From positions 1-64,000 of the forward strand of contig JAITVV010000071.1 in NCBI GenBank assembly GCA_031285625.1: 64,000 bases of DNA, in the 5' to 3' direction. Of this stretch, positions 1-64,000 are shown piece after piece. This stretch comes from Prevotella sp. (lineage in GTDB: Bacteria > Bacteroidota > Bacteroidia > Bacteroidales > Dysgonomonadaceae). Each line of letters opens with the position of its first letter. Position 1 is the stretch's first letter. A program made the translations under genes and the position numbers. The notes under the pieces are model-generated. The model was given only the letters and a program-made list of their open reading frames with translations. It made no database searches and was not told the origin of the DNA.

Positions 1-266
1 ACATTGAAGCGAGGCGCAAAAGCATTTTTGGTTCCTTTTTTTGATTTGGAAAAAAGGAACACAAGCAATCTGTGATTGCGCGTAGTATAATTGAATTGAA
101 CATATAATTCTAACTACCGGTTCACATAATTTCAATAGATAATTGTTGCAAAATATTAAATGCGTCTCTTTGGTATGAACGGTATATAGGTGCATTCTTA
201 ATGGTTGCATAAACAACAAATATTTGATAATCAGATAGATAAAAATAATATTTTAACATGGTTTCT

Positions 267-296
267 TTTGAAACTAATATATTCCTTATACCTTTG
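267..296 (+). promoter_or_regulatory. Bacteroidetes primary-sigma promoter (TTTG ... TAnnTTTG)
   Basis: TTTG at 267-270 and TACCTTTG at 289-296, 27 nt before ATG 324. Confidence 0.55.
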
Positions 297-323
297 TGCC
301 CTGTTTTAATTAATTTTTGCAAA

Positions 324-1748
324 ATGAACAAGAAAAAATCGCTGGCAATAGCCATACTAACTTTATGCAATGCCTCGTTTGCCTTCGCCGGAGGTATATT
401 GACTAATACCAATCAAAGTGCAAGATTTGCCCGGCTAATGGCTTTGGAAGCCACTACTACAACTGATGCAGCATATTATAACCCGGCTGGGACTATAAAG
501 CTTAGCGAAGGTTTTCACTTTTCTTTTAGTAATCAAAGTGCATTCCAGGAAAGAATTATAAATTCTACATTTGCTCCTTATACAGGTTCCGGAGGAAGTG
601 CTTTCAAACAGTTTAAAGGTACTGCCTCTGCCCCGATTATTCCTTCATTGCAGGCTGTGTATAGAAAAGGTGATTGGGCTCTATCCGGAAGCCTTGCTGT
701 TGTTGGAGGCGGTGGAAAGGCTACATTCAATGATGGTATTTCTATGTTTGAAGCTCCAATTGCAGCAATTCCTCCTACTATGCAGCAATTTGCCGGATCG
801 CTAGGTCTCCCGTTGACTTGCGATCAGTATGCGTATGATACATATATGACAGGAACAAATTATATATTTGGGGGACAGATCGGTGGAACTTACAAGATTA
901 ATGATATGTTTTCTGTTTATGCGGGTTTCAGATTAAATATTGTTCATAATAAATATGAAGGTTATATCAGAGATATTAAGATTAATCCGAATTCTCAAAT
1001 GCCGGGATTAGGCAATGGAGATATGGTAAACGCTTCTGAGTATTTTACTCAGTTGTCAGGTAATCCGATGTTGAATGAGGAACAGCAAAATATGTTAAAG
1101 GCCTATGCTACTTCTACGGCCGATAAAGAACTGAATTCAAAGCAATCAGGCTGGGGTGTCGCCCCTATCTTAGGTGTACATTTCTCTTATGCCGGCTTAA
1201 ATATTGGCGCGAAATATGAATTTAGGACTAGTCTGAATGTTGAAAATAAGACTCAATTTAATAAAGATGCAGGGTTGGATTCATTTAAAGACGGTGTAAA
1301 TACTGCACATGATGTACCTGCTTATTTTGCAATAGGAGCATCTTATGATATTATTAAACCTCTGACAGTAAATATCGGATATCATCATTTCTTTGATAAA
1401 GATGCAGATATGGCAGGAGAAAAACAAAAACATCTGACTGGGGGAACCAATGAATATTTAGCCGGTGTCGAATATCGTATCAATCCTATGTTCCTGGTAA
1501 GTATGGGTGGACAAATAACAAGATATGGATTAGCTGATGGTTTTCAATCTGATTTAAGTTTTTCCGTAAATTCATATTCTTTGGGCTTTGGTGGTGCAGT
1601 AAATGTATCTAAAAATGTTCAAATAAATGTAGGATATTTCTTCACAGATTATTCAGATTACAAGATGGCAGATATTGAAGGTAGCCCTTCAACATCATAT
1701 ACAAGAAAGAATAAAGTATTTACAGCTGGAGTGGATTTCTCTTTCTGA
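324..1748 (+). CDS. FadL/OmpP1-like outer-membrane beta-barrel transporter
   Basis: Signal peptide after MNKKK; 'DAAYYNPAG' FadL-family motif; C-terminal Phe (VDFSF). Start moved to ATG 324 because a TACCTTTG promoter element lies at 289-296. Confidence 0.75.
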   Translation: MNKKKSLAIAILTLCNASFAFAGGILTNTNQSARFARLMALEATTTTDAAYYNPAGTIKLSEGFHFSFSNQSAFQERIINSTFAPYTGSGGSAFKQFKGTASAPIIPSLQAVYRKGDWALSGSLAVVGGGGKATFNDGISMFEAPIAAIPPTMQQFAGSLGLPLTCDQYAYDTYMTGTNYIFGGQIGGTYKINDMFSVYAGFRLNIVHNKYEGYIRDIKINPNSQMPGLGNGDMVNASEYFTQLSGNPMLNEEQQNMLKAYATSTADKELNSKQSGWGVAPILGVHFSYAGLNIGAKYEFRTSLNVENKTQFNKDAGLDSFKDGVNTAHDVPAYFAIGASYDIIKPLTVNIGYHHFFDKDADMAGEKQKHLTGGTNEYLAGVEYRINPMFLVSMGGQITRYGLADGFQSDLSFSVNSYSLGFGGAVNVSKNVQINVGYFFTDYSDYKMADIEGSPSTSYTRKNKVFTAGVDFSF

Positions 1749-1764
1749 AAAAAGACAGATTTAT

Positions 1765-1799
1765 AAAAATACCCGGTGTAGTACACCGGGTATTTTTTT
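1765..1799. terminator. Bidirectional intrinsic terminator
   Basis: AAAAATACCCGGTGTA-G-TACACCGGGTATTTTTTT between convergent genes. Confidence 0.85.
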
Positions 1800-1830
1800 A
1801 TCTAACAATAAGCCCATCAACTGTTTGTTA

Positions 1831-2409
1831 TTATAATATGTAAAGTTTATTCTCTAATATGTAATCATAAACATCATCCTGCAAAAAAGCCCGCACATCT
1901 TTTCCCTTAGCGAGGCTCTCTCTTATAAAGGTAGAAGAAACATCAATAATAGGCGAGTCTAATGCCTCGACACAATGCTTTAACTTATCCGGGATCATAA
2001 TATGTGAACCTAAGCGTGGATAAATCTTTAGTTTACAGTTCTCCAGAATCTTATCATTATCCTTCCAGTTTCCGAATAGATTCCAGTTATCTGCACCAAT
2101 AATCAGAGTGAATTGATGCTCAGGATATGTTTTTTGTAAAGTATTAAGTGTATTTATAGTATAAGATGGTCTGGTCAAGGAGAATTCAAAATTGCTAGCT
2201 TTTAACTTCGAATATTTCTCTAAGGCTATTTCTGCCATTTCAAATCGTATATCTTCATCCAAGAGTTCTTTTTCTGATTTCAGCGGGTTACGGGGGCTAA
2301 CAAGAAACCATACTTCTTCTATCTCCGTAAATTCTACAATGTAGTTTGCCAAGATCAAATGTCCTACATGAATAGGATTGAAAGAACCTGAAAATATACC
2401 TATATTCAT
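1831..2409 (-). CDS. nadD: Nicotinate-nucleotide adenylyltransferase
   Basis: GSFNPIHVGH (HxGH) motif, SYTINTL, VSSTFIR. Confidence 0.95.
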   Translation of the reverse strand: MNIGIFSGSFNPIHVGHLILANYIVEFTEIEEVWFLVSPRNPLKSEKELLDEDIRFEMAEIALEKYSKLKASNFEFSLTRPSYTINTLNTLQKTYPEHQFTLIIGADNWNLFGNWKDNDKILENCKLKIYPRLGSHIMIPDKLKHCVEALDSPIIDVSSTFIRESLAKGKDVRAFLQDDVYDYILENKLYIL

Positions 2410-2969
2410 TTTGCAAGAAAATCCGTGACTACTTTCAATGCTTTTGCTTTCGCTTCTTCAAGATTATCATTCTTTATAATAACATCAAACTGAGGAGCAA
2501 ATGTCATTTCATGTTCCGCCTTTTCAATACGGGCTTCAATTACCTCAAGTGAGTCAGTACCTCTTTTTATCAGGCGCTCACGAAGTTCCTCTACTGATGG
2601 CGGTTCTATGAAAACTGATAAAGCTTTATCTCCATAATATTTCTTTATATTGCATCCCCCTACTACATCAACATCAAAAATAACGTTTCCACCGCCATTT
2701 ATTATTCTTTCTACTTCAGACTTGAGTGTTCCGTAAAATTTATCTTTATACACCTCTTCATATTCAAGAAATTCTTCGTTATCAATTTTTGAACGAAATT
2801 CTTCGGGTGTATGAAAATAATACTCTACCCCATGTTGCTCTTCGCCGCGAGGCAGACGGCTCGTTGCCGAAATAGAAAATTTCAAATTCAGATTCTGAGA
2901 AAGTAAATAATTTACGATTGTAGATTTACCGGCACCCGATGGAGCCGAGAATATAATTAATTTACCCAT
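2406..2969 (-). CDS. gmk: Guanylate kinase
   Basis: SAPSGAGKST P-loop, SATSRLPR, YGT; overlaps nadD start. Confidence 0.97.
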   Translation of the reverse strand: MGKLIIFSAPSGAGKSTIVNYLLSQNLNLKFSISATSRLPRGEEQHGVEYYFHTPEEFRSKIDNEEFLEYEEVYKDKFYGTLKSEVERIINGGGNVIFDVDVVGGCNIKKYYGDKALSVFIEPPSVEELRERLIKRGTDSLEVIEARIEKAEHEMTFAPQFDVIIKNDNLEEAKAKALKVVTDFLAK

Positions 2970-2984
2970 TCTACCGATATTTTC

Positions 2985-3860
2985 TTACAATACATTTAGT
3001 ACCTGCTCCTTTATCTGCTCCAGTTCATCTTTCATGCGGACAACAACCTGCTGCATTTCGGCATGATTCGATTTTGAGCCCATTGTATTTACTTCACGAC
3101 CTATCTCCTGGGCTATAAAACCAAGTTTTTTACCTTGCCCCGATGAGCCTGAATTCAGGGTTTCCAGAAAATATTTGAGATGATTACTTAATCTGCTTTT
3201 CTCTTCATTGATATCAAGTTTTTCGATATAGTAAATCATTTCTTGTTCAAATCGATTCTTATCATAATCGAAGTCTTCTATTTTATGTAAAGCTTCTGTT
3301 ATCCGTCCTTTTATTTTTTCTACTCTTTCTGCCTCGTATGGCTCTATATCTGTCAATAGAGTTGAAATATTCGCTATCTTCTCTTCAAAAAGTTTCTGAA
3401 GCATAGCACCTTCTTGTTTACGGAAAGCAAAAAGCTGGCTTATTGCCTCATTAATGACTTTCGATACGGCATTCCATTCTTCCTCATCTACTTCCTGAGC
3501 TTCATACTTTAATACATCCGGTAAGCGAAGTAAGACCTGAAACCAGTCTTGAGGCACTTCAACTCCCAAATTTTCAGCCGACTCTTTTATTTGTTTGTAA
3601 TATCCCTCCACTATATTCTGATTGAGCTGAGTTGCAGTCTCATTACCTATATTTTCCACATAGATAAGAAAGTCTACTTTTCCGCGTTCTAATTGACGGG
3701 ATAGCAAGTTACGAACACCCATTTCATGTTCTTTATATAAGTTAGGCATGCGCACCGACAGATCAAGTTGTTTACTATTCAGGGATTTTACTTCTACGGT
3801 AACCTTCCTTTTGTGGAGTTCGACGGAAGCTTTACCAAAGCCGGTCATAGATTGTATCAT
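2985..3860 (-). CDS. yicC: YicC/YloC family endoribonuclease
   Basis: MIQSMTGFG N-terminus, GKKLGFIAQEIGREVNTMGSK, EQIKEQVLNVL; conventional position upstream of gmk. Confidence 0.92.
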   Translation of the reverse strand: MIQSMTGFGKASVELHKRKVTVEVKSLNSKQLDLSVRMPNLYKEHEMGVRNLLSRQLERGKVDFLIYVENIGNETATQLNQNIVEGYYKQIKESAENLGVEVPQDWFQVLLRLPDVLKYEAQEVDEEEWNAVSKVINEAISQLFAFRKQEGAMLQKLFEEKIANISTLLTDIEPYEAERVEKIKGRITEALHKIEDFDYDKNRFEQEMIYYIEKLDINEEKSRLSNHLKYFLETLNSGSSGQGKKLGFIAQEIGREVNTMGSKSNHAEMQQVVVRMKDELEQIKEQVLNVL

Positions 3861-3993
3861 ACTGTTATTTTTTATTTTAGTTACAAAAATAAACAAATTA
3901 TCATGCCATGGTCAACTTTAGGGGATTAAACTGCGTTATTCATAAGTAAACATTTATTTTTGTATATTGTTAAAATATAAAACAAACATATTT

Positions 3994-4356
3994 ATGATAC
4001 CAATACTTTTTTTACAATACCCAAAATGCGGCACTTGCCAAAAAGCAGCTAAATGGCTCAAAGAAAATAACATAAATGTTGATAGCAGAGATATATCAAA
4101 AGAGAATCCGACAAAGGAAGAGTTATCTGTATGGATCAGAAAAAGTGGACTACCTATATCCAAGTTTTTCAATACATCAGGCAAAATATATAAAGAGAAT
4201 AATCTGAAAGAAAAGGTAAAGACTGCTTCTGAAAGTGAATTAACAGATATTCTCTCATCTAACGGGATGGTTGTAAAACGTCCTATTATTGCTACCAAAG
4301 ATTTCGTTCTCGTTGGATTCAACGAGGAAGAATGGGCCAATAAGCTGAAAAAATAG
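3994..4356 (+). CDS. ArsC/Spx/MgsR family protein
   Basis: YPKCGTCQKA CxxC, FFNTSG, MVVKRP. Confidence 0.85.
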   Translation: MIPILFLQYPKCGTCQKAAKWLKENNINVDSRDISKENPTKEELSVWIRKSGLPISKFFNTSGKIYKENNLKEKVKTASESELTDILSSNGMVVKRPIIATKDFVLVGFNEEEWANKLKK

Positions 4357-4360
4357 TTAC

Positions 4361-7300
4361 ATGGAGGAAACCAACGAAATTATAAGCACACCTGAAGAAC
4401 AGCCTAAGAAAAAAAATATAATCAAAAGGCTTCTAAAAATTCTTCTGTACATAATTCTATCATTGATAGGACTAAATGTGCTTTTATTTATACTACTCTC
4501 TATTCCGGCTGTACAACAGAAAGTAGCCGATTTTGCAGTAAATGAATTAAAAACAAAATTAAATACCGAAATAGCCATAGAAGAGGTGCGTCTTAAGCTA
4601 TTCAATCATGCAACCCTCAAAGGCATTTATATAGAAGATCAGGCAAAAGATACACTACTGTATGCTCAATCTTTGGATGTGACTCTCAGCCCCTGGGAAT
4701 TTATAAAAAGCAATACACTGGCAATAACAAGTATCACTGCCGATGATTTTTTAATAAATGCAACCCAGAAAGACAGTATTAGTGATTTCAATTTTCAATT
4801 TATCATAGATGCATTTGCCGGAGATACTGCACAGGTTGATACTACTAAAAGCTCTCTGATAGTTAAAATAGAAGATGTAAATCTGAAAAGAGGCCGTATA
4901 AACTATGATGTTTTATCAGATTCTGTAACTCCTCATTTATTTAATGCATCCCACATATCGTTATACGATGTTACTGCAAACCTAGATTTAAACTCTATTG
5001 ATACTGACAAACTCGATATTGATTTGAAGAGTCTTTCAGTAAAAGAAAGAACTGGAATAATAATTGAAGAGTTGAAAGGCCATGTTTTCTCAGATAAATC
5101 TCAATATTGGGTCGACAATCTTTCTATTAACTTACCGAACTCACACCTGATAACAACTAATGCCAGATATAACTTATCTACAGACGAATTTGAGATCGGT
5201 ACAGAAGACACGGAAATATCCCCACAGGACTTGTTGAGCTTTCTTCCTAATCTGAAATTTCTGAAGAATAACATCACATTAAATACAAATATAAAAGGAA
5301 AATTACCACTGATCGATATCGAAAATATAAATTTCGCCTATGGCAAGGATGCAGAACTGATTGGCAAAGCATCCATTTCAAGTTATGAGAGTTATGGAAG
5401 CGCCGATATTAATCTTTCTATTGATAAATTCAAGGCTACGACCTCTGCCATCACGTCATTTGCCAAACTAGGCGATTCTACCTTTATCACCCCCGATATA
5501 CTAAGGGATATGGGAGATATATTTCTGAAAGGGAAAGTAAATGGACGATTAGATAAATTCAAGCTAGATGCAGAGGCCTGGTGCAAACAAGGGTTGATCT
5601 CTGCAGTTGCAACAGGAGGGACAGACAGTACTTTTTCTAAATATAATGTCATAGCCGATCTTAATACACAGAACTTTAATCTTGGTAAATTATTAGGAGA
5701 CACAATAGGACTTGGCCGTTTATCAGCACATATTGATTTAAGAGCAAAAGGTGAAAATGAATCTTTAATAGCGCAGGCTCAAGGCACAATCAACGCAATA
5801 GACTATGAACAGGATACATTTAGAAATATCCCTTTTGATGCATATTATAATCCATCTGAAATGGGGCTTACAACAAATGCGAACCTTCCGATAGGAAAAG
5901 TATATGCAAAAGCAAGTATGTCACAAGCCAGGGTTCCGGATATTAATGTACAGCTCAGAGTAGACACATTACATGTAGATCATTTCTATAAAGATGAGAA
6001 CTGGATCAATCCACGCCTTTCATTAGTTATGAATGGAAATATTAAAGGCTTGGATATAGACAATATGACAGGGAAGGCAACTATTGACAGTCTTGACCTG
6101 CATGATGCCAATTTTAGCTTCAAGCCCGGTAAATTCACTCTGGAAGCAGGTAGAAAAGCAGAAAATGATAAGTTTATAAGCCTGACATCTTCTCTCATCA
6201 CTGCAAACATTGCCGGACAATATACATTTATGTCACTTGCTGATGAGTTTACCAACCTGATGCACAACTATCTTCCTGCTGTCTTCCAGCAAACCAAACG
6301 GGTAAAGAATGATCAGAACAACTTCTCATTCAGCCTGGCTGCCAATAATACAGAAGAACTTGGTAAAATACTATCCTTGCCCGTAGATGTTATTCTTCCT
6401 GCAAACATAACCGGACGTACAAATACAATTGATAAACAGATCACAGCTAAGGGAAATATTCCGCATATCCGGTATGGGGAATACGATATAAAAAATACGG
6501 TTATTGATATAGCTAATGTCGATTCGGCTTTTAATATATCATTGGTAAGCGGAGTATTGATGGAAAACGGAGTATATAATTTATCTCTGAATATAAACGG
6601 TGCAGACAATATGATGCATGCCATTACTAAAATAACGAGTGATAAAACAAATATAAATATCGATGGAGGTATAGAGGCACTGGCACAATTCAGCCTGGAT
6701 GAAAAGGATGAACTCATATCATCCCTGAAAGTAGAACCATCGGACATTATGATTGATAAACTGGCTCTTAATCTATTGCCTGCCGAAGTCTGGAACAAAG
6801 GGAAACGGACAGAGTTGCATAATGTAGGTTTAGGCGTGAACAAGAAAAAATATTTCAGTATGGATGGAGTCATCTCCGACCAGAATACAGATAGTTTAAG
6901 TGCATCATTTACCCATGCCGAAATAGGGGATCTATTGGAAGCTTTTGATATAAAAAACATCCGAGGATGTATTCATGGGGATGTATTGCTTACCAATATA
7001 TTAGGCCAACCGGAACTGTATACACGGAACTTGGAGATGGCAGACATTGTGATATTTGGAGATACCTTGGGCACAATGAATATCGACAGTCAATGGAGTG
7101 ATGAGTTTGGAGGTGTACGCATGGATGCTGCCTTGCATAAGGGTGACCAAAGTCTGGCGGAAATAGACGGGACAGTATATACCAATCAGGATTCACTGGA
7201 TCTTCAGTTACGGATGCAGCAAATGCCATTGAAATGGATGCAACCTTTTGTCGCCGACATGCTGAATAAGGTTGATGGCAGCCTCAGTACCAACCTGATG

Positions 7301-8953
7301 ATAGAGGGCAGCACAAAAGCACCTAAGTTGAGAGGATTCCTCGGATTTAACGATACACAAATAGGTATAGACTATACTAATGTAGTTTATACGATATCAG
7401 ATACAATCCGTATCAGCCCCGACAGAATCGGGTTTGACAATCTAACACTAAAGGATAGCAGAGGCAACACAGCAAGTGTAAATGCGACAGTTACACATAA
7501 GAATTTCAACGATATGAAATATTCTCTGAATATGCAGATGAGAAACCTTATGGTACTGAATACCCAGCACCGCACCGACAGCCTTTTCTACGGACGAGTA
7601 TATGCAACAGGGAATGTAAGAATCAATGGGGACGAGCAGAATATAAATATGAATATGCAGATAAAGAATGACAAAAATTCTATTCTGAATATTTTATTAC
7701 CTCAACACTCCGAAGCTTCCGATTATAAAAGTGTGGTATACATAAATGTACCTGAGGAAAAATTAAAGAATGACCTCAAAAATCTAGTACAAACCAAAGA
7801 TGAATCTTTACCAATAAAATTGAATATAAAACTGGACGTTACTCAGGATATTCAGTTGGGAGTAGTTATAGACCAGGCTACAGGAGATGAAATGCATGCC
7901 AAAGGAGCAGGAACAATTACGTTCTCATATGACATGGCCACCGAAAATATGGCTGCCTATGGAGACTATACACTCACCGATGGAAATGTAAAACTGAATC
8001 TGCAAGGAATAAAGAAACTAGACTTTAAAATACAAGATGGCAGTAAACTCTATTTTGTAGGAGATCCACTGAAAACAAAATTTAATATAACCGCATACCG
8101 AAGAGTAAGGGCCAACTTAGCATCTCTGGATAATAGTTTCACAGCTGAAGGCACGTCAAAGGTAGATGTAGACTGTATATTAGGCATAACCGGAAATATG
8201 GATAAGATGGAGGTAACATATAACATTAGTCTTCCGGGGGCTGACGATGACACTCAACGGAAGGTAAACAGTCTTATTAGTACCGATGAACAAAAGATCA
8301 GACAATTTGCATCACTGGTGGCAACAGGCTCTTTCTATTCCAGTATGGGCAATAGTGGAGTGAATTTTACCAATGGACTCTGGACAAGCCTCGCTTCCAG
8401 TACTCTTTCAGCCGGATTAACCTCATTGGTAGGAAGTATGCTGGGTGATCAATGGCAGATCGGAGCCAATATAGAATCTGATGACGGCTCTTTCTCCGAT
8501 ATGGATATGAGTGTAAATGTTTCACGTAAATTCCTTGATGATAGATTGAAATTCAATACTAACGTTGGTTATAGAACCAGTCAAACAACGACATCGGAAA
8601 ATTCATTTATAGGAGACTTCGATTTGGAATACCAATTAAATCCGGTATGGACACTTAAAGCATATAGCCATACCAATGATCAATTCTACCGACAAGCTCC
8701 AACCACACAAGGCATAGGTATTGTATATAGCAAAGAGGCTGCGACTCTGAAACGCTTGTTCCAGTCTTTCAAACCAAGAAGACGTAGGACTGTACAAGTT
8801 ACAGATTCAACCAGAACTCAAATACCAAATGATTCTATGCAGGTCCAGGTACCACAGATAACAGGCGATTCCACGCAGACCCGTATACCAAACGACTCTA
8901 CTCAATTGAAGATCGTAAAACAGCCTGCGATTAATGACGAAAAGAAAAAATAA
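4361..8953 (+). CDS. Translocation/assembly module TamB (AsmA-like) protein
   Basis: 1530 aa, N-terminal TM anchor, beta-rich body, C-terminal DUF490-like region (GDFDLEY, QGIGIVY). Confidence 0.8.
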   Translation: MEETNEIISTPEEQPKKKNIIKRLLKILLYIILSLIGLNVLLFILLSIPAVQQKVADFAVNELKTKLNTEIAIEEVRLKLFNHATLKGIYIEDQAKDTLLYAQSLDVTLSPWEFIKSNTLAITSITADDFLINATQKDSISDFNFQFIIDAFAGDTAQVDTTKSSLIVKIEDVNLKRGRINYDVLSDSVTPHLFNASHISLYDVTANLDLNSIDTDKLDIDLKSLSVKERTGIIIEELKGHVFSDKSQYWVDNLSINLPNSHLITTNARYNLSTDEFEIGTEDTEISPQDLLSFLPNLKFLKNNITLNTNIKGKLPLIDIENINFAYGKDAELIGKASISSYESYGSADINLSIDKFKATTSAITSFAKLGDSTFITPDILRDMGDIFLKGKVNGRLDKFKLDAEAWCKQGLISAVATGGTDSTFSKYNVIADLNTQNFNLGKLLGDTIGLGRLSAHIDLRAKGENESLIAQAQGTINAIDYEQDTFRNIPFDAYYNPSEMGLTTNANLPIGKVYAKASMSQARVPDINVQLRVDTLHVDHFYKDENWINPRLSLVMNGNIKGLDIDNMTGKATIDSLDLHDANFSFKPGKFTLEAGRKAENDKFISLTSSLITANIAGQYTFMSLADEFTNLMHNYLPAVFQQTKRVKNDQNNFSFSLAANNTEELGKILSLPVDVILPANITGRTNTIDKQITAKGNIPHIRYGEYDIKNTVIDIANVDSAFNISLVSGVLMENGVYNLSLNINGADNMMHAITKITSDKTNINIDGGIEALAQFSLDEKDELISSLKVEPSDIMIDKLALNLLPAEVWNKGKRTELHNVGLGVNKKKYFSMDGVISDQNTDSLSASFTHAEIGDLLEAFDIKNIRGCIHGDVLLTNILGQPELYTRNLEMADIVIFGDTLGTMNIDSQWSDEFGGVRMDAALHKGDQSLAEIDGTVYTNQDSLDLQLRMQQMPLKWMQPFVADMLNKVDGSLSTNLMIEGSTKAPKLRGFLGFNDTQIGIDYTNVVYTISDTIRISPDRIGFDNLTLKDSRGNTASVNATVTHKNFNDMKYSLNMQMRNLMVLNTQHRTDSLFYGRVYATGNVRINGDEQNINMNMQIKNDKNSILNILLPQHSEASDYKSVVYINVPEEKLKNDLKNLVQTKDESLPIKLNIKLDVTQDIQLGVVIDQATGDEMHAKGAGTITFSYDMATENMAAYGDYTLTDGNVKLNLQGIKKLDFKIQDGSKLYFVGDPLKTKFNITAYRRVRANLASLDNSFTAEGTSKVDVDCILGITGNMDKMEVTYNISLPGADDDTQRKVNSLISTDEQKIRQFASLVATGSFYSSMGNSGVNFTNGLWTSLASSTLSAGLTSLVGSMLGDQWQIGANIESDDGSFSDMDMSVNVSRKFLDDRLKFNTNVGYRTSQTTTSENSFIGDFDLEYQLNPVWTLKAYSHTNDQFYRQAPTTQGIGIVYSKEAATLKRLFQSFKPRRRRTVQVTDSTRTQIPNDSMQVQVPQITGDSTQTRIPNDSTQLKIVKQPAINDEKKK

Positions 8954-8963
8954 TTTCTACCAT

Positions 8964-9003
8964 AAATAAAAAGAGCTCTGAATATTCAGAGCTCTTTTTA
9001 TTT
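8964..9003. terminator. Bidirectional terminator (perfect palindrome)
   Basis: AAATAAAAAGAGCTCTGAATATTCAGAGCTCTTTTTATTT between convergent genes. Confidence 0.85.
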
Positions 9004-10064
9004 TAGTGCAACAATATATCTTTCAGCTTTTGCCTCTTTTCTGGCGTAAGCTTTAATTCATTCAACATATAGTCATCTACAGATCCGCTCTTTTCGCGAA
9101 TACACGATATACCATATTTAAGATAAGCAATATCAGACCTGGAAAGCATGGTAAATGCCTCTTGTCTCGATTCGGACAAGCTATCTGCATTCCTCACCAG
9201 CTTCGACCTGTCGATAGCCAAATCGGAAGCCATATAATCGTCCTCAATCACATCCATAGGAACATCCAGTGCACGTAATAAAAAGTATGTAGCCAAACCT
9301 GATTGATCTTTACCTAAATAACAATGAAAAACTAAAGGATAATTCTTTTCATCACATAAGTAATCAAAAAAAGTTGCATATTGGCTTGCAAAGTTGTTTA
9401 CCATATCGCGATATGTATCCTGAGTATATATAATTGCATCCCCACGGAGAAATTGCCCATCCATTACTTTCTGGGAGATAAGGCTGTACCCGTTATAAGC
9501 TATCGGTATGCGAATATTATTCACTCCGGTAAAGCGTTCCGTGCTTCTCTTCTTCACATCCTCTGATCTCAGGTCTATGAAGGTTTTGATATTTAAACTG
9601 TTCAATTCCAAACTATCATGATTCGTCATCCTGAAAAAGCTTCCCGATCGAAAAACCTTGCCCCAGCGTACACGCTTATTGTCGCTGGATATATAGCCTC
9701 CGATATCTCTAAAGTTCTGAACACTATCCATCTCAAAGAAACGGTTGCTCACTACTTCAGAGAGATTTCCAAGCACCTTGATCCGGAAATATTTACGTCT
9801 CTCAACCGTATCAGACTCATTTTTAATTACAGCAATGTAATCATTTGAATTAACTATCAGCTTTGCACTTGAAGGGAATACACTATCATTATCTGATACA
9901 AATATTTCAACCGGAGTATTATCTACCTCAGGGTATAACTCCCACTTAAGGATATAATTACCCTTCCGATCCTGTTCACATAAGACAGTTACAGTTGTAG
10001 TATTTGATGAACAGTTATAAAGGAATATGATGCTAATTAGAAGACCTAGTAATTTTTTTTTCAT
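9003..10064 (-). CDS. Tyrosine-phosphatase family (Y_phosphatase3) lipoprotein, degenerate P-loop
   Basis: Lipobox-like LYNC; NFRDIGGY, IDLR; P-loop HCYLGKDQSG lacks the CX5R arginine. Confidence 0.8.
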   Translation of the reverse strand: MKKKLLGLLISIIFLYNCSSNTTTVTVLCEQDRKGNYILKWELYPEVDNTPVEIFVSDNDSVFPSSAKLIVNSNDYIAVIKNESDTVERRKYFRIKVLGNLSEVVSNRFFEMDSVQNFRDIGGYISSDNKRVRWGKVFRSGSFFRMTNHDSLELNSLNIKTFIDLRSEDVKKRSTERFTGVNNIRIPIAYNGYSLISQKVMDGQFLRGDAIIYTQDTYRDMVNNFASQYATFFDYLCDEKNYPLVFHCYLGKDQSGLATYFLLRALDVPMDVIEDDYMASDLAIDRSKLVRNADSLSESRQEAFTMLSRSDIAYLKYGISCIREKSGSVDDYMLNELKLTPEKRQKLKDILLH

Positions 10065-10293
10065 AAGAAATAAACACTATTTTTTATATCATCACTTTAA
10101 CAAAGATACATTAGTTCCAAATGCTTATCAATAGTCTGTATCCTTTTTCCGATCATTTACCTTTTTTTCACACTTCAATGCTATTTTTCCATACAGTTGT
10201 AAATATATCAACTAATTGCGTATATTTGTTTTGTTTTATCAAAATCAGGTGTAATCTTACAACCATACAAAAAAAGGAAACCTCTCTTAATAA

Positions 10294-11250
10294 ATGGATA
10301 CAGGCATTCAACTAGCTCAAATTATACGTGACAAACACACAAAAAGCGCTAGTCTCAGAATCGAGGCAGAGGGCAATTGGCTACTGTATGCCGGCGATAC
10401 ATTAGACAATATAAATCTTACCCACCCCATTTTATCAGGAAACGGCAGTGGTCATTTTCCTTTAAATGTGAGTACATCTATACGAATATATTTCAGATTG
10501 GTTAGTGGAAACAATCAGCTCTTCCTCTCCGAGAGGCACTTGCCTATGGCCGGAGGATATAATTTTCGCGATTTGGGTGGCTTCAAGACCAAAGAGGGCA
10601 GATACACCAAATGGGGGAAATTGTTCCGTGCCGATGAACTATCTAACCTAAAGGATGAAGATGTAAAATATCTGGCAAGTATTCCTATTACATCTGTAAT
10701 AGATTTCAGGGCGATGGCCGAAGCACGCCGTTCTCCCGACCATCTGCCATCTACAGTTCAGTTTACCTACCCTATTTCTATTACTCCGGGCAATCTGAGC
10801 ACAGAAGGGGTACAAGCCAACTTACTCAAGACCAACATTGATGCCCACATGAAACATATGAATCGCCTGTTGGTGAGTGATCCTGCATGCGTGAGGGCAT
10901 TCCGCATATTCTTCGCCATTGTGCAAAACAATCTGAGCGCCCCATTAATATTTCATTGCTCCGCAGGAAAAGATCGCGCAGGCATGGCTGCCGCCTTAGT
11001 TTTATATTCGCTGGGAATTGACGAGGAAACTATTATGCAGGACTATTTATCTTCTAAAATATATCTAAGTGACAAATACGATACTTTTATAGCAAAATAC
11101 CCCAGAGCCGAATCTATATTCACTGTCAAACGCATGTTCTTACAGGCAGGGATAAATCAGATAAAAAGAGATCATGGCACTATCATGAATTTCCTCACCA
11201 AAACTTTAAAAGTTGACATTACCAGAATGAGAAGACTGTATCTGGAATAA
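10294..11250 (+). CDS. Tyrosine-protein phosphatase (Y_phosphatase3)
   Basis: NFRDLGG, IDFR, intact HCSAGKDRAG, DYLSS. Confidence 0.88.
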   Translation: MDTGIQLAQIIRDKHTKSASLRIEAEGNWLLYAGDTLDNINLTHPILSGNGSGHFPLNVSTSIRIYFRLVSGNNQLFLSERHLPMAGGYNFRDLGGFKTKEGRYTKWGKLFRADELSNLKDEDVKYLASIPITSVIDFRAMAEARRSPDHLPSTVQFTYPISITPGNLSTEGVQANLLKTNIDAHMKHMNRLLVSDPACVRAFRIFFAIVQNNLSAPLIFHCSAGKDRAGMAAALVLYSLGIDEETIMQDYLSSKIYLSDKYDTFIAKYPRAESIFTVKRMFLQAGINQIKRDHGTIMNFLTKTLKVDITRMRRLYLE

Positions 11251-11477
11251 ATGTACTTTTCACCCGCAAACACTCAAAAAACTTTAAAATAGAGAGCTTC
11301 CCATAAACAAAAGCAACACTTCATTGTTTAAGATATACACAGATTACATTATGCTGTATGCCATAAATATAATCTATATCAGTATCTAAACATTCAATTA
11401 TTATTGTTTGGATTCATGATTTTGTTTTATTAATTTTGTCTATATAAAAAGAAACTAAATAAATAAATTTTATAATT

Positions 11478-11882
11478 ATGAGTACAACAACATTAAAAGA
11501 CAAAAAAGCTGCAACAGTAAATACTGACATTGCAACATTCATTGGTAAGATTTTTTCATTCAACAGCAGTTTAAAACTTCACCATTGGCACATTACAGGG
11601 AAAGGTAGCTATTCTCAACATATAGCACTTGACCAGGCTATCGAGGATCTACTTGATGTAACAGACCGTTTAGTAGAAACTTCATACGCTGTAAAGGGAG
11701 ATTTGGAAATTGTTATTCCTGAAACAAAAAATCCATCGGATATTATTAAACATGCTGAAGACTTCTTCAACTATTCAGAAACTCAAAGAGAACTATTTGC
11801 AGAAGCATTTACTCAAGCTATCATCGATGACCTTCAGGAAGCTATCCAACAATTATTGTATCGTTTAAAAAGATTACAATAA
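11478..11882 (+). CDS. Ferritin/Dps-like four-helix protein (DUF5856-like)
   Basis: HHWHITG..YSQHIALD...DRLVE resembles Dps helix motifs. Confidence 0.65.
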   Translation: MSTTTLKDKKAATVNTDIATFIGKIFSFNSSLKLHHWHITGKGSYSQHIALDQAIEDLLDVTDRLVETSYAVKGDLEIVIPETKNPSDIIKHAEDFFNYSETQRELFAEAFTQAIIDDLQEAIQQLLYRLKRLQ

Positions 11883-11904
11883 GCTAGCTCTAACTAAAGA
11901 TTTC

Positions 11905-11936
11905 ATAAGCAGGAATGAAAATTCCTGCTTATTTTT
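11905..11936 (+). terminator. Intrinsic terminator
   Basis: ATAAGCAGGAAT-GAAA-ATTCCTGCTTAT followed by T-run. Confidence 0.8.
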
Positions 11937-12021
11937 ATTATACCTAATGAATAAATCCAGGAAAACATCACACTGAATAAAAATTTATATCTTTGTGCCC
12001 TTGTGAAACCATAAATAGAAA

Positions 12022-13692
12022 ATGAAAACAGATATCGAAATTGCTAGAAGCATTAAACTTCACAATATATCAGGAATAGCGAAAAAAATAGGTATTGCAG
12101 AGGAACATCTATACCACTACGGAAAATATATCGCTAAAGTACCAGCTTCACTTATCAACGAAGAAAATGTAAAAAAGAGTAATCTCATCCTTGTTACAGC
12201 CATTACTCCAACTAAGGCAGGCATAGGAAAAACAACAACATCTATCGGATTAGCTCTTGGACTAAATAAAATTTCGAAGAAAAAAACAATCGTCACATTA
12301 CGTGAACCATCATTAGGTCCTTGTTTCGGAATGAAAGGCGGAGCAGCCGGCGGAGGTCATGCACAAGTATTGCCTATGGAGAATATTAATCTCCACTTTA
12401 CAGGTGATTTTCATGCAATCACATCTGCCCATAATATGATCACTGCATTGTTAGATAACTATCTATATCACAACAGAGGAACTGCAAACTCGTTGAAAGA
12501 AGTAGTATGGAAAAGGGTACTCGATGTAAATGACCGTAGTCTCAGATACATTGTCACGGGACTTAACGGTACTGAAAACGGGATTCCTGCAGAATCAGGG
12601 TTCGAAATAACTCCGGCTTCGGAGATTATGGCAATACTTTGTTTATCAAAAGATATAGATGATCTGAAAAGACGTATAGGCAATATCATACTTGGTTACA
12701 ATAGCGATGGTAGTGCATTTATGGTTAATGACCTGGGGATATCGGGAGCTATTACCGTCTTACTGAAAGATGCTATAAATCCTAATCTGGTACAAACTAC
12801 CGAACATTCTGCCGCAATTATACATGGAGGGCCATTCGCCAATATTGCCCATGGATGTAATTCTATTATAGCTACTAAAACAGCCATGTCTTATGCAGAC
12901 TATGTTATCACAGAGGCAGGATTTGGCGCAGATCTTGGTGCCGAAAAATTCTTCAACATAAAATGCCGTAAAGCCGGAATCTCTCCTAAACTAACAGTAA
13001 TTGTTGTTACCACACAAGCATTAAAAATGCATGGCGGTGTACCAATAGAGAATATAAAAGATAAAAATATAAAGGGGCTTAAAAAAGGCTTTATCAACCT
13101 GGACAAACATATTGAAAATATGAAATCCTTCGGGCAGAATGTCGTTGTAACCCTTAATAAATATAATTTTGATTCTGACGAAGAAATTTCTCTCATTAAA
13201 GACCATTGCGACCAGCGACATGTTTCTTTTGCAGTAAATGAATCCTTTGCATATGGAGGTGACGGTGCAGAAGAATTAGCCAAAGAAGTAATAAAAGCAA
13301 TAGATGGAACTCCATCACAAGAACTTCATTTCACATACGAAGACAACGACCTTGTAGAAACGAAGATCAATAAAATTGCAAAAAAAATCTATGGCGCATC
13401 AGACGTAAAATTCGTAGGAAAAGCAGCAAAGAAATTAGCCTTGATTGATAATCTGGAAATAGGACATTATCCTGTTTGCATAGCAAAGACTCAATATTCT
13501 TTTTCAGATAATGCTCATGTATATGGTACCCCGAAAGATTTTACTATAACAATCAATGATATCATAATAAATAATGGTGCTGAATTTATTGTTGCCATTG
13601 CAGGCAATATAATGCGTATGCCGGGCCTACCTGCCGAACCTCAAGCTAAACATATTGATTTTGTGAATGGATTTGTAGAAGGATTAAGTTGA
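12022..13692 (+). CDS. fhs: Formate--tetrahydrofolate ligase
   Basis: [50 protein letters not shown]. Confidence 0.97.
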
Positions 13693-13698
13693 TATATC

Positions 13699-14550
13699 AT
13701 GAAATATTTACGACCCCTTATATTTTTATTGTGCGTCATACCCTATATGACTCAGGCTCAAAATATAATCTATAGTAAATCAGATTCTGTCATTTACACC
13801 AATTATATAACTCAGTTTAATAATCAGAAAGACAACTCTGTCAGTGAGTTAATAATTAAGAGTGCAAAATTTTTCCTAGGTAGACCTTATGTGGCATCCA
13901 CACTTGAAGTAGCCGGAAATGAAACCCTTACTTTAAATCTCAGAGAGCTCGATTGTACTACATTCATTGAAAATTGCATTGTATTATCACGCGTAATTAA
14001 GTCCGGAGATCATTCTTTTGATAACTACTGTAAGACATTGCAAAATATGCGTTATAGAAATGGAGTTATTGATGGTTATACTTCACGCTTGCATTATACT
14101 AGTGATTGGATCTATGAAAATGAGAAGAGGAATATTCTTCAGAATATAAGTCTAGAAATTGGTGGAGAAATAGTATCTCACCCTTTAAATTTTATGTCAG
14201 GACACCCCACATCCTATAAGCACCTGAAAGACAACCCTTCTAATACAAACAAGATGAGAGACATTGAAACTGCAATAAATAAAAGAGATAACTATAGAAT
14301 TATTCCATTAGCATCTATTCAAAAAAATGAGAGAGGTATAAAAGATGGGGATATCATAGCTTTTGCAACAGGGCTATCAGGCTTGGATTACTCACATGTA
14401 GGGATTGCATATTGGCAGAACGGCCAGCTTCATTTTATACACGCATCAAGCAGGGCTAAAGAAGTTGTAATTGAGAAGAAGACACTTCTTGATTATAGCA
14501 AAGATTCCAAAAATTGCACAGGAATAAGTGTACTCCGTATAAATAATTAA
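13699..14550 (+). CDS. DUF1460 (AmiA-like) NlpC/P60-fold amidase, secreted
   Basis: Signal peptide; LDCTTF catalytic Cys, RLHY, SHVG, FIHASS. Confidence 0.85.
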   Translation: MKYLRPLIFLLCVIPYMTQAQNIIYSKSDSVIYTNYITQFNNQKDNSVSELIIKSAKFFLGRPYVASTLEVAGNETLTLNLRELDCTTFIENCIVLSRVIKSGDHSFDNYCKTLQNMRYRNGVIDGYTSRLHYTSDWIYENEKRNILQNISLEIGGEIVSHPLNFMSGHPTSYKHLKDNPSNTNKMRDIETAINKRDNYRIIPLASIQKNERGIKDGDIIAFATGLSGLDYSHVGIAYWQNGQLHFIHASSRAKEVVIEKKTLLDYSKDSKNCTGISVLRINN

Positions 14551-14554
14551 ACAT

Positions 14555-15451
14555 ATGACAGATAACAACAATAAAAGCTTATTGCATGGAATGAGCGGAT
14601 GGTCTCAATTATTCTTCTTCCTGTTTCTTTCAGTATCAGGATTCATGCTAGCTATTGTTGCTATACAACTCAGTGTAGACATCAGTCAATTAGAACAATC
14701 TCCCAGAATAATGAGGATGGCATTAATGATACAATCCGTATGTATCTTCTTAATACCGTCTCTCACCTTCGCATATTTATGTCAGGAGAATTCTAAATCG
14801 TATCTTCACACCGAACGCTATAAGAACGTTCCATTACTATTACTGTCTATCCTGCTCATTATTATCATACAACCTGCAATAGATTGCATTGGGTATTACA
14901 ATCAGCAACTCTCTTTACCTGAATCCATGGTTTCTATAGAGAACTGGATGAGAGATAGCGAGCTATCTGCAAAGAAAACAACAGACTTGCTATTTGGAGA
15001 CAAAACAATTACAGGACTTATATTCAATTTATTGGTCATAGCTGTGGTTGCAGGATTAGCTGAGGAATTATTTTTCAGAGGTTGCTTACAACAGATCATA
15101 CAAAAAATAGTTATAAATAAACATGCTACAGTATGGATCTCAGCAATTATATTCAGCGCAATACATTTCCAGTTTTTGGGATTTGTTCCCAGAGTCCTAC
15201 TTGGTGCTGTTCTAGGATATCTTTTTATATGGTCAGGCAATATATGGGTACCAGTTATTGTACACACTGTTAATAATGCAATAGGAGTGATATTTTCTTT
15301 CATATATTATGGAACACCCGAATACGAGGAAGTTGGAAGTTTCAATTTTGAACATAATTGGGGAGTTGCTATAGCAAGTATTATTTTATCGCTTTCACTT
15401 TTATTTTTCATCTACCAAAAAAGAAAACTATCAGCAGAAACAGGAGATTGA
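14555..15451 (+). CDS. CPBP (CAAX/Abi) intramembrane glutamic protease
   Basis: EELFFRG, FSAIH, HTVNN motifs; multiple TM segments. Confidence 0.9.
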   Translation: MTDNNNKSLLHGMSGWSQLFFFLFLSVSGFMLAIVAIQLSVDISQLEQSPRIMRMALMIQSVCIFLIPSLTFAYLCQENSKSYLHTERYKNVPLLLLSILLIIIIQPAIDCIGYYNQQLSLPESMVSIENWMRDSELSAKKTTDLLFGDKTITGLIFNLLVIAVVAGLAEELFFRGCLQQIIQKIVINKHATVWISAIIFSAIHFQFLGFVPRVLLGAVLGYLFIWSGNIWVPVIVHTVNNAIGVIFSFIYYGTPEYEEVGSFNFEHNWGVAIASIILSLSLLFFIYQKRKLSAETGD

Positions 15452-15503
15452 ACAAATATTAGGAACAAATAACTATCTTTGCACTCTCCATATATCGCAC
15501 GCT

Positions 15504-16913
15504 ATGAATGTAACTGAAGGAAAAGAAGGCTATGGATATTTGATTGACTGGATAATTCGCATTGGCGATTTACTCCTCATTAATTTATTTTTTCTACTTG
15601 GATTCTATATCTTTCGCGAATCGGTAATCATAGGTGGATTACAATCCAAAGAATTTATCACGGCTTTCCTTTTAATAAATTTATGTTACTTCTTTGTAGC
15701 ATCATTTATTCGCTTTCATATATCGTCAAATCTGGTATACCTAGATAATATTGTACAAAAGTCTTTTATATTCATAGCTTTTTATGCATTCTTACTGACA
15801 ACAGGATTCTCCATTTTCAATATATTATCAATATCTGTATTACCTTGGATATTAGGATATTTACTTCTAACTATCTTATTTATCACATGGCATGTCTTAT
15901 TCAGACTTGTATTAAAGGCATATCGCAGAAGAGGGTACAATTACAGACAGGTAATTATTGTTGGAGGTGGAATAAATGGGATTAAAATACATGAGTCTCT
16001 TTTAATAAGCGATTTTGGATATAAAGTAATGGGTTTTTTTGATGATGATCCCAATAAAAAGGATGTGCTACCCAATTATCTGGGAAAGGTATCGGAAGTA
16101 AAAAAATATACCCGTGAAAACAAGATTGATGAAATATTTTGTACACTTCCAGGTAGTGAAGATGATACTATTGTAGACCTTATTACCTATTCGGAGAAAA
16201 ATATGATAAGGTTTCATCTTGTTCCGGAATTCTATAAATTTATAAAACGTAGATTTTCCCTTACCTTCTTGGAGTCTACACCAATACTAAGTTTACGAAA
16301 CGAACCATTACAACACTTTTCAAACAGGCTGGTAAAAAGGACATTTGATTTAATTTTCTCTATAGTTATTCTTCTTACCGTTTTTCCTATTATCTACATA
16401 ATATTTGGAATAATAATAAAAGCAACTTCCCCCGGCCCGATTATTTTTAAACAAAAAAGAACCGGAAAAAACGGAGAAGAATTCGATTGCTATAAATTCA
16501 GGTCGATGCGTCCGAATAGGGAGGCCGATAATCTTCAGGCTACAGCAGGAGATCCAAGAATAACAAAAGTGGGAGCTTTTATGCGCAAAACCAGTATAGA
16601 TGAACTTCCCCAGTTTATGAATGTATTTAAAAACGACATGTCTGTGGTAGGACCACGTCCTCATATGCTGAAGCATACAGAACTCTACTCTTCCATTATT
16701 GACAAATTTATGGTTCGCCACCTTGTAAAACCAGGTATTACAGGTTGGGCACAAGTTACAGGATTCAGAGGTGAAACCAAAACCGTAGAGGAAATGGAAG
16801 GACGCGTAGTAAGAGACGTATGGTATCTTGAGAACTGGACTTTCTTCCTTGACCTTAAAATCATTTATCTAACAATAGTGAATGTCTTTAAGGGTGACCA
16901 AAACGCATTCTAG
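15504..16913 (+). CDS. Undecaprenyl-phosphate glucose phosphotransferase (WcaJ-like)
   Basis: N-terminal TM helices; KRTFD, YKFRSM, SIDELPQF, VGPRP, KPGITGWAQV. Confidence 0.9.
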   Translation: MNVTEGKEGYGYLIDWIIRIGDLLLINLFFLLGFYIFRESVIIGGLQSKEFITAFLLINLCYFFVASFIRFHISSNLVYLDNIVQKSFIFIAFYAFLLTTGFSIFNILSISVLPWILGYLLLTILFITWHVLFRLVLKAYRRRGYNYRQVIIVGGGINGIKIHESLLISDFGYKVMGFFDDDPNKKDVLPNYLGKVSEVKKYTRENKIDEIFCTLPGSEDDTIVDLITYSEKNMIRFHLVPEFYKFIKRRFSLTFLESTPILSLRNEPLQHFSNRLVKRTFDLIFSIVILLTVFPIIYIIFGIIIKATSPGPIIFKQKRTGKNGEEFDCYKFRSMRPNREADNLQATAGDPRITKVGAFMRKTSIDELPQFMNVFKNDMSVVGPRPHMLKHTELYSSIIDKFMVRHLVKPGITGWAQVTGFRGETKTVEEMEGRVVRDVWYLENWTFFLDLKIIYLTIVNVFKGDQNAF

Positions 16914-16914
16914 C

Positions 16915-17934
16915 TTATCTTATCCCTCTGGCATCTAAGGCCCTTGTATATTTAGCTCTATTCCTCAGATGATCTGCATAATTTGATGCAAAGTTGTGAT
17001 ATCCAGAAAAATCATCTTTTGCACACATATAAAAATAATCGTGCTTAGAATAATTTAATACAGAATCTATTCCTTTAATAGAAGGAATGCGAATAGGGCC
17101 GGGAGGCAATCCTGTACGTCTGTATGTATTATAAGGAGAATTTACTTCTGTATGTTTATTTAAAATACGACGCAGGCTGAAATCACCTACAGCAAATTTC
17201 ACTGTAGGATCTGCTTGCAACTCCTGTCCTACCCTCAGACGGTTTAGATACAATCCGGCAACTTTAGGGTATTCATCTGTAAACATACATTCTTCCTCAA
17301 CAATGGAGGCAAGGGTGGATACCTCAGCCGGAGTTAAATTAATCTCCTTAGCTTTTGCCAGACGTTCTGTATTCCAGAATTTTGTATATTCTTTATTCAT
17401 TCGCTCCAGAAAAGTGCTGAGACTCACATCCCAATAAAATTCATACGTATTCGGAATAAACATTGCAACAACGGTTTCTGTATTAAATCCTAATTTTTGA
17501 CATTGATCAGGATCATCTAAAGCATTTAGTAATATATCTTTACTAATCATTAATTGATCGGAAATTCGTTCTGCCAGATCTTCTTTTGTACGGATATTAT
17601 TAAACTTCAATTTCACAGGAGTCTGCTTCCCGCTACGTAGATTCTTTATCAGATCATAAATGTTCATTTCTGGAGTCACAGCATAACGCCCGCTCTTTAT
17701 ACTCTCCTTATAATCAAGAACGGATACTAACAATTCAAAATTTGATATATTTCCAACTTTAGCACTATCTATTACCTCACGCTTCAGAGTTTCATAATCT
17801 CTCTTTTCGTCTATATATAGATATACCGTTTTATCAATATTAAATCCCGTATTCATTACACTATAGCCATAAAAAGCACAAGCTCCGCCAATAACAATAA
17901 GGATTAGAATGGTATATAAAATTTTCTTTTTCAT
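16915..17934 (-). CDS. mltG: Endolytic transglycosylase MltG
   Basis: TM anchor; LASIVEEE, LQADPTV, SPYNTY..GLPPGPI. Confidence 0.93.
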   Translation of the reverse strand: MKKKILYTILILIVIGGACAFYGYSVMNTGFNIDKTVYLYIDEKRDYETLKREVIDSAKVGNISNFELLVSVLDYKESIKSGRYAVTPEMNIYDLIKNLRSGKQTPVKLKFNNIRTKEDLAERISDQLMISKDILLNALDDPDQCQKLGFNTETVVAMFIPNTYEFYWDVSLSTFLERMNKEYTKFWNTERLAKAKEINLTPAEVSTLASIVEEECMFTDEYPKVAGLYLNRLRVGQELQADPTVKFAVGDFSLRRILNKHTEVNSPYNTYRRTGLPPGPIRIPSIKGIDSVLNYSKHDYFYMCAKDDFSGYHNFASNYADHLRNRAKYTRALDARGIR

Positions 17935-17946
17935 ATTTTGTCTATG

Positions 17947-19167
17947 TTATTCTTTCAAAAGAAGCGAACTATCACCGTAACTAAGAAAACGATAGTTATT
18001 ATCTAATGCATGTTGATATATCTCTTTCCATTTACTATCTCCGACCAAAGCTGACACTAAAAGTAATAATGTACTCTGAGGTTGATGGAAATTAGTGATA
18101 ATACCATCTACAATCCTAAACTTATAACCCGGAGCGATGATTATCTGTGTATCGGCAACTAATGTAGTTAAATTATTTAAATGCAGATGATCCAATATAT
18201 TATTTAGCGATTCCTTTACTGATAAGCCAATAGAATCCTGATAAGGCATCCATTGAGAAACCCGAAGATGTGAAATCGTCTTATCTTTCAATATTACACC
18301 CAAATAATATAAACTTTCGAGTGTGCGTACCGATGTAGTTCCTACTGCTATTATTTTCCCTTGATGATTCAGCAACTGCTCAATAGTTTCTTTCTTTACA
18401 GAAATAAATTCGGAATGCATTACATGATCTTCGATAAGTTTAGACTTTACCGGACGAAAAGTACCCGCACCTACATGAAGTGTCAGTTCAGCCAACTTCA
18501 TACCTCTATTTTCTAATGACGCAAAAACTTCCGGAGTAAAATGTAACCCGGCGGTTGGGGCTGCAACTGATCCGTCAATCTTAGAATAAACAGTTTGGTA
18601 TGTCTGTTTATCCTGTTCTTCCGTATCTCTGTTCAGATAAGGAGGAATAGGGAGTTCGCCTACAGCCTCTAAAAGTTCAGAAAATGTAATATGTTTATTG
18701 TCCCACTCAAATTCAACTATATGAGAATCGCCATGAGACTGTATCCTTCGGGCTTTAAGTTCGATCCGGTCTCCTTCAATGATAATTTCTTTTACTAAAT
18801 CTCCCTCTTTCCATTTTTTAAGGTTACCAATAAGGCATACCCAAGAACATTTATCTGTTTGTTGAAAATTAAGTTGATAATCATTGGGAGTGTGTGGCTC
18901 AAGGCAAAATATTTCAATCTGGGCACCTGTAGCCTTCCGAAAGTGTAATCGGGCCTGAATAACTTTAGTATTATTAAATACCATTAAAGTATTCTCAGGT
19001 AAGAAATCACCCAAATTACTAAAAACAGTATCTGATATTTTTCCGCCCTTGTATACAAGAAGTTTTGAACAATCACGTTTTACTAAAGGATATTTAGCAA
19101 TACGATCGTCGGGAAGATTATAATTATAATCTTCGATACGTATTTTCCGAGGATCTGTTATTTCCAC
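17947..19167 (-). CDS. queA: S-adenosylmethionine:tRNA ribosyltransferase-isomerase
   Basis: NNTKVIQARL, PIPPY, GSVAAPTAGLHFT, VGTTSVRTLES, TNFHQP, FLSYGD. Confidence 0.96.
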   Translation of the reverse strand: MEITDPRKIRIEDYNYNLPDDRIAKYPLVKRDCSKLLVYKGGKISDTVFSNLGDFLPENTLMVFNNTKVIQARLHFRKATGAQIEIFCLEPHTPNDYQLNFQQTDKCSWVCLIGNLKKWKEGDLVKEIIIEGDRIELKARRIQSHGDSHIVEFEWDNKHITFSELLEAVGELPIPPYLNRDTEEQDKQTYQTVYSKIDGSVAAPTAGLHFTPEVFASLENRGMKLAELTLHVGAGTFRPVKSKLIEDHVMHSEFISVKKETIEQLLNHQGKIIAVGTTSVRTLESLYYLGVILKDKTISHLRVSQWMPYQDSIGLSVKESLNNILDHLHLNNLTTLVADTQIIIAPGYKFRIVDGIITNFHQPQSTLLLLVSALVGDSKWKEIYQHALDNNYRFLSYGDSSLLLKE

Positions 19168-19341
19168 TTTTACTTTTTTTATCCGACAAAAATAAGCAAC
19201 TTTGCGTGAATAAAAAAGCTAGTGGATAGCTTGAAAAGAATAATTAAGTAGCAGAAAGTATTTCGTGATACTTTCAAAGCCTGACATCCGGTGGCTATTA
19301 TACCTGGATGGATAATAAATAGGTCTGAGACCTTAAGATTT

Positions 19342-20385
19342 ATGAAGATTGGTGATAAAGTTCGCTTCCTTAATACTACCGGAGGAGGCATAGTAAGAGG
19401 GTTTCAAGGAAAAGATATTGTATTGGTAGAGGATGAAGAAGGTTTTGATATTCCTGTGCTTATTCGTGAAACCGTAATAATAGAATCTGCAAATGATATG
19501 CAGGTAAGACAATCGACAAAACCAACTGCACATATAGATACAACGCAAAAGCGAGTAATCAAGGAGGAAGAATATAAGCCGGAGGAAACCAAAGAGGGCG
19601 AATTACTTACAGTACTCCTCTCCTATCTCCCTGTTGATATCAAGAACCTCAGTACGACAAATTTTGAATGCTATCTGATAAACGATAGCAACTACTATTT
19701 GTCCTATAACTATATGAGCAGGACTGATGCCGGTTGGATCAGCCGTAATACAGGTATGATCGAGCCCAATACTAAACTCTTTCTTGAAGAGTTCGAAAAA
19801 ACAGATCTAAATGATATAGAGCATGTTTGTCTCCAATTCTTAGCCTACAAGAAGGGCAAAATATACTCTCTCAAAAACACATACTCAGTAGAAGTGCATA
19901 TTGATACGGTTAAGTTCTATAAACTGCATAGCTTCAAAGAAAATGACTACTTTGAGGACAATGCAATGCTTTATACCGTAGTCAAAAGAGACCTGGCAGA
20001 AAAAGAGCTAACTATTTCCCCTGAAGAGATAGAAACCGCAATGAAGCAAAAAGAGGACAACAGGCGTCCACGTATTCAGCCCATAGAGAAAAAAGGAAAG
20101 GATGCCATTCTTGAAATAGACTTACATATTGATGAATTATTAGATAATACAAGTGGACTATCATCCAGTGATATCTTAGATTATCAGTTGAATAAATTCA
20201 GAGAAGTAATGGATGAAAATAAACGAAACAAAGGACAGAAGATAGTCTTCATACATGGGAAAGGAGATGGCATCCTTAAGAATGCAATACTCAAGGAACT
20301 AAAAAACAATTATAAGTCAGTTTACTTTTAGGATGCTTCTTTCAGGGAATATGGATATGGAGCAACAATGATAACAATAAAATAA
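19342..20385 (+). pseudogene. DUF2027/Smr-domain protein interrupted by in-frame TAG at 20329-20331
   Basis: MKIGDKVRF start; Smr motifs IDLH and IHGKGDG; reading through the TAG gives DASFREYGYGATMITIK*, which supplies the terminal Smr 'GAT' strand. Confidence 0.75.
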
Positions 20386-20416
20386 TTCAAAAAACTACAC
20401 TAAATCACGAATCACA

Positions 20417-21001
20417 ATGAAAAAGAGAATTTTAGCACTATGTGTAATCATAGTTACACTGATTAGCTGCGACAGCGTTCAGAAAAGTCTGTCAAGCACA
20501 TACAATATGATCAACTGCGAATATAACTATAAATCAATTTCCAGTCTGACAATATCAGGAATAGATGTATCGAAAGGATTATCCGTTACATCGATACCCA
20601 AAATAACATCAATATTGTCAGGGACGGCCTCATCCATTCCTCTAAACTTCAATCTGAATCTGGATGTAAAAAATCCGAACCAGTCTGCAGCTATGCTCAA
20701 TGGATTGCAATATATTATTAGCATAGACGATATTCAGTTTACAACAGGATCTGTAAATCAGGCGCTAAATATAGGAGCCGGTCAGTCACAGATTCTCCCT
20801 CTATCTATCGGTGTTGATCTTGCAACACTTATGAAAAGCAATTCAAAAGATGCAGTTGTAGACATTGCAAAAAACTTCATCGGTATCGGGAATAAGAAAT
20901 CAAATGTATCAGTTCAGCTGAAACCTACGTTTATGGTAGGTAATGTACCAATTACTTCACCGGTATATATTCCTGTAAGCTTTAGCTTTGGAGGGAACTA
21001 A
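20417..21001 (+). CDS. LEA_2/WHy-domain lipoprotein
   Basis: Lipobox LISC; VKNPN motif; beta-rich. Confidence 0.7.
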   Translation: MKKRILALCVIIVTLISCDSVQKSLSSTYNMINCEYNYKSISSLTISGIDVSKGLSVTSIPKITSILSGTASSIPLNFNLNLDVKNPNQSAAMLNGLQYIISIDDIQFTTGSVNQALNIGAGQSQILPLSIGVDLATLMKSNSKDAVVDIAKNFIGIGNKKSNVSVQLKPTFMVGNVPITSPVYIPVSFSFGGN

Positions 21002-21042
21002 AACAAGCCTGTAAGCGTTTATGCTATATAACTTATAACATT

Positions 21043-21324
21043 ATGGAATATAATATTAAGCATAACAAGGCAGAAAGCCGGTTTGAAACAGAAGTAGAAG
21101 GTAAACTGAGCCTAGTAGATTACCGTGAGCGGGACAACGTTTATTTAGTCACTCACACAGAAGTTCCAAAGGAACTGGAAGGCAGAGGCATAGCAGCTGC
21201 CCTAACCAAGACTTTGTTAGATCATGTTCGCGAGAATGGATTGAAAGTTCGCCCGATATGCCCATATACAAAAGCATATATCTTACGACATCCGGAATAT
21301 AACGATATAGTAGCAGGAGCTTAA
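21043..21324 (+). CDS. YjdJ-like GNAT acetyltransferase
   Basis: HTEVPKELEGRGIA, PICPY. Confidence 0.88.
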   Translation: MEYNIKHNKAESRFETEVEGKLSLVDYRERDNVYLVTHTEVPKELEGRGIAAALTKTLLDHVRENGLKVRPICPYTKAYILRHPEYNDIVAGA

Positions 21325-21330
21325 AAGAAT

Positions 21331-21356
21331 AAAGGCAGGTTAATAACCTGCTTTTT
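21331..21356. terminator. Bidirectional terminator
   Basis: AAAGGCAGGTT-AAT-AACCTGCTTTTT between convergent genes. Confidence 0.7.
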
Positions 21357-21375
21357 GATTTATATTATGGCCTCT

Positions 21376-22299
21376 TTATTTTTTCTCCCTATCTCCTTTG
21401 ACAATTACCGATATTATCTCTGCATTGCTCTTTATAACACTTGAATTCAACAGACCGAGTAACCCTTCTAAATAGCTTTTGCTAAAAGCCCCAGAAATGA
21501 CCAGACTGCCTCCTTCAATTTTGTTCATTACAGTAGGAGCAGAAAGTACTCTCCCATCTGCAACAATAGCCAAAGAACGCCCTATATTTCTCTCTGTCAT
21601 CTGAGTAAACTTAGTAGCTCCAAGATCATTCAGTTTAAGATTTACAGATTCGTGTGAGTTATAGGAATTCTTTTCAATTCCACTGGATTTGTGAGTTGCA
21701 ATAAGGTCTATATTATGATCTGTCATCTTTACCATATATAAAAGATATCCGCTAACCATATCATCTTCGACATCCCAACTCCAACAAAACTTTATGTTAT
21801 GAGGAAATCCAAATATACTTCTTTTTGACGCTAAGAGGCTATCAATTAAATGTATGTCCTTATCTCTGACTCCCCCTAAGAATGCATTCCCTGAGAAAGA
21901 AGCGGGATGAAAAGAAGGGTCAATGTATTACTGCAACAAAGTATCTGATAATGTTCTCCTTACAGCATCCTCCACATCAGGAATCTTATATACCTCACAA
22001 ATGCTTAGCTGACCCTGAGAAACCAGTTGCTCTGCATCTACATCTGTTACTCCCGGTATTTCTATACGAAAGATGCCCGTTGTATCATTATAAGCAACTG
22101 TTGGTGTCGTAGCCCTTTTCTGATATTTAAGTCTGGAATTCAGTATTTCTAAGATCTGAGAAGGGGATTCCCCGCTCTGTTCCATGTCAGAGAATCTGCA
22201 TTCGATAATAGTACCTCCTATGTTATCTACAGTTTTAGGATGCATACTGCAGGAAACAGTACAAAGTAATGCAAAAAGTGTTAAGAAATAATATTTCAT
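21376..22299 (-). pseudogene. SecD/SecDF periplasmic (P1)-domain lipoprotein split by in-frame TAA at 21928-21930
   Basis: The two listed ORFs share a frame and the 56 codons between them are open; lipobox TVSC; IEIPGV and GATKFTQMTERNIGRSLAIVADGRVLSAPTV...GGSLVISG are SecD P1 motifs. Confidence 0.75.
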
Positions 22300-22301
22300 A
22301 G

Positions 22302-22661
22302 TTAGGCTTTATGTCTACTTCTCCTTCGGTCGTCGTAGGTTGATATCCCCAAAAATATACCACAGGCAGAAGCAATTAATATTACAGGCGCAAAGAATTT
22401 TATAGAATCAAGAGCATCTTTACCCCCTGAGAAATACACAATTAGCCCTGTAACAATAATTAGTATATACATAATACCAAATATAGTCATCATATTATTG
22501 ATAGCGGGACGTGTATTCGTTACCTTCTTACGGGCCAGGGCCTGTTCTGCTTCTATCTGATGCATGATCCTGAACCTCAGATTCTCTCCGGCCTTTATTT
22601 TTGTTCCGGACAATAGATCTTTAATCTTGTCATCTTGCATATCTATGTTGTTCTTATTCAT
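22302..22661 (-). CDS. Two-TM membrane protein, probable anti-sigma factor
   Basis: Directly downstream of ECF sigma; soluble N-terminus plus two TM helices. Confidence 0.6.
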   Translation of the reverse strand: MNKNNIDMQDDKIKDLLSGTKIKAGENLRFRIMHQIEAEQALARKKVTNTRPAINNMMTIFGIMYILIIVTGLIVYFSGGKDALDSIKFFAPVILIASACGIFLGISTYDDRRRSRHKA

Positions 22662-22688
22662 TTCAAAAATATATAAAAAATTTTATAC

Positions 22689-23243
22689 TCATATCGTTTC
22701 ATGTCTCATAAGAAGATTTACAGTATCGGCAAACCGCTTTCGGGCCCGATGCAGTTTCACTTTTATATTAACATCAGTCAGACCGGTAATTTGAGCTATT
22801 TCTTTCACCGAATTATCTTCGAGATAATATAATGTAAGTAATACGCCCTCATCCCCCGGCATTTTATCTAAGGCCTCATTAACTATAGCTTTACGCTCAT
22901 TTTCTTCAATTTGATCCATCGTATCAAAATCGGAATATGATGATGTATCCATCTGTTTATAATCCACAAATTCGGTATTATAAGTAGTAGCTCTTGTCTC
23001 CGTAATTGCAGTGTTATAAACAATCCTGTAAAACCAGGTAGAGAATTTACTATCCGATCTGAATGTATGTAAATTATGAAAAGCTTTAACAAAGGCATTC
23101 TGTACTATATCTTCCGCATCCTGCTTATTGCCGCAGACACGGAAAGCTATAGTGATAGCCATGTCTTGATATGTGTCCACAAAATACCCAAAGGCAGAAG
23201 TATCCCCCTTGAGTATTTTATGTATCAGTTGCTTTTCATCCAT
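22689..23243 (-). CDS. ECF RNA polymerase sigma factor
   Basis: DAEDIVQNAFVKAF, FSTWFYRIVYN (region 2); SVKEIAQITG..VKLHRARK (region 4). Confidence 0.93.
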   Translation of the reverse strand: MDEKQLIHKILKGDTSAFGYFVDTYQDMAITIAFRVCGNKQDAEDIVQNAFVKAFHNLHTFRSDSKFSTWFYRIVYNTAITETRATTYNTEFVDYKQMDTSSYSDFDTMDQIEENERKAIVNEALDKMPGDEGVLLTLYYLEDNSVKEIAQITGLTDVNIKVKLHRARKRFADTVNLLMRHETI

Positions 23244-23245
23244 CT

Positions 23246-23617
23246 TTATTCAGCGTCGTCAAATTCTTTTTTATCTTTTACTACCAGGTAAAACACCACA
23301 TAGGCCAAACCTAAGAATAGTAAAACACTACTACCGATTATAAGATATTGAAAATCTAAAGTAGCTGCTACATCCGGAGCAACTATGACTCCCAGCACAA
23401 GACCGATTGCAATACCAATACAAAGGAAGCCATTGCGCAACGATGTATATTTGCTAGGTGGTGTTTTACCCTCAGGAGGAGGGATAATACCTTGTTTAGC
23501 CAGCTCCATACGTACTTTTTTATCAGAAGACATTAATTTGAGAAGTACCAGACCTCCAAAAACAACAGGAAGGCCTACTGCACATAAAATTGCGATTATT
23601 GGAATTAATTCACCCAT
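23246..23617 (-). CDS. DUF6249-like membrane protein
   Basis: Three TM segments, SLRNG..IGIAIG; first gene of the ECF operon. Confidence 0.6.
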   Translation of the reverse strand: MGELIPIIAILCAVGLPVVFGGLVLLKLMSSDKKVRMELAKQGIIPPPEGKTPPSKYTSLRNGFLCIGIAIGLVLGVIVAPDVAATLDFQYLIIGSSVLLFLGLAYVVFYLVVKDKKEFDDAE

Positions 23618-23662
23618 AATATTCTTATTTTTTTATTGTTAATAATCTGTTTCCGTAAATAT

Positions 23663-23689
23663 GACTACATAAGATTTCATTCGGTTACA
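23663..23689 (-). promoter_or_regulatory. Candidate ECF-sigma autoregulatory promoter
   Basis: Minus strand TGTAAC-N17-AGTC about 45 nt upstream of the operon start; matches the AAC/(C)GT ECF pattern. Confidence 0.45.
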
Positions 23690-23886
23690 GATTTATTTAA
23701 ATATTTTTCAAAAAAATGTATTTAGTATAAAAAGTGACACACTCAATAAGATAAATATCGCATTGATTATAAACAATATACACACAAAAAGTAACAAAGG
23801 TGACACTTTTCAGTCTGTTTATAAATTGTTACTTTTTCTATTTAAATAACCTCAAATATAAGACAATATTATTTACTTAAGTCAAC

Positions 23887-24798
23887 CTAATTATCCGAGT
23901 CGCCAACAAGAGGGCTATTTAAAATCCTGAATTTTTTATTTGTGTTCCAGATATCAATCAACTTATCAAAATTTTTATCCGGATCTAATAATATTGTTGC
24001 TAATTGATCTATTTCCTGAAAATCAGCTTCTGAAAGGTTCTCAAATTTCCCATCAATATAGCAAGGCTGGAATTTATAAGAGATTTCATTATTCATCAAT
24101 GCATGAAAATCATAGAATATAGCTCTGATTATGGCTTTTAAAGAATTAGTTCCAAGACCGTCTGAATATATGTACCTTATACCATCAACCCTATTTGCCC
24201 TTACATCTAACCAGGCTTTAGCCGCCCAATCGAACTGGTGTTCAGGTATATCAAACTGATTAAATCCGAGAGAAATTTCCTCAAAGAAACCATCAGCATC
24301 AAATGTTACCCATCTTTTATCTTTTTCATTCCAGTACTGATTAATCCAATGATCACCACTCTCATTTTCACTAAAATAAGGTGCAAATCCGGCCCTCGAA
24401 CGGCATGGGATTCCTTTTGCCTTTAATATTGCAGACATTAATACAGAAACATATCTGCATGTCACTACAATTTTATTCTGAACTTCCCTCTCTAAATGAA
24501 ATCCTTTATTATCCAATCTGAATAGTTCAGCTGTCATTGCTACTGCAGATAATAATATATCATCTTCGCAACGTAATCTATGCCATGGAAACTTATTCAT
24601 GTCTCCATAAATTAAGTGTGCATTCGCATTAGTATTACCTTCAGCCAAGGTTGCCCGGTGAATTACCTGCGAGCAAATCAACTGACTTAATTCCTCTATC
24701 GTATCCGGCAAACTCTTATAATAATTTTTATACGCTCCTGCATATGTGTATGTACCAGTAGATTTATAGTGTTTTAGAATATTTTCTTGCATTATCAT
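23887..24798 (-). CDS. Transglutaminase-like protein
   Basis: VTCRY (Cys), RAGFAPYF, DHW (His), FDAD (Asp); ATGA overlap with the uvrB stop. Confidence 0.75.
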   Translation of the reverse strand: MIMQENILKHYKSTGTYTYAGAYKNYYKSLPDTIEELSQLICSQVIHRATLAEGNTNANAHLIYGDMNKFPWHRLRCEDDILLSAVAMTAELFRLDNKGFHLEREVQNKIVVTCRYVSVLMSAILKAKGIPCRSRAGFAPYFSENESGDHWINQYWNEKDKRWVTFDADGFFEEISLGFNQFDIPEHQFDWAAKAWLDVRANRVDGIRYIYSDGLGTNSLKAIIRAIFYDFHALMNNEISYKFQPCYIDGKFENLSEADFQEIDQLATILLDPDKNFDKLIDIWNTNKKFRILNSPLVGDSDN

Positions 24799-26810
24799 TT
24801 TCCTTTCAGCTCATCCTCAAGCCGGATTATCTGATCACGATATTGAGCAGCTTCCAAAAACTCCAGTTTCTTTGCAGCAGCAGCCATGTGTTTCTTCGCC
24901 TTAGCTATTGCTTTCTTCAATTCGTCTTTGCTCATATATTCTATCTGATCCTCTGACGCAATAGCTAATGAAGTATTCTGATCATAGCCCTTCGCAATGG
25001 TTATATCCTCTTCTTTTCGCTGACTGAATACGGAAGTACGGGCCTTCTGTATCTGTTGTGGAGTAATACCATTCTCCTCGTTGTATGCCATCTGTTTTTC
25101 ACGCCGCCGATTTGTCTCATTGATTGTTTTTTCCATGCTTTCAGTTATTCTATCTGCATAGAAAATAACTTTTCCATTGACATTACGTGCTGCACGGCCT
25201 ACTGTTTGCGTTAAAGAACGGTGCGAGCGAAGAAAACCTTCTTTATCCGCATCTAATATAGCAACAAGCGAAACTTCCGGAAGATCAAGCCCTTCGCGAA
25301 GGAGATTAACCCCTACCAGCACATCAAAGGTCCCCGTTCGCAGGTCATCCATTATCTGCACACGGTCAAGCGTATCCACATCGGAGTGAATATAGCTGCA
25401 ATTAATACCATTATTAGCTAAAAAGTTAGTCAACTCCTCAGCCATACGTTTAGTTAATGTTGTCACCAAGGTACGTTCATTCGCCTCAACCCTCATCTGT
25501 ATTTCCTCCATGAGGTCATCAATCTGATTCAGACTGGGACGAACATCAATAGGGGGATCAAGTAATCCTGTAGGACGTATCAACTGCTCCACAACAATCC
25601 CTTCCGACTTAATCAACTCATAATCAGCAGGAGTGGCGCTTACATATATAGTCTGAGGGACCAGTGACTCGAACTCCTCAAACTTCAATGGCCTGTTGTC
25701 TAAGGCTGCCGGAAGTCGAAATCCATATTCCACCAGGTTTTCTTTCCGGGAATGGTCTCCTCCATACATTGCACGTATCTGAGGAATGGTTACATGGCTT
25801 TCATCTATCACCATCAAAAAATCATCGGGGAAGAAATCTAAAAGGCAAAACGGACGGGTTCCCGGTTTCCTGTTATCAAAATAGCGCGAATAGTTCTCTA
25901 TACCTGAGCAATGCCCTACTTCGCGAATCATTTCCAGATCGTAAGTAACTCGTTCATAGAGCCTTTTAGCCTCCAAAGGTTTTCCTATAGACTGAAAAAA
26001 GTCAACCTGGCGTCCTAAGTCGATATCAATCTCGCTAATCGCCCTAACCATGCGGTCTTTGGTGGTCACAAACAAATTTGCCGGATAGATACGAAAATCA
26101 TCATATTGATTCAGTTTCATTCCACTAAGCGGATCAAGGCATTCTATACTTTCTATTTCGTCTCCCCAAAAGACAACACGCACTATAGGATCGCCATATG
26201 CAAGGAAAACGTCCACTGTATCACCTTTTACCCTAAAGTTTCCGGCTTTGGGATCAACCTCATTACGTGAATACAACGCACTGACTAATGACCTTAGGAA
26301 TACATCACGAACAATACGCTGACCTACATGTAAGCTAATTGTCGAGTTTTCAAAGTCTTCCGGGTTTCCCATTCCATACAGGCATGATACGGAAGACACC
26401 ACAATCACATCGCGACGACCCGATAAAAGAGAAGTCGTAGTAGCCAGTCGCAGCTTTTCTATCTCATCATTGATCGATAAGTCCTTTTCAATGTATGTAT
26501 TTGTAGAGGGAATATACGCTTCGGGTTGATAATAGTCGTAATATGAAACAAAATATTCAACGGCATTATCTGGGAAGAATGTTTTAAACTCGCTATATAG
26601 TTGTGCTGCCAATGTCTTATTATGGCTCAGCACCAATGTCGGTTTTTTTACATTCTGAATGACATTTGCCACTGTAAATGTTTTACCGGACCCTGTCACC
26701 CCTAGCAAAGTTTGTGAAGGTATATCCTGAAGTATCCCCTCGGACAGAGCAGCTATTGCTGCCGGCTGATCTCCTGTAGGGCTGTAATTTGAAGTTAATT
26801 TGAAATCCAT
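24795..26810 (-). CDS. uvrB: Excinuclease ABC subunit B
   Basis: PTGDQP, GVTGSGKT, YYDYYQPEAY, DESH, GRAARN, C-terminal UVR motif. Confidence 0.98.
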   Translation of the reverse strand: MDFKLTSNYSPTGDQPAAIAALSEGILQDIPSQTLLGVTGSGKTFTVANVIQNVKKPTLVLSHNKTLAAQLYSEFKTFFPDNAVEYFVSYYDYYQPEAYIPSTNTYIEKDLSINDEIEKLRLATTTSLLSGRRDVIVVSSVSCLYGMGNPEDFENSTISLHVGQRIVRDVFLRSLVSALYSRNEVDPKAGNFRVKGDTVDVFLAYGDPIVRVVFWGDEIESIECLDPLSGMKLNQYDDFRIYPANLFVTTKDRMVRAISEIDIDLGRQVDFFQSIGKPLEAKRLYERVTYDLEMIREVGHCSGIENYSRYFDNRKPGTRPFCLLDFFPDDFLMVIDESHVTIPQIRAMYGGDHSRKENLVEYGFRLPAALDNRPLKFEEFESLVPQTIYVSATPADYELIKSEGIVVEQLIRPTGLLDPPIDVRPSLNQIDDLMEEIQMRVEANERTLVTTLTKRMAEELTNFLANNGINCSYIHSDVDTLDRVQIMDDLRTGTFDVLVGVNLLREGLDLPEVSLVAILDADKEGFLRSHRSLTQTVGRAARNVNGKVIFYADRITESMEKTINETNRRREKQMAYNEENGITPQQIQKARTSVFSQRKEEDITIAKGYDQNTSLAIASEDQIEYMSKDELKKAIAKAKKHMAAAAKKLEFLEAAQYRDQIIRLEDELKGK

Positions 26811-26945
26811 TGTATGTTTTTTCCTTTCGCAAATCAAAGATAATAAGAAATTTGCACTTTTATTTTTTTATTACTCCTATTAACTACATATGTGAAAAAT
26901 GATTTCCGATTAAAAAATGTATTTTTGCATTACGAACCGAATATC

Positions 26946-27683
26946 ATGAGTATGAAGAAAATCGTTCTATTTATTTATGAGCTGTTTATTTTCGCTCCAA
27001 TTTTTGTTTTAGCGACTATTATCACGGCTGTTACCGTTATGATAGGCTGCCTCTTCGGCAATCGCAAATTCTGGGGGTATTATCCTCCCAAATATTGGTC
27101 TAAATTGTCATGCAGGCTTGCATTATGTCGTATAAAGGTAGTACGTCACAGCAAGTTGGACCCAAACAAATCATATGTATTCGTTCCAAACCATCAGGGC
27201 GCATTTGATATATTCCTTATCTACGGATACCTGAACCAAAATATAAAATGGGTACAGAAGCAGGAGTTGCGTAAGTTACCCTTTGTAGGAAAAGCTTCCG
27301 AGATAGCCGGACATGTATTTGTAGATCAGTCAAATCTAAAATCGATGAAAGATACAATAGTCAAGGCGGAAGCACAATTGGGAAAAGGTTCATCTATGGT
27401 CATTTTCCCTGAGGGGGCCAGAACCAAAACAGGTAAAATGGGACGATTTAAGAGAGGTGCTTTTGTTATAGCCAAAGAAATGAATCTCGAAATAGTGCCC
27501 GTAACAGTAAATGGCCCATTCGATCTGATGAAAATAAATACATATCTTATCAATCCGTGTAAACTGGAACTAATTGTACACGAGCCCATATCTACAAAAG
27601 ACCTGAATGACGATAATATGCCTGAATTTATAAATAATTGCAGGGAAATTGTATATTCGGGACTCTGGGAAAAATATAAATAA
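26946..27683 (+). CDS. 1-acyl-sn-glycerol-3-phosphate acyltransferase (PlsC family)
   Basis: NHQGAFD (HxxxxD), FPEGART. Confidence 0.9.
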   Translation: MSMKKIVLFIYELFIFAPIFVLATIITAVTVMIGCLFGNRKFWGYYPPKYWSKLSCRLALCRIKVVRHSKLDPNKSYVFVPNHQGAFDIFLIYGYLNQNIKWVQKQELRKLPFVGKASEIAGHVFVDQSNLKSMKDTIVKAEAQLGKGSSMVIFPEGARTKTGKMGRFKRGAFVIAKEMNLEIVPVTVNGPFDLMKINTYLINPCKLELIVHEPISTKDLNDDNMPEFINNCREIVYSGLWEKYK

Positions 27684-27713
27684 CACAACTACATCTTATA
27701 AACTTTACAACAA

Positions 27714-28301
27714 ATGGAAAATGAATTTAGCTATTACATTATCGAACCTAATATAACAGAGCGTACACCCTTATTGATGAACAAAAGCGGAATGAATCCT
27801 GAAGGCATAAATTTTTTATATTATGATAGAATGGTCTCAGACGACTATATAGCGTATTTACAATTTTTGATGCCATTAAAAAATCCGGATATGGATACTG
27901 ACTATTTAGTCTTAGAAGGAAATGGCGTTTTTTCTGGAAAGATAAAGAATGCATTAATAAAACATATGCCTATTAGGAGTTTGCAACTTGTAGAAGCTGT
28001 TATTAATGAAAACAATGCAGAATATAAAGATTTTTGGATAGCCAATATTTATAATAGTTTTTCATTATTTGATGAAGAGTTGAGTGAGTATGATGATATA
28101 GATGACGAAATGTGGTTTGGAATTGAGAAAATCGTATTGAGTAAAGAACGTTTAACAAAGATACCTTTGGAAGAGCGACTGGTATTTGAAGCAGCTGAAG
28201 ATTGTGCTTTTACTCTATATCATGAATCGATAGTAGATATTATTAAATCCGTTGACCCCAAAGGGATGCATTTCATTCCTGTAGAAGAATGGAGAGGTTA
28301 A
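27714..28301 (+). CDS. Imm11/DUF1629-like immunity-family protein
   Basis: Acidic; ending 'IVL....IPLEERLVF...HESIVD...GMHFIPVEEW' recalls Imm11-family proteins; recognition by recall only. Confidence 0.55.
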   Translation: MENEFSYYIIEPNITERTPLLMNKSGMNPEGINFLYYDRMVSDDYIAYLQFLMPLKNPDMDTDYLVLEGNGVFSGKIKNALIKHMPIRSLQLVEAVINENNAEYKDFWIANIYNSFSLFDEELSEYDDIDDEMWFGIEKIVLSKERLTKIPLEERLVFEAAEDCAFTLYHESIVDIIKSVDPKGMHFIPVEEWRG

Positions 28302-28412
28302 TTGAGCTATAATAAATGTTAGAAAAATTACTCACATTCAACATACTGATTACATAATAATTGAATAACGCTCATTTTTTGTACTTTTGCGTTTTACCTA
28401 ACAATATTAAGC

Positions 28413-30152
28413 ATGAAATTAAGAAATATATTTCTACTATCACTTTTACTCACAATAGGTTTTACCGGACTATCGCATGCACATTCGGTAGCAATAGCTG
28501 TTACGGCTTCAACTAACGATGACATTATCACACACACGGTAGCCAAAGGAGAAACAGTATACTCTATTGCTGCCGCATACCATACCACTGTAAACCAGAT
28601 ATATAAATTAAACCCTAAAGCTGAGCAAGGCATCCGGTCAGGAGATAAATTACTGATACTGAAAGTAAAGACAGTTACAGGATACAGTAACCATACTATA
28701 GATGCAAAAGAAACCTTATACTCTGTTTCGCGGATGTATAAGATTTCAGAGAGCGACCTCAAAGATGCCAATCCCGGACTAAGTGAAAATACATTCAACA
28801 TAGGAAGGACTATCAAGATTCCTGTTTATAATGGGATGGCTGCTACAGTATCTGCAAATACAAGATCTGCCGAATATAAAGTAAAGAAAGGCGAGACTCT
28901 ATATAGTATAGGGAAAGCTAATAATGTATCGGTAGAGGCCTTGATGAATGCTAACCCTGTAGTAAGAGAGAGCGGATTAAGAGAAGGCATGTCTTTGATT
29001 ATACCCGGCAACATTCAGGCAAATACATCAAACATAGCAACTATACAAAACATCGACAGGACAGAAACCACCCCATATGCAACCAAAGGAGAAACTGTGA
29101 GAGTAGGGATTCTACTACCTTTTACCGACAATGGAGGCAGTATACAGAAAGACAAATTGGCAGAATACTACGAAGGATTTTTGTTAGCTGTAAAAGATTT
29201 AAAAAACAAAGGACTAAATGCTGAAATATACACTTTTGATACAGGACCTGAAAAAAACACCAAAAGGATAGAAAGCCTTATGGAAACAAATGAAATGAAA
29301 GGGCTTCACCTCATTATCGGAGGCGTTTCCAAGCAGCAGATAGATATCCTTACCAAATTCTCGAAAAAAACAGGAATCAAATATGTAGTTCCTTTTGGAA
29401 CACCTTCTGAAATAAATTCCGATCCTTTATTATTCCAGATGACAACATCTCATTCCAGTCTTTATCCTGAGGCTATTTCTGCATTTGCGAAAAGATTTGG
29501 TAATTACAATATCGTGTTTGTATCAGAATCCGGATCGAATAATGATAAAACAGACTTTACCAATGAATTGAAAAAAAGGCTGACTAAAGAAAATATCAAG
29601 TTCAAAAATTTATCGGGAGGAAGCGATCTTACAGAAAGTATGAAAGGTGTGCTAAGTTCATCCGGAAAAAATATATTAATACCAACATCTTCTTCTGAAG
29701 CGACATTAAGACGGATTACAAGCGCAGCCAATCTCATAACGGACAGTTCGATCACCCTGTTTGGTTACCCTGAATGGCAGACATATTCAAACCAGCTTGC
29801 AAATCTGCACAAATTTAATGCATATATTTACAGCATCTTCTTTTTAGATGAACAGCAGAATGCCGTGCAGGACTTCTCTAAACAGTTCAAGCAATGGTAT
29901 AATAAGAACATGATTAATTCGTTCCCTAAATGGGGATATCTTGGCTACGATACGGGATTATACTTCCTTACAGCACTCAGACAAAATGGAAGTAGCTTTG
30001 AGAACAATATATCAAGAATAAAAGTGCCAACCCTGCAATCTTCTATATACTTTGTGCAGACAGGTACAAACGGAGGATATATTAATAATGGACTATATTT
30101 TATCCAATATAAAGATAATTCCAGCATTGAAAAAATTGATATCATTAACTAA
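28413..30152 (+). CDS. Multi-LysM plus periplasmic-binding-protein type 1 domain protein
   Basis: Three LysM repeats (HTVAKGETVYSIA, HTIDAKETLYSVS, YKVKKGETLYSIG), VGILLPF, LGYDTG. Confidence 0.85.
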   Translation: MKLRNIFLLSLLLTIGFTGLSHAHSVAIAVTASTNDDIITHTVAKGETVYSIAAAYHTTVNQIYKLNPKAEQGIRSGDKLLILKVKTVTGYSNHTIDAKETLYSVSRMYKISESDLKDANPGLSENTFNIGRTIKIPVYNGMAATVSANTRSAEYKVKKGETLYSIGKANNVSVEALMNANPVVRESGLREGMSLIIPGNIQANTSNIATIQNIDRTETTPYATKGETVRVGILLPFTDNGGSIQKDKLAEYYEGFLLAVKDLKNKGLNAEIYTFDTGPEKNTKRIESLMETNEMKGLHLIIGGVSKQQIDILTKFSKKTGIKYVVPFGTPSEINSDPLLFQMTTSHSSLYPEAISAFAKRFGNYNIVFVSESGSNNDKTDFTNELKKRLTKENIKFKNLSGGSDLTESMKGVLSSSGKNILIPTSSSEATLRRITSAANLITDSSITLFGYPEWQTYSNQLANLHKFNAYIYSIFFLDEQQNAVQDFSKQFKQWYNKNMINSFPKWGYLGYDTGLYFLTALRQNGSSFENNISRIKVPTLQSSIYFVQTGTNGGYINNGLYFIQYKDNSSIEKIDIIN

Positions 30153-30839
30153 ATGGTAAAGAAATATATATTGATGTGCCTATACCTTTCTTTTGCTTTG
30201 CTTACATATGCACAGAAGAAAGAATTCAAGCCGGAATGGAATGTCGGTGTAGGCTTTGGCCCTACCTTCTCCGCCGTTGATTTTGAGCCACGGGTAAGTA
30301 CAAAAAACCGTATGCAATACCATGGAGGTATAGCCATTCGCTACTTATCAGAAAAAAATCTGGGAGTCATTGCCGAGTTGAATTACAGCCAGCAGGGATG
30401 GGAACAGAGCTTTAAGAATGATAATGAAAAAGAGTTTCAGCATTCACATCAATTAAATTATATAGAATTACCTATCCTTACCCATATATACTTTGGAAAC
30501 AAGGTGAGGTTTGTCTTTAATCTAGGCCCTAAGATCGGGTATCTGGTGAGCGACAGTGAAAAGATGAACGATCCCTTAGCCGAATTCCTTGCTAGCGGAA
30601 ATGCGAGTAGTGACTTCGTTACACAGCAGTATTACCGTCTGGCTGATAAGAAAATAGACTATGGGCTCATGGCGGGGCTAGGACTCGAATTCCGTACGGG
30701 AATCGGCAGCTTCACGCTCGAAGGAAGATACACTTTTGGGCTGGGAGATATTTATAAAAGTAGTAAGGCTGATTATTTTTCACGATCAGCAAACAGAGTC
30801 ATATCTGCAAAGTTAACCTATTACGTCAAGTTGTTCTGA
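30153..30839 (+). CDS. PorT-like outer-membrane beta-barrel (OMP_b-brl_2)
   Basis: Signal peptide; ELNYSQQGW, NYIELP, EGRYTFGL; terminal Phe. Confidence 0.75.
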   Translation: MVKKYILMCLYLSFALLTYAQKKEFKPEWNVGVGFGPTFSAVDFEPRVSTKNRMQYHGGIAIRYLSEKNLGVIAELNYSQQGWEQSFKNDNEKEFQHSHQLNYIELPILTHIYFGNKVRFVFNLGPKIGYLVSDSEKMNDPLAEFLASGNASSDFVTQQYYRLADKKIDYGLMAGLGLEFRTGIGSFTLEGRYTFGLGDIYKSSKADYFSRSANRVISAKLTYYVKLF

Positions 30840-30840
30840 T

Positions 30841-31521
30841 ATGCCACGCATATACAAACTTTCTCGAACCGGATTAAAAATACTATATAAAATACGCCAC
30901 CACAAAGGACATGGTATACACTCTCCTTTTGTATTCAATCTGGTAACCAAGGTTATTGAGGAGAAAACCCCGTTTCATGTATATGAAGATATAAATACAC
31001 TCCTCGATCCTTATAAATCTTTACATTTAAAAAAATATAACCATCTTTCGCTTCGCCTGGTGAATTATTTTAAGGCACGCCGCATCTTAGAGATCGGATC
31101 CGGATATGGAGCTAATACTTTATGTTTGACAGCTCCTTCCAGCAGTATTATCTGTACATGCATAGAAACCGAAAAAAAGAAATATTCGCTGGCACAGGAA
31201 TTATATAAAGATTGGAATAGAGATATAACACTTTATACTGATAAGCAACTCCCGGTATTGAAAGAAAAACAAGATTGCATTTTTATAGATCTGAATAATT
31301 TTAATTACTTATCTTTAGATATTTGCAAATATCTATCTGACATTTCCCATGAAAAATCTTTTATAATTATAAGAGGAATAAGAACAAATAGACGCAATCA
31401 GATGTTATGGAGAGGTATTATTGATATCGAGTCCAGAACAGCTGTCCTGGACATGTTTAATATCGGTATTATATTTTTTGATAAAAAGCTGTACAGGTGG
31501 AATTATCAGATAAGTTTTTAG
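30841..31521 (+). CDS. SAM-dependent methyltransferase-like protein
   Basis: GHGIHSPFVF N-terminus; ILEIGSGYG motif I. Confidence 0.6.
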   Translation: MPRIYKLSRTGLKILYKIRHHKGHGIHSPFVFNLVTKVIEEKTPFHVYEDINTLLDPYKSLHLKKYNHLSLRLVNYFKARRILEIGSGYGANTLCLTAPSSSIICTCIETEKKKYSLAQELYKDWNRDITLYTDKQLPVLKEKQDCIFIDLNNFNYLSLDICKYLSDISHEKSFIIIRGIRTNRRNQMLWRGIIDIESRTAVLDMFNIGIIFFDKKLYRWNYQISF

Positions 31522-31563
31522 AATTACAGGCCTAAATTTTTACAAGCACTTAAATAAGAATAG

Positions 31564-32124
31564 ATGAAAAAAAGCTCTGTATATACCAAAACTGGAGATA
31601 AGGGATTAACATCCCTTGTTGGTGGCAAACGTGTGGCAAAAGCACATGTAAGATTAGATGCATATGGTACAACTGACGAGTTGAATTCCTTTGTCGGATT
31701 TCTTATTGAGGAAATAGAAGATGAGCATGACTTGGAGATTTTATCTTTTATTCAGCATAAATTATTCACTGTGGGGTCATATCTGGCTACCGAAACAGAA
31801 GCAATTCTGCCAAAAGCTGCCAGCATTATTACAGATAAAGATATTTCGATTCTTGAGAATGAAATGGATAAGATGGACAGTGAGTTACCTCAGCTGCGCC
31901 AGTTTGTTCTACCAGGAGGAAGCGAATCGGCATCAAGAGCCCACATTTGCCGTACGGTATGCCGCCGGACTGAACGTTGCATATACAAAGTGAAGGAAGA
32001 ATTTCCTGTTGATGATCTTGTATTAATGTTCGTAAACAGGCTCTCCGACTACTTTTTCTTACTGGCCCGAAAGGAATGTAATAAGAAAGGAAAAGAAATA
32101 TTTTGGAATCAGGCTTTGATATAA
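31564..32124 (+). CDS. PduO-type cob(I)alamin adenosyltransferase
   Basis: YTKTGDKG, YGTTDELNS, RTVCRRTER, NRLSDYFF. Confidence 0.93.
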   Translation: MKKSSVYTKTGDKGLTSLVGGKRVAKAHVRLDAYGTTDELNSFVGFLIEEIEDEHDLEILSFIQHKLFTVGSYLATETEAILPKAASIITDKDISILENEMDKMDSELPQLRQFVLPGGSESASRAHICRTVCRRTERCIYKVKEEFPVDDLVLMFVNRLSDYFFLLARKECNKKGKEIFWNQALI

Positions 32125-32187
32125 GAAATAATGTTATATTTTTGCGAAAAATATAACCAAACTGACAAATAAATAAACGAAAATATT

Positions 32188-32409
32188 ATGTACTGGACTT
32201 TAGAATTAGCATCAAAATTAGAAGATGCACCATGGCCTGCAACAAAAGAAGAGTTGATTGACTATGCCCAACGTTCGGGTGCACCTCTTGAAGTTATAGA
32301 AAACTTACAGGAGATAGAGGATGAAGATGAGATTTTCGATACTATCGAAGACATCTGGCCTGACTATCCTAGTAAAGAAGATTTCTTCTTCAACGAGGAC
32401 GAGTATTAG
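32188..32409 (+). CDS. DUF2795-family small acidic protein (integration target)
   Basis: MYWTLELASKLEDAPWPATKEELIDYA...FFFNEDEY; its 3' end is duplicated at 42413-42436. Confidence 0.85.
   Translation: MYWTLELASKLEDAPWPATKEELIDYAQRSGAPLEVIENLQEIEDEDEIFDTIEDIWPDYPSKEDFFFNEDEY
32386..32407 (+). repeat. attL
   Basis: TTCTTCAACGAGGACGAGTATT; 21/22 identical to 42413-42434. Confidence 0.9.
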
Positions 32410-32453
32410 AGGTAAAAAATTGTAAAATGCTTTAAAATAAAGCGTATATACAG

Positions 32454-32492
32454 GAGATTAGGGTAACAAATAATTACTTTAATCTCTTTTTT
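32454..32492 (+). terminator. Element-borne terminator-like hairpin resembling the host terminator
   Basis: GAGATTAGGGTAA..TTACTTTAATCTC-TTTTTT; compare 42471-42516. Confidence 0.6.
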
Positions 32493-32567
32493 ATGCCTTT
32501 TTTTACTATATTTGTTACCCTAAACGCAACCCTATAAAGGGTAATATTCCTAAAAAAATACATAGTA

Positions 32568-33908
32568 ATGGGTAGAAAGAAAGCTGACAGACCAACAGGA
32601 AAGTTTAAACTTCGTACAGACCAAAGCAAAGACGATGGTAAATATACCTTATATTTAGAATATAGTCTGAATAGAAAATTTGCAAAAACTACCACAGAAT
32701 ATAAATTTAAGCCTTCAGAATGGGATGATAAGAATCAAAAAGTAAAAGGAACTGTTCCAAACTATAATCGTATCAATGCTCAATTATCCAAGCTTAAAAA
32801 TGGCATTGATGCAGCTATTATTGATTATCTTGATAGAACAAAGGGTAACACAAAGAGAAGGTTAACTATTGACATCTTACGAAGTATTGTCCAGCGAAAA
32901 CCAATTACGACATTAGGCAAAGTAGAAAACAACGAATTTTTCGCTATGGCTAATAAAATTCAAGAAGATGAATATTCACATGGAAAAAATTCTTATAGCC
33001 TTTATAAGAATAAGCTAAATCAGATAGATATATTCAAAAAGTTTGTTTCTAAAAAGATAGGTGAGCAATTTATTAATTGTGATGACATTGATATTGACCT
33101 GATAAATGATTATATTAAATGGCGTATAGATAGGGGAAATAAACCTGTTACTATTAATAAAGCTCTCGTCCCAATCAATCAAACTCTAAAAATAGCAAGT
33201 ATTAAAGGCTTTGCTAATGCAGAGATGGCATATTTAATATCAAAATCGTATCTACCTATCAAGACTAAATTGAAAGATGAAGAAGACGAGGAAGATGATG
33301 TAAGATATTTAACAGAGGACCAGATAAAATCGTTATTAGAATTATATCCAAAATTGCATATTAGAACAAAAGATTATATAGATATGTTTCTTTTTGTAAT
33401 TCATACAGGATTACGAGTTTCTGATATAATAACTTTGCGATGGATAAATATTGATATTGAGAAAAAAGAACTGAATAAGATACTATATAAGGGAGACATT
33501 AAACTATCGACACCCCTAACAGCACCAGCTATAAAGATTTTAAATAAATGGAAAGAACGCAATCTAAATGATGTTTTTGTTTTTGACATCCTGCCTTCTG
33601 ATTTTAATTTACAAGACGTTCCATTACTTGACAAAATGCGTATCAATAAAAATCGTTCAATTCTTACATCATTAAATGAAGTCGGTAATAAATTGGAGTT
33701 GGCTTTCAAAATGGGTATGCACGTAGGTAGGCATACATTTGCAGTTTTAGCCTTAAACAGAGAAGTAAACTTGCATATTTTAAGTCAGTTATTGGGACAT
33801 TCAAGTATATTAGTTACAGAAAAAGTGTATGCTAAATTCTTGCCTAAAACAATAAAAGAAGAAGTTGAAACCAAACTCGATTTCAACTTCCTTCCTGATG
33901 GATATTAA
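32568..33908 (+). CDS. Tyrosine integrase with N-terminal arm-binding domain
   Basis: TGLRVSD (R), HVGRHTF (HxxR), LLGHS, TEKVY (Y); N-terminal 'PSEWD' Bacteroidetes arm-binding-type domain. Confidence 0.95.
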   Translation: MGRKKADRPTGKFKLRTDQSKDDGKYTLYLEYSLNRKFAKTTTEYKFKPSEWDDKNQKVKGTVPNYNRINAQLSKLKNGIDAAIIDYLDRTKGNTKRRLTIDILRSIVQRKPITTLGKVENNEFFAMANKIQEDEYSHGKNSYSLYKNKLNQIDIFKKFVSKKIGEQFINCDDIDIDLINDYIKWRIDRGNKPVTINKALVPINQTLKIASIKGFANAEMAYLISKSYLPIKTKLKDEEDEEDDVRYLTEDQIKSLLELYPKLHIRTKDYIDMFLFVIHTGLRVSDIITLRWINIDIEKKELNKILYKGDIKLSTPLTAPAIKILNKWKERNLNDVFVFDILPSDFNLQDVPLLDKMRINKNRSILTSLNEVGNKLELAFKMGMHVGRHTFAVLALNREVNLHILSQLLGHSSILVTEKVYAKFLPKTIKEEVETKLDFNFLPDGY

Positions 33909-33921
33909 CCAACATATTATT

Positions 33922-34221
33922 TCAGTCATAAGCATAAGCTTCTAAACGATTCTTTTGATAAAAGTACATTATATCCTCATAACTGTATAAAAATTTATCA
34001 CCAACCTGAGTATAGGGTAAATAACCCTCGTCACGATACTTCTTTATCCAATTTTGACCGACCCCTAAAAGTTCGGGAAGGTCTTTATTGGTGTAAAAAG
34101 GTTTTACAATATTATTTTTAGTGTGTTCGATTAGAGTAGAACATAGGTTCTTTAAATCTTTTATCTCTTGTTTCAATTCGTTTAGTTCATCGCTATGAAC
34201 TGCAATCAAAGTGCTCATCAT
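33922..34221 (-). CDS. HTH_17/MerR-like excisionase-type protein
   Basis: YTNKDLPELLGVGQNWIKKYRDEGYLPYTQVGDKFLY; convergent with the integrase. Confidence 0.8.
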   Translation of the reverse strand: MMSTLIAVHSDELNELKQEIKDLKNLCSTLIEHTKNNIVKPFYTNKDLPELLGVGQNWIKKYRDEGYLPYTQVGDKFLYSYEDIMYFYQKNRLEAYAYD

Positions 34222-34583
34222 TCTGAATTTTAGCAACTTTATTTTTCATGGAATTTCACAATCCCAAGCTATACTTAAAATCATTGTACTTCTATTATTG
34301 AAGTAACCAAAACAAATATACCTTTTTTATTTTTGAAAAACAAAAGAGATTTTAACAAAATTTGAAATGGCATATTTATGGCATCCTTAAATCTATTGAA
34401 CTACTTTATCCCCATTGACCCATCCCTCATATATAAGGGGATTATGTTGTGAATGAATAAATTCTCAAAAAAATTATGTTTAAGAAGGTCATCTATATTG
34501 AACTTTCAAAAATATTGTAATATTTATTTATATAGACTTTGATAGCTCTATGATATGTATAATAATTTAATAAAAATTAAAGT

Positions 34584-34769
34584 ATGAATAAGAGAATTTA
34601 CAGAGAAGCGGATGAGATGACTAAGTACAAAATGAGTTTAAGCAAATCTAATTCATTAAATCCTAACTATGGGAAACCAAGAGATGAGGAAACTAAACAA
34701 AAGATTTCGGATAGTATGAAAAAGTATTGGTCAGAAGTCCCATTTAAAAATGACTTAAATAAAAAATGA
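34584..34769 (+). CDS. Stand-alone NUMOD3-motif DNA-binding peptide
   Basis: Two NUMOD3-like repeats: DEMTKYKMSLSK and NPNYGKPRDEETKQKISDSMK. Confidence 0.75.
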   Translation: MNKRIYREADEMTKYKMSLSKSNSLNPNYGKPRDEETKQKISDSMKKYWSEVPFKNDLNKK

Positions 34770-34782
34770 AATTTTAGAATTG

Positions 34783-34814
34783 GATGTTGCCGGATACGGC
34801 AACATCTTTATTTT
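34783..34814 (+). terminator. Intrinsic terminator after the NUMOD3 gene
   Basis: GATGTTGCCG-GATA-CGGCAACATC followed by TTTATTTT. Confidence 0.75.
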
Positions 34815-34976
34815 ATATGAATAATATTTTTCATTAACTATTGATTATTTATTTTCAAATTCTATTTTTTATAAAGAAGTTTCATTCTCTCTATCAAGAA
34901 GGGAAATATGTAGCCTGTGGACTACACCACTAATTAGTAAAGTTCACTTGAAGAATAAGAAGTTTAATATTAAAAA

Positions 34977-35996
34977 ATGAATAGTTATGAAAATAAACAT
35001 TTAAAATTTGATACAGTAAAAATTAGAACAAATAAAGAATATTTAAAAGATACATTTATTAAATTCAATCCAAAATATAAATCAAATGGAGAAATAATAA
35101 ATAAATATTATAATTCAAAAGATGATGATAGACTTATTCCCTATAATTTATATATTGGAATTAGTGATAAATCATTAACATTAGAATTTTCATCTAAGAT
35201 ATTATTAGATGATTATCCGAAGCTTATAACAAAAGATACATTCAAACAATGTTTAGAGAATATCAACCAACTTGATATTTGCGCCCTCAATGCTGATTCT
35301 ATTGCAAATGATTGTTATTTTACGAAAGTTCATGTTACCAATGATATAAAATATCCATTCACTGATAATGTATTAGATAGCCTTAATTCAAATGTCAATG
35401 ATTATAGACGTTACCAATGGGAACATTATCGAAAAGACGGCATACGCTTTAAAAAGGATGTAAAATCAATATCCTGCAAAGAGAGTATTGTTATGTACAA
35501 TAAAGAAAAGGAAATTATAAACAATGTAGATTTTCTTTCAATTCTCAGCAAGCCGAATGAAGTAATTGATTATTTTGATGGGGTCACACGTTTTGAAATG
35601 GAGTTGGATAAACCAAAGAAAATATGTGAAGCTCTGAATATTGATACCACCCATATAAGTAAAGTGTTCAATTCAAAGGAAAACCCCTTACTTGTTCAGT
35701 TTAATAAAATTTTTGGAGTAGGAGAGATTAAAAACAGACAATACATTGCTAACTATGAAACCTACGCTATGGATGCTATAATTGAGAAACACAACGGTGA
35801 CATCAAGAAGATAGAACAGGAAATGAAAGACCTGCATGTTTACAGTTCTAATTCTCGTAATGGCTTATCGGAAAGAATGAAGAAGATTAAAGCTCTTATA
35901 GAACAACGAAACGAGAGATTGTATAATTCCAGAGGAATATTGACAGAAATTAGAGAAAAATTAGGCGAAAAAGCACCTATTCCAGCTCAACTATGA
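34977..35996 (+). CDS. Putative rolling-circle replication initiator/relaxase (Rep_trans / gpII-X-like)
   Basis: FDTVKI, TKVHVTND, MYNKEKE (YxK candidate catalytic Tyr) and VTRFEMEL (RxE), in the motif order of Rep_trans/gpII proteins. Confidence 0.6.
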   Translation: MNSYENKHLKFDTVKIRTNKEYLKDTFIKFNPKYKSNGEIINKYYNSKDDDRLIPYNLYIGISDKSLTLEFSSKILLDDYPKLITKDTFKQCLENINQLDICALNADSIANDCYFTKVHVTNDIKYPFTDNVLDSLNSNVNDYRRYQWEHYRKDGIRFKKDVKSISCKESIVMYNKEKEIINNVDFLSILSKPNEVIDYFDGVTRFEMELDKPKKICEALNIDTTHISKVFNSKENPLLVQFNKIFGVGEIKNRQYIANYETYAMDAIIEKHNGDIKKIEQEMKDLHVYSSNSRNGLSERMKKIKALIEQRNERLYNSRGILTEIREKLGEKAPIPAQL

Positions 35997-36089
35997 CACG
36001 CTCAGACTATCATTTTTAGCTTTGAAACCTACTGTTTACGTTGATTTTGGTGTGTGTCGCTTGTAATAGATTATCATGCATGTTTATAA

Positions 36090-36134
36090 AAGAAATAATG
36101 AGGTAGAAAAAAAATCTACCTCATTATTTTCTTT
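36090..36134. terminator. Bidirectional terminator
   Basis: AAATAATGAGGTAGA-A7-TCTACCTCATTATTT between convergent rep and lipoprotein genes. Confidence 0.8.
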
Positions 36135-36145
36135 ATATTTTTATA

Positions 36146-37084
36146 TTATTGTTTATTCCTATCTATTTTATTTAAAATAAACTTTCTGCCTATATTTGTT
36201 TGGTTTGAGCCAGTACCTCTATCATAATAATCATATACCATCTCAATTTTATTTGTTGTCATAGATATTATTTTATAATGGGCTGTAATTTCATCATATG
36301 TAATTTTATTAGATAATTTAAAATAAAATCCATTATTAGTAAAACTTACACTTATACTATGAAATGATATATCAAATTTATCATCGTAATGACTTATCAT
36401 TGAATTATCTATGTATGTTGTGTTAAATCTTAAATAAAATGGATTACTTTCATATTCTTGAAAATTTATAGACCCTTCAAAAAAACCATCTTGTTTACAT
36501 TCCCAAAAAATAGGTCCTTTATCATTAGGGATATGTAATATTTTCGCAATATTTTCCTTATTTATTTGAACAATTTCGGGCACTTCTATTTCGGGAGTTT
36601 CAGGTAGTGTAATTTCACCTTTATACTCGTATTCGTTTTTAAAGTTAAGTGTAAGTGCATTCAGGTTATCATTGTACATATTTTTAATCTTCGCATCATC
36701 AGTAAATGATTCACTTTTGACAATAGTATTGTTATTCAATAGATTAAAAGTAACCTTTGTAGCATATTTGATATAAGTGTAATATACATCGTTAATAGGT
36801 ATTGTTGTACCCTCATCTATATTTGCTTCAATGACGACTTGTACATTATCATTGAACAGCAAGTTAAGATAGGTTGTAACAAAAGTGCTTTTTAGTTGTG
36901 ATTTAGCAATGATAGCCGATTCAACTTTAAGGTCTTTGTTGTTGAAGTTTACGCCATTGTTTGAGATTGCGCCAGTTGTTGTAGGTACAATCGGGTTTGG
37001 GTCAGTATCGTTGTTGTCATCGCTACTACAAGAATAGAATAAGGTCGTTGCCATCAGACACAATGTGAATAATAGTTTTTTCAT
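36146..37084 (-). CDS. Lipoprotein of unknown function (element cargo)
   Basis: MKKLLF..LFYSC lipobox followed by acidic SSDDNND export-type signal; Pro-rich linker. Confidence 0.8.
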   Translation of the reverse strand: MKKLLFTLCLMATTLFYSCSSDDNNDTDPNPIVPTTTGAISNNGVNFNNKDLKVESAIIAKSQLKSTFVTTYLNLLFNDNVQVVIEANIDEGTTIPINDVYYTYIKYATKVTFNLLNNNTIVKSESFTDDAKIKNMYNDNLNALTLNFKNEYEYKGEITLPETPEIEVPEIVQINKENIAKILHIPNDKGPIFWECKQDGFFEGSINFQEYESNPFYLRFNTTYIDNSMISHYDDKFDISFHSISVSFTNNGFYFKLSNKITYDEITAHYKIISMTTNKIEMVYDYYDRGTGSNQTNIGRKFILNKIDRNKQ

Positions 37085-37275
37085 TCTCTGACCTCCTCTC
37101 TAATTGCGTCTTTTACACTTTTTTCAAGTGTTTCTAAATCGTAGTTAGAATCTACAATAGAACCATTCTTTACAACTTGATATAAGTTTTCACACTTATA
37201 GATGTCTGCAAATTTTTCTTTTTTGATAAAAAAAGTTTTTACCAAAATACCAGAGAATACATTTTTGTTCATCAT
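37081..37275 (-). CDS. Small hypothetical protein coupled to the lipoprotein gene
   Basis: 64 aa; ATGA overlap with the lipoprotein start; follows a structured leader. Confidence 0.55.
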   Translation of the reverse strand: MMNKNVFSGILVKTFFIKKEKFADIYKCENLYQVVKNGSIVDSNYDLETLEKSVKDAIREEVRE

Positions 37276-37330
37276 GAAATACGTTCAATTTTGCTCATCA
37301 GCTCCAAATGTGCAGTTTTGTAAATAGAAA

Positions 37331-37479
37331 ACGTGGAGACTGCTAACTTACTCGCCTCGAGGTCTTGGTCACCCTGCAACAGAATAAGTCGCAGCTCCAC
37401 GTCTATAAAATATAAAGACATGGAGCGATTGACTTACTACCCTGTTGCATGAAAGTTACCAAGTTTCGAGTGCGGGTAA
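37331..37479 (-). ncRNA. Candidate structured leader/antisense RNA with two mutually exclusive folds
   Basis: 37331-37353 is complementary to 37382-37402; 37348-37403 is also complementary (with bulges) to 37417-37479. Confidence 0.55.
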
Positions 37480-37646
37480 TATTAAACGCTTTCGTTTTTT
37501 TTAATAAGTCCTTCTATCAAACCATCTCTATGGTATTTGATTGAATTATGATACAAAGATTGATATTTTATTTAAGCCCTGCAAATTATTTCGAATAAGA
37601 TAAATATAATATTCTTTAGTCCAGATAGTTAATTGTTATTATTTAT

Positions 37647-37682
37647 TACACATTTATTAAATTGATGTTCAATAAATGTGTA
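37647..37682. repeat. 12-bp perfect inverted repeat (candidate res subsite/operator)
   Basis: TACACATTTATT-N12-AATAAATGTGTA just upstream of TATATTTG (37701-37708) and the recombinase ATG. Confidence 0.6.
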
Positions 37683-37730
37683 TTTAATGAAAATAATAGT
37701 TATATTTGTTAAGTATTAAACTTTTAACCA

Positions 37731-38411
37731 ATGGAAGCTAAAAAATATACTTGTTATTATAGAGTGTCTACAAAAAAACAAGGCAAATCAGGATTAGGTC
37801 TTGATGCACAAGAAACAATCTGTAAAAACTACGTAGATGGTCAGAAAGGTATAATCATAAATTCTTTCGTTGAAGTTGAAAGTGGTAAAAATGATAACAG
37901 GGAAAAACTGCATACTGCTATTGCTGAATGTAAGCAAACTAACAGTACTCTGTTAATTGCCAAACTTGATAGGTTATCGAGAAGTGTTGAATTTATTTTT
38001 AGTTTGAAAAATTCAGGTATTAATTTTACTTGTGTTGACCTACCTGAACTCAATACCATGACCTTGGGTATCTTTGCAACCTTTGCACAGAGCGAAAGAG
38101 AGCGTATAAGTGAGAGAATCACAAATGCACTCGCTGAAAAGAAAAAAAAGGGTATTAAACTTGGTAAACCTGAAAACTTACTGAACAACTTTGATAAAGC
38201 ATACAGTAATAGTTTAGCTACTCGACAAGGCAATGCAGTAAACAATGAGAACAACAAAAAAGCAGGTCTTTTGATTGTGTCTTTGCGTGATGGTGGTAAA
38301 ACATGGAATGAGATAACCCAAACTTTAAATGATAATGGTTTTAAAACTCGCAGGGGTGGTGTGTTTGGTATAACTCAGGTGGTGAGGCTGTTCAATAGAT
38401 ATTACTCATAA
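37731..38411 (+). CDS. Serine recombinase (resolvase/invertase domain plus short C-terminal DNA-binding domain)
   Basis: YYRVSTKKQ (catalytic Ser), ESGK, KLDRLSR, ERERISER, GIKLG; C-terminal 'LNDNGFKTRRGG'. Confidence 0.92.
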   Translation: MEAKKYTCYYRVSTKKQGKSGLGLDAQETICKNYVDGQKGIIINSFVEVESGKNDNREKLHTAIAECKQTNSTLLIAKLDRLSRSVEFIFSLKNSGINFTCVDLPELNTMTLGIFATFAQSERERISERITNALAEKKKKGIKLGKPENLLNNFDKAYSNSLATRQGNAVNNENNKKAGLLIVSLRDGGKTWNEITQTLNDNGFKTRRGGVFGITQVVRLFNRYYS

Positions 38412-38520
38412 ATTATTGACATATAAAACATTAAGTTTTATCAGATTGTTTATCTATAAGAGAAAAAGAAGCAGATAATCGCATGATTATTGATTAATAA
38501 TTGTATTTTTGCTAAGGAAT

Positions 38521-41500
38521 ATGAAACAAAATGTGTCGCTAAACAAGTTTCTGATTCAGTTAGGATTAGAAAAGGTGGTCTTCTTTAAGGACGAAGAAGG
38601 AGTATACTCCTCTGTTCTACACTTTGACATACAGAATAAACTCAAACTAATCAGTCCTGACGCAATCTATATATTCAATAATCAACCTTTAATTTTATTT
38701 TTCGATTTAACTGATAATACAGACGATAAACGAGAGGATGATATTCACAAAAAAGTATGGTCTTTTGATAATTCTCCGATAGCTTTTATTATAAAAAGTA
38801 ATGAAATAAAAGTATACAATGCACTGAATTATATAAAGAACGAGAATCGCTTAGAAACGATTAACTTAACAAGTGATGAAATCATTAATAAATTCTCTTT
38901 TTGGAATTTACAAAGCAGCAATGTTTGGAATTGGTTTCAAGAAAAATATATTGAAACCATACAAAAAAAGGAAACTAAAAAACGTGTAAACGAAAGGCTT
39001 TTTCAGAATATCAGAGATGTGAGAAATGCTTTGATAGATAAGAACAATGACCCTGAGGGAAGTATTCCAAACTCTCTTATTCTTAGATTGATATTTATAA
39101 GATACTTAATAGATAGAAATATTGAAATTGGTTCAGAGTTTATTGATGGGTGTGATACTTATTCAAGAAGATTAAGTTTCAGTAAACTATTACAAGACCC
39201 TGACAAGCTATCTCGGTTATTTGTAAAATTAAATGATAGATTTAACGGTGTTCTATTCAAAGGTGTTGATATAAAGCTAACTACTACACAAGCTGAAAGT
39301 CTATCTGATATCTTCAATGGTGAAGTACCAAAGAAAAACTCATTATTTTATGGCAGTGATTTCTATTTTGAGATATTTGATTTTTCTATAATTCCTGTTG
39401 AAGTAATTTCAGGAATATATGAATCTTTGATTGACCCTGAAACAAGAAATCTACAATCAGCAGTATATACCCCATCTTTTTTAGTTGAATATATTTTAAA
39501 TGATACTATTGATGTTTTCCTAAATGAGAACAATACATCGGAGTGTAAAATATTCGAAGTTGCTGTTGGCTCAGGAATTTTCCTTGTTCAGTCTTTGAGA
39601 AGAATGATAGAAAAGGAAATTGAATTAAAAGGAAATTTAGACAAAGAAGCTTTTAGTGAACGTATTAGAGACATAGCAAAACAAAATTTATACGGTGTTG
39701 ACATCAATAAGGAAGCATTAAAAGTAACATGTTTTTCAATATATATTGCTCTATTAGATTATCAAGAACCTAAAAATATCTATAAATATAAATTTCCTAA
39801 TCTATTGGGAGAAAACTTATTTGAAGCTAATTTTTTTGACACAAAGAATGAGTTTAATCAAGTAATAAATAATGCAAGACCCCAATATATATTGGGTAAT
39901 CCACCTTGGAAAAGTAATAAAGATGATTACCATATAGAATGGTTAAAGTCTAATAAAAAGACTGTTGGAAGATTTGAAATTGCACAATCCTTTCTTCTGA
40001 GGACAAAAGATTTTATGAATCTCGATACCAAAGTTGCATTAATTATTACGAGTACCATTTTCTATAATGTGTCTAAAACAACAAGAGCATTCAAGAATGA
40101 ATTTTTATCAACATACTGTATTAGTAAATTCTTTGACTTGTCCCCTGTCAGACGATTAATATTTGAAGAAAAAGATAGTCCTGCAAGCGTTGTATATTAT
40201 AAATTATCTGAGAATAATGATTACATTAATAATGTAATAGACCATCAATCTGTTAAAATCAACTATTTTCTTAAACACTTTAAAATGTTGGTCATTGAAA
40301 AGTATGACAAAAAAAAGATTTTCCAACGATATTTTATTGAATATGATTGGATGTTTAAAGTTGCTTTATATGGTAATACCTTAGATTTTGTAACCATTAA
40401 TAAAATAGTCGAAAATAAATCAAAAATTAATGATTACATTGATAATAAAACAATATTTAGTGGTGATGGTATCCTAAAAGGAACACCCAAGCCAACCCCT
40501 TTCTCTTTTCTTATTAATTTACCTATTATAGAAAACGAAGAGGTTAAGTCGTATTATACGAATGTCAATATTGAAAAAACAATGACATTAGATGATACAT
40601 ATTTGGAAAGTGGACGAAAATTAGAATTATTTAAGGGAGAACACATATATTTAAAAAGTCAGACTTTAAATGAATCTGATATTGTAGTTTCCTATAATAA
40701 TCAAACCGCCGTTAATCGACATGATGTGATTACGATAACGTCTGAAAATGAAATTGACAAACTGAAAGAAATTTACGCTTTGCTAATCTCAGATATTCAT
40801 ACCTATTATCAATTCCTAACATCTTCTGCATGGGGAGTTTCAACAAGACCTGCAATAAGATTAAAAGAATATAAAAACTTCCCTTGTGTCACATTAAGCA
40901 CACAACATCAGCAAAAGTTAACATCACTAATAAATGATTTTTTTGAAAATTTCATACTCTACTATAGCGATGAGATAAGGTCTGAAACTCTTCCTGTAAA
41001 TAAGAATATATTAAAGAACATAAATAAACTTATTAATGAATTATACAGGATAAATGAAGCTGAAAAGGACTTGATTAATTATGTTCTAAATGTATCGAGA
41101 TATCAATTTCAAGAAAGTAAGCAAGATTTAATAATAGATTTTACACATACGAATAAGAACGATTATAGAAACAAAGAAACTGTCTTAAAGCAGTATGCAG
41201 AAGTGTTCCTACGAGAGATTGAAGACATATATGATAATGAATATATACAAGCAGAAATATATTCATTACATCATTTTGTTGCGGTAAACTTTGTATTTCA
41301 TTCAGACCCGATTAAGGAGAGAATAATATATCAAAAGAATGCAAATATTATTGAATCATTAGAAAAATTGGGAAATCTAAGTATCTCTCAGATTGCAAGT
41401 GTAACTGACCCTACAAAGAACCTATTTATACAAAAAGATATAAAAGGTTTTGAAGATAATTCATTTTATATAATCAAACCTAATGAATATAAATGTTGGC

Positions 41501-41592
41501 ATCGTGCTATGGCATGGTATGATGTTGCTGAGTTTAAAGCGAAGATTGAAGAAGCTGAGTTAGAATATCTAAACAGTAATGAAGATGAGTGA
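38521..41592 (+). CDS. Large N6-adenine DNA methyltransferase (gamma class, Eco57I/type IIG-like)
   Basis: ISGIYE, AVYTP, FEVAVGSGIFL (motif I), YGVDIN, GNPPW (motif IV); TRD-like C-terminal half. Confidence 0.88.
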   Translation: MKQNVSLNKFLIQLGLEKVVFFKDEEGVYSSVLHFDIQNKLKLISPDAIYIFNNQPLILFFDLTDNTDDKREDDIHKKVWSFDNSPIAFIIKSNEIKVYNALNYIKNENRLETINLTSDEIINKFSFWNLQSSNVWNWFQEKYIETIQKKETKKRVNERLFQNIRDVRNALIDKNNDPEGSIPNSLILRLIFIRYLIDRNIEIGSEFIDGCDTYSRRLSFSKLLQDPDKLSRLFVKLNDRFNGVLFKGVDIKLTTTQAESLSDIFNGEVPKKNSLFYGSDFYFEIFDFSIIPVEVISGIYESLIDPETRNLQSAVYTPSFLVEYILNDTIDVFLNENNTSECKIFEVAVGSGIFLVQSLRRMIEKEIELKGNLDKEAFSERIRDIAKQNLYGVDINKEALKVTCFSIYIALLDYQEPKNIYKYKFPNLLGENLFEANFFDTKNEFNQVINNARPQYILGNPPWKSNKDDYHIEWLKSNKKTVGRFEIAQSFLLRTKDFMNLDTKVALIITSTIFYNVSKTTRAFKNEFLSTYCISKFFDLSPVRRLIFEEKDSPASVVYYKLSENNDYINNVIDHQSVKINYFLKHFKMLVIEKYDKKKIFQRYFIEYDWMFKVALYGNTLDFVTINKIVENKSKINDYIDNKTIFSGDGILKGTPKPTPFSFLINLPIIENEEVKSYYTNVNIEKTMTLDDTYLESGRKLELFKGEHIYLKSQTLNESDIVVSYNNQTAVNRHDVITITSENEIDKLKEIYALLISDIHTYYQFLTSSAWGVSTRPAIRLKEYKNFPCVTLSTQHQQKLTSLINDFFENFILYYSDEIRSETLPVNKNILKNINKLINELYRINEAEKDLINYVLNVSRYQFQESKQDLIIDFTHTNKNDYRNKETVLKQYAEVFLREIEDIYDNEYIQAEIYSLHHFVAVNFVFHSDPIKERIIYQKNANIIESLEKLGNLSISQIASVTDPTKNLFIQKDIKGFEDNSFYIIKPNEYKCWHRAMAWYDVAEFKAKIEEAELEYLNSNEDE

Positions 41593-42310
41593 AGCTTCAA
41601 ACTTTATTTCTAAGCGTAAACAGCCTCTTTCTCTTAGGCAAAAGAATATCCAAAACATACTTTGGTATATGTTAGAATGTTATAGCATAATCCTAAATGA
41701 AGGAAAAACATACTCATTATCAGATATAAAAAAAAGTAACGTAAAACCTGAAAATTATCTCAGAAATAAATTAGTTGATGAATATTTAAGAAAATATACT
41801 CATCTTTTCAAAGAGAAATTTAAGACTGAATATATATTTTTTGATAAAGACACAGAGGAAACATATATTGATGAAAAAGGTAGTGAATCTACTGATAAAA
41901 TCGACATTTATATAAGAAATAAAGCTTTACAAGATTATTGGTCAAATAAGCCAAATGTTTACTATGCAGTGGAATGTAAAAGAATAAAGGAGTTGTCGGA
42001 TACTCAGAAATACATAAATGAAGATACTGTTGGCAAGTTCATAGAAAGAAAGCATACTGAATTTAGACAACCTATTGAAGGACAGCTAGCTTTTATTGAA
42101 AATTCAGATATAAGTCCGCTTAATATAGTAGATGACATAAATAAAAAACTTTGTAAGAACACCAATACAGAATCTCTTTTATCATCAATCGAAGTGCATG
42201 AAATGCAAAAATGTTGTTTTATATCTAAACATAATCGCAGTTTTAATATCAAAAGTAAGTTTAGTATCTATCATTTACTATTAGATTATTCAGATATTGT
42301 GATAAATTGA
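41579..42310 (+). CDS. Putative PD-(D/E)XK endonuclease
   Basis: KIDIYI...AVECKRI gives a D...ExK signature; overlaps the MTase stop. Confidence 0.6.
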   Translation: MKMSEASNFISKRKQPLSLRQKNIQNILWYMLECYSIILNEGKTYSLSDIKKSNVKPENYLRNKLVDEYLRKYTHLFKEKFKTEYIFFDKDTEETYIDEKGSESTDKIDIYIRNKALQDYWSNKPNVYYAVECKRIKELSDTQKYINEDTVGKFIERKHTEFRQPIEGQLAFIENSDISPLNIVDDINKKLCKNTNTESLLSSIEVHEMQKCCFISKHNRSFNIKSKFSIYHLLLDYSDIVIN

Positions 42311-42412
42311 GGGACGTAAAGTAAGCATTTTCAAAATGTTATAAGTTTCACTAAAATATACCCTTAAAATAATTAATATATTTATAATAAGCAAATTAAT
42401 TGTTAAAATAAA

Positions 42413-42434
42413 TTCTTCAACGAGGATGAGTATT
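42413..42434 (+). repeat. attR (displaced original 3' end of the DUF2795 gene)
   Basis: TTCTTCAACGAGGATGAGTATT(GA) encodes FFNEDEY-stop. Confidence 0.9.
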
Positions 42435-42470
42435 GATATTAGAAGTTTGTAACAGGCTAAAAATTAGTAT

Positions 42471-42516
42471 AAAAAAGAGATTAGGGTAATTAATAAATTA
42501 CCCTAATCTCTTTTTT
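42471..42516. terminator. Bidirectional host terminator (DUF2795/uvrA)
   Basis: AAAAAAGAGATTAGGGTAATT-AATA-AATTACCCTAATCTCTTTTTT. Confidence 0.88.
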
Positions 42517-42523
42517 CAATTCC

Positions 42524-45310
42524 TCAAAGCTTCTCCTTCAAAAAACGTCCGGTATATGATTTCTCACATTTAGCTATTTGCTCGGGAGTACCTTCACAAA
42601 CCACATAGCCACCTTCTTTTCCTCCCTCAGGGCCTATATCTATAATATGATCGGCACATTTGATCACATCCATATTATGCTCTATGATTACAATAGTATG
42701 CCCTCTCTTAATCAATGAATCAAAAGCCTTTAATAATGTTTTTATATCATGGAAGTGTAAGCCGGTAGTAGGCTCATCAAAAATAAACAATGTTGGCTCA
42801 GGTTTTTCATCTACAAGATGGAAAGCCAGTTTTACACGCTGATTCTCTCCTCCTGACAAAGATGATGAAGACTGTCCCAGTTTTACATATCCAAGTCCGA
42901 CATCTTGCAATGGCTTCAAACGTTTCACTATCTTCTTTTCAGTACTGCCCTTTCCTTCTTCAAAGAACTCTATAGCCTGGTCGATAGTCATATCCAAAAC
43001 ATCATAGATACTTGCTCCCCGATATTGTACATCCAGTATATCCTGCTTGAAACGCTTGCCTTTGCAGACCTCGCATTCGAGCAATACATCTGCCATAAAC
43101 TGCATCTCAACGAGTATCTTTCCTTCTCCGGCGCACTCTTCACAGCGTCCGCCTTCTACATTGAATGAAAAATAAGCAGGAGTAAAATGCATCTGCTTAG
43201 CTAAAGGTTGCTCGGCAAATAATTTGCGAATCTCATCATAAGCCTTTATATAAGTAACAGGATTTGACCGCGATGACCGTCCTATTGGATTCTGGTCAAC
43301 CATTTCTATTTCTTTGATCAGGTTGAGATCTCCTGCAATACTATTGTATTGCACAATCTGATCACCTTTCCCTTTGTAATGACGTTCCAGGGCAGTATAG
43401 AATACATCAGTAACAAGAGATGACTTACCTGACCCACTTACTCCCGTAACAACAGTCATCACATTAAGCGGGAACTTTACATCAATATTTTTCAGGTTAT
43501 TCTGTCTTGCTCCTTTTACTTCAATGTAATTATTCCATTTACGGCGAACTTTCGGAATATCTATTTTTTCTTCTCCATTCAGATAACGGACAGTATAACT
43601 TTCTGTATGTTTTTGAAGACCCTTGATATCTCCCTGATAAACGACTTCCCCACCCAGACGTCCGGCTTTAGGACCGATATCGATTATATAATCGGCGGCA
43701 AGGATAATCTCTTCATCATGTTCTACCACAATCACTGTGTTCCCTATCGACTTCAGTTCCTGTAGTACATTGATTAACAAATCCGTATCGCGCGAATGAA
43801 GCCCGATACTGGGTTCATCTAGAATATATAAAGATCCTACAAGGCTGCTACCCAGAGACGTCGCCAGATTGATACGCTGGCTTTCACCTCCCGAAAGAGA
43901 GTTTGACAAACGATTAAGTGTAAGATAACCCAACCCTACGTTTACCAGATACTGTATACGTACATTTATATCAGTCAACAGGCGTTTGGCTATTGCAGCA
44001 TCCGTTTCGTTTAATTCAAGTTTCTGAAAAAATTCCTTCAACTCAGATATTGGCATCAGTACAAGATCTGCAATGGTACTACCCCCTACCCTAACATATA
44101 ATGCCTGCGGTTTCAGGCGGGAACCTTTACAAGCAGGACAGGTAGTTTTACCGCGATAGCGGGCCAACATTACCCTGTACTGTATTTTATACTGATTCTC
44201 TTCTACCATCCTGAAGAAATCATCTATACTATGCAAGCCTCTGGCTCCATGCCACAACAGATCTCTTTCTTTATCCGATAACTCAAAATAAGGACGATGA
44301 ACAGGAAAATCATATTTACCAGCTGCATGAATAAAATCACGCTTCCATTCGCTCATCTTTTCACCCTTCCAGCACACGACAGCATCCTCATATACCGAAA
44401 GGCTTTTGTTAGGAACAACCAAGTCTTCATCGATTCCCATTACACGTCCAAATCCTTCACAAACAGGACAAGCGCCTACAGGGCTATTAAAGCTGAACAT
44501 AAGATCGGAAGGTTCTTCGAATTGTATACCATCTGCTTCAAAATGTCGTGAAAAATCAAAAGACTCAATTTTATCACCTATATAAAAACGTACAAAACAA
44601 TCTCCCTCTCCTTCAAAGAATGCGGTTTCTATCGACTCCGAAAAGCGACTTATATTGGCGGCATCCTTATCACATGTAAGACGGTCAATCAAAAGGAGCA
44701 TCTCGTCCGGTTTATGCTTTTCTTTAGAAGCAAGAACATCCTCTATCCTTTCAAATTTTCCGAGAATTTCTACACGGGAGAAACCTTCTTTGGAAAGGAT
44801 TTCCAATTGTTCTTCGAGTGTACGGTCGTCCCGGAGAATTATCTTTGTTAGTATTGCCAAACGTGTTTCCTCAGGATAAGAGAGCATTTTCTCAACAATA
44901 TCACTGACCTGATGCTTTTTAACAATCTGACCTGAAACTGGAGAGATAGTTTTACCCACACGGGCAAATAACAGCCGCAAGTATTCGTATATCTCAGTGG
45001 ATGTACCTACGGTAGATCGCGGATTACGCGCACTTACTCGTTGCTCGATCGCAATTGCAGGAGGTATCCCTTTTATATAATCACTTTCGGGTTTGTTCAT
45101 TCTTCCAAGGAACTGACGCGCATAGGAAGACAAGCTCTCCACATAACGGCGCTGACCTTCGGCATATAATGTGTCAAATGCTAAAGAAGACTTTCCCGAA
45201 CCCGATAAACCTGCTATAACAACAAATTTATTGCGAGGTATTTCTACGTCAATATTTTTCAGGTTATTAACCCGTGCTCCCTTTATAAATATATTTTTTT
45301 CCTCTGACAT
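42524..45310 (-). CDS. uvrA: Excinuclease ABC subunit A
   Basis: Two Walker A motifs ([18 protein letters not shown]), two LSGGE signatures, Zn-finger CxxC pairs. Confidence 0.97.
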
Positions 45311-45570
45311 ATCTTTTTCAAAAAATGGCTACAAAAATACGAAAAAATAAGTGTATTCTTATACTCATTACAAACTTTGACATTCAAGATAAATACTCTT
45401 TACTTTTTAGCTATCAGAATTATAAATCCAGGCAGTCAGGTTCATCAATACAACTGGCTTAGTATATGATTGAAGTTCTCGAAATAAGTTATGAACAACG
45501 ATCCTTTTTGTAATTTGCATACAGCTTCTATTTGCTTTATCTTTGTATCTCACAAAAAAATTAACACGAA

Positions 45571-45900
45571 ATGGAAGAAACTCCAAATTGTCCTGTATGT
45601 AGCATGGAAAATACATACTTTGATGGTACTGCATTTATTTGTCCTGACTGTTTTCATGAATGGACAGACCATGCAACTGATGAAACTGAGGATACAACAC
45701 CTAAAGATAGTAATGGGGCAGAGCTTTTTGACGGTGATGCTGTTACAGTAATTAAAGACCTGAAAGTAAAAGGGTCATCTATGGTTATCAAGCGTGGTAC
45801 AAAAGTAAGAAGTATTCGTTTGACTGAGGAACCTACAGAAGTAGACTGCAAAATAGACGGTTCAAGTATTGTACTGAAAACCTGTTTTTTAAAGAAATAA
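45571..45900 (+). CDS. PhnA/YjdM zinc-ribbon protein
   Basis: CPVC...CPDCFHEW; KDSNG..L.DGD.VTVIKDLKVKG. Confidence 0.9.
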   Translation: MEETPNCPVCSMENTYFDGTAFICPDCFHEWTDHATDETEDTTPKDSNGAELFDGDAVTVIKDLKVKGSSMVIKRGTKVRSIRLTEEPTEVDCKIDGSSIVLKTCFLKK

Positions 45901-45909
45901 TTATTTTAT

Positions 45910-46401
45910 ATGTTTATAGATAAATGGTGGGGAAATTATATTGGGGGTTCTGACGATTCTTTTTTATTGTTAGACTATTTCGGCACCAGGAATTCTACAG
46001 TTTTCAATTTAAATGATATTTTACAAGAAACAGGGCTTAGTGATTTATTGATAAGTGGAGGGTTGGAAAACGGCGATCTTTCTTTTCAGGTGAAGGAAGG
46101 ATATGTTCCACACTTCGATATGACGATAGATGTATTGATCGATTTATCCGCAATAGTTATAGAATGTTTACATAATCAGCGTGTTGCAATTAAGGATTTA
46201 GATAATTCATCTAACTATTCAAATACAATATCAATTTCTGCAAAACCAGAGGATCTGATGTTACTAACTAACGGTTTGGATAACTTTATCAAGAATCCTA
46301 AATCATATGAGCTATCTGATATGATGGATGAAGAAAGCCTTTCAGAACTGCTTGCAGATTGTAATGAAGTCTGCGAATCTCTCAGAAAATATATTTTATA
46401 A
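45910..46401 (+). CDS. Imm68-like putative immunity protein
   Basis: N-terminus MFIDKWWGNYIGGSDDS recalls the Imm68 family; acidic. Confidence 0.55.
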   Translation: MFIDKWWGNYIGGSDDSFLLLDYFGTRNSTVFNLNDILQETGLSDLLISGGLENGDLSFQVKEGYVPHFDMTIDVLIDLSAIVIECLHNQRVAIKDLDNSSNYSNTISISAKPEDLMLLTNGLDNFIKNPKSYELSDMMDEESLSELLADCNEVCESLRKYIL

Positions 46402-46416
46402 TGCTGGTATAAAAAG

Positions 46417-47241
46417 ATGCAATACGAATTATTCACACAGTATAAATACAAGTTCTTCAGCCTGGGTAGTGGTAGCAGTGGAAATTGTTATTATCTGGGG
46501 ACTAATGAATACGGTATTCTTATTGATGCCGGTATAGGTATTCGTGCTATTCAGAAGGCATTAAGGGAATATGGTGTGTCTTTCAGCAAAATAATGGCCA
46601 TACTTATTACACACGATCATGCTGACCACATAAAAACTGTTGGTTGTTTAGGTGATAAGTTTAATATTCCAGTGTATACAACAGAGACAGTTCATCAGGG
46701 TATACACAGAAACAGGGCTGTTCGGGCCAGTTTAATTAATTCAAGAAGAATTATAGAAAAAGACATTCCCTTTTCTATTAAAGATTTCGAAATAACAGCT
46801 TTCGAAGTCCCTCACGACAGTATTGATAATGTTGGTTACCGGATCCGGTTTGAAGGTCAAACTTTTGTGCTGGTTACTGATGTCGGTCGTATTACTGACA
46901 AAATAAGAAAATATGCCAGTGAAGCTAATCATTTGGTTATAGAAGCCAATTATGATGAATATATGTTGCAGACAGGCAAATATCCGTATTACTTGAAACA
47001 GCGTATAGTTAATGGAATGGGACATTTGAGCAACCGCTTATCTGCAGAATTTATAGTAAGTATATACAATAAGAACTTACAGAATATATGGCTTTGTCAT
47101 CTCAGTCAGGATAATAATCATCCTGAAATTGCATTTAAAACTGTGGAAAAGGCATTATTTACGAATGGAATAAAAGTGGGTATAAATGTAAGGCTTGAAA
47201 CATTGAGCCGCTATAAAGTATCGGGATTGAGAGAGTTCTGA
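46417..47241 (+). CDS. MBL-fold metallo-hydrolase (YycJ/PhnP-like)
   Basis: SGSSGN, THDHADH, PHD, EANYD, GHLSN, CHLS. Confidence 0.9.
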   Translation: MQYELFTQYKYKFFSLGSGSSGNCYYLGTNEYGILIDAGIGIRAIQKALREYGVSFSKIMAILITHDHADHIKTVGCLGDKFNIPVYTTETVHQGIHRNRAVRASLINSRRIIEKDIPFSIKDFEITAFEVPHDSIDNVGYRIRFEGQTFVLVTDVGRITDKIRKYASEANHLVIEANYDEYMLQTGKYPYYLKQRIVNGMGHLSNRLSAEFIVSIYNKNLQNIWLCHLSQDNNHPEIAFKTVEKALFTNGIKVGINVRLETLSRYKVSGLREF

Positions 47242-47311
47242 ATAAATATTATTCTTATATCAGAATATTTTATATTTTTACTGTATCGATAACTTACAAT
47301 AAACTAATACT

Positions 47312-47668
47312 ATGAATACCTCTTCTCGAAAATGGTTTAACCGCATTTTTAAAGGAGCATCGCTGGCTACAGTGGCAATGGCTTTCCAGGCATGTTATGG
47401 CGCCCCCCGTGATTTTGGTATGGATCAATATATTGATGGGGTTGTATTAAGTGCTGAAGGTGAGCCTTTGCAGGGTGTACTTGTATCTATAGACGATACA
47501 ATACAGCATACTCAAACCGATGCAGAAGGAAAATTTCAATTTTATATTTCCCGCAAAGATGAGTATAAACTATCTTTCTCGGATGATAAAGGAAATAATC
47601 TGAATAAAGATACTACTCTTACAGACCGGCGTGGAGGAATTTATTTAACTATAAATGTAGAAAAATAA
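47312..47668 (+). CDS. Radical SAM-associated lipoprotein (TIGR04134-like) with carboxypeptidase-regulatory-like domain
   Basis: Lipobox FQAC followed by YGAP; GEPLQGVLV...TDAEGKF; abuts the rSAM gene. Confidence 0.7.
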   Translation: MNTSSRKWFNRIFKGASLATVAMAFQACYGAPRDFGMDQYIDGVVLSAEGEPLQGVLVSIDDTIQHTQTDAEGKFQFYISRKDEYKLSFSDDKGNNLNKDTTLTDRRGGIYLTINVEK

Positions 47669-48724
47669 ATGTTCTTGGATCGTTTTAAACAATCATTACA
47701 TATAAAGGCAAAAGAGATTGAACACAAGCAACACAATCTCTTTTATCTTTTCTGGGAGTGTACACAGCGCTGTAATCTCTCATGTCTGCACTGTGGTAGT
47801 GATTGCGTATCCGATTCGAAATATAAGGATATGCCAAAAGAGGATTTCTTTAAGGTACTCGATGGTATCAATGAGTATCCCCATGATCATATTACTGTAA
47901 TTGTTACAGGAGGGGAACCTCTGGTAAGGAAAGACCTAGAAGAATGTGGTTTTGAAATACGCAGGCGGGGATTTCGATGGGGAATTGTTACCAATGGATA
48001 TGCTTATACTAAAGAGCGTCATATTTCGCTTCTAAATGCAGGAATGGGTTCTATCACTCTCAGTTTTGATGGGTTGAGTGATACACACAACTGGTTGCGA
48101 AACAATCCTAAAAGCTTCGAAAGGACAGTGAATGCACTTCAACTTATATCTGCCTCTGAACGCTTAACATCGGATGTAGTAACGTGTGTAAACAAGCAGA
48201 ATATTTCTCAGCTCGAAGAAATCTATCAATTGATTCAGCTAAACGGAGGCAAAGCTTGGCGCTTGTTTACCATTACACCTATTGGCAGAGCAAAGAACAA
48301 CGAAGATATGCTGCTCAGTGCGGATGAGTTTACATATCTGATGGAGTTTATCAAGGTGAAAAGAAAATCCGGAGGGATGAATATAAAGTTTAGCTGTGAA
48401 GGATATGTCGGCCGATACGAAGGTGAAGTACGGGAAGGTTATTTCTTTTGCAGGGCAGGTGTTAATGTGGCCTCTGTCTTAATCGATGGGAGTATAGGCG
48501 CTTGTCCGAATATAAACCGCAGCTTTACGCAGGGCAATATCTATAGAGATAACTTTATGGATGTATGGAACAATCGTTATGAACTATATAGAAATCGTAA
48601 CTGGACCAAAACAGGGCAATGCGCTTCATGCAAAGAATATAAGTACTGCAATGGAAATGGTATGCACTACTGGACTGAAAACAAAGACAATGTATTAACC
48701 TGCCATTATAATCTGATAAAATAA
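47669..48724 (+). CDS. Radical SAM/SPASM enzyme (TIGR04133-like, rSAM/lipoprotein system)
   Basis: CNLSCLHC (CX3CX2C), TGGEP; SPASM cysteines FCRAG, GACP, CASC..YCNG..TC. Confidence 0.88.
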   Translation: MFLDRFKQSLHIKAKEIEHKQHNLFYLFWECTQRCNLSCLHCGSDCVSDSKYKDMPKEDFFKVLDGINEYPHDHITVIVTGGEPLVRKDLEECGFEIRRRGFRWGIVTNGYAYTKERHISLLNAGMGSITLSFDGLSDTHNWLRNNPKSFERTVNALQLISASERLTSDVVTCVNKQNISQLEEIYQLIQLNGGKAWRLFTITPIGRAKNNEDMLLSADEFTYLMEFIKVKRKSGGMNIKFSCEGYVGRYEGEVREGYFFCRAGVNVASVLIDGSIGACPNINRSFTQGNIYRDNFMDVWNNRYELYRNRNWTKTGQCASCKEYKYCNGNGMHYWTENKDNVLTCHYNLIK

Positions 48725-48801
48725 TTGTTGTGAAACAATTTGATATTTAGTTTTGTTTATTTAGTCATAGAGAGTATTGATAAACTTAAAGAAGTACCAT
48801 T

Positions 48802-48969
48802 ATGACTGATAAAGATAAGAAAGAGCATAACTCTATGCTGGATAACAGACTGGGTACACCCATGAAAAAAGCCGAAGGATTGAGCAGTGATATGAAAAAA
48901 GCCGAATCGGAACATTTACATGCTTTTCGTGATGACGTAAATATCAATGATAAAGAAGATAAGCTATAG
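48802..48969 (+). CDS. Small hydrophilic protein (55 aa), not in ORF track
   Basis: MTDKDKKEHNSMLDNRLGTPMKKAEGLSSDMKKAESEHLHAFRDDVNINDKEDKL*; a hairpin begins immediately after the stop. Confidence 0.55.
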   Translation: MTDKDKKEHNSMLDNRLGTPMKKAEGLSSDMKKAESEHLHAFRDDVNINDKEDKL

Positions 48970-49009
48970 AATAATGGTGCTATTTAGACTTCTAAATAGC
49001 ACCATTATT
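48970..49009. terminator. 19-bp inverted repeat, terminator between convergent genes
   Basis: AATAATGGTGCTATTTAGA-CT-TCTAAATAGCACCATTATT. Confidence 0.75.
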
Positions 49010-49035
49010 AAAATATGACTTCATTAATTAATGCT

Positions 49036-50838
49036 CTATTTAGCAGCTAGCTGAATAAGCTTCAAACGAGCTTCGAGCAGCTTTTCAGGTTCTCTGACAA
49101 ATTGAGTTCCACTGCTAACTATTTCAGCACAAATAGTCTGTGTCTGAGCTAAATTCTTTTTTGCGGCCAATGCCAGTATTTCATAATCTTCGAAACTATC
49201 ACGTACAGAGGTAGATCGCGGCCCTTCATAAACAGAATGATTTTCTTTGTCCGGATATACCAACCAGCCATCCCCAGCTGCTCCTTCGCAGTACATGTCT
49301 GCAAATGGTTGGTTTGGATTTTTAGCCTGGCCGTATAGATTCCATGCCCAATGTAGATACCCTGTTATTTTTCGCTGCCACAGATACCAACCTATCACAC
49401 GCGAACTTAGTAAAGGATAATCGGCAATACGTGTCATAAAATCGTCCATCTGCGGATTGACGCATGTGTAAGTCCAGAGCTCCTGATTGGGTCTTTCTCC
49501 AATGGCATCGTAGCCCGAACGGTCTTCTTCATAATAATTTATTTGTGGACAGAAAATACTCAGGTCATCAGCAAACCAATCTTTTTGCCTGCTGCCTGCA
49601 TCTACAGTCCTCACCATAGGCATTTCCCGCAATATCCGGTTGTACATTTCGTTAATGGCTACATGTTGTACTGTTACCATCGGTTCATCTTGTACATGTT
49701 GTATCCACATTTTTTCCCAACCTTTTGCTTTCAGGTGATTATACAGCAGGGGTATAAATTGGTCAAAGTATGATTGTGCTTCAGGTGAATCAACGGCAAC
49801 CCGCGCAAACTTTGCTTTCCCATTTTCTCCCTTGTGTATAATTTTTGCAACCAGTGAGGTATTATAAGGATCTTCAGAACCATTCCAGTTCATCTCATAC
49901 CAATGCTCACCTTCCAGATTCTTTATAGAACCATTATCTATGAAAGCCTGGATATATCGATCGAAGCTTTTGAATGTAAAGTTCATTTTACCATCCGAAT
50001 TGAAGGTAGCATCAGATAAAAGCAAACCTAATGGTACCATAATGGTATTTTGTCGCTCTTTCTTCATCACCTTTGCAAAGTTGGACATAAGAGTAAAGAA
50101 ATTATTATCCAATTGATTAACTGACCAGCAAACATTATAAGTTTCATTTACTTCGCCTGACCACCAGTGAAAAGGAGTAATCCAGTTAGTATAAGAGAAT
50201 TGAGAATCCTTAGGATCTGGTAATACAACATCATGTACAGTTATTGTAATGGGAATCTTTCCCAATTCATTTTCTCCAGATGACAGAACTGCAGTAGTGT
50301 TATATGTCCCAGCTGGAGTTGAAGATGTACTTGTGGCCTCAATAGCGATACCATAACTTCTGTTTTGATCCACATTTCCGATTGCATTTATAGTATAATA
50401 TTCAGGAAAATAAGCTGGTGAATCTCTCCGTTTATAGGTAGATTTTATACCGGCATGCTCTCCTGTAAAACCATACGATGATTTTGAATTAAGGACAAGA
50501 CTGATTGGCATTGCTTTAATCTTTGGCGCATCAGATTCAGCGAAAGGTTCAATCTCAATCTTTACATCACTTAATTTTTCAGGAGAACGTAAAGCTATTT
50601 GCATAGACTCACTTTCGTTTCTCACCATTTCTATTTGCAACTGTTTTGCTGATTGTTCAGAAGGTTTTAGGTCATGAAAAATATCAATAAGTGAATTTTC
50701 GACCCATAAATCAACATTTTCCACTTCACCTGATCCGTTTCCATTACTATTTCCAGCGTCATTTTCCTTATCACTACAGTTGATGAATGATAAAATCGTA
50801 AAAAGAATTAAAAATCCCATTTTGTTCATGTTATCCAT
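49036..50838 (-). CDS. DUF4091/GH123-like glycoside hydrolase lipoprotein
   Basis: Lipobox FINC; QDEP catalytic-type motif, WTYTC, GYLHWAWN, GDGWLVYP, RDSFEDYE. Confidence 0.75.
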   Translation of the reverse strand: MDNMNKMGFLILFTILSFINCSDKENDAGNSNGNGSGEVENVDLWVENSLIDIFHDLKPSEQSAKQLQIEMVRNESESMQIALRSPEKLSDVKIEIEPFAESDAPKIKAMPISLVLNSKSSYGFTGEHAGIKSTYKRRDSPAYFPEYYTINAIGNVDQNRSYGIAIEATSTSSTPAGTYNTTAVLSSGENELGKIPITITVHDVVLPDPKDSQFSYTNWITPFHWWSGEVNETYNVCWSVNQLDNNFFTLMSNFAKVMKKERQNTIMVPLGLLLSDATFNSDGKMNFTFKSFDRYIQAFIDNGSIKNLEGEHWYEMNWNGSEDPYNTSLVAKIIHKGENGKAKFARVAVDSPEAQSYFDQFIPLLYNHLKAKGWEKMWIQHVQDEPMVTVQHVAINEMYNRILREMPMVRTVDAGSRQKDWFADDLSIFCPQINYYEEDRSGYDAIGERPNQELWTYTCVNPQMDDFMTRIADYPLLSSRVIGWYLWQRKITGYLHWAWNLYGQAKNPNQPFADMYCEGAAGDGWLVYPDKENHSVYEGPRSTSVRDSFEDYEILALAAKKNLAQTQTICAEIVSSGTQFVREPEKLLEARLKLIQLAAK

Positions 50839-51244
50839 TATAAAAATATTTAAGAGGTTAGTATCCAGAATTCATATAGAATAGCAGTCCTGCCATTCTT
50901 GCCAGGATAAAATGTTTATATGCCAGATAAAGCATATCTGATTTTCATCAGTTCCGTTCCTACAATTGAGTATTACTTGATATTGAGTCTAGGGCATTTA
51001 CAAGCTATCAATAATCATAGAATCTTCCTCCAAATTCATTATAAATAATGAACCTAGAATAGTAGGTGGGGTTTTAACAATAGAGGTTAAAGGTAATAGA
51101 TTGACAGTCAGTCCTGTCATGCGTTTTTCTGTATTTTCTCAAATAATCTTGTTACGAATCTACATATTTTTTTTCAATCTACCAATATATCTGCCTCTTT
51201 TTCAATTGATATGACAGATAATGCAACAAGTTTCGCAATTATTC

Positions 51245-52891
51245 CTATCTGTTTTTCTGAATAACACCTATTTTCATAACCATATTTTCAAACTCATCAC
51301 GAGAAACAGCAGCTTTGTTTCGTGCCTTAGTACGGTAATTATATATTGTGCTTAAGGAATACCTCAAAAATCCTGCAATTTTCACACTATCGGTGATCCC
51401 CAGACGTATAAGGGCAAAAATACGCAATTCGGTATTTAATAGTTCTCCTTGTTTGGGTAAGACTTGTTCTTCGCTTATTAGTAGAGAATTAAAGTCTTCA
51501 ACAAAAGTAGGATAAAGACTCAAGAAGATATTATCGAATTTTTTATAAAGTTCTTCCAGCTCATTATCTACCATTGTAGTCGATTTCAACATTTTGAAGA
51601 GTTCATCTAATTGGTTGTTTGCAGCTTTCTTATTCAGTGCCTTTCTGTAATCTTCCAGCTTAGTAATATAAGCAGAGCATAAATCAAAGAAGTGGGCAAT
51701 ATATTCTTCCTTAATATGATTTGATTCAGATAACTCTGAGTTTACTTTATATAATTGGTTGTTTGTATTGCTTATTCCTTCATTTAAGTCTGTCAGCTTT
51801 ACATTTGTACGATAGAGTTCTTTCCGAATTTTAGAAACTCTCTTCATTTGCTTATATACATAGATAACTGCAACAATAAGAAACAGGGATAATATACTGA
51901 TTAGTATAAGATACAATTTCAATTCGCTTTTTTGTTTAGCTTCTTTTGCCTGATAAGTTGTATTAATAATTGAATAGAATTCTGATATTTCAATTGTTCT
52001 GAACCGCACATTACAAAAAACAGCATCTTCGATAGCTGATTTTGTAAATCTATAAGCTTGATCGATATCTCCGCTTTCATAATAAGTCAAAGCAAGACTT
52101 TGCATCGATGCATTATCTTTTATCGCATTTTTAATATCAGTAATTGCCGAAAGAGCATAATATTTTTTCTGCGATATAGAATCATGCTTATTTTTATACA
52201 CATTTCCTAAAAGGTAAGTAACCAATGCATAATCCGGATCATCTTGGGGTATCTTATTTAGTAAGGTTAAAAGGCGATTTCCTGCAATCTCCAGCTGTCC
52301 TTGATAGAGTATCTTTTCAGCATAGGTAATCTGGTACTTAATAGAATTGGGATCTAATGTGGTTAATAAAGAATCCCGGTAAGCCTCGTTTAACTGAAAA
52401 TATGTATGACGATTGTTACTTTGAGCATAATGTCCGTAAAACTGGCTATAAGTTTCAAAATATAATGGAAGGAGTTCTTTTGATAAAGATTTTCTATCAA
52501 TCTGATTTAATATTTCCTTTGATTCAATATACATTCCGGTGGCAGAATAGAGTAAACATAGGTTGAGATTTGTTTCATCTCTAAGATTTATATCACCTAT
52601 ATCTTTAGCTATTTTTTTATTCTTTTCCATATAATAGATTGCTGAATCTATTATATATTTCCTGTATTCTTTGGCTAATTTTGAATTGATTTCGTATTCT
52701 TGATTTTTGGGTAAGTTTTGAGTGTGCAGGAGTTGTTGCAGACTGTTTATCTTCTGCTCCTTTTTTTCCACATAGAATTCTTTATTATTTATTTCCTTAT
52801 TCAACCAGACAAATAATGTATCCTGATCGTCCTTCCCGAAAGAAAGCAAAGGCATAAAGCATATAAGTAAGGCAAGTGTGATTCTTTTCAT
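51245..52891 (-). CDS. SusR-like (DUF6377) membrane-spanning transcriptional regulator
   Basis: Periplasmic TPR-like region, single TM, C-terminal ELRIFALIRLGITDS..IA.FL.YS..TIYNYR. Confidence 0.85.
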   Translation of the reverse strand: MKRITLALLICFMPLLSFGKDDQDTLFVWLNKEINNKEFYVEKKEQKINSLQQLLHTQNLPKNQEYEINSKLAKEYRKYIIDSAIYYMEKNKKIAKDIGDINLRDETNLNLCLLYSATGMYIESKEILNQIDRKSLSKELLPLYFETYSQFYGHYAQSNNRHTYFQLNEAYRDSLLTTLDPNSIKYQITYAEKILYQGQLEIAGNRLLTLLNKIPQDDPDYALVTYLLGNVYKNKHDSISQKKYYALSAITDIKNAIKDNASMQSLALTYYESGDIDQAYRFTKSAIEDAVFCNVRFRTIEISEFYSIINTTYQAKEAKQKSELKLYLILISILSLFLIVAVIYVYKQMKRVSKIRKELYRTNVKLTDLNEGISNTNNQLYKVNSELSESNHIKEEYIAHFFDLCSAYITKLEDYRKALNKKAANNQLDELFKMLKSTTMVDNELEELYKKFDNIFLSLYPTFVEDFNSLLISEEQVLPKQGELLNTELRIFALIRLGITDSVKIAGFLRYSLSTIYNYRTKARNKAAVSRDEFENMVMKIGVIQKNR

Positions 52892-53147
52892 ATAAAACCG
52901 GGTATGATAGCCTCAAAGTTAATGAAAAAATAGTTTCCTCATTCCAAATTTATTAAGTACTATCCGGAGTGGAGTGCAGGTGAGGAAATTTCTGCACTAA
53001 TCTGAAGGCAGGCGAATATATTGCATAGCATATAAAAGATATAATATAGCAGAAAATCAGTATCTTTATATACGAAATATTAAACACTATGATGACTTTT
53101 AATAACTCTTTATTTCCATTAACCTGAATTCAACCATAAATCCTAAT

Positions 53148-54938
53148 ATGCATACTTCGATTAAGAAAGACCTCGAAAAAGCAGCTGTTTTCTTCAAAAG
53201 GAAGAAATATGATGTAGTAATCAGTTATTGCGACAATATTTTAAGACTTGATAAAGATAATGAAGAAGCAACAAAACTAAAACTCGATTCATTAGTCGGA
53301 ATAGTCAGGTATTATTTGAAGAAAAAGGATTATGCTACTGCAATGCATTTTTCATATGTCGGTTTAGAAATTGATAAGTTATATCCTCCATTAGTACATG
53401 CTTTTCTCGATTGTTGCTTTAGGGGAGGTTTTGCCATTGGTTCCGACTATAAAAAAGAAATCCTTGACACTGAATTTAATTATATACCACTAATTGAGTA
53501 TAAAGCTGCGCTTCTTGATATATCTGAAGGTACAGTAGAAGCATTAAAATATTTAGAAAACGAAACTGCTAAAAATCCGGATATTTCCAATTTATATTTT
53601 GTAAAAGGATTCAGCTTATTCAAACAAAATAAATTTGAAGAAGCTATGATTGAATTTGACAAATCTATAGAATTAGCTGACGAAGAAATATTTAGACTGC
53701 ACCTTTATAAAGCTTTATCTTTAGCCAATATAGGGAAACATGAAGAGGCAGCAGAGATTATGAGAAATATTAAAACGAATATAACCGATATAATTGATCA
53801 AACCTTCTTTATCGAGCATTATAAACAAAGACTACCTGTTATTTATGAATTAATATACGGAGATGAACAATCTGAATTTAATCGTATAGTAACACAACAT
53901 GGAATTAAGAGGGATCTTAATAATCCGGAATATAAATATTATGCAAAGTATTTCGTAAAGAAGCATATTTATTCGACTAATAAAAAACATCTGAAAGACA
54001 AATTAATATTTCTATTACTGAAATTCAAGTTATTCAGGAATAGCATCCATAATTTTTTCTTGAAAAAAGAGAAACAAAACAAATTTACGATTAAAGCCTT
54101 TTGTCCGAATATAAAAAAACATCAACGTAAAATATTTAAGGTTGCTATGGCATTTATATTCTCTCTATTGCTTTACTGTTTCTTAGTTCTTTATCTGATA
54201 ATAACATTCTTTGTATTACAAGAGGTTTTGAGTAGATTCCTGCCGTCCTACACCAGAGGAGGAAATATTGATTTATTGGTATTATATCTTTCGGTAACAG
54301 TATTTACCATTATAATCAGCTCAAGATCGATACTTCCTGCAATCAAAGATGGTTTTAATGAAGGGTACATTAAAAAATATTTAAAGAAATCCAAAACGAA
54401 TAAGATTCAACAAAAAAGTATCAGATATTACATGAACCTTCTGCCGAGTAACATATTAAGGTTTTATACAAATCATTATAAGGTCGCTCATTTTTACAAT
54501 AAAATTCCAAAAAATCCAGTTATCGCCGGAAAAATAGAAAAGTACAGAATAAGTAGAATCAGAAGAAACACTAATTTTTTCAGATACTTAAAATACTTAT
54601 TTTATAAGCTAAGTCTTAAACTGACTATTATAAAACAAAAGGATTTTTCTTTTGAAAAGGCCCAAAAGTTCACTGTATATTTTATCTATTTTACTTATTT
54701 CTCTTTGATTTTAATAACATATATATTTAAGTACGGACAATTCGAATTTATCCACAGGTATTTTGAAACTAAGGGAATCGATATTGCATTCGTAGATGAT
54801 GCGATAAATACTATAATATTTTCCCTGATTACTTTTATGGCATTTGAAAATATCCGCTCAACCCGAAATGATTTAGATACCAGCCGGAAACCTGCAGCGG
54901 TTTATCCGGATGGAACAGATGCTATAACAAAAAAGTAG
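53148..54938 (+). CDS. TPR-repeat membrane protein
   Basis: N-terminal TPR-like helices, about four C-terminal TM segments; AT-rich. Confidence 0.6.
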   Translation: MHTSIKKDLEKAAVFFKRKKYDVVISYCDNILRLDKDNEEATKLKLDSLVGIVRYYLKKKDYATAMHFSYVGLEIDKLYPPLVHAFLDCCFRGGFAIGSDYKKEILDTEFNYIPLIEYKAALLDISEGTVEALKYLENETAKNPDISNLYFVKGFSLFKQNKFEEAMIEFDKSIELADEEIFRLHLYKALSLANIGKHEEAAEIMRNIKTNITDIIDQTFFIEHYKQRLPVIYELIYGDEQSEFNRIVTQHGIKRDLNNPEYKYYAKYFVKKHIYSTNKKHLKDKLIFLLLKFKLFRNSIHNFFLKKEKQNKFTIKAFCPNIKKHQRKIFKVAMAFIFSLLLYCFLVLYLIITFFVLQEVLSRFLPSYTRGGNIDLLVLYLSVTVFTIIISSRSILPAIKDGFNEGYIKKYLKKSKTNKIQQKSIRYYMNLLPSNILRFYTNHYKVAHFYNKIPKNPVIAGKIEKYRISRIRRNTNFFRYLKYLFYKLSLKLTIIKQKDFSFEKAQKFTVYFIYFTYFSLILITYIFKYGQFEFIHRYFETKGIDIAFVDDAINTIIFSLITFMAFENIRSTRNDLDTSRKPAAVYPDGTDAITKK

Positions 54939-54961
54939 AACTTGCCCGAAAAGAATGTAAC

Positions 54962-54995
54962 AAAAAAGGTCACCAAATTGGTGGCCTTTCCTTTT
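54962..54995. terminator. Terminator downstream of tRNA-Lys
   Basis: AAAAAAGGTCACCA-AAT-TGGTGGCCTTT. Confidence 0.7.
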
Positions 54996-55000
54996 CCTAG

Positions 55001-55073
55001 TGATCCCGCTGGGGCTCGAACCCAGGACCCCATCATTAAAAGTGATGTGCTCTACCTGCTGAGCTACGGAATC
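55001..55073 (-). tRNA. tRNA-Lys(UUU)
   Basis: Reverse complement GATTCCGTAGCTCAGCAGGTAGAGCACATCA-CTTTTAA-TGATGGGGTCCTGGGTTCGAGCCCCAGCGGGATCA; cloverleaf, anticodon TTT, no encoded CCA. Confidence 0.96.
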
Positions 55074-55248
55074 TCCTTATTGCTTTATTAAAGCGAGTGC
55101 AAAGGTAGTTGAAAATATTTATTTACCAAATAATTGGCTGTGAAATTTATCCAGAATGATTTTTTTTTCTGTTTCTATTTTAATTTTGTATATTTATTAT
55201 TTTGTATATTAATCAATTACACAACATTGGAGGTAATGAAAAAAATAT

Positions 55249-56667
55249 TCAATACTGAATGTTTCTAAAAAGGGTTCTTGCTTCTCGTGCTTTATTCAAA
55301 TATGTGATTAAAACATTTCTATCAAATAATTCCGGATTCTGGGGTACATAGATAAGCTGAAATAAAGACATTAACTCTTTATCAGTAAACTGGTCTAATA
55401 TATCATTAAATTGATCTTTATCATCTATTTCGAAATAGAGCAAAGCCAAGCGTTCTTTTATTGCCAGATTATTTGGATCGAGCTCCAAAAGCTTTTCTGT
55501 ATAATAGGCAGCTTTTTCATAATTTTCTTCTTTTATATTTATAATAGCCAACCTATCTATTAAATGAAAATTATCGTCATTTTGTAAGTAAATATTTAGA
55601 TAGTGGACCTTAGCCTCCTCATAATGTCCTTGCTTAAATGCAATTTCTCCGGCGATCATATTCAAATCCAAAAAATCCGGATACTTAACCAAGCCGTCCT
55701 GCACTATGTCGTACGCAGCATTATAATCTCCTTTTTGAATGTATATGTATGCCCGCTTTGATAGCAGCTCTGCAGTTTCAATATACGCAGCCTCATATTT
55801 AGACAAACATTGAAGAGCCTCATCGTACATTTCCAATGATTGGTAACATTCTGCGAGCAAGAAATAAATTGATATATCCTCCGGATCGGACAGAAGGAGT
55901 TCATTGAAAATTTCAATAGCTTCCTCTACACGCTCAGCCAAAGACATACAGTGTGCTCTTAATTTTAACACGTTACTATCCGAATCATTAATGGTAAGCG
56001 CGAAATCAAAGGCATCTATTGCTTTCTCAAATTCTTCATTAAGAGAAAAAAGCTTACCTAAATTAACCCATGCCTCATATGTGTACGGTTCTACGTCTAG
56101 TATTTTGTTAGTAGTGGTAATCGCAAAGTCAAAGTTACCCAGCATTTCATATGCGTACGCCAAATCTGATAATACATCTATATTTTCAGGATTGTATTTC
56201 AGACTTTCCTGAAAGTAGATAACAGCTTCTTTGAAGTAATCAGCCTCTACATACAGAAAACCTAGTTCCATAAATATATTTTCAGGATCTTCGTCTTCTT
56301 CCTTGTTAAGCAGCTCTTTTGTTAATTCATATGCTTTTGAGTAGTTATCTAATTGAAGATAACATTCTATCTTAAGAAGAAATAAATCGAAATCATATTC
56401 CAATGATAATTTCTCTAATATCCTTAAGGCAAAAGAGTATTCTCCGTCATAAACAGCAAATTTAGCCTTTTTAATCACCAACGAGTTATTCCCCGGATGG
56501 ATGGATAATCCGGTGTCAACTATTTCTCTGGCAATATCTATCTCATCTTGTGAATCATAATATTCAGCAAGATCTCCAAATTCATCCGCATCAAAATAGA
56601 TATTCTTACCAGACTCCACCGCCTGCTCATATCTTTTTATTAGCTCTAATATATCTTTTTCCGCCAT
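55249..56667 (-). CDS. Tetratricopeptide repeat protein
   Basis: IYFDADEF..LAEYY N-terminus; many TPRs (EAWVNLG, AIDAFDFAL). Confidence 0.85.
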   Translation of the reverse strand: MAEKDILELIKRYEQAVESGKNIYFDADEFGDLAEYYDSQDEIDIAREIVDTGLSIHPGNNSLVIKKAKFAVYDGEYSFALRILEKLSLEYDFDLFLLKIECYLQLDNYSKAYELTKELLNKEEDEDPENIFMELGFLYVEADYFKEAVIYFQESLKYNPENIDVLSDLAYAYEMLGNFDFAITTTNKILDVEPYTYEAWVNLGKLFSLNEEFEKAIDAFDFALTINDSDSNVLKLRAHCMSLAERVEEAIEIFNELLLSDPEDISIYFLLAECYQSLEMYDEALQCLSKYEAAYIETAELLSKRAYIYIQKGDYNAAYDIVQDGLVKYPDFLDLNMIAGEIAFKQGHYEEAKVHYLNIYLQNDDNFHLIDRLAIINIKEENYEKAAYYTEKLLELDPNNLAIKERLALLYFEIDDKDQFNDILDQFTDKELMSLFQLIYVPQNPELFDRNVLITYLNKAREARTLFRNIQY

Positions 56668-56766
56668 CTTATCTATTTCATAAAGGGCTACAAAGGTAAT
56701 ACTTTTTTAAGGTGTTTTACTTTGGTTTTATGAATCTATTCGTCTCAAAAGTAGATATCAAACAAA

Positions 56767-56798
56767 TAAAAGGCTACCCATTGATGGGTAGCCTTTTA
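56767..56798 (-). terminator. Intrinsic terminator
   Basis: TAAAAGGCTACCCAT-TG-ATGGGTAGCCTTTTA. Confidence 0.8.
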
Positions 56799-56815
56799 AA
56801 TAATAGACCGGGATA

Positions 56816-57292
56816 CTATTTTGTTATTTTGCTGAAAGTGTCTATTAACATTGCTTTAGTAATTTCTTTTTCATCGATTTCCAGTTGCTTGGCAATTGCT
56901 GCTTTGACATCTGTCGAACTACTAATCACTTTTTCTTTATAAAGAAGTGTTTCCGAATCTTTATCTGTAGTAAGAGTTAGCTTGTCATCTTTAAGTTTAT
57001 AAGTTCCTTCTGTTTCAACGCTTGATTTTTTAGCTTGGAATGTTCCATCTAACTTAAAAACATAAGTATTGTTGACATTATCTGTCATTTCCTCTATTGC
57101 CTTAACTACCTCATCCTTAATGTCAGGATTTGTAACTTCTACCTCAGCCGCCGTTTTTGAGTGTTTCCATGTGCCCAAAAGTTCAACATTTCCATTTCCG
57201 CCTTTATCATCATCGTCATCACTACAAGATGTAACACCAAGGCCTAAAATAAAGGCGCACAGAGATAATCCTAGAATTTTTCTAAGTTTCAT
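56816..57292 (-). CDS. Lipocalin-like lipoprotein
   Basis: Lipobox VTSC plus DDDDD; LLGTW; F..DGTF; GTYKL. Confidence 0.7.
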   Translation of the reverse strand: MKLRKILGLSLCAFILGLGVTSCSDDDDDKGGNGNVELLGTWKHSKTAAEVEVTNPDIKDEVVKAIEEMTDNVNNTYVFKLDGTFQAKKSSVETEGTYKLKDDKLTLTTDKDSETLLYKEKVISSSTDVKAAIAKQLEIDEKEITKAMLIDTFSKITK

Positions 57293-57468
57293 AATTAATT
57301 TTTCTTTTTTAATTAACTAACAAATGTTTTTACAGTGATATCACTTTATAAAGAAACTTTCGATCGGTTTCTAAGAGTAAGATGTAAAGACTCGTTATTA
57401 TGTTGCATCAACAAATCTTTATAAAATATAAAAAAAATGGAGGTGCTTTATATCAAGAAGTTAGACAC

Positions 57469-58068
57469 CTATTGAGAGCTATCTTTTTTTCTCATCAGTT
57501 CGTCCCTTAATAAAGAAGCAAGTTCATAATCTTCGCCATCAATAGCATCTTTTAGCAAAGTTTCAAGCTCATCTTTATTAAGCAGAGAATAGTCGAGGGC
57601 GAGATTGTCTTTTTCATCTTCATGCAAATTTTCCGGAGTTACATTTTCATCAAATACAACAGCCTGACTTTGCATGATAAATTCTGAAGTAAAAATAGGA
57701 GCCTTGGTTCTCAAAGCTATAGCTATGGCATCAGATGTTCGAGATTCTATCTCTACAGTCTTATTAGCTTGACGAAAAACCATTCTGGAAAAGAAAACTC
57801 CATTCTCGTATTTGTAAATATTTATTTCGAGCAATGATATCGACAATTGAGACAGCAGTGACTGGAATAGATCATGAGTCAATGGCCTTGGAGGGATAGA
57901 GCCCTGAAGTTTAAAGGCAATAGACTGCGCTTCCGGTGTACCAACTATGATCATAAGACGGCGTAATCCATCCTCCTCAGCCAAGACTAAACCATACGTG
58001 CCCGACTGAGTTTGATTGAATGAGAATCCTAAAACCGATAGTCTTATCTTATCTTCCATACATGTCAA
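57469..58068 (-). CDS. Bifunctional nuclease (DNase-RNase/DUF151) with UVR motif
   Basis: EAQSIA, PRPLTHDL, SRTSDAIAIA; C-terminal EDYELASLLRDE. Confidence 0.88.
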   Translation of the reverse strand: MTCMEDKIRLSVLGFSFNQTQSGTYGLVLAEEDGLRRLMIIVGTPEAQSIAFKLQGSIPPRPLTHDLFQSLLSQLSISLLEINIYKYENGVFFSRMVFRQANKTVEIESRTSDAIAIALRTKAPIFTSEFIMQSQAVVFDENVTPENLHEDEKDNLALDYSLLNKDELETLLKDAIDGEDYELASLLRDELMRKKDSSQ

Positions 58069-58240
58069 AAGTAGATATTTATTTTTTATATTTATAAGAA
58101 CAGCTCTTGTTTTAAAACATTTTATCTTAACTTAAGATTGCTAAATTTTATTTTTTTCTTGTTTTTTCTGCGTAAATATTAAAAATTGTTTTATTTTGCA
58201 ATAGATTTTAATTAGTGAAAGAAAATCGCGATACAAACAA

Positions 58241-60106
58241 GTGCAAAATACAAATTTACACATTGACAAAAGGAGAACCTTCTTGTTCTTTTTTCTAATA
58301 TTTTTTACAATTACTATTTCTGCTGGCGGTGGGGATAGTATATATGTTAAGCAGTATAATAAAGTAAGATATTATCATTCTGATTCCATCTTTCAAAAAT
58401 ATGCTCAATCCGGATTTTTGTCTGTAATAGATGAAATGTACGATTATTATGAAGACATTGTCGAATACCTGCCAACTGACAGACAATTTCAGGAAGTAGC
58501 CAAAATAAGACAAATAGCCAAACAATATAACTCAACCGAACTGGACACTGAGGCTGACTTTATGCATGCTTATGTTTTGCCCGTAAAATCCGATAAAGAT
58601 ATTGCCTATAAAGTTTCCCGGATGGAGTCGGTTGTCAATAATGCTGTCAGGCAAGGTAACGTGATAATAAAGTTGAGGGCGATGGAAGCTATATTCGAAA
58701 TCCATTGGAAACATTCTCAATATGCCAAAGCTTTTAGCCAAGCCTATCTGATAGATAATGAACTGCAAAATGTAAGTGAATCCGAATATCCGGGAAAAGG
58801 AAATGCATACTTCCATATAGGTCAAGCCTTTAGTTTTTTCCATGATTATGACAAGGCAATGCCTTATTTACGTAAGGCCTTAAATCCTCCCAAATATTAC
58901 TTTGACAGGTCAGACCTTTTAGCTAGAAATGCTATTGGTGAATATTACAATTCAGTAGGATTAATAGATTCAGCAGAATATTACTTCCGTTCAGCATACT
59001 TCAGCTCACACAATGTTAAAGCAAAACCCATTCTGGATGCTATTTCCCTCAGTAATATCGGTCAATCATTGTTGAATAAGAAGGATTATAACAATGCTAT
59101 TTCATATCTCCGCGCAGGCTTGAACCGTATTTTGATGGATAATGATTATGAATTTGCTTCGGATGTCACATTAGGACTAGCTAAATGTTATTTGGCGAAG
59201 AATGATTTCAAGAAAGCCAAGAGTTTAATAGATTCCACAAGAATGTTCATCGACAGAAGTGATCATGTAGATTTATATCAATCTTTATATCCTTTGATGT
59301 GTGATTATTATTCAAAAACAGCTAATACTCAGCTTTCTGCTGCATATTTTGATTCTACCCTGATGATCACCAAACTATACGCAGATAAATATAATAGTTT
59401 GCATATCTTAAAGGCCGAACAAGATCTGTATGAATCGAAAGCAAAGGCAAAAGACGAAGAGATACGACTGAAAGAAGAGAATTTTAAGTCTAAAATATTT
59501 TATGGCGTTGCAATTCTCCTGATTATAACCATAGGTTTGCTTTTTCTTATTGTGTTATACCATAAAAACAGGATAGCATACAGAGCTCTTGTCTTAAAAA
59601 ATCAGGATTGGGCACGAGATACATCTTATGATACATACGAAGCTCCGGAGGTAATTGAACCTGAACCTGCTGCGGTTGACACAGTGGAAGATACTGTAGA
59701 AATAGTAGAAGAGGAGAAAGAAGATGAGCCAACTAAAGAGGATATTGCTTTGATGAAACAAGTACATGAGTTGGTTACAAAAGATAAAATATATAAGGAT
59801 ATGGAGTTAACACTTGATGCTTTAGCCAAAAGAATGAGTGTTAACCGAAATTATTTATCCAAGGCAATAAACAAAACGACAAATAAAAACTTCAACACAT
59901 ATATAAATGAATATAGAGTGAAAGAAGCTATAAAAATCTTATCCTCCAAGAAGGCCGACCTAATGTCAATTGATGCTATCGCTTTTGATGCCGGATTTAA
60001 TAACAGAACCTCCTTCTATCAATCTTTCAAAAAAATAACAGGGCTATCACCTTCTGATTTCAGGGATAATAAACCCGCCGAAAAAGAGTCTGTAAAATTT
60101 AGATAG
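58241..60106 (+). CDS. Membrane-anchored TPR plus AraC-family regulator
   Basis: Signal peptide, TPR-like region, TM helix, C-terminal AraC HTH (NFNTYINEYRV, AGFNNRTSFYQSFKKITGLSP). Confidence 0.88.
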   Translation: MQNTNLHIDKRRTFLFFFLIFFTITISAGGGDSIYVKQYNKVRYYHSDSIFQKYAQSGFLSVIDEMYDYYEDIVEYLPTDRQFQEVAKIRQIAKQYNSTELDTEADFMHAYVLPVKSDKDIAYKVSRMESVVNNAVRQGNVIIKLRAMEAIFEIHWKHSQYAKAFSQAYLIDNELQNVSESEYPGKGNAYFHIGQAFSFFHDYDKAMPYLRKALNPPKYYFDRSDLLARNAIGEYYNSVGLIDSAEYYFRSAYFSSHNVKAKPILDAISLSNIGQSLLNKKDYNNAISYLRAGLNRILMDNDYEFASDVTLGLAKCYLAKNDFKKAKSLIDSTRMFIDRSDHVDLYQSLYPLMCDYYSKTANTQLSAAYFDSTLMITKLYADKYNSLHILKAEQDLYESKAKAKDEEIRLKEENFKSKIFYGVAILLIITIGLLFLIVLYHKNRIAYRALVLKNQDWARDTSYDTYEAPEVIEPEPAAVDTVEDTVEIVEEEKEDEPTKEDIALMKQVHELVTKDKIYKDMELTLDALAKRMSVNRNYLSKAINKTTNKNFNTYINEYRVKEAIKILSSKKADLMSIDAIAFDAGFNNRTSFYQSFKKITGLSPSDFRDNKPAEKESVKFR

Positions 60107-60327
60107 TCCTATATTCTGAGAAAATGGAATCTGTAATGATATTTCCATTCTGTTTTTCTCAAATCATAAGAAACTCATTGATAGAATAATACAAAACTTG
60201 TAGTTAGGATTTATAAAAATTAACCGGGATTTTAGGATTAAACTATATTTTTGTTAAGTCATCGGAAATATTGACAGTGGATGTTTTATATTCCCAACCT
60301 TACACACTTTACAGAACAAGCAAACTT

Positions 60328-60362
60328 AAAAAGGAGCAAATCGGTGAGATTCGCTCCTTTTT
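60328..60362 (-). terminator. Intrinsic terminator
   Basis: AAAAAGGAGCAAATC-GGTGA-GATTCGCTCCTTTTT. Confidence 0.7.
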
Positions 60363-60384
60363 GATTATAGAAAAATGTAAATTG

Positions 60385-61248
60385 TTAATTTGTTCTCCAG
60401 ACAATATAAGATGTATTCAAAGGTACTTCAGGCTGCTCAACCCCAAACTCTGTTTTGTTATGTTCCTTGTCATAATACCACCCAAAGGCTGTGTTTGTTC
60501 CCACTAAATAGATAGCATCACTTACACCTATATCAATAAGTGCTTGTGAAAAGTCATGAAATGATTCGGCACTACGGCTTTCAACCATTACAACCTTACT
60601 GGATCTCACAGCCAGAGCCCGGCGTATCGATTTATTCTTGGGATTGTTTTCTATAAGCTCACCTTCGCTAACAAGAGGATATTGTCTGAAGAAATAACCT
60701 TTTGAATCAATTGCTTTTTTTAAGAGCGGCGTATTGTCTTTAACTCCAATAGTGATATCGCCATCTATAATGGCGCAAAATCCCGTTTTTGCAATACCTC
60801 TGGACAATTGTTGCCCTGCCAGTACAAAGTCTCCCACAATCTCAAGATTATCGCCTCTGATATCCGCTGCCTGCGTGATAAAGATGATTGTGGAGTCAGA
60901 TTTATCCGGCTGGCCTACCGATAATGTCATTTCCGCATCGTGAGGTAGATAGACAAATAAAGGTACATCGTTAACCGTCTCCTCCAAAACTTCTACATAA
61001 CCTTTTATTGTATCATTTTTTATGGGGCTGGGGATCGTTTTTTCTATAGTTTGATGTGTAACCGGTTCAAAATAGTAATCGGGTTCTTGTTTTTGTAAAG
61101 AGAATATCAAGACAAGTATGATTGCTATTACGGCAATACAGACACCGATTATCACCCATATTTTACCAGAATTAGGTTTTTTCTCTCCACCTTCCTTCGA
61201 ACCAAGAAAGTAGACATCATTTTCAGCTTTTATATCTTTCTTGCTCAT
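60385..61248 (-). CDS. Single-TM protein with NAGPA/phosphodiester-glycosidase-like C-terminal domain
   Basis: TM helix; PLV..G, RRALAV, DAIYLVG (cf. NAGPA A.NLDGG). Confidence 0.5.
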   Translation of the reverse strand: MSKKDIKAENDVYFLGSKEGGEKKPNSGKIWVIIGVCIAVIAIILVLIFSLQKQEPDYYFEPVTHQTIEKTIPSPIKNDTIKGYVEVLEETVNDVPLFVYLPHDAEMTLSVGQPDKSDSTIIFITQAADIRGDNLEIVGDFVLAGQQLSRGIAKTGFCAIIDGDITIGVKDNTPLLKKAIDSKGYFFRQYPLVSEGELIENNPKNKSIRRALAVRSSKVVMVESRSAESFHDFSQALIDIGVSDAIYLVGTNTAFGWYYDKEHNKTEFGVEQPEVPLNTSYIVWRTN

Positions 61249-61631
61249 ATCTCTACCCTCCTGTTCTTTAAACTATCTTCTAATACATTCTTTAGCGCTC
61301 TCAAAGCTTCTTTTGAAGCTGAGAGTACAAACTTATGAGGAAAACTACTGTCTGATAAAATAATCTGCTGCTTGGATACATTCACATAATAGATATACTT
61401 AGCATTAATTATCAGACTTTTTCCTAGTCGGATAAATGTTTGGGCATCCATACCCAACTGTTGCTCTATCACTCTCTCAAAGGTACCCAGATTGAATGTA
61501 AACAGATGCTCATCTTTATTGATAAGTACCATGGTAGAATAGTTCCCATCAGAAGAGATGTACACTATCCTGTCAGGCGAGACTCTTACCAGATCATTAC
61601 TGTTTGTTAAAACCAGATATCTTACCATCAT
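61245..61631 (-). CDS. Stand-alone LytTR-domain regulator
   Basis: IVYISSDGNYS, FIRLGKSLIIN. Confidence 0.85.
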   Translation of the reverse strand: MMVRYLVLTNSNDLVRVSPDRIVYISSDGNYSTMVLINKDEHLFTFNLGTFERVIEQQLGMDAQTFIRLGKSLIINAKYIYYVNVSKQQIILSDSSFPHKFVLSASKEALRALKNVLEDSLKNRRVEI

Positions 61632-61724
61632 AATCTTTTTATCAATACAAAAATAGGCTATTCTTTGTATTTCCGGTTATTTCCATCAAGTATATGTATA
61701 AAATACTATGTTTATTGTATGAAA

Positions 61725-62111
61725 TTATCTGCCTGAGATGAGAAGGGTCAGAATAAGTATTAGATAATCTTTCAGCACAATTCTTAAAATTTTGATTGTC
61801 TTTGTTATATGATATTCCACAGCTTTTACACTGAGGTCATACAATTCGGCAATCTCCTTGTTGGATTTATCACCAAACCGGCTCAACATAAATATATCCT
61901 TAGTCTGTGGAGGGAGATTATCAAGTGTTTTAACCAGTAAGGACTGTATTTCACTAGAGAATAATTGTTGAGGTTCACAAGCCTCGAGAGTAGATATTCT
62001 TATATTCATATCCGCTTCGTACAGTGATTTGATATTATCAAAAGCCCGGACTTTAACGGCTTCATGCTTCAGATGATCCAATGCTTTATTCTTAAGAATG
62101 CTTATGAGTAA
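61725..62111 (-). pseudogene. N-terminally truncated ECF sigma-70 factor
   Basis: Frame reads LLISILKNKALDHLKH (end of region 2) through region 4 (LPPQTKDIFMLSRF..KSNKEIA..LSVKAVEYHI); upstream DNA is susC sequence. Confidence 0.8.
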
Positions 62112-64000
62112 GACCGCCTATGATATCAAGACCTGTACGGCCACCGCCAACATCTACAACTGTATTTTTCACATATGATGCATTTCCGCCTATATTGAAA
62201 TTTACTTTACCAATATTAAATTTATAAGATGCTTCCAACTCTATACCTTCATTCTTTACAGATCCGGCATTTGCATTCATTCCGTAAAATCCTGTATATT
62301 CCGGCAGAGGAACATATAGTAACATATCCTTGGTCTTTTTGTGGAAATAATCTGCCGTGAATGTCAAAGCGCTTTTAAAGAATCGTAGATCAAGACCTAT
62401 ATCTGTTTGTTCTGAAGTTTCCCATTTCAGGTCGCTGTTTACATATCCTGAGGTTTTACCTCCTGTAAGCACCTTGCCGTCAACAACAGCATTGTATCCC
62501 ATCGACATCATACTGGTATACCCAAAAGCTCCGATAGCCTCATTACCATTTTGTCCCCAGCCGAAACGGATTTTTCCAAAATCGAGCCAGTTTGAAGTTC
62601 CTTTCATAAAATCTTCGCGTGTAAATGCCCAGCCGACAGATACTGAAGGGAAAGTTGCATACTTATAGTTAGGTCCGAAATTTGAGGATCCATCACGTCT
62701 GATTACGGCCTCTAACAGATATTTTTCGTCATAGTTATAGTTTACACGACCGAATACAGAAGCCAGTTTGTGATCGCTACCGCCACCACTTACACGTTCG
62801 AGGCTACGGTCTCCAGTAGCGATATCTATATATACTTTGTTAGGATCAACAACTAACAGATCGTAGTCTGTACCAGAAATATTTGAAAAAGTATATGACG
62901 ACATAGTTGTACCTCCCAACAAACCCAGGTTGTGCAACCCAAAGGATTTGTTGTAAGAAACAATATTTTCCCATTGCCAGAAGAATGATTCTGTTTTTTC
63001 GTCCTCTACACGCGAAATAGTGTTCTTATCTGTTGTATTCAGGTCATATACAGGAATTGCATTCTTGATAGAATTGAATCCCCAGTCGAACCCAGCTGTC
63101 GTTTTATATTTTAATCCGGGAAGAACGGCAATATCGAGATTAAAGTTTGCACTGAATACCTGCGGAACTCTCTTTTGATTATTATTTACCTGTAATGCTG
63201 CAAATGTATTGTTCACATCATTCATGTCTATAATATTATATGCTCTTCCGTTAGGAGCTTTTATGTAATTAGGATAAGTTACTGCATATCGTTCAAGTTC
63301 TTTCGGATCATCCTGATATATGCTCTCTGTAGGAGGTAACATATTCATAGAGGAAATAATACCTCCGGCTTCAGTATTGTTTATAGTATTACCTGTTCTT
63401 GTAGTTCTTGAATAACTGGTAATTGCTCCTAATACAATGTTGTTTAACCAGGTTCTCTCTTTAGTATCAACAAGTGTATTTGAATAGTTAAGGCGTCCGT
63501 TGAACCTTTCATAATCAGCATAGCCCTTTGCCATAATACCGCTTTGTTTTACATAACCCAGCGAAACATAATAAGTACTGTTGTCACCACCTCCGCTAAG
63601 AGACATCTTGTGATTTACAACCGGAGCATTCTTGTATGTCAGTTCTTTCTGCCAATCTGTATTAATTGACGATGGAGTTTCAAAATATGGTTTCTTTCCT
63701 GAGTTCGCAGCCATCTCATTCATCATCATCTGATATTGCTGGCTATTCATCAAGTCTACCTTTCTCTCAGGATTTTGTATACCATATGTGAATTCATAAT
63801 TTAATGTCGTCTTAGACATTTTTTTCCCACCTTTTGTAGATATCAGCACCACACCATTCGCACCACGTGAACCATAGATAGCCGCAGAAGCAGCATCTTT
63901 TAATATTTCGATGGATTCGATATCCGATGGGTTCAGATGATTTATCCCGTTGTATGATGGCATACCATCGATAATATAAAGTGGATCAGAGTTGTTTACT
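62092..64000 (-). pseudogene. SusC/RagA TonB-dependent transporter, C-terminally truncated (5' end outside window)
   Basis: PLYIIDG, DIESIEILKDAASAAIYGSRGANGVVLI, RDGSSNF, DLKWETS, NAGSVKNEGIE; ends mid-barrel at GLTHKHS* with no terminal Phe strand. Confidence 0.85.

Follow-up and report, generated by a model that had tools for sequence, protein, structure and literature searches.

Among the closest described systems are NBU1, NBU2 and Tn4555. These elements are about 10–12 kb in length, carry a Bacteroidetes-type tyrosine integrase and integrate at gene 3′ ends. Their helpers are of the CTnDOT type, and NBU1 also carries a primase. All three are described as being mobilised in trans by Bacteroidetes ICEs and as encoding canonical MobP-type relaxases (PMC5704250). 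The relaxases of streptococcal IMEs, as presented in the same source, are related to rolling-circle initiators, including Rep_trans/MobT, Rep_2 and others (PMC5704250). For Bacteroidota, a 2017 review describes only IMEs with canonical relaxases, that is, the NBU and Tn4555 types.

Here, we describe an element from a Dysgonomonas-like bacterium (Prevotella sp., contig JAITVV010000071.1) that lies within the window, which is the whole stretch of 64,000 nucleotides analysed. It resembles NBU1, NBU2 and Tn4555 in being about 10 kb long, in having an integrase with Arm-DNA-bind_5 and SAM_5 domains, in carrying no mating-pore genes and in having inserted into a gene's 3′ end. Unlike them, it has no relaxase or primase family, and instead encodes an initiator with a predicted Rep_trans fold that is paired with a NUMOD3 protein, along with a small serine recombinase. 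The combination of a tyrosine or serine integrase with an RCR-type initiator is common to this element and the streptococcal IMEs, as are 3′-end insertion, exchangeable modules and restriction-modification or toxin–antitoxin cargo (PMC5704250). In that source, however, the streptococcal IMEs are elements of Firmicutes with PF02486 or other proper Rep families, and many have their own coupling protein (PMC5704250). In contrast, the present element has no coupling protein, and its Rep family is confined, in the loci found, to Bacteroidales-like genomes and matches PF05144 only, and weakly. We rate the element as a probable IME with an RCR-type initiator, a kind that is already known.

Boundaries of the element and its insertion site in DUF2795

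Positions 32386–42434 are occupied by a site-specific integrative element that has inserted into the 3′ terminus of a DUF2795 gene. It is bounded by 22-nt direct repeats (32386–32407 and 42413–42434) that are identical at 21 of 22 positions. At up to three mismatches, these are the only two copies of the core in the window, where 100 shuffles give an expectation of 0.00, and the entire 4.84-Mb assembly contains two copies, both at the element ends. GC content is 0.25–0.33 inside the repeats, compared with 0.36–0.39 in the left flank and 0.40–0.42 in the right flank. The attL core (32386–32407, plus strand) coincides with the final 22 nt of a DUF2795 gene that is intact and encodes 73 aa (32188–32409), and the same core flanks an element in D. 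macrotermitis. The attR core (42413–42434, plus strand) is identified by its repeat match to attL.

Similarity between the two ends runs about 85 nt past each repeat (76% over 107 nt), because the element brings its own copy of the target gene end and terminator. This element-borne arm (P′; 32408–32493, plus strand) provides a replacement stop codon and a terminator hairpin for DUF2795, with a terminator-like site at 32452–32488. Consequently, the target gene stays whole. Very few differences separate the arm from its attL counterpart in the D. macrotermitis element. Beyond attR, a chromosomal terminator hairpin with perfect 21-nt arms (42471–42516), shared with uvrA, is homologous to the hairpin found 3′ of DUF2795 in unoccupied relatives.

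The site is unoccupied in all 14 genus relatives examined, each having one core copy and neither int nor rep at that position. The sequence-only reading had proposed that relatives be compared for a contiguous DUF2795–uvrA locus. None was found in the 14, since species differ in how the right flank is arranged; uvrA lies 4 kb off in one relative and is arranged otherwise in a second. It had also suggested a search of other genomes for this backbone with variable cargo. One such case is D. macrotermitis, where the backbone occupies the same site but different cargo fills both slots, namely OMP_b-brl plus a 177-aa ORF, and a TIR_2 protein. Xis, NUMOD3 and Rep are 92–99% identical in D. macrotermitis, whereas identity is 77% for the flanking cobalamin adenosyltransferase, a difference that points to recent spread.

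Nine intact ORFs lie between the repeats, each with an unbroken reading frame and, compared with its family, full length, and with the functions first listed for them. As had been noted from the sequence, the element lacks capsid, terminase, T4SS, coupling-protein and classical HUH-motif Mob genes. Scans of all nine ORFs against Pfam, NCBIfam, PHROGs and PADLOC agree, giving no match to any of the first four types or to a relaxase family. The tyrosine integrase (446 aa; 32568–33908, plus strand) is of the IntDOT type. It matches the Pfam families Phage_integrase (1.3e-19), Arm-DNA-bind_5 (1.3e-12) and Phage_int_SAM_5 (1.6e-7), and the motifs TGLR, GRHT, LGHSS and VYAKF are seen in its translation. 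The neighbouring Xis-like HTH_17 protein (104 aa; 33922–34236, minus strand) is supported by Pfam HTH_17 (9.6e-7) and a PHROG excisionase match (1.5e-5), and is 99% identical in D. macrotermitis. Together, the repeats, the drop in GC content and these family matches uphold the original proposal of an integrative element with an integrase and an Xis-like protein.

The small serine recombinase (226 aa; 37731–38411, plus strand) matches Pfam Resolvase (1.3e-24) and a PHROG DNA invertase (7e-30). Its translation includes YRVSTKKQ, which contains the YRVST active-site serine motif, and it is 86% identical in D. macrotermitis. The small recombinases of the window and of relatives with serine integrases are not orthologous (BLASTP E 0.13), and a role is therefore not transferable from those relatives. 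A palindrome 5′ of the resolvase gene (37632–37697), near a promoter-like box TATATTTG at about 37707, is conserved only with D. macrotermitis and could possibly represent an operator or a res site.

Rep, its candidate origin and their distribution

The 339-aa Rep (34977–35996, plus strand) is a candidate rolling-circle initiator or relaxase with a Rep_trans/gene II-like fold. Its predicted structure (pLDDT 92) has 4cwe (E 2.7e-5) and 4cwc (E 2.1e-4) as top Foldseek matches. VIA-align matches 203–209 residues to 4cwc, 4cij and 4cwe at Z 8.5–8.7, and the next-best matches are TBPs (Z ≤6.4). With these moderate scores (TM 0.28–0.38, Z <9), the model points to a TBP-like Rep_trans fold, with membership at the level of fold or superfamily. 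The best structural matches are thus pT181-type Rep_trans initiators (RepDE, 4CWC/4CWE; RepSTK1, 4CIJ). Unlike these, Rep is chromosomally integrated, shares 10–16% sequence identity with them and matches neither PDB sequences nor PF02486.

At the sequence level, the Rep of the window has no match at E ≤0.01 to the replication or relaxase families of Pfam, PF02486 and PF05144 included. The Rep_trans call made for this gene from the sequence therefore stands for the fold, but not as a match to either of these families. None of 77 Rep relatives matches PF02486 at E ≤0.01. Their only Pfam replication family is PF05144 (Phage_CRI), to which the Ff-type gene II protein belongs; it is matched by 26 relatives, though not by the window Rep itself, with a best E of 4.8e-8; one relative scores 23.3 bits, where the cut-off is 21.7. 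Unlike Ff-type filamentous phages, the element has no phage morphogenesis genes. The source annotation of the family is ‘phage/plasmid replication protein’, and PHROGs gives a weak ‘replication protein’ match (E 0.0018). Scans of NCBIfam and PADLOC returned nothing meaningful, and a profile of the 77 relatives against PDB sequences gave chance rows only (E ≥0.34). Four residues are invariant in the 77 sequences: Y174, K176, E179 and E207. The first of these lies in a Y-x-K-x-x-E motif and is a candidate catalytic tyrosine.

No Rep homologs occur in 72,556 plasmid records (PLSDB) or in 50,697 phage records, and autonomous replication by this family is therefore without example there. IMG/VR contains eight Rep matches, all on contigs of 21–67 kb.

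Upstream of rep is the gene for a 61-aa NUMOD3 DNA-binding protein (34584–34769, plus strand; Pfam NUMOD3 1.2e-8), which has its own terminator (34782–34807). Of 33 loci, 18 have a NUMOD3 homolog 259–495 nt 5′ of rep. Alignment of loci also reveals an origin-like conserved motif with a small hairpin (34891–34930, plus strand; hairpin at 34908–34927), a candidate site for nicking or binding by Rep. When the 220 nt upstream of rep are considered, a 29-nt motif is present 45–90 nt upstream of the gene in 22 of the 33 loci, across Bacteroidales. Elsewhere in those loci, there are 0 matches in 1.03 million positions. This motif is a candidate origin.

On these comparisons, NUMOD3 and rep form a shared core in a widespread family of Bacteroidales elements. 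Most relatives with this core have a large serine integrase in place of Int and Xis. The loci found are confined to Bacteroidales-like genomes and span many Bacteroidales genera; within the genus Dysgonomonas, Rep homologs are present in 7 of 35 genomes. Thus, although the module set had been called unusual, its NUMOD3–rep core is not rare. None of five loci that make up a whole contig shows a circular overlap. A search of the main text of freely accessible articles found no published description of an IME or other integrative element from Bacteroidota that encodes a protein of the Rep_trans or Phage_CRI type, and no published name was found for this element family.

Cargo slots and a structured leader

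In the first cargo slot, a two-way terminator (36092–36130) separates rep from a gene for a 312-aa lipoprotein (36146–37084, minus strand), which is recognised by a signal peptide followed by Cys and an acidic stretch in the translation. Its start is overlapped by p64, a 64-aa ORF (37081–37275, minus strand). Neither protein has a family in Pfam, NCBIfam, PHROGs or PADLOC scans. Atlas look-ups returned only unnamed clusters or sub-threshold scores for the lipoprotein, and likewise for p243 of the second slot.

A rod-like structured leader of 175 nt (model R1; 37323–37497, minus strand) lies 47 nt upstream of p64. It has a fold z of −6.5, and 51 of its 56 pairs covary; 89% of cells are paired, compared with 41–46% in slid controls. 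The fold and covariation corroborate the structured RNA element that had been proposed ahead of the p64 and lipoprotein genes. Of 35 Dysgonomonas genomes, 33 carry the motif, as do 38 of 121 genomes sampled from the order; it usually lies just 5′ of genes for secreted proteins or lipoproteins. No Rfam 15 match at E ≤1 covers the leader in the window or in 12 other copies. The leader is a strongly covarying, multi-copy motif outside Rfam 15.

Two other identities were considered for this region. A single-strand origin was dropped because many copies of the motif have no rep in their vicinity, and because almost all copies lie just before an ORF. The FopS sRNA family was rejected, since FopS, as described, differs in architecture, having a single-stranded 5′ stretch and a terminator hairpin, and has been deposited in Rfam (PMC11697453). 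In the Rfam scan, a below-threshold chance row for mir-1303 overlaps part of the leader in the window.

The second slot encodes a 1027-aa Type IIG restriction-methylation enzyme (38509–41592, plus strand). PADLOC identifies it as REase_MTase_IIG (PDLC03603; 4.1e-127), with residues 47–1013 aligned to 44–1009 of 1016, and Pfam detects Eco57I and MmeI_Mtase domains. The translation contains an NPPW motif, and a nuclease motif is discernible by eye only. Judged by these matches, the protein is a full-length, single-polypeptide Type IIG enzyme of the MmeI/BpuSI-like kind. Such enzymes unite nuclease, gamma-class N6A methyltransferase and specificity parts in about 1000 aa. The protein matches their PADLOC model end to end, and is here followed by a conserved 240-aa PD-(D/E)XK-like protein.

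This partner, p243 (41579–42310, plus strand), is tentatively assigned as nuclease-like from an invariant motif and its predicted fold. Across 31 sequences, no variation is seen at D109 or at E132-C-K134. The best fold matches are BglII (Z 7.5), BstYI and BamHI, in a top list that consists almost entirely of restriction endonucleases at Z ≤7.5. Foldseek gave nothing at E ≤0.001, and a profile of p243 against PDB sequences gave chance rows only. A p243 homolog adjoins a IIG homolog at six of six places, in five genomes reached through 5 of 65 loci. To our knowledge, no PD-(D/E)XK-like partner of the p243 type is known in Type IIG systems. The cargo is thus defence-like, in support of the sequence-only reading. 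Its ‘MTase-nuclease’, however, is a full-length Type IIG enzyme plus a separate nuclease-like partner that is conserved.

Maintenance, transfer and significance

We consider it likely, though far from certain, that this is an intact integrative element of about 10 kb that is not self-conjugating, and that relies on a Rep-driven rolling circle and/or helper transfer. The anatomy of the site indicates that the IntDOT-type integrase, aided by the HTH_17 Xis-like protein, would recombine the 22-bp cores. After excision as a circle, Rep would nick the conserved motif about 85 nt 5′ of rep and start rolling-circle synthesis there. This synthesis could keep the circle in the cell and/or feed a single strand to a co-resident CTnDOT-type mating pore. 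The NUMOD3 protein would act as an accessory DNA binder at the origin, while the small serine recombinase would most likely resolve multimers or control the neighbouring region. Of the two cargo slots, that after rep would hold a surface-protein cassette behind the conserved structured leader, and that after the recombinase would hold defence genes, here the Type IIG enzyme and its PD-(D/E)XK-like partner.

Both rolling-circle replication and mobilisation in trans are steps that we infer. Helper transfer is plausible from gene content because tra genes are present in the genome: CTnDOT-type TraJ and TraM are encoded on contig C55, and there are two genes for TraG-D_C coupling proteins.

The element could alternatively be an integrative rolling-circle plasmid only, with Rep serving copy-up and maintenance, no conjugation, and spread by vesicles, transformation or transduction. 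The resemblance of the Rep family to initiators, seen in its Phage_CRI matches and its RepDE- and RepSTK1-like fold, suits such a plasmid. So does the lack of a coupling protein, a relaxase family or any oriT-like feature besides the rep-proximal motif. Known MOBT relaxases are moreover placed in PF02486 (PMC5704250), which the Rep family does not match. This explanation nevertheless seems rather unlikely. No free plasmid with this Rep is present in PLSDB, and there is no obvious separate single-strand origin; R1, the one strongly folded region, also recurs at many rep-less places. In addition, the spread of the element across many Bacteroidales genera calls for an efficient transfer route.

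A fixed, immobile genomic island, in which the recombination and replication genes are decaying relics, is improbable. Relics of this kind do exist: in one other genome, all that remains directly after DUF2795 is the final 36 codons of a recombinase related to these, together with a KAP NTPase gene. The element described here, however, has nine open, full-length ORFs, att cores that differ at one of 22 positions, and Xis, NUMOD3 and Rep proteins that are far closer to those of another species than is the flanking cobalamin adenosyltransferase. Least credible, and very improbable, is an origin from a filamentous (inovirus-like) prophage, either as its remnant or as a satellite, with packaging dependent on a helper inovirus and with Rep as a gene II homolog: the Phage_CRI (gene II N-terminal) similarity and the small size of an element integrated with Int and Xis would fit, but there is no Zot/pI match in the element or anywhere in the 94%-complete genome, the phage records hold no Rep match, the eight IMG/VR contigs are not inovirus-sized, and coat or morphogenesis genes occur in none of 12 annotated relatives' neighbourhoods.

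Extending the preferred reading of a mobilisable integrative element to the whole order is more tentative, and we offer it as a possibility that has somewhat less than an even chance of holding. Bacteroidales would then harbour an order-wide family of hitchhikers that combine NUMOD3, a gene II/Rep_trans-fold enzyme and a 29-nt origin for replication and mobilisation with interchangeable integration modules and two cargo slots, one for a surface-protein cassette driven through a new, multi-copy structured RNA leader and the other for defence. If this is true, the interchangeable modules would be either tyrosine Int plus Xis or a large serine integrase. The structured leader of about 175 nt is a separate lead beside the element. 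The family would supply genetic tools with new integrase/att pairs and a compact replicon, and such elements would be easy to recognise in genomes by the combination of NUMOD3, rep and the 29-nt motif. Much of the cargo for defence and surface variation in Bacteroidales of the gut and the insect gut travels on small, helper-dependent elements. Among these, the family would, if true, be the first of the non-canonical, RCR-initiator-type IMEs in Bacteroidota.

Integration into the end of a DUF2795 gene

The element is bounded by a direct repeat of 22 nt, TTCTTCAACGAGGA(C/T)GAGTATT, with copies at 32386-32407 and 42413-42434. With up to three mismatches allowed, the window contains no third copy (100 shuffles gave none at all), and the whole 4.84-Mb assembly holds the same two and no others, which confirms the att direct repeats proposed by the sequence-only reading. 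GC content is 0.25-0.33 between the repeats and 0.36-0.42 beyond them. An intact DUF2795 gene of 73 aa has the left copy as its 3' end, and a likeness of 76% continues for about 85 nt past each core. On the internal arm of the element are a stop codon and, at 32452-32488, a terminator hairpin, which stand in for the native DUF2795 ones; the native hairpin, which is perfect, is at 42471-42516, shortly ahead of the end of uvrA. This anatomy shows site-specific integration into a gene end, with the gene reconstituted.

Between the repeats lie genes for an integrase (Int, 446 aa, with Phage_integrase, Arm-DNA-bind_5 and SAM_5 domains), an HTH_17 protein of 104 aa whose excisionase matches are weak (Xis), a NUMOD3 protein of 61 aa, whose gene has a terminator to itself, and Rep (339 aa, 34977-35996), which has no family match of its own. 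A 64-aa ORF (p64) and a 312-aa lipoprotein gene follow on the opposite strand; both are without a family, and an Atlas look-up of the lipoprotein was uninformative. The remaining genes encode a serine recombinase of 226 aa, a Type IIG enzyme of 1027 aa (matched end to end by PADLOC, 4.1e-127) and p243, a 243-aa ORF that overlaps the Type IIG gene by 14 nt.

A mosaic backbone with exchangeable cargo

The same backbone with variable cargo, for which the sequence-only reading had proposed a search, was found in Dysgonomonas macrotermitis DSM 27370. Gene order there matches the window (cobalamin adenosyltransferase, DUF2795, int, xis, numod3, rep, recombinase), and the element, of 8.2 kb, has the same cores on both sides. 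From the left flank to the end of rep, the two DNA sequences are 81.6% identical; identity falls to 73% across the leader and recombinase and is lost in both cargo stretches. At the protein level it is 99% for Xis, 95% for NUMOD3 and 92% for Rep, but only 64% for Int (window 32568-33908; D. macrotermitis locus L032, 7480-8871) and 77% for the host gene on the flank. This marks the backbone as a mosaic of more recent date than the divergence of its hosts. The sister integrases, 64% identical, nevertheless use the same 22-bp core.

Cargo occupies two slots. Slot 1, after rep, holds p64 and the lipoprotein in the window, OMP_b-brl and a 177-aa ORF in D. macrotermitis, and OMP_b-brl with Lipocalin_4 in two other relatives. 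Slot 2, after the small serine recombinase, contains defence-like genes, with a TIR_2 protein in D. macrotermitis and the Type IIG gene and p243 in the window. Relatives of p243 retain D109 and E132-C-K134. Its model (pLDDT 86) returned nothing from Foldseek at E 0.001 or better, and its VIA-wide list is led by BglII (Z 7.5), Card1, BstYI, BamHI, OkrAI, SwaI and McrC. In a sample of five Bacteroidota genomes, reached through 5 of the 65 p243 loci, p243 directly follows a full-length IIG homolog (50-66% identity) in all six copies. The Type IIG enzyme and this conserved PD-(D/E)XK-like protein of about 240 aa thus look like a two-gene module, and not a single-protein Type IIG system. The pair spans 38509-42310 in the window and was recorded at loci L099, L103, L106, L113, L122 and L131.

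More broadly, and with locus counts that depend on the contigs returned by the scans, NUMOD3 lies directly upstream of a Rep homolog in 18 of 33 loci, and tandem Resolvase-domain ORFs (206-234 aa and 502-540 aa) follow the Rep homolog in 12 of the 33, plus one IS-disrupted copy. The window's small recombinase is not close in sequence to that of these serine-integrase-type relatives (BLASTP E 0.13), so that it has position alone in common with them, not orthology. In a more distant Rep clade, the neighbours are an HTH_17 protein, a D5_N/DUF5906 primase-helicase and a tyrosine integrase. Four loci of this clade (L052, L054, L058 and L061) carry a varying mix of these genes with DUF6371 and WYL, and ArdA is present in one of the four. 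Of 35 genus genomes, 7 have a Rep homolog. The window's assembly has no second Rep homolog; it does have a second, partial element module at a contig end (G000:C6:92739-96004), which comprises a copy of the structured leader described below, a 206-aa resolvase that shares 87% identity with the one from Dysgonomonas sp. BGC7, and a large serine recombinase.

A widespread structured leader

For the minus strand at 37276-37560 the predicted folding energy is -89 kcal/mol (z = -6.5), and five copies of this leader give a rod in which compensatory changes affect 20 of the 61 pairs. A covariance model, R1 (37323-37497 in the window), recovered 29 copies among the loci examined. Slid controls have 41-46% of cells paired and these copies 89.3%, with changes on both sides in 51 of 56 pairs; both results are favoured by an alignment that had been fitted to the model. 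Frequent G-U pairs assign the structure to the minus strand. The lipoprotein had been called 'RNA-gated'; the structure behind this proposed gating is real by these measures of folding and covariation.

R1 is present in 33 of 35 genus genomes, with 1-21 copies in each, and 121 genomes sampled throughout the order include 38 with at least one copy at E 1e-5 or better. Neither the window copy nor 12 others matched Rfam 15 at E 1 or better. A same-strand ORF of at least 50 aa starts 21-161 nt downstream in 25 of 28 copies, the other three being cut by locus ends, and most of these ORFs encode a signal peptide or lipobox at the N-terminus. With a length of about 175 nt, the motif is usually found 40-65 nt ahead of a small gene that encodes a secreted protein or lipoprotein; further copies in the window's genome are at G000:C6:95725-95902, C40:103-266, C52:25536-25707 and C4:2829-2997. 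Many copies are close to contig ends, and in one genome an outward-facing pair (L085; G046:C33:161-337 and 6781-6957) flanks 6.4 kb with an IS1595-type transposase, so a link to mobile DNA is possible. An unnamed Bacteroides thetaiotaomicron sRNA family (BTnc020 and others) is said to adjoin transposases and invertases (PMC11697453), and R1 may be that family.

Rep, its candidate site and the proposed mobility of the element

Rep relatives number 348 in 90% clusters at E 0.001 or better and 369 among 50% representatives. The nearest named ones are from Dysgonomonas, and some from Bacteroides fragilis are labelled 'phage/plasmid replication protein' or 'Replication-associated protein G2P N-terminal'. 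Pfam Phage_CRI was matched by 26 of 77 aligned relatives (best E 4.8e-8) and Rep_trans, at E 0.01 or better, by none; Y174, K176, E179 and E207 are invariant among the 77. With the AlphaFold model (pLDDT 92, pTM 0.86), Foldseek placed RepDE first (4cwe, E 2.7e-5; 4cwc, E 2.1e-4), TATA-box binding proteins (TBPs) next, and RepSTK1 (4cij) at TM 0.38. VIA-align was led by 4cwc (Z 8.7), 4cij (8.6) and 4cwe (8.5) over 203-209 residues, the best TBP scoring 6.4; fold scores throughout are moderate. We conclude that the fold of Rep is of the Rep_trans (TBP-like) type and that the protein is probably a distant gene II-like initiator. The earlier assignment to rolling-circle Reps thus holds for the type of fold and not for PF02486, to which sequence did not assign the protein.

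Six Dysgonomonas loci have in common a block that ends about 50 nt ahead of the rep start. Its 29-nt majority form, TATCAAAAGGGGAAAATGTAGCCTGTAGA, was searched with up to eight mismatches, and 22 of 33 loci (Dysgonomonas, Bacteroides, Prevotella, Alloprevotella, Paludibacter and Alistipes, among others) have it 45-90 nt upstream of rep. No further match turned up in the 1.03 million positions that these loci comprise. Shifted versions were seen by eye in two more loci, and one locus is cut; the motif is absent from the four distant-clade loci. The window copy (34891-34930) has a small hairpin inside. Conservation of these nucleotides, where the Reps themselves are only 40-50% identical, points to a protein recognition site, and the motif is a candidate nick and binding site of Rep.

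In the model we favour, the site-specifically integrated element would be excised by Int and Xis, Rep would nick at the 29-nt motif, and rolling-circle synthesis would maintain the circle, feed the pore of a helper, or both. We regard this model as a whole as reasonably probable. Rep might serve replication alone, in an element that is not mobilised, which is conceivable and clearly less likely; that the element is a fixed island is improbable. No ORF of the element matched capsid, terminase, T4SS, coupling-protein or relaxase families, which upholds the earlier observation on the first four. Candidate helper conjugative elements are present in the same genome, in the form of CTnDOT-type TraJ and TraM genes side by side on contig C55 (22304-25024) and two TraG-D_C coupling-protein genes (C9:652-987 and C48:7192-7524 are listed with this pair).

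The DUF2795 region is present in 39 of 41 relatives, and in the 6-15 kb downstream of it in 14 genus genomes there is no int, rep or other element gene, apart from a relic in G019, where all that remains of a related recombinase, its final 36 codons, stands directly after DUF2795 beside a KAP NTPase. Each of the 14 has exactly one core copy, and three of the closest relatives have a hairpin homologous to 42471-42516 directly after the DUF2795 stop. The contiguous DUF2795-uvrA locus looked for in relatives was not seen in these 14: beyond DUF2795 the sequence varies by species, with gltX and Kdo transferase, mutS or ATPase islands. Since right flanks differ and the window's genome has gltX and Kdo transferase on another contig, the DUF2795-uvrA adjacency is specific to that genome. 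The stretch immediately 3' of DUF2795 is, across the genus, a hotspot for breakpoints and islands (L018/G022, L019/G019, L021-L031); G022, for example, has an AAA_15/AAA_21 ATPase island there. An inovirus relic or satellite is very improbable, the Zot family having no match in the window's genome (94% complete).

Returning to the favoured model of a mobilised element, known integrative mobilisable elements (IMEs) of Bacteroidetes are, according to a 2017 review, few and all canonical, with MobP or MobV relaxases, and the same review describes streptococcal IMEs whose relaxases are related to rolling-circle initiators (PMC5704250). No Bacteroidota element of the latter type was found in the main texts of openly accessible literature, and the present element is accordingly read as a variant of the IME kind. 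The backbone went unrecognised in the sequence-only reading. The element is less exotic than was thought there, but no published name was found for the widespread family to which it belongs.

Follow-up and report, generated by a model that had tools for sequence, protein, structure and literature searches.

The locus and its genes

The window, by which is meant the whole stretch of 64,000 nucleotides analysed here, contains a 10-kb integrative island that ends in imperfect direct repeats (32386-32492 and 42413-42516) and is flanked by a cobalamin adenosyltransferase gene and uvrA. The genes of the island encode a tyrosine integrase of the phage type, an excisionase-like HTH protein, a NUMOD3 peptide and a 339-aa protein without a family, together with an operon formed by a 64-aa ORF and a lipoprotein gene, a small serine recombinase and a type IIG restriction-modification enzyme. 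A tRNA remnant or attachment site was considered and rejected, no tRNA being present in 31000-46000. Upstream of the lipoprotein operon lies a module whose RNA is read on the minus strand and whose parts, in window coordinates, are the following:

37554..37585, minus strand: predicted Bacteroidetes promoter (from sequence), with a -33 TTTG at 37585-37582, a 20-nt spacer and a -7 box AATCTTTG at 37561-37554
37516..37541, minus strand: P0, a small hairpin of the 5' leader, followed by an A-rich linker (from prefix folds)
37325..37493, minus strand: core structured RNA of 169 nt, a rod of about 67 bp (150.2 bits to covariance model R1; from folding and covariation)
37474..37493, minus strand: segment Y, GAAAGCGUUUAAUAUUACCC, which pairs with X2 in the rod or with X1 in the two-hairpin fold
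37416..37438, minus strand: segment X1, which pairs with X' in the rod (apical helices) or with Y in the alternative fold
37383..37404, minus strand: segment X', AGACGUGGAGCUGCGACUUAUU, which pairs with X1 in the rod or with X2 in the alternative fold
37331..37351, minus strand: segment X2, a direct-repeat look-alike of X1
37320..37331, minus strand: U-rich tract UUUUCUAUUUAC directly 3' of X2 and of the basal helix P1 (from the U count across copies)
37292..37315, minus strand: Pd, a downstream hairpin with element D, UUGGAGCUG (37307-37299), in its loop; D is complementary to the X2 bulge
37081..37275, minus strand: first downstream ORF, 64 aa, with its ATG 49 nt after the core; no family match
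36146..37084, minus strand: second ORF, 312 aa, a predicted lipoprotein with a signal peptide ending in ...LFYSC; it overlaps the first ORF by 4 nt

The -7 box of the window copy, AATCTTTG, has one mismatch to TAnnTTTG, which we take to be the -7 promoter consensus of Bacteroidetes and which we apply here to the box upstream of the core. P0-like hairpins, differing in sequence, were noticed by eye in other copies. Within X2, a conserved stretch of 10 nt, GCAGUCUCCA (37343-37334), is left unpaired as a bulge in the rod. An earlier first-pass annotation of this DNA had drawn attention to a GC-richer patch lying 5' of a small ORF and a lipoprotein gene, and the patch is real, the core having 44% GC within an island of 27-31% GC, with both ORFs downstream of it on the minus strand. 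The same annotation supposed a possibly toxic or exclusion-type operon, for which nothing was found, since neither the 64-aa nor the 312-aa protein has a match in Pfam, NCBIfam, PADLOC or PHROGs. An invertible promoter, suggested by the neighbouring invertase-like gene, was also discarded, only weak inverted repeats (71-73%) flanking the promoter. As a separate observation, segment Y of the window is complementary to the start region of the first ORF, a feature shared only with a relative that is 91% identical.

Folding of the window RNA

The interval 37320-37500 (181 nt) forms a long imperfect hairpin on either strand, with a folding energy of -68.0 kcal/mol for the plus strand (200 shuffles: mean -37.7, sd 3.9; z -7.79, with 0 of the 200 as good) and of -71.2 kcal/mol for the minus strand (z -7.87, again with no shuffle of 200 as good). 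Two folds had been described for this patch. One of them, the pairing of 37348-37403 with 37417-37479, is the minimum-free-energy rod; the other, in which 37331-37353 pairs with 37382-37402, is the hairpin formed by X2 and X', located where the first-pass annotation had put it (its two arms being the segments listed above as X2 and X'). The rod and the two-hairpin fold exclude each other, as had been claimed, because both use X'. In terms of the four segments, the RNA could thus be arranged either as a rod, with Y paired to X2 and X1 to X', or as two hairpins, with Y paired to X1 and X' to X2. The 3' half of the window RNA alone reaches -38.0 kcal/mol as compared with -71.0 kcal/mol for the whole rod (minus strand), and the prefix folds of the window leader lead straight to the rod.

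Distribution of the family and strand of the RNA

BLAST recovered copies from 8 of 170 family genomes, one of which is the genome that the window derives from. This genome holds a second copy of 72% identity and a third one detected by covariance model. An exact-pattern scan of genome contigs returned only 5 Dysgonomonas loci; the pattern was too strict, and a covariance model was therefore needed. This model, R1, has 171 positions and 67 pairs and was built on 9 copies, a tenth sequence (L016) having been dropped as a partial match of 34 nt. Full-length matches to R1 occur in 65 of 151 genomes of the family (own genome included), covering 14 of its 21 genera and reaching 16 copies in a single genome, in 47 of 150 other genomes of the order (a sample over about 148 genera), and in 11 of 150 further genomes of the phylum, ten of them from the same class. 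Beyond these genomes, matches to the copy of a relative lie on plasmids of Chryseobacterium shandongense (2 records) and of Rhizosphaericola mali, and R1 confirms both. Copies within one genome are only 25-77% identical, as determined in three genomes, which indicates that the family is old and maintained and has not recently spread.

Known RNA families do not account for these sequences. In a scan of the whole window against Rfam 15, only a tRNA at 55001-55073 passes the gathering threshold; a permissive scan of 37100-37750 gave mir-1303 as the best hit, with 27.4 bits against a threshold of 107, and among 12 diverse relatives nothing was found at the motif except SQ1002, with 25 bits against 128. 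The Infernal/Rfam search proposed in the first-pass annotation has thus revealed no known family for the patch or for the 12 relatives, and a full-text search of the literature found no description of the motif. The view that this is an undescribed two-state leader RNA of Bacteroidetes is borne out by these results, the copies being spread across the Bacteroidia.

An excess of G-U pairs and the fold energies are the mark of a single-stranded molecule that is read on the minus strand of the window. Among the cells of the rod pairs in 80 distinct copies, 707 are G-U and 150 are A-C, in 78 of these 80 copies the fold is more stable on the sense strand than on the complement, and the minus-strand RNA folds better than the plus-strand RNA in 8 of the 9 true copies used at the outset.

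These data bear on the possibility that the element is a DNA-level repeat, that is a palindromic selfish element of the MITE, ERIC or Correia type or an attC-like site, whose RNA fold would be incidental. A repeat of this kind would explain an imperfect, intergenic palindrome present in up to 16 copies per genome, the closeness of many draft-genome matches to contig ends (a few hundred bases at most), the small ORFs enclosed by two copies 1-3.5 kb apart, and the two of three copies in the own genome that stand beside serine recombinase genes. It would not explain the G-U excess and the strand preference given above, the fixed orientation relative to promoter box and ORF, or the compensatory changes between intragenomic copies as different as those described; furthermore, no recombinase is adjacent in the other 7 of the first 9 loci, and the conserved unit takes in the promoter, P0 and Pd, beyond the palindrome. 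In attC sites, the strand that folds is the opposite of the one encoding the cassette ORFs, and an integron integrase lies nearby, whereas here the favoured strand is the sense strand of the ORF, the neighbours in the window are a tyrosine integrase and a small serine recombinase, and most copies have neither nearby. We consider a DNA-level origin very unlikely. A match to Rfam or to a MITE had been named in advance as what would speak against a new RNA: no Rfam family matches, and in their orientation the copies, co-oriented with ORFs, are unlike MITEs.

Covariation and the two folds across copies

The same rod is formed by all 9 first copies when trimmed to their cores, with energies of -57 to -72 kcal/mol. 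In an alignment of 33 sequences of the family (A4), which like A5 and A6 was fitted to the rod model and so favours the rod, 88.6% of the cells of the rod are paired, against 39-45% with slid partners, 58 of the 67 pairs have changed on both sides, and the covariation score is 0.498, against 0.07-0.105 with slid partners and with 0 of 500 shuffles as high. Alignment A5, with 35 sequences (three genomes sampled in depth plus 11 of the order), gives closely similar values: 89.5% of cells are paired, changes on both sides affect 62 of 67 pairs, and the score is 0.562 against about 0.085 with slid partners. The comparison of homologues that the first-pass annotation had proposed therefore reveals heavy compensatory change in the pairs of the rod. 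Four pair types at 92-97% pairing are seen in helix 5 of the rod in A4 and in helices 4 and 5 in A5, and such helices leave little doubt that the rod is real despite the rod-fitted alignments.

The two-hairpin fold (Y with X1, X' with X2) is also kept in the relatives. In A4, 85.1% of its cells are paired, against 41-50% with slid partners, 43 of its 55 pairs have changed on both sides, and its score is 0.327, against 0.235 in shuffles and about 0.10 with slid partners. The consensus computed by RNAalifold on a plain MAFFT alignment of 9 copies is this fold, and by hand count about 94% of cells are paired for the seven X':X2 pairs whose columns the rod leaves free. X' is complementary to both flanking repeats, with 88.6% of cells paired to X1 and 86.1% to X2. 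That the alternative fold can form is due solely to the likeness of X1 and X2, preserved at about 25 positions in nearly every copy; the covariation of this fold is weaker than that of the rod and is confounded by the co-variation of X1 with X2. In duplexes of X' with the bulge, native combinations exceed cross-locus ones by only about 1 kcal/mol, in a comparison that does not control for kinship.

In energetic terms, the rod is more stable than the two hairpins by 5-25 kcal/mol in 32 of 33 copies, and the 3' half folds alone at -25 to -47 kcal/mol across copies. The conserved bases of the core are found inside helices and not at junctions, with high sequence conservation within the helices themselves. 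Taken together, these observations support a structured leader with two mutually exclusive and evolutionarily conserved folds.

Position between promoter and start codon

Outside the core, the copies share a constant arrangement, with a promoter box typically about 50-60 nt upstream and a start codon about 50 nt downstream. Of 66 distinct copies, 49 have a perfect TAnnTTTG on the same strand, 40-90 nt upstream of the core, and in 51 of 65 copies at least 7 U fall in an 11-nt window over the 3' end of the core. A co-oriented ORF of at least 40 aa accompanies 61 of 68 matches, and 51 of these 61 start at +41 to +77, in counts that include two loci twice. Among the 7 matches lacking such an ORF, four have flanks shorter than 170 nt and three are ORF-free over at least 1.4 kb downstream. 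No TAnnTTTG was seen by eye between core and ORF and, since 51 of the 61 starts fall in a 37-nt window, the downstream gene is taken to depend on the promoter of the element. The structured, covarying RNA of this strand belongs to a family whose position, behind a promoter box and ahead of a start codon, is constant.

Beyond the U tract, the purine block D is found in 58 of 65 copies, 46 of which have its start between +18 and +25. The duplex of D with the bulge is stronger in native combinations (mean -11.4 kcal/mol) than across loci (-9.0 kcal/mol), with 0 of 5000 permutations as low, and a stem of -2 kcal/mol or lower surrounds D in 36 of 57 native sequences against 24% of chimeras, again with 0 of 5000 permutations as low; both permutation tests, as well as those on the bulge and X', ignore relatedness. 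The chimera test was used since an automatic criterion of D lying in a loop recognised only 17 of 65 copies. The co-variation of D and of its hairpin with the bulge of their own locus argues that the read-through RNA is under selection.

Translational control by masking of the start region was tried and rejected. Against positions -22 to +6, native and cross-locus energies are alike: values as low as the native ones arose in 1128 of 5000 permutations for Y, in 1482 for the 5' leader and in 367 for the whole core (relatedness again being ignored). The start region is 74% A/U and has no conserved pairing to the core.

The same features can be read in favour of a free-standing small RNA gene, which would produce a stable RNA of about 230 nt acting in trans; its exposed bulge might, for instance, contact the D loops of sister copies, or else other targets, and read-through would be secondary. 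Such a gene would be expected to have a promoter box of its own and a U-rich tract after a strong hairpin; the conservation of bulge and D across copies makes pairing in trans possible, and the three copies with at least 1.4 kb of ORF-free downstream flank, along with one tandem pair of copies about 95 nt apart, fit a free-standing RNA better than a leader. Multi-copy small RNA families exist in Bacteroides, an instance being FopS in the excerpted text of PMC11697453. On the other side stand the narrow spacing of 51 of 61 downstream starts with no TAnnTTTG seen by eye in the gap, and the co-variation of D and its hairpin with the own-locus bulge, and this alternative appears unlikely.

Downstream genes and conservation of the module

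The genes that follow the element are mutually unrelated. They encode lipoproteins, among them a Bor-like one, beta-barrel outer-membrane proteins, tiny two-helix membrane peptides and zinc-ribbon proteins, as well as larger surface proteins with Big_2, BACON, GLUG with a T9SS tail, LRR_5 or trypsin-like domains; some copies of other orders have SusC-like receptors about 230 nt downstream. Only 11 of the 47 downstream ORFs scanned belong to a Pfam family (E up to 1e-4). Signal peptides are predicted in 40 of 61 downstream ORFs, as compared with 45% of the long ORFs in the genome (binomial p about 0.001), a weak indication of enrichment, given a crude heuristic, two loci counted double and relatives that are not independent.

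Exchange of genes around the element is documented by a related island in another Dysgonomonas species, in which 37264-37633 is kept at 84% identity between neighbouring genes that are not the same on either side. What is conserved as a unit therefore begins with the promoter, includes the leader and reaches as far as the ATG. In the own genome, two of three copies adjoin small serine recombinase genes, these recombinases being only 24% identical to each other. A serine recombinase as the conserved partner of the element was nevertheless rejected, as the neighbours are unrelated in the remaining 7 of the first 9 loci.

A module that is kept while its cargo is swapped could also be a constitutive expression cassette, in which the rod would shield the mRNA from decay that depends on the 5' end and the A/U stretch between rod and Pd would serve as a ribosome standby or S1 site, without any switching; the module would then be retained because newly acquired surface-protein genes become expressible through it. 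Its presence on plasmids and in the integrative island, the many unrelated genes that it precedes, most of them belonging to no family, the fixed spacing to the ATG and a start region rich in A/U and free of conserved pairing with the core are all in line with this proposal. However, a stabiliser does not need X1 and X2 to be alike at about 25 positions so that a second fold is 85% paired, nor does it need the conserved pairing of bulge and loop or the high sequence conservation of the helices, and we judge a purely constitutive role improbable, to about the same degree as the small RNA gene.

A phage or plasmid origin of the window copy was examined and discarded: in a blastn search with 37280-37730, only an AT-rich stretch outside the hairpin was matched, by 2 Bacillus plasmids and 18 Vibrio phages. 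The copy of the relative, which matched three Bacteroidota plasmids, had no match in phages, and a two-block pattern of the element was found in 0 viral contigs.

These searches are relevant to the comparison with P4 CI and P1/P7 C4, leader RNAs of immunity regions that control replication or antirepressor genes and are matured to about 70-77 nt by RNase P. The first-pass annotation had likened the patch to them, and one part of the likeness holds: two direct repeats, X1 and X2, flank X', so that as in P4 CI and C4 a central segment within a leader is complementary to two flanking direct repeats, and the window copy resides on an integrative element. The other part does not, the Rfam C4 model (RF01695) having no match at E up to 10 in the window or up to 1 in the 12 relatives, and phages having none either. 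An immunity RNA in the proper sense would be a short RNA bearing X' that is cut from the leader and pairs with X1 or X2 on nascent own or sister transcripts, shutting off genes of a mobile element. It would be compatible with the layout of X' between its complementary repeats, with the 10-kb island and its integrase and excisionase-like genes, and with the stable folding of the 3' half alone. Against it, neither C4 nor any other Rfam family matches, no phage or viral contig gave a hit, and what lies downstream is not a set of replication, antirepressor or known toxin genes. Most copies are ordinary chromosomal ones upstream of surface-protein genes; unlike P4 CI and P1/P7 C4, this is a chromosomal family distributed through a whole class, its multiple copies standing in front of dozens of unrelated genes on chromosomes and plasmids, and its controlled genes code for surface proteins. 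The idea of an immunity RNA was abandoned for these reasons, its probability being extremely small.

Proposed mechanism

The reading preferred here, which is held tentatively as a quite possible account, is that Bacteroidia possess a hitherto undescribed family of 5'-leader RNAs which act in cis, have a promoter of their own and switch between rod and terminator. On the model set out below, the element is probably a conditional terminator switch in which the rod would act as the antiterminator. Transcription of the element, its terminator function and the assignment of the "on" state we infer from sequence features.

In the two-hairpin state, X' and X2 would form a continuous G+C-rich stem, GCGUGGG/CCCACGC in most copies, immediately before the U tract, an arrangement resembling an intrinsic terminator. 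In the rod, half of this stem (CCCA) would be expelled as part of the 10-nt bulge, and only a short A-U-rich helix, itself using U-rich bases, would abut the U tract; with half of the stem expelled and only this helix adjoining the U tract, polymerase should read through more in the rod. In read-through transcripts, the D loop could pair with the bulge, which should lock the rod, and an unstructured, A/U-rich start region would follow about 25 nt later. As the rod is the more stable structure and prefix folds go straight to it, the terminator fold would need an additional factor, and the signal that shifts the balance may be a protein, a trans RNA or a physical cue.

The basal helix P1 of the rod abuts the U tract, as does the X':X2 stem, and with a helix before the U tract in both states, both might terminate, or neither. 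A simple scan of 36900-37800 for terminators returned none, within a loop limit of 3-8 nt that excludes the X':X2 hairpin.

A wider and more doubtful proposal, still within reason, is that this bistable leader class provides a shared regulatory handle on the accessory surface proteome of Bacteroidia. One factor, or pairing of RNAs between copies through X', bulge and D loop, could flip up to 16 leaders per genome between the read-through rod and the terminator fold, and the module would at the same time be a portable cassette for newly acquired lipoprotein and outer-membrane protein genes. Bacteroidia dominate many gut and environmental communities. Nutrient capture, susceptibility to phages and interaction with the host depend in these bacteria on lipoproteins and outer-membrane proteins of the surface. 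The phylum does not rely on Shine-Dalgarno-led initiation and, to our knowledge, little post-transcriptional control has been described in it. A leader family with textbook-grade covariation, present in about a third of the sampled Bacteroidales families and in other orders, multi-copy and absent from Rfam, would predict a regulon and might lead to an RNA-binding regulator; in the engineering of Bacteroides, such a leader could moreover find use as a part for expression or regulation.

Relation to known RNAs and repeats

The proposed switch resembles attenuators and riboswitch platforms in being a leader behind its own promoter, in having four segments that pair as 1:2 and 3:4 or as 1:4 and 2:3, and in setting, in one of the arrangements, a G+C-rich stem directly before a U tract. 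It differs from attenuators in that it has no evident leader peptide, tRNA-binding site or ligand pocket, that the antiterminator would be a rod of about 60 bp whose conserved bases lie in helices and whose bulge pairs with a downstream loop, and that up to 16 copies per genome precede unrelated genes. Among repeats, ERIC and Correia (NEMIS) elements are transcribed, multi-copy, intergenic palindromes that form a hairpin in mRNA. The element shares with them an imperfect palindrome of 130-170 nt, the number of copies, the intergenic position and the mRNA hairpin, but is set apart by its strict orientation, its own promoter, the fixed spacing to the ATG and a deep divergence with compensatory changes; in an unsystematic inspection, neither terminal repeats nor target duplications were noticed.

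In the Bacteroidales themselves, the excerpts of PMC11697453 describe FopS as an RNA of 65-70 nt with a single-stranded seed and a terminator, which acts in trans on susC mRNAs and is deposited in Rfam. Like FopS and GibS as presented there, the family described here consists of multi-copy Bacteroidales RNAs with canonical promoters and a link to outer-membrane proteins; unlike FopS in the same excerpts, it has a core of 169 nt with 67 pairs, is placed in cis and has no Rfam match. Closer in shape are the palindromic RNA candidates of Bacteroidetes HMP2_4205 and HMP_4078/HMP2_4078, of 109-132 bp, reported from human-microbiome screens in PMC8040213. According to that paper they too are palindromic and mostly from Bacteroidetes, one being a predicted terminator and one lying near phage integrase domains. 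The supplements contain no sequences in the 7 files searched, two others being outside the search. We therefore present the element as an apparently new, uncatalogued RNA family of a known general kind, the candidates of PMC8040213 being compared with it by description only. The excerpts of PMC11697453 also mention a six-member small RNA family of B. thetaiotaomicron that is "adjacent to transposases/invertases".

Genomic setting of the RNA copies

In the window, the structured leader RNA lies in a low-GC integrative island of 10 kb, which has an imperfect direct repeat, some 105-130 nt long, at either edge:

32386-42516, integrative island
32386-32492 and 42413-42516, imperfect direct repeats bounding the island

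The island encodes a tyrosine integrase, an excisionase-like HTH protein, a NUMOD3 peptide, a serine recombinase and a type IIG restriction-modification enzyme (PADLOC REase_MTase_IIG, E 4e-127), together with two ORFans of 339 and 243 aa. In another Dysgonomonas (locus L019) the same site is occupied by a related island with different cargo. Just 5' of the serine recombinase gene there is a 30-nt AT-rich inverted repeat, 80% complementary (window 37632-37697). The 68 nt adjoining this repeat (37657-37724) are 77-80% identical to intergenic DNA in 18 Vibrio phage records (E down to 2e-6), which is probably a low-complexity resemblance between AT-rich sequences.

A second copy of the RNA in the same genome (L009, G000:C6:86000-96004) is located in a separate element, at positions 6500-9903, with a large serine recombinase of 521 aa and a resolvase-type recombinase of 206 aa. 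This copy appears to adjoin a putative tRNA gene, as judged from spurious ORFs, and the contig ends 100 nt past the RNA. Since the sequence downstream of a third copy (G000:C40:104-262) is identical to that downstream of the second, the two contigs may represent one locus assembled along alternative paths. At locus L023 (G010:C13), in the interval 3156-7236, an RNA copy adjoins genes for an OLD-family ATPase-TOPRIM nuclease and a UvrD-like helicase, a pair resembling the Gabija defence pair.

Tandem copies and contig ends

Copies of the RNA occur in tandem (L079, L082, L083 and L086), including the following pairs:

L079, 8-205 and 301-501, tandem RNA pair
L086, 3001-3164 and 4373-4537, tandem RNA pair

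Some pairs have one small gene between their members, in a cassette-like arrangement, and in one pair the gap is as short as about 95 nt and contains no ORF. In some Bacteroidales drafts with 12-15 copies (among G184, G210 and G243), many matches lie 100-900 nt from contig ends, and this crowding suggests that the assemblies are broken by near-identical RNA copies or by a larger repeat containing them; it could reflect a recent spread in those lineages.

Variation in the 5' leader

The 5' leader of several order-level copies (L057, L061, L062 and L065) has a conserved AUGACAUAA/AUGACUUAA, which makes up a mini-ORF of two codons, Met-Thr-stop, and lies about 25-30 nt 5' of the core. The window carries AUGGUUUGA (Met-Val-stop) within the small 5' hairpin P0. 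The mini-ORF may be a chance occurrence or a start-stop element. In a Flavobacteriales-like subgroup of the class-level copies (L095, L096 and L101) P0 is absent, and the predicted -7 promoter box is only about 25 nt 5' of the core. The first ORF to follow lies about 230-240 nt downstream and, on visual inspection of its N-terminus, resembles a SusC-type TonB-dependent receptor.
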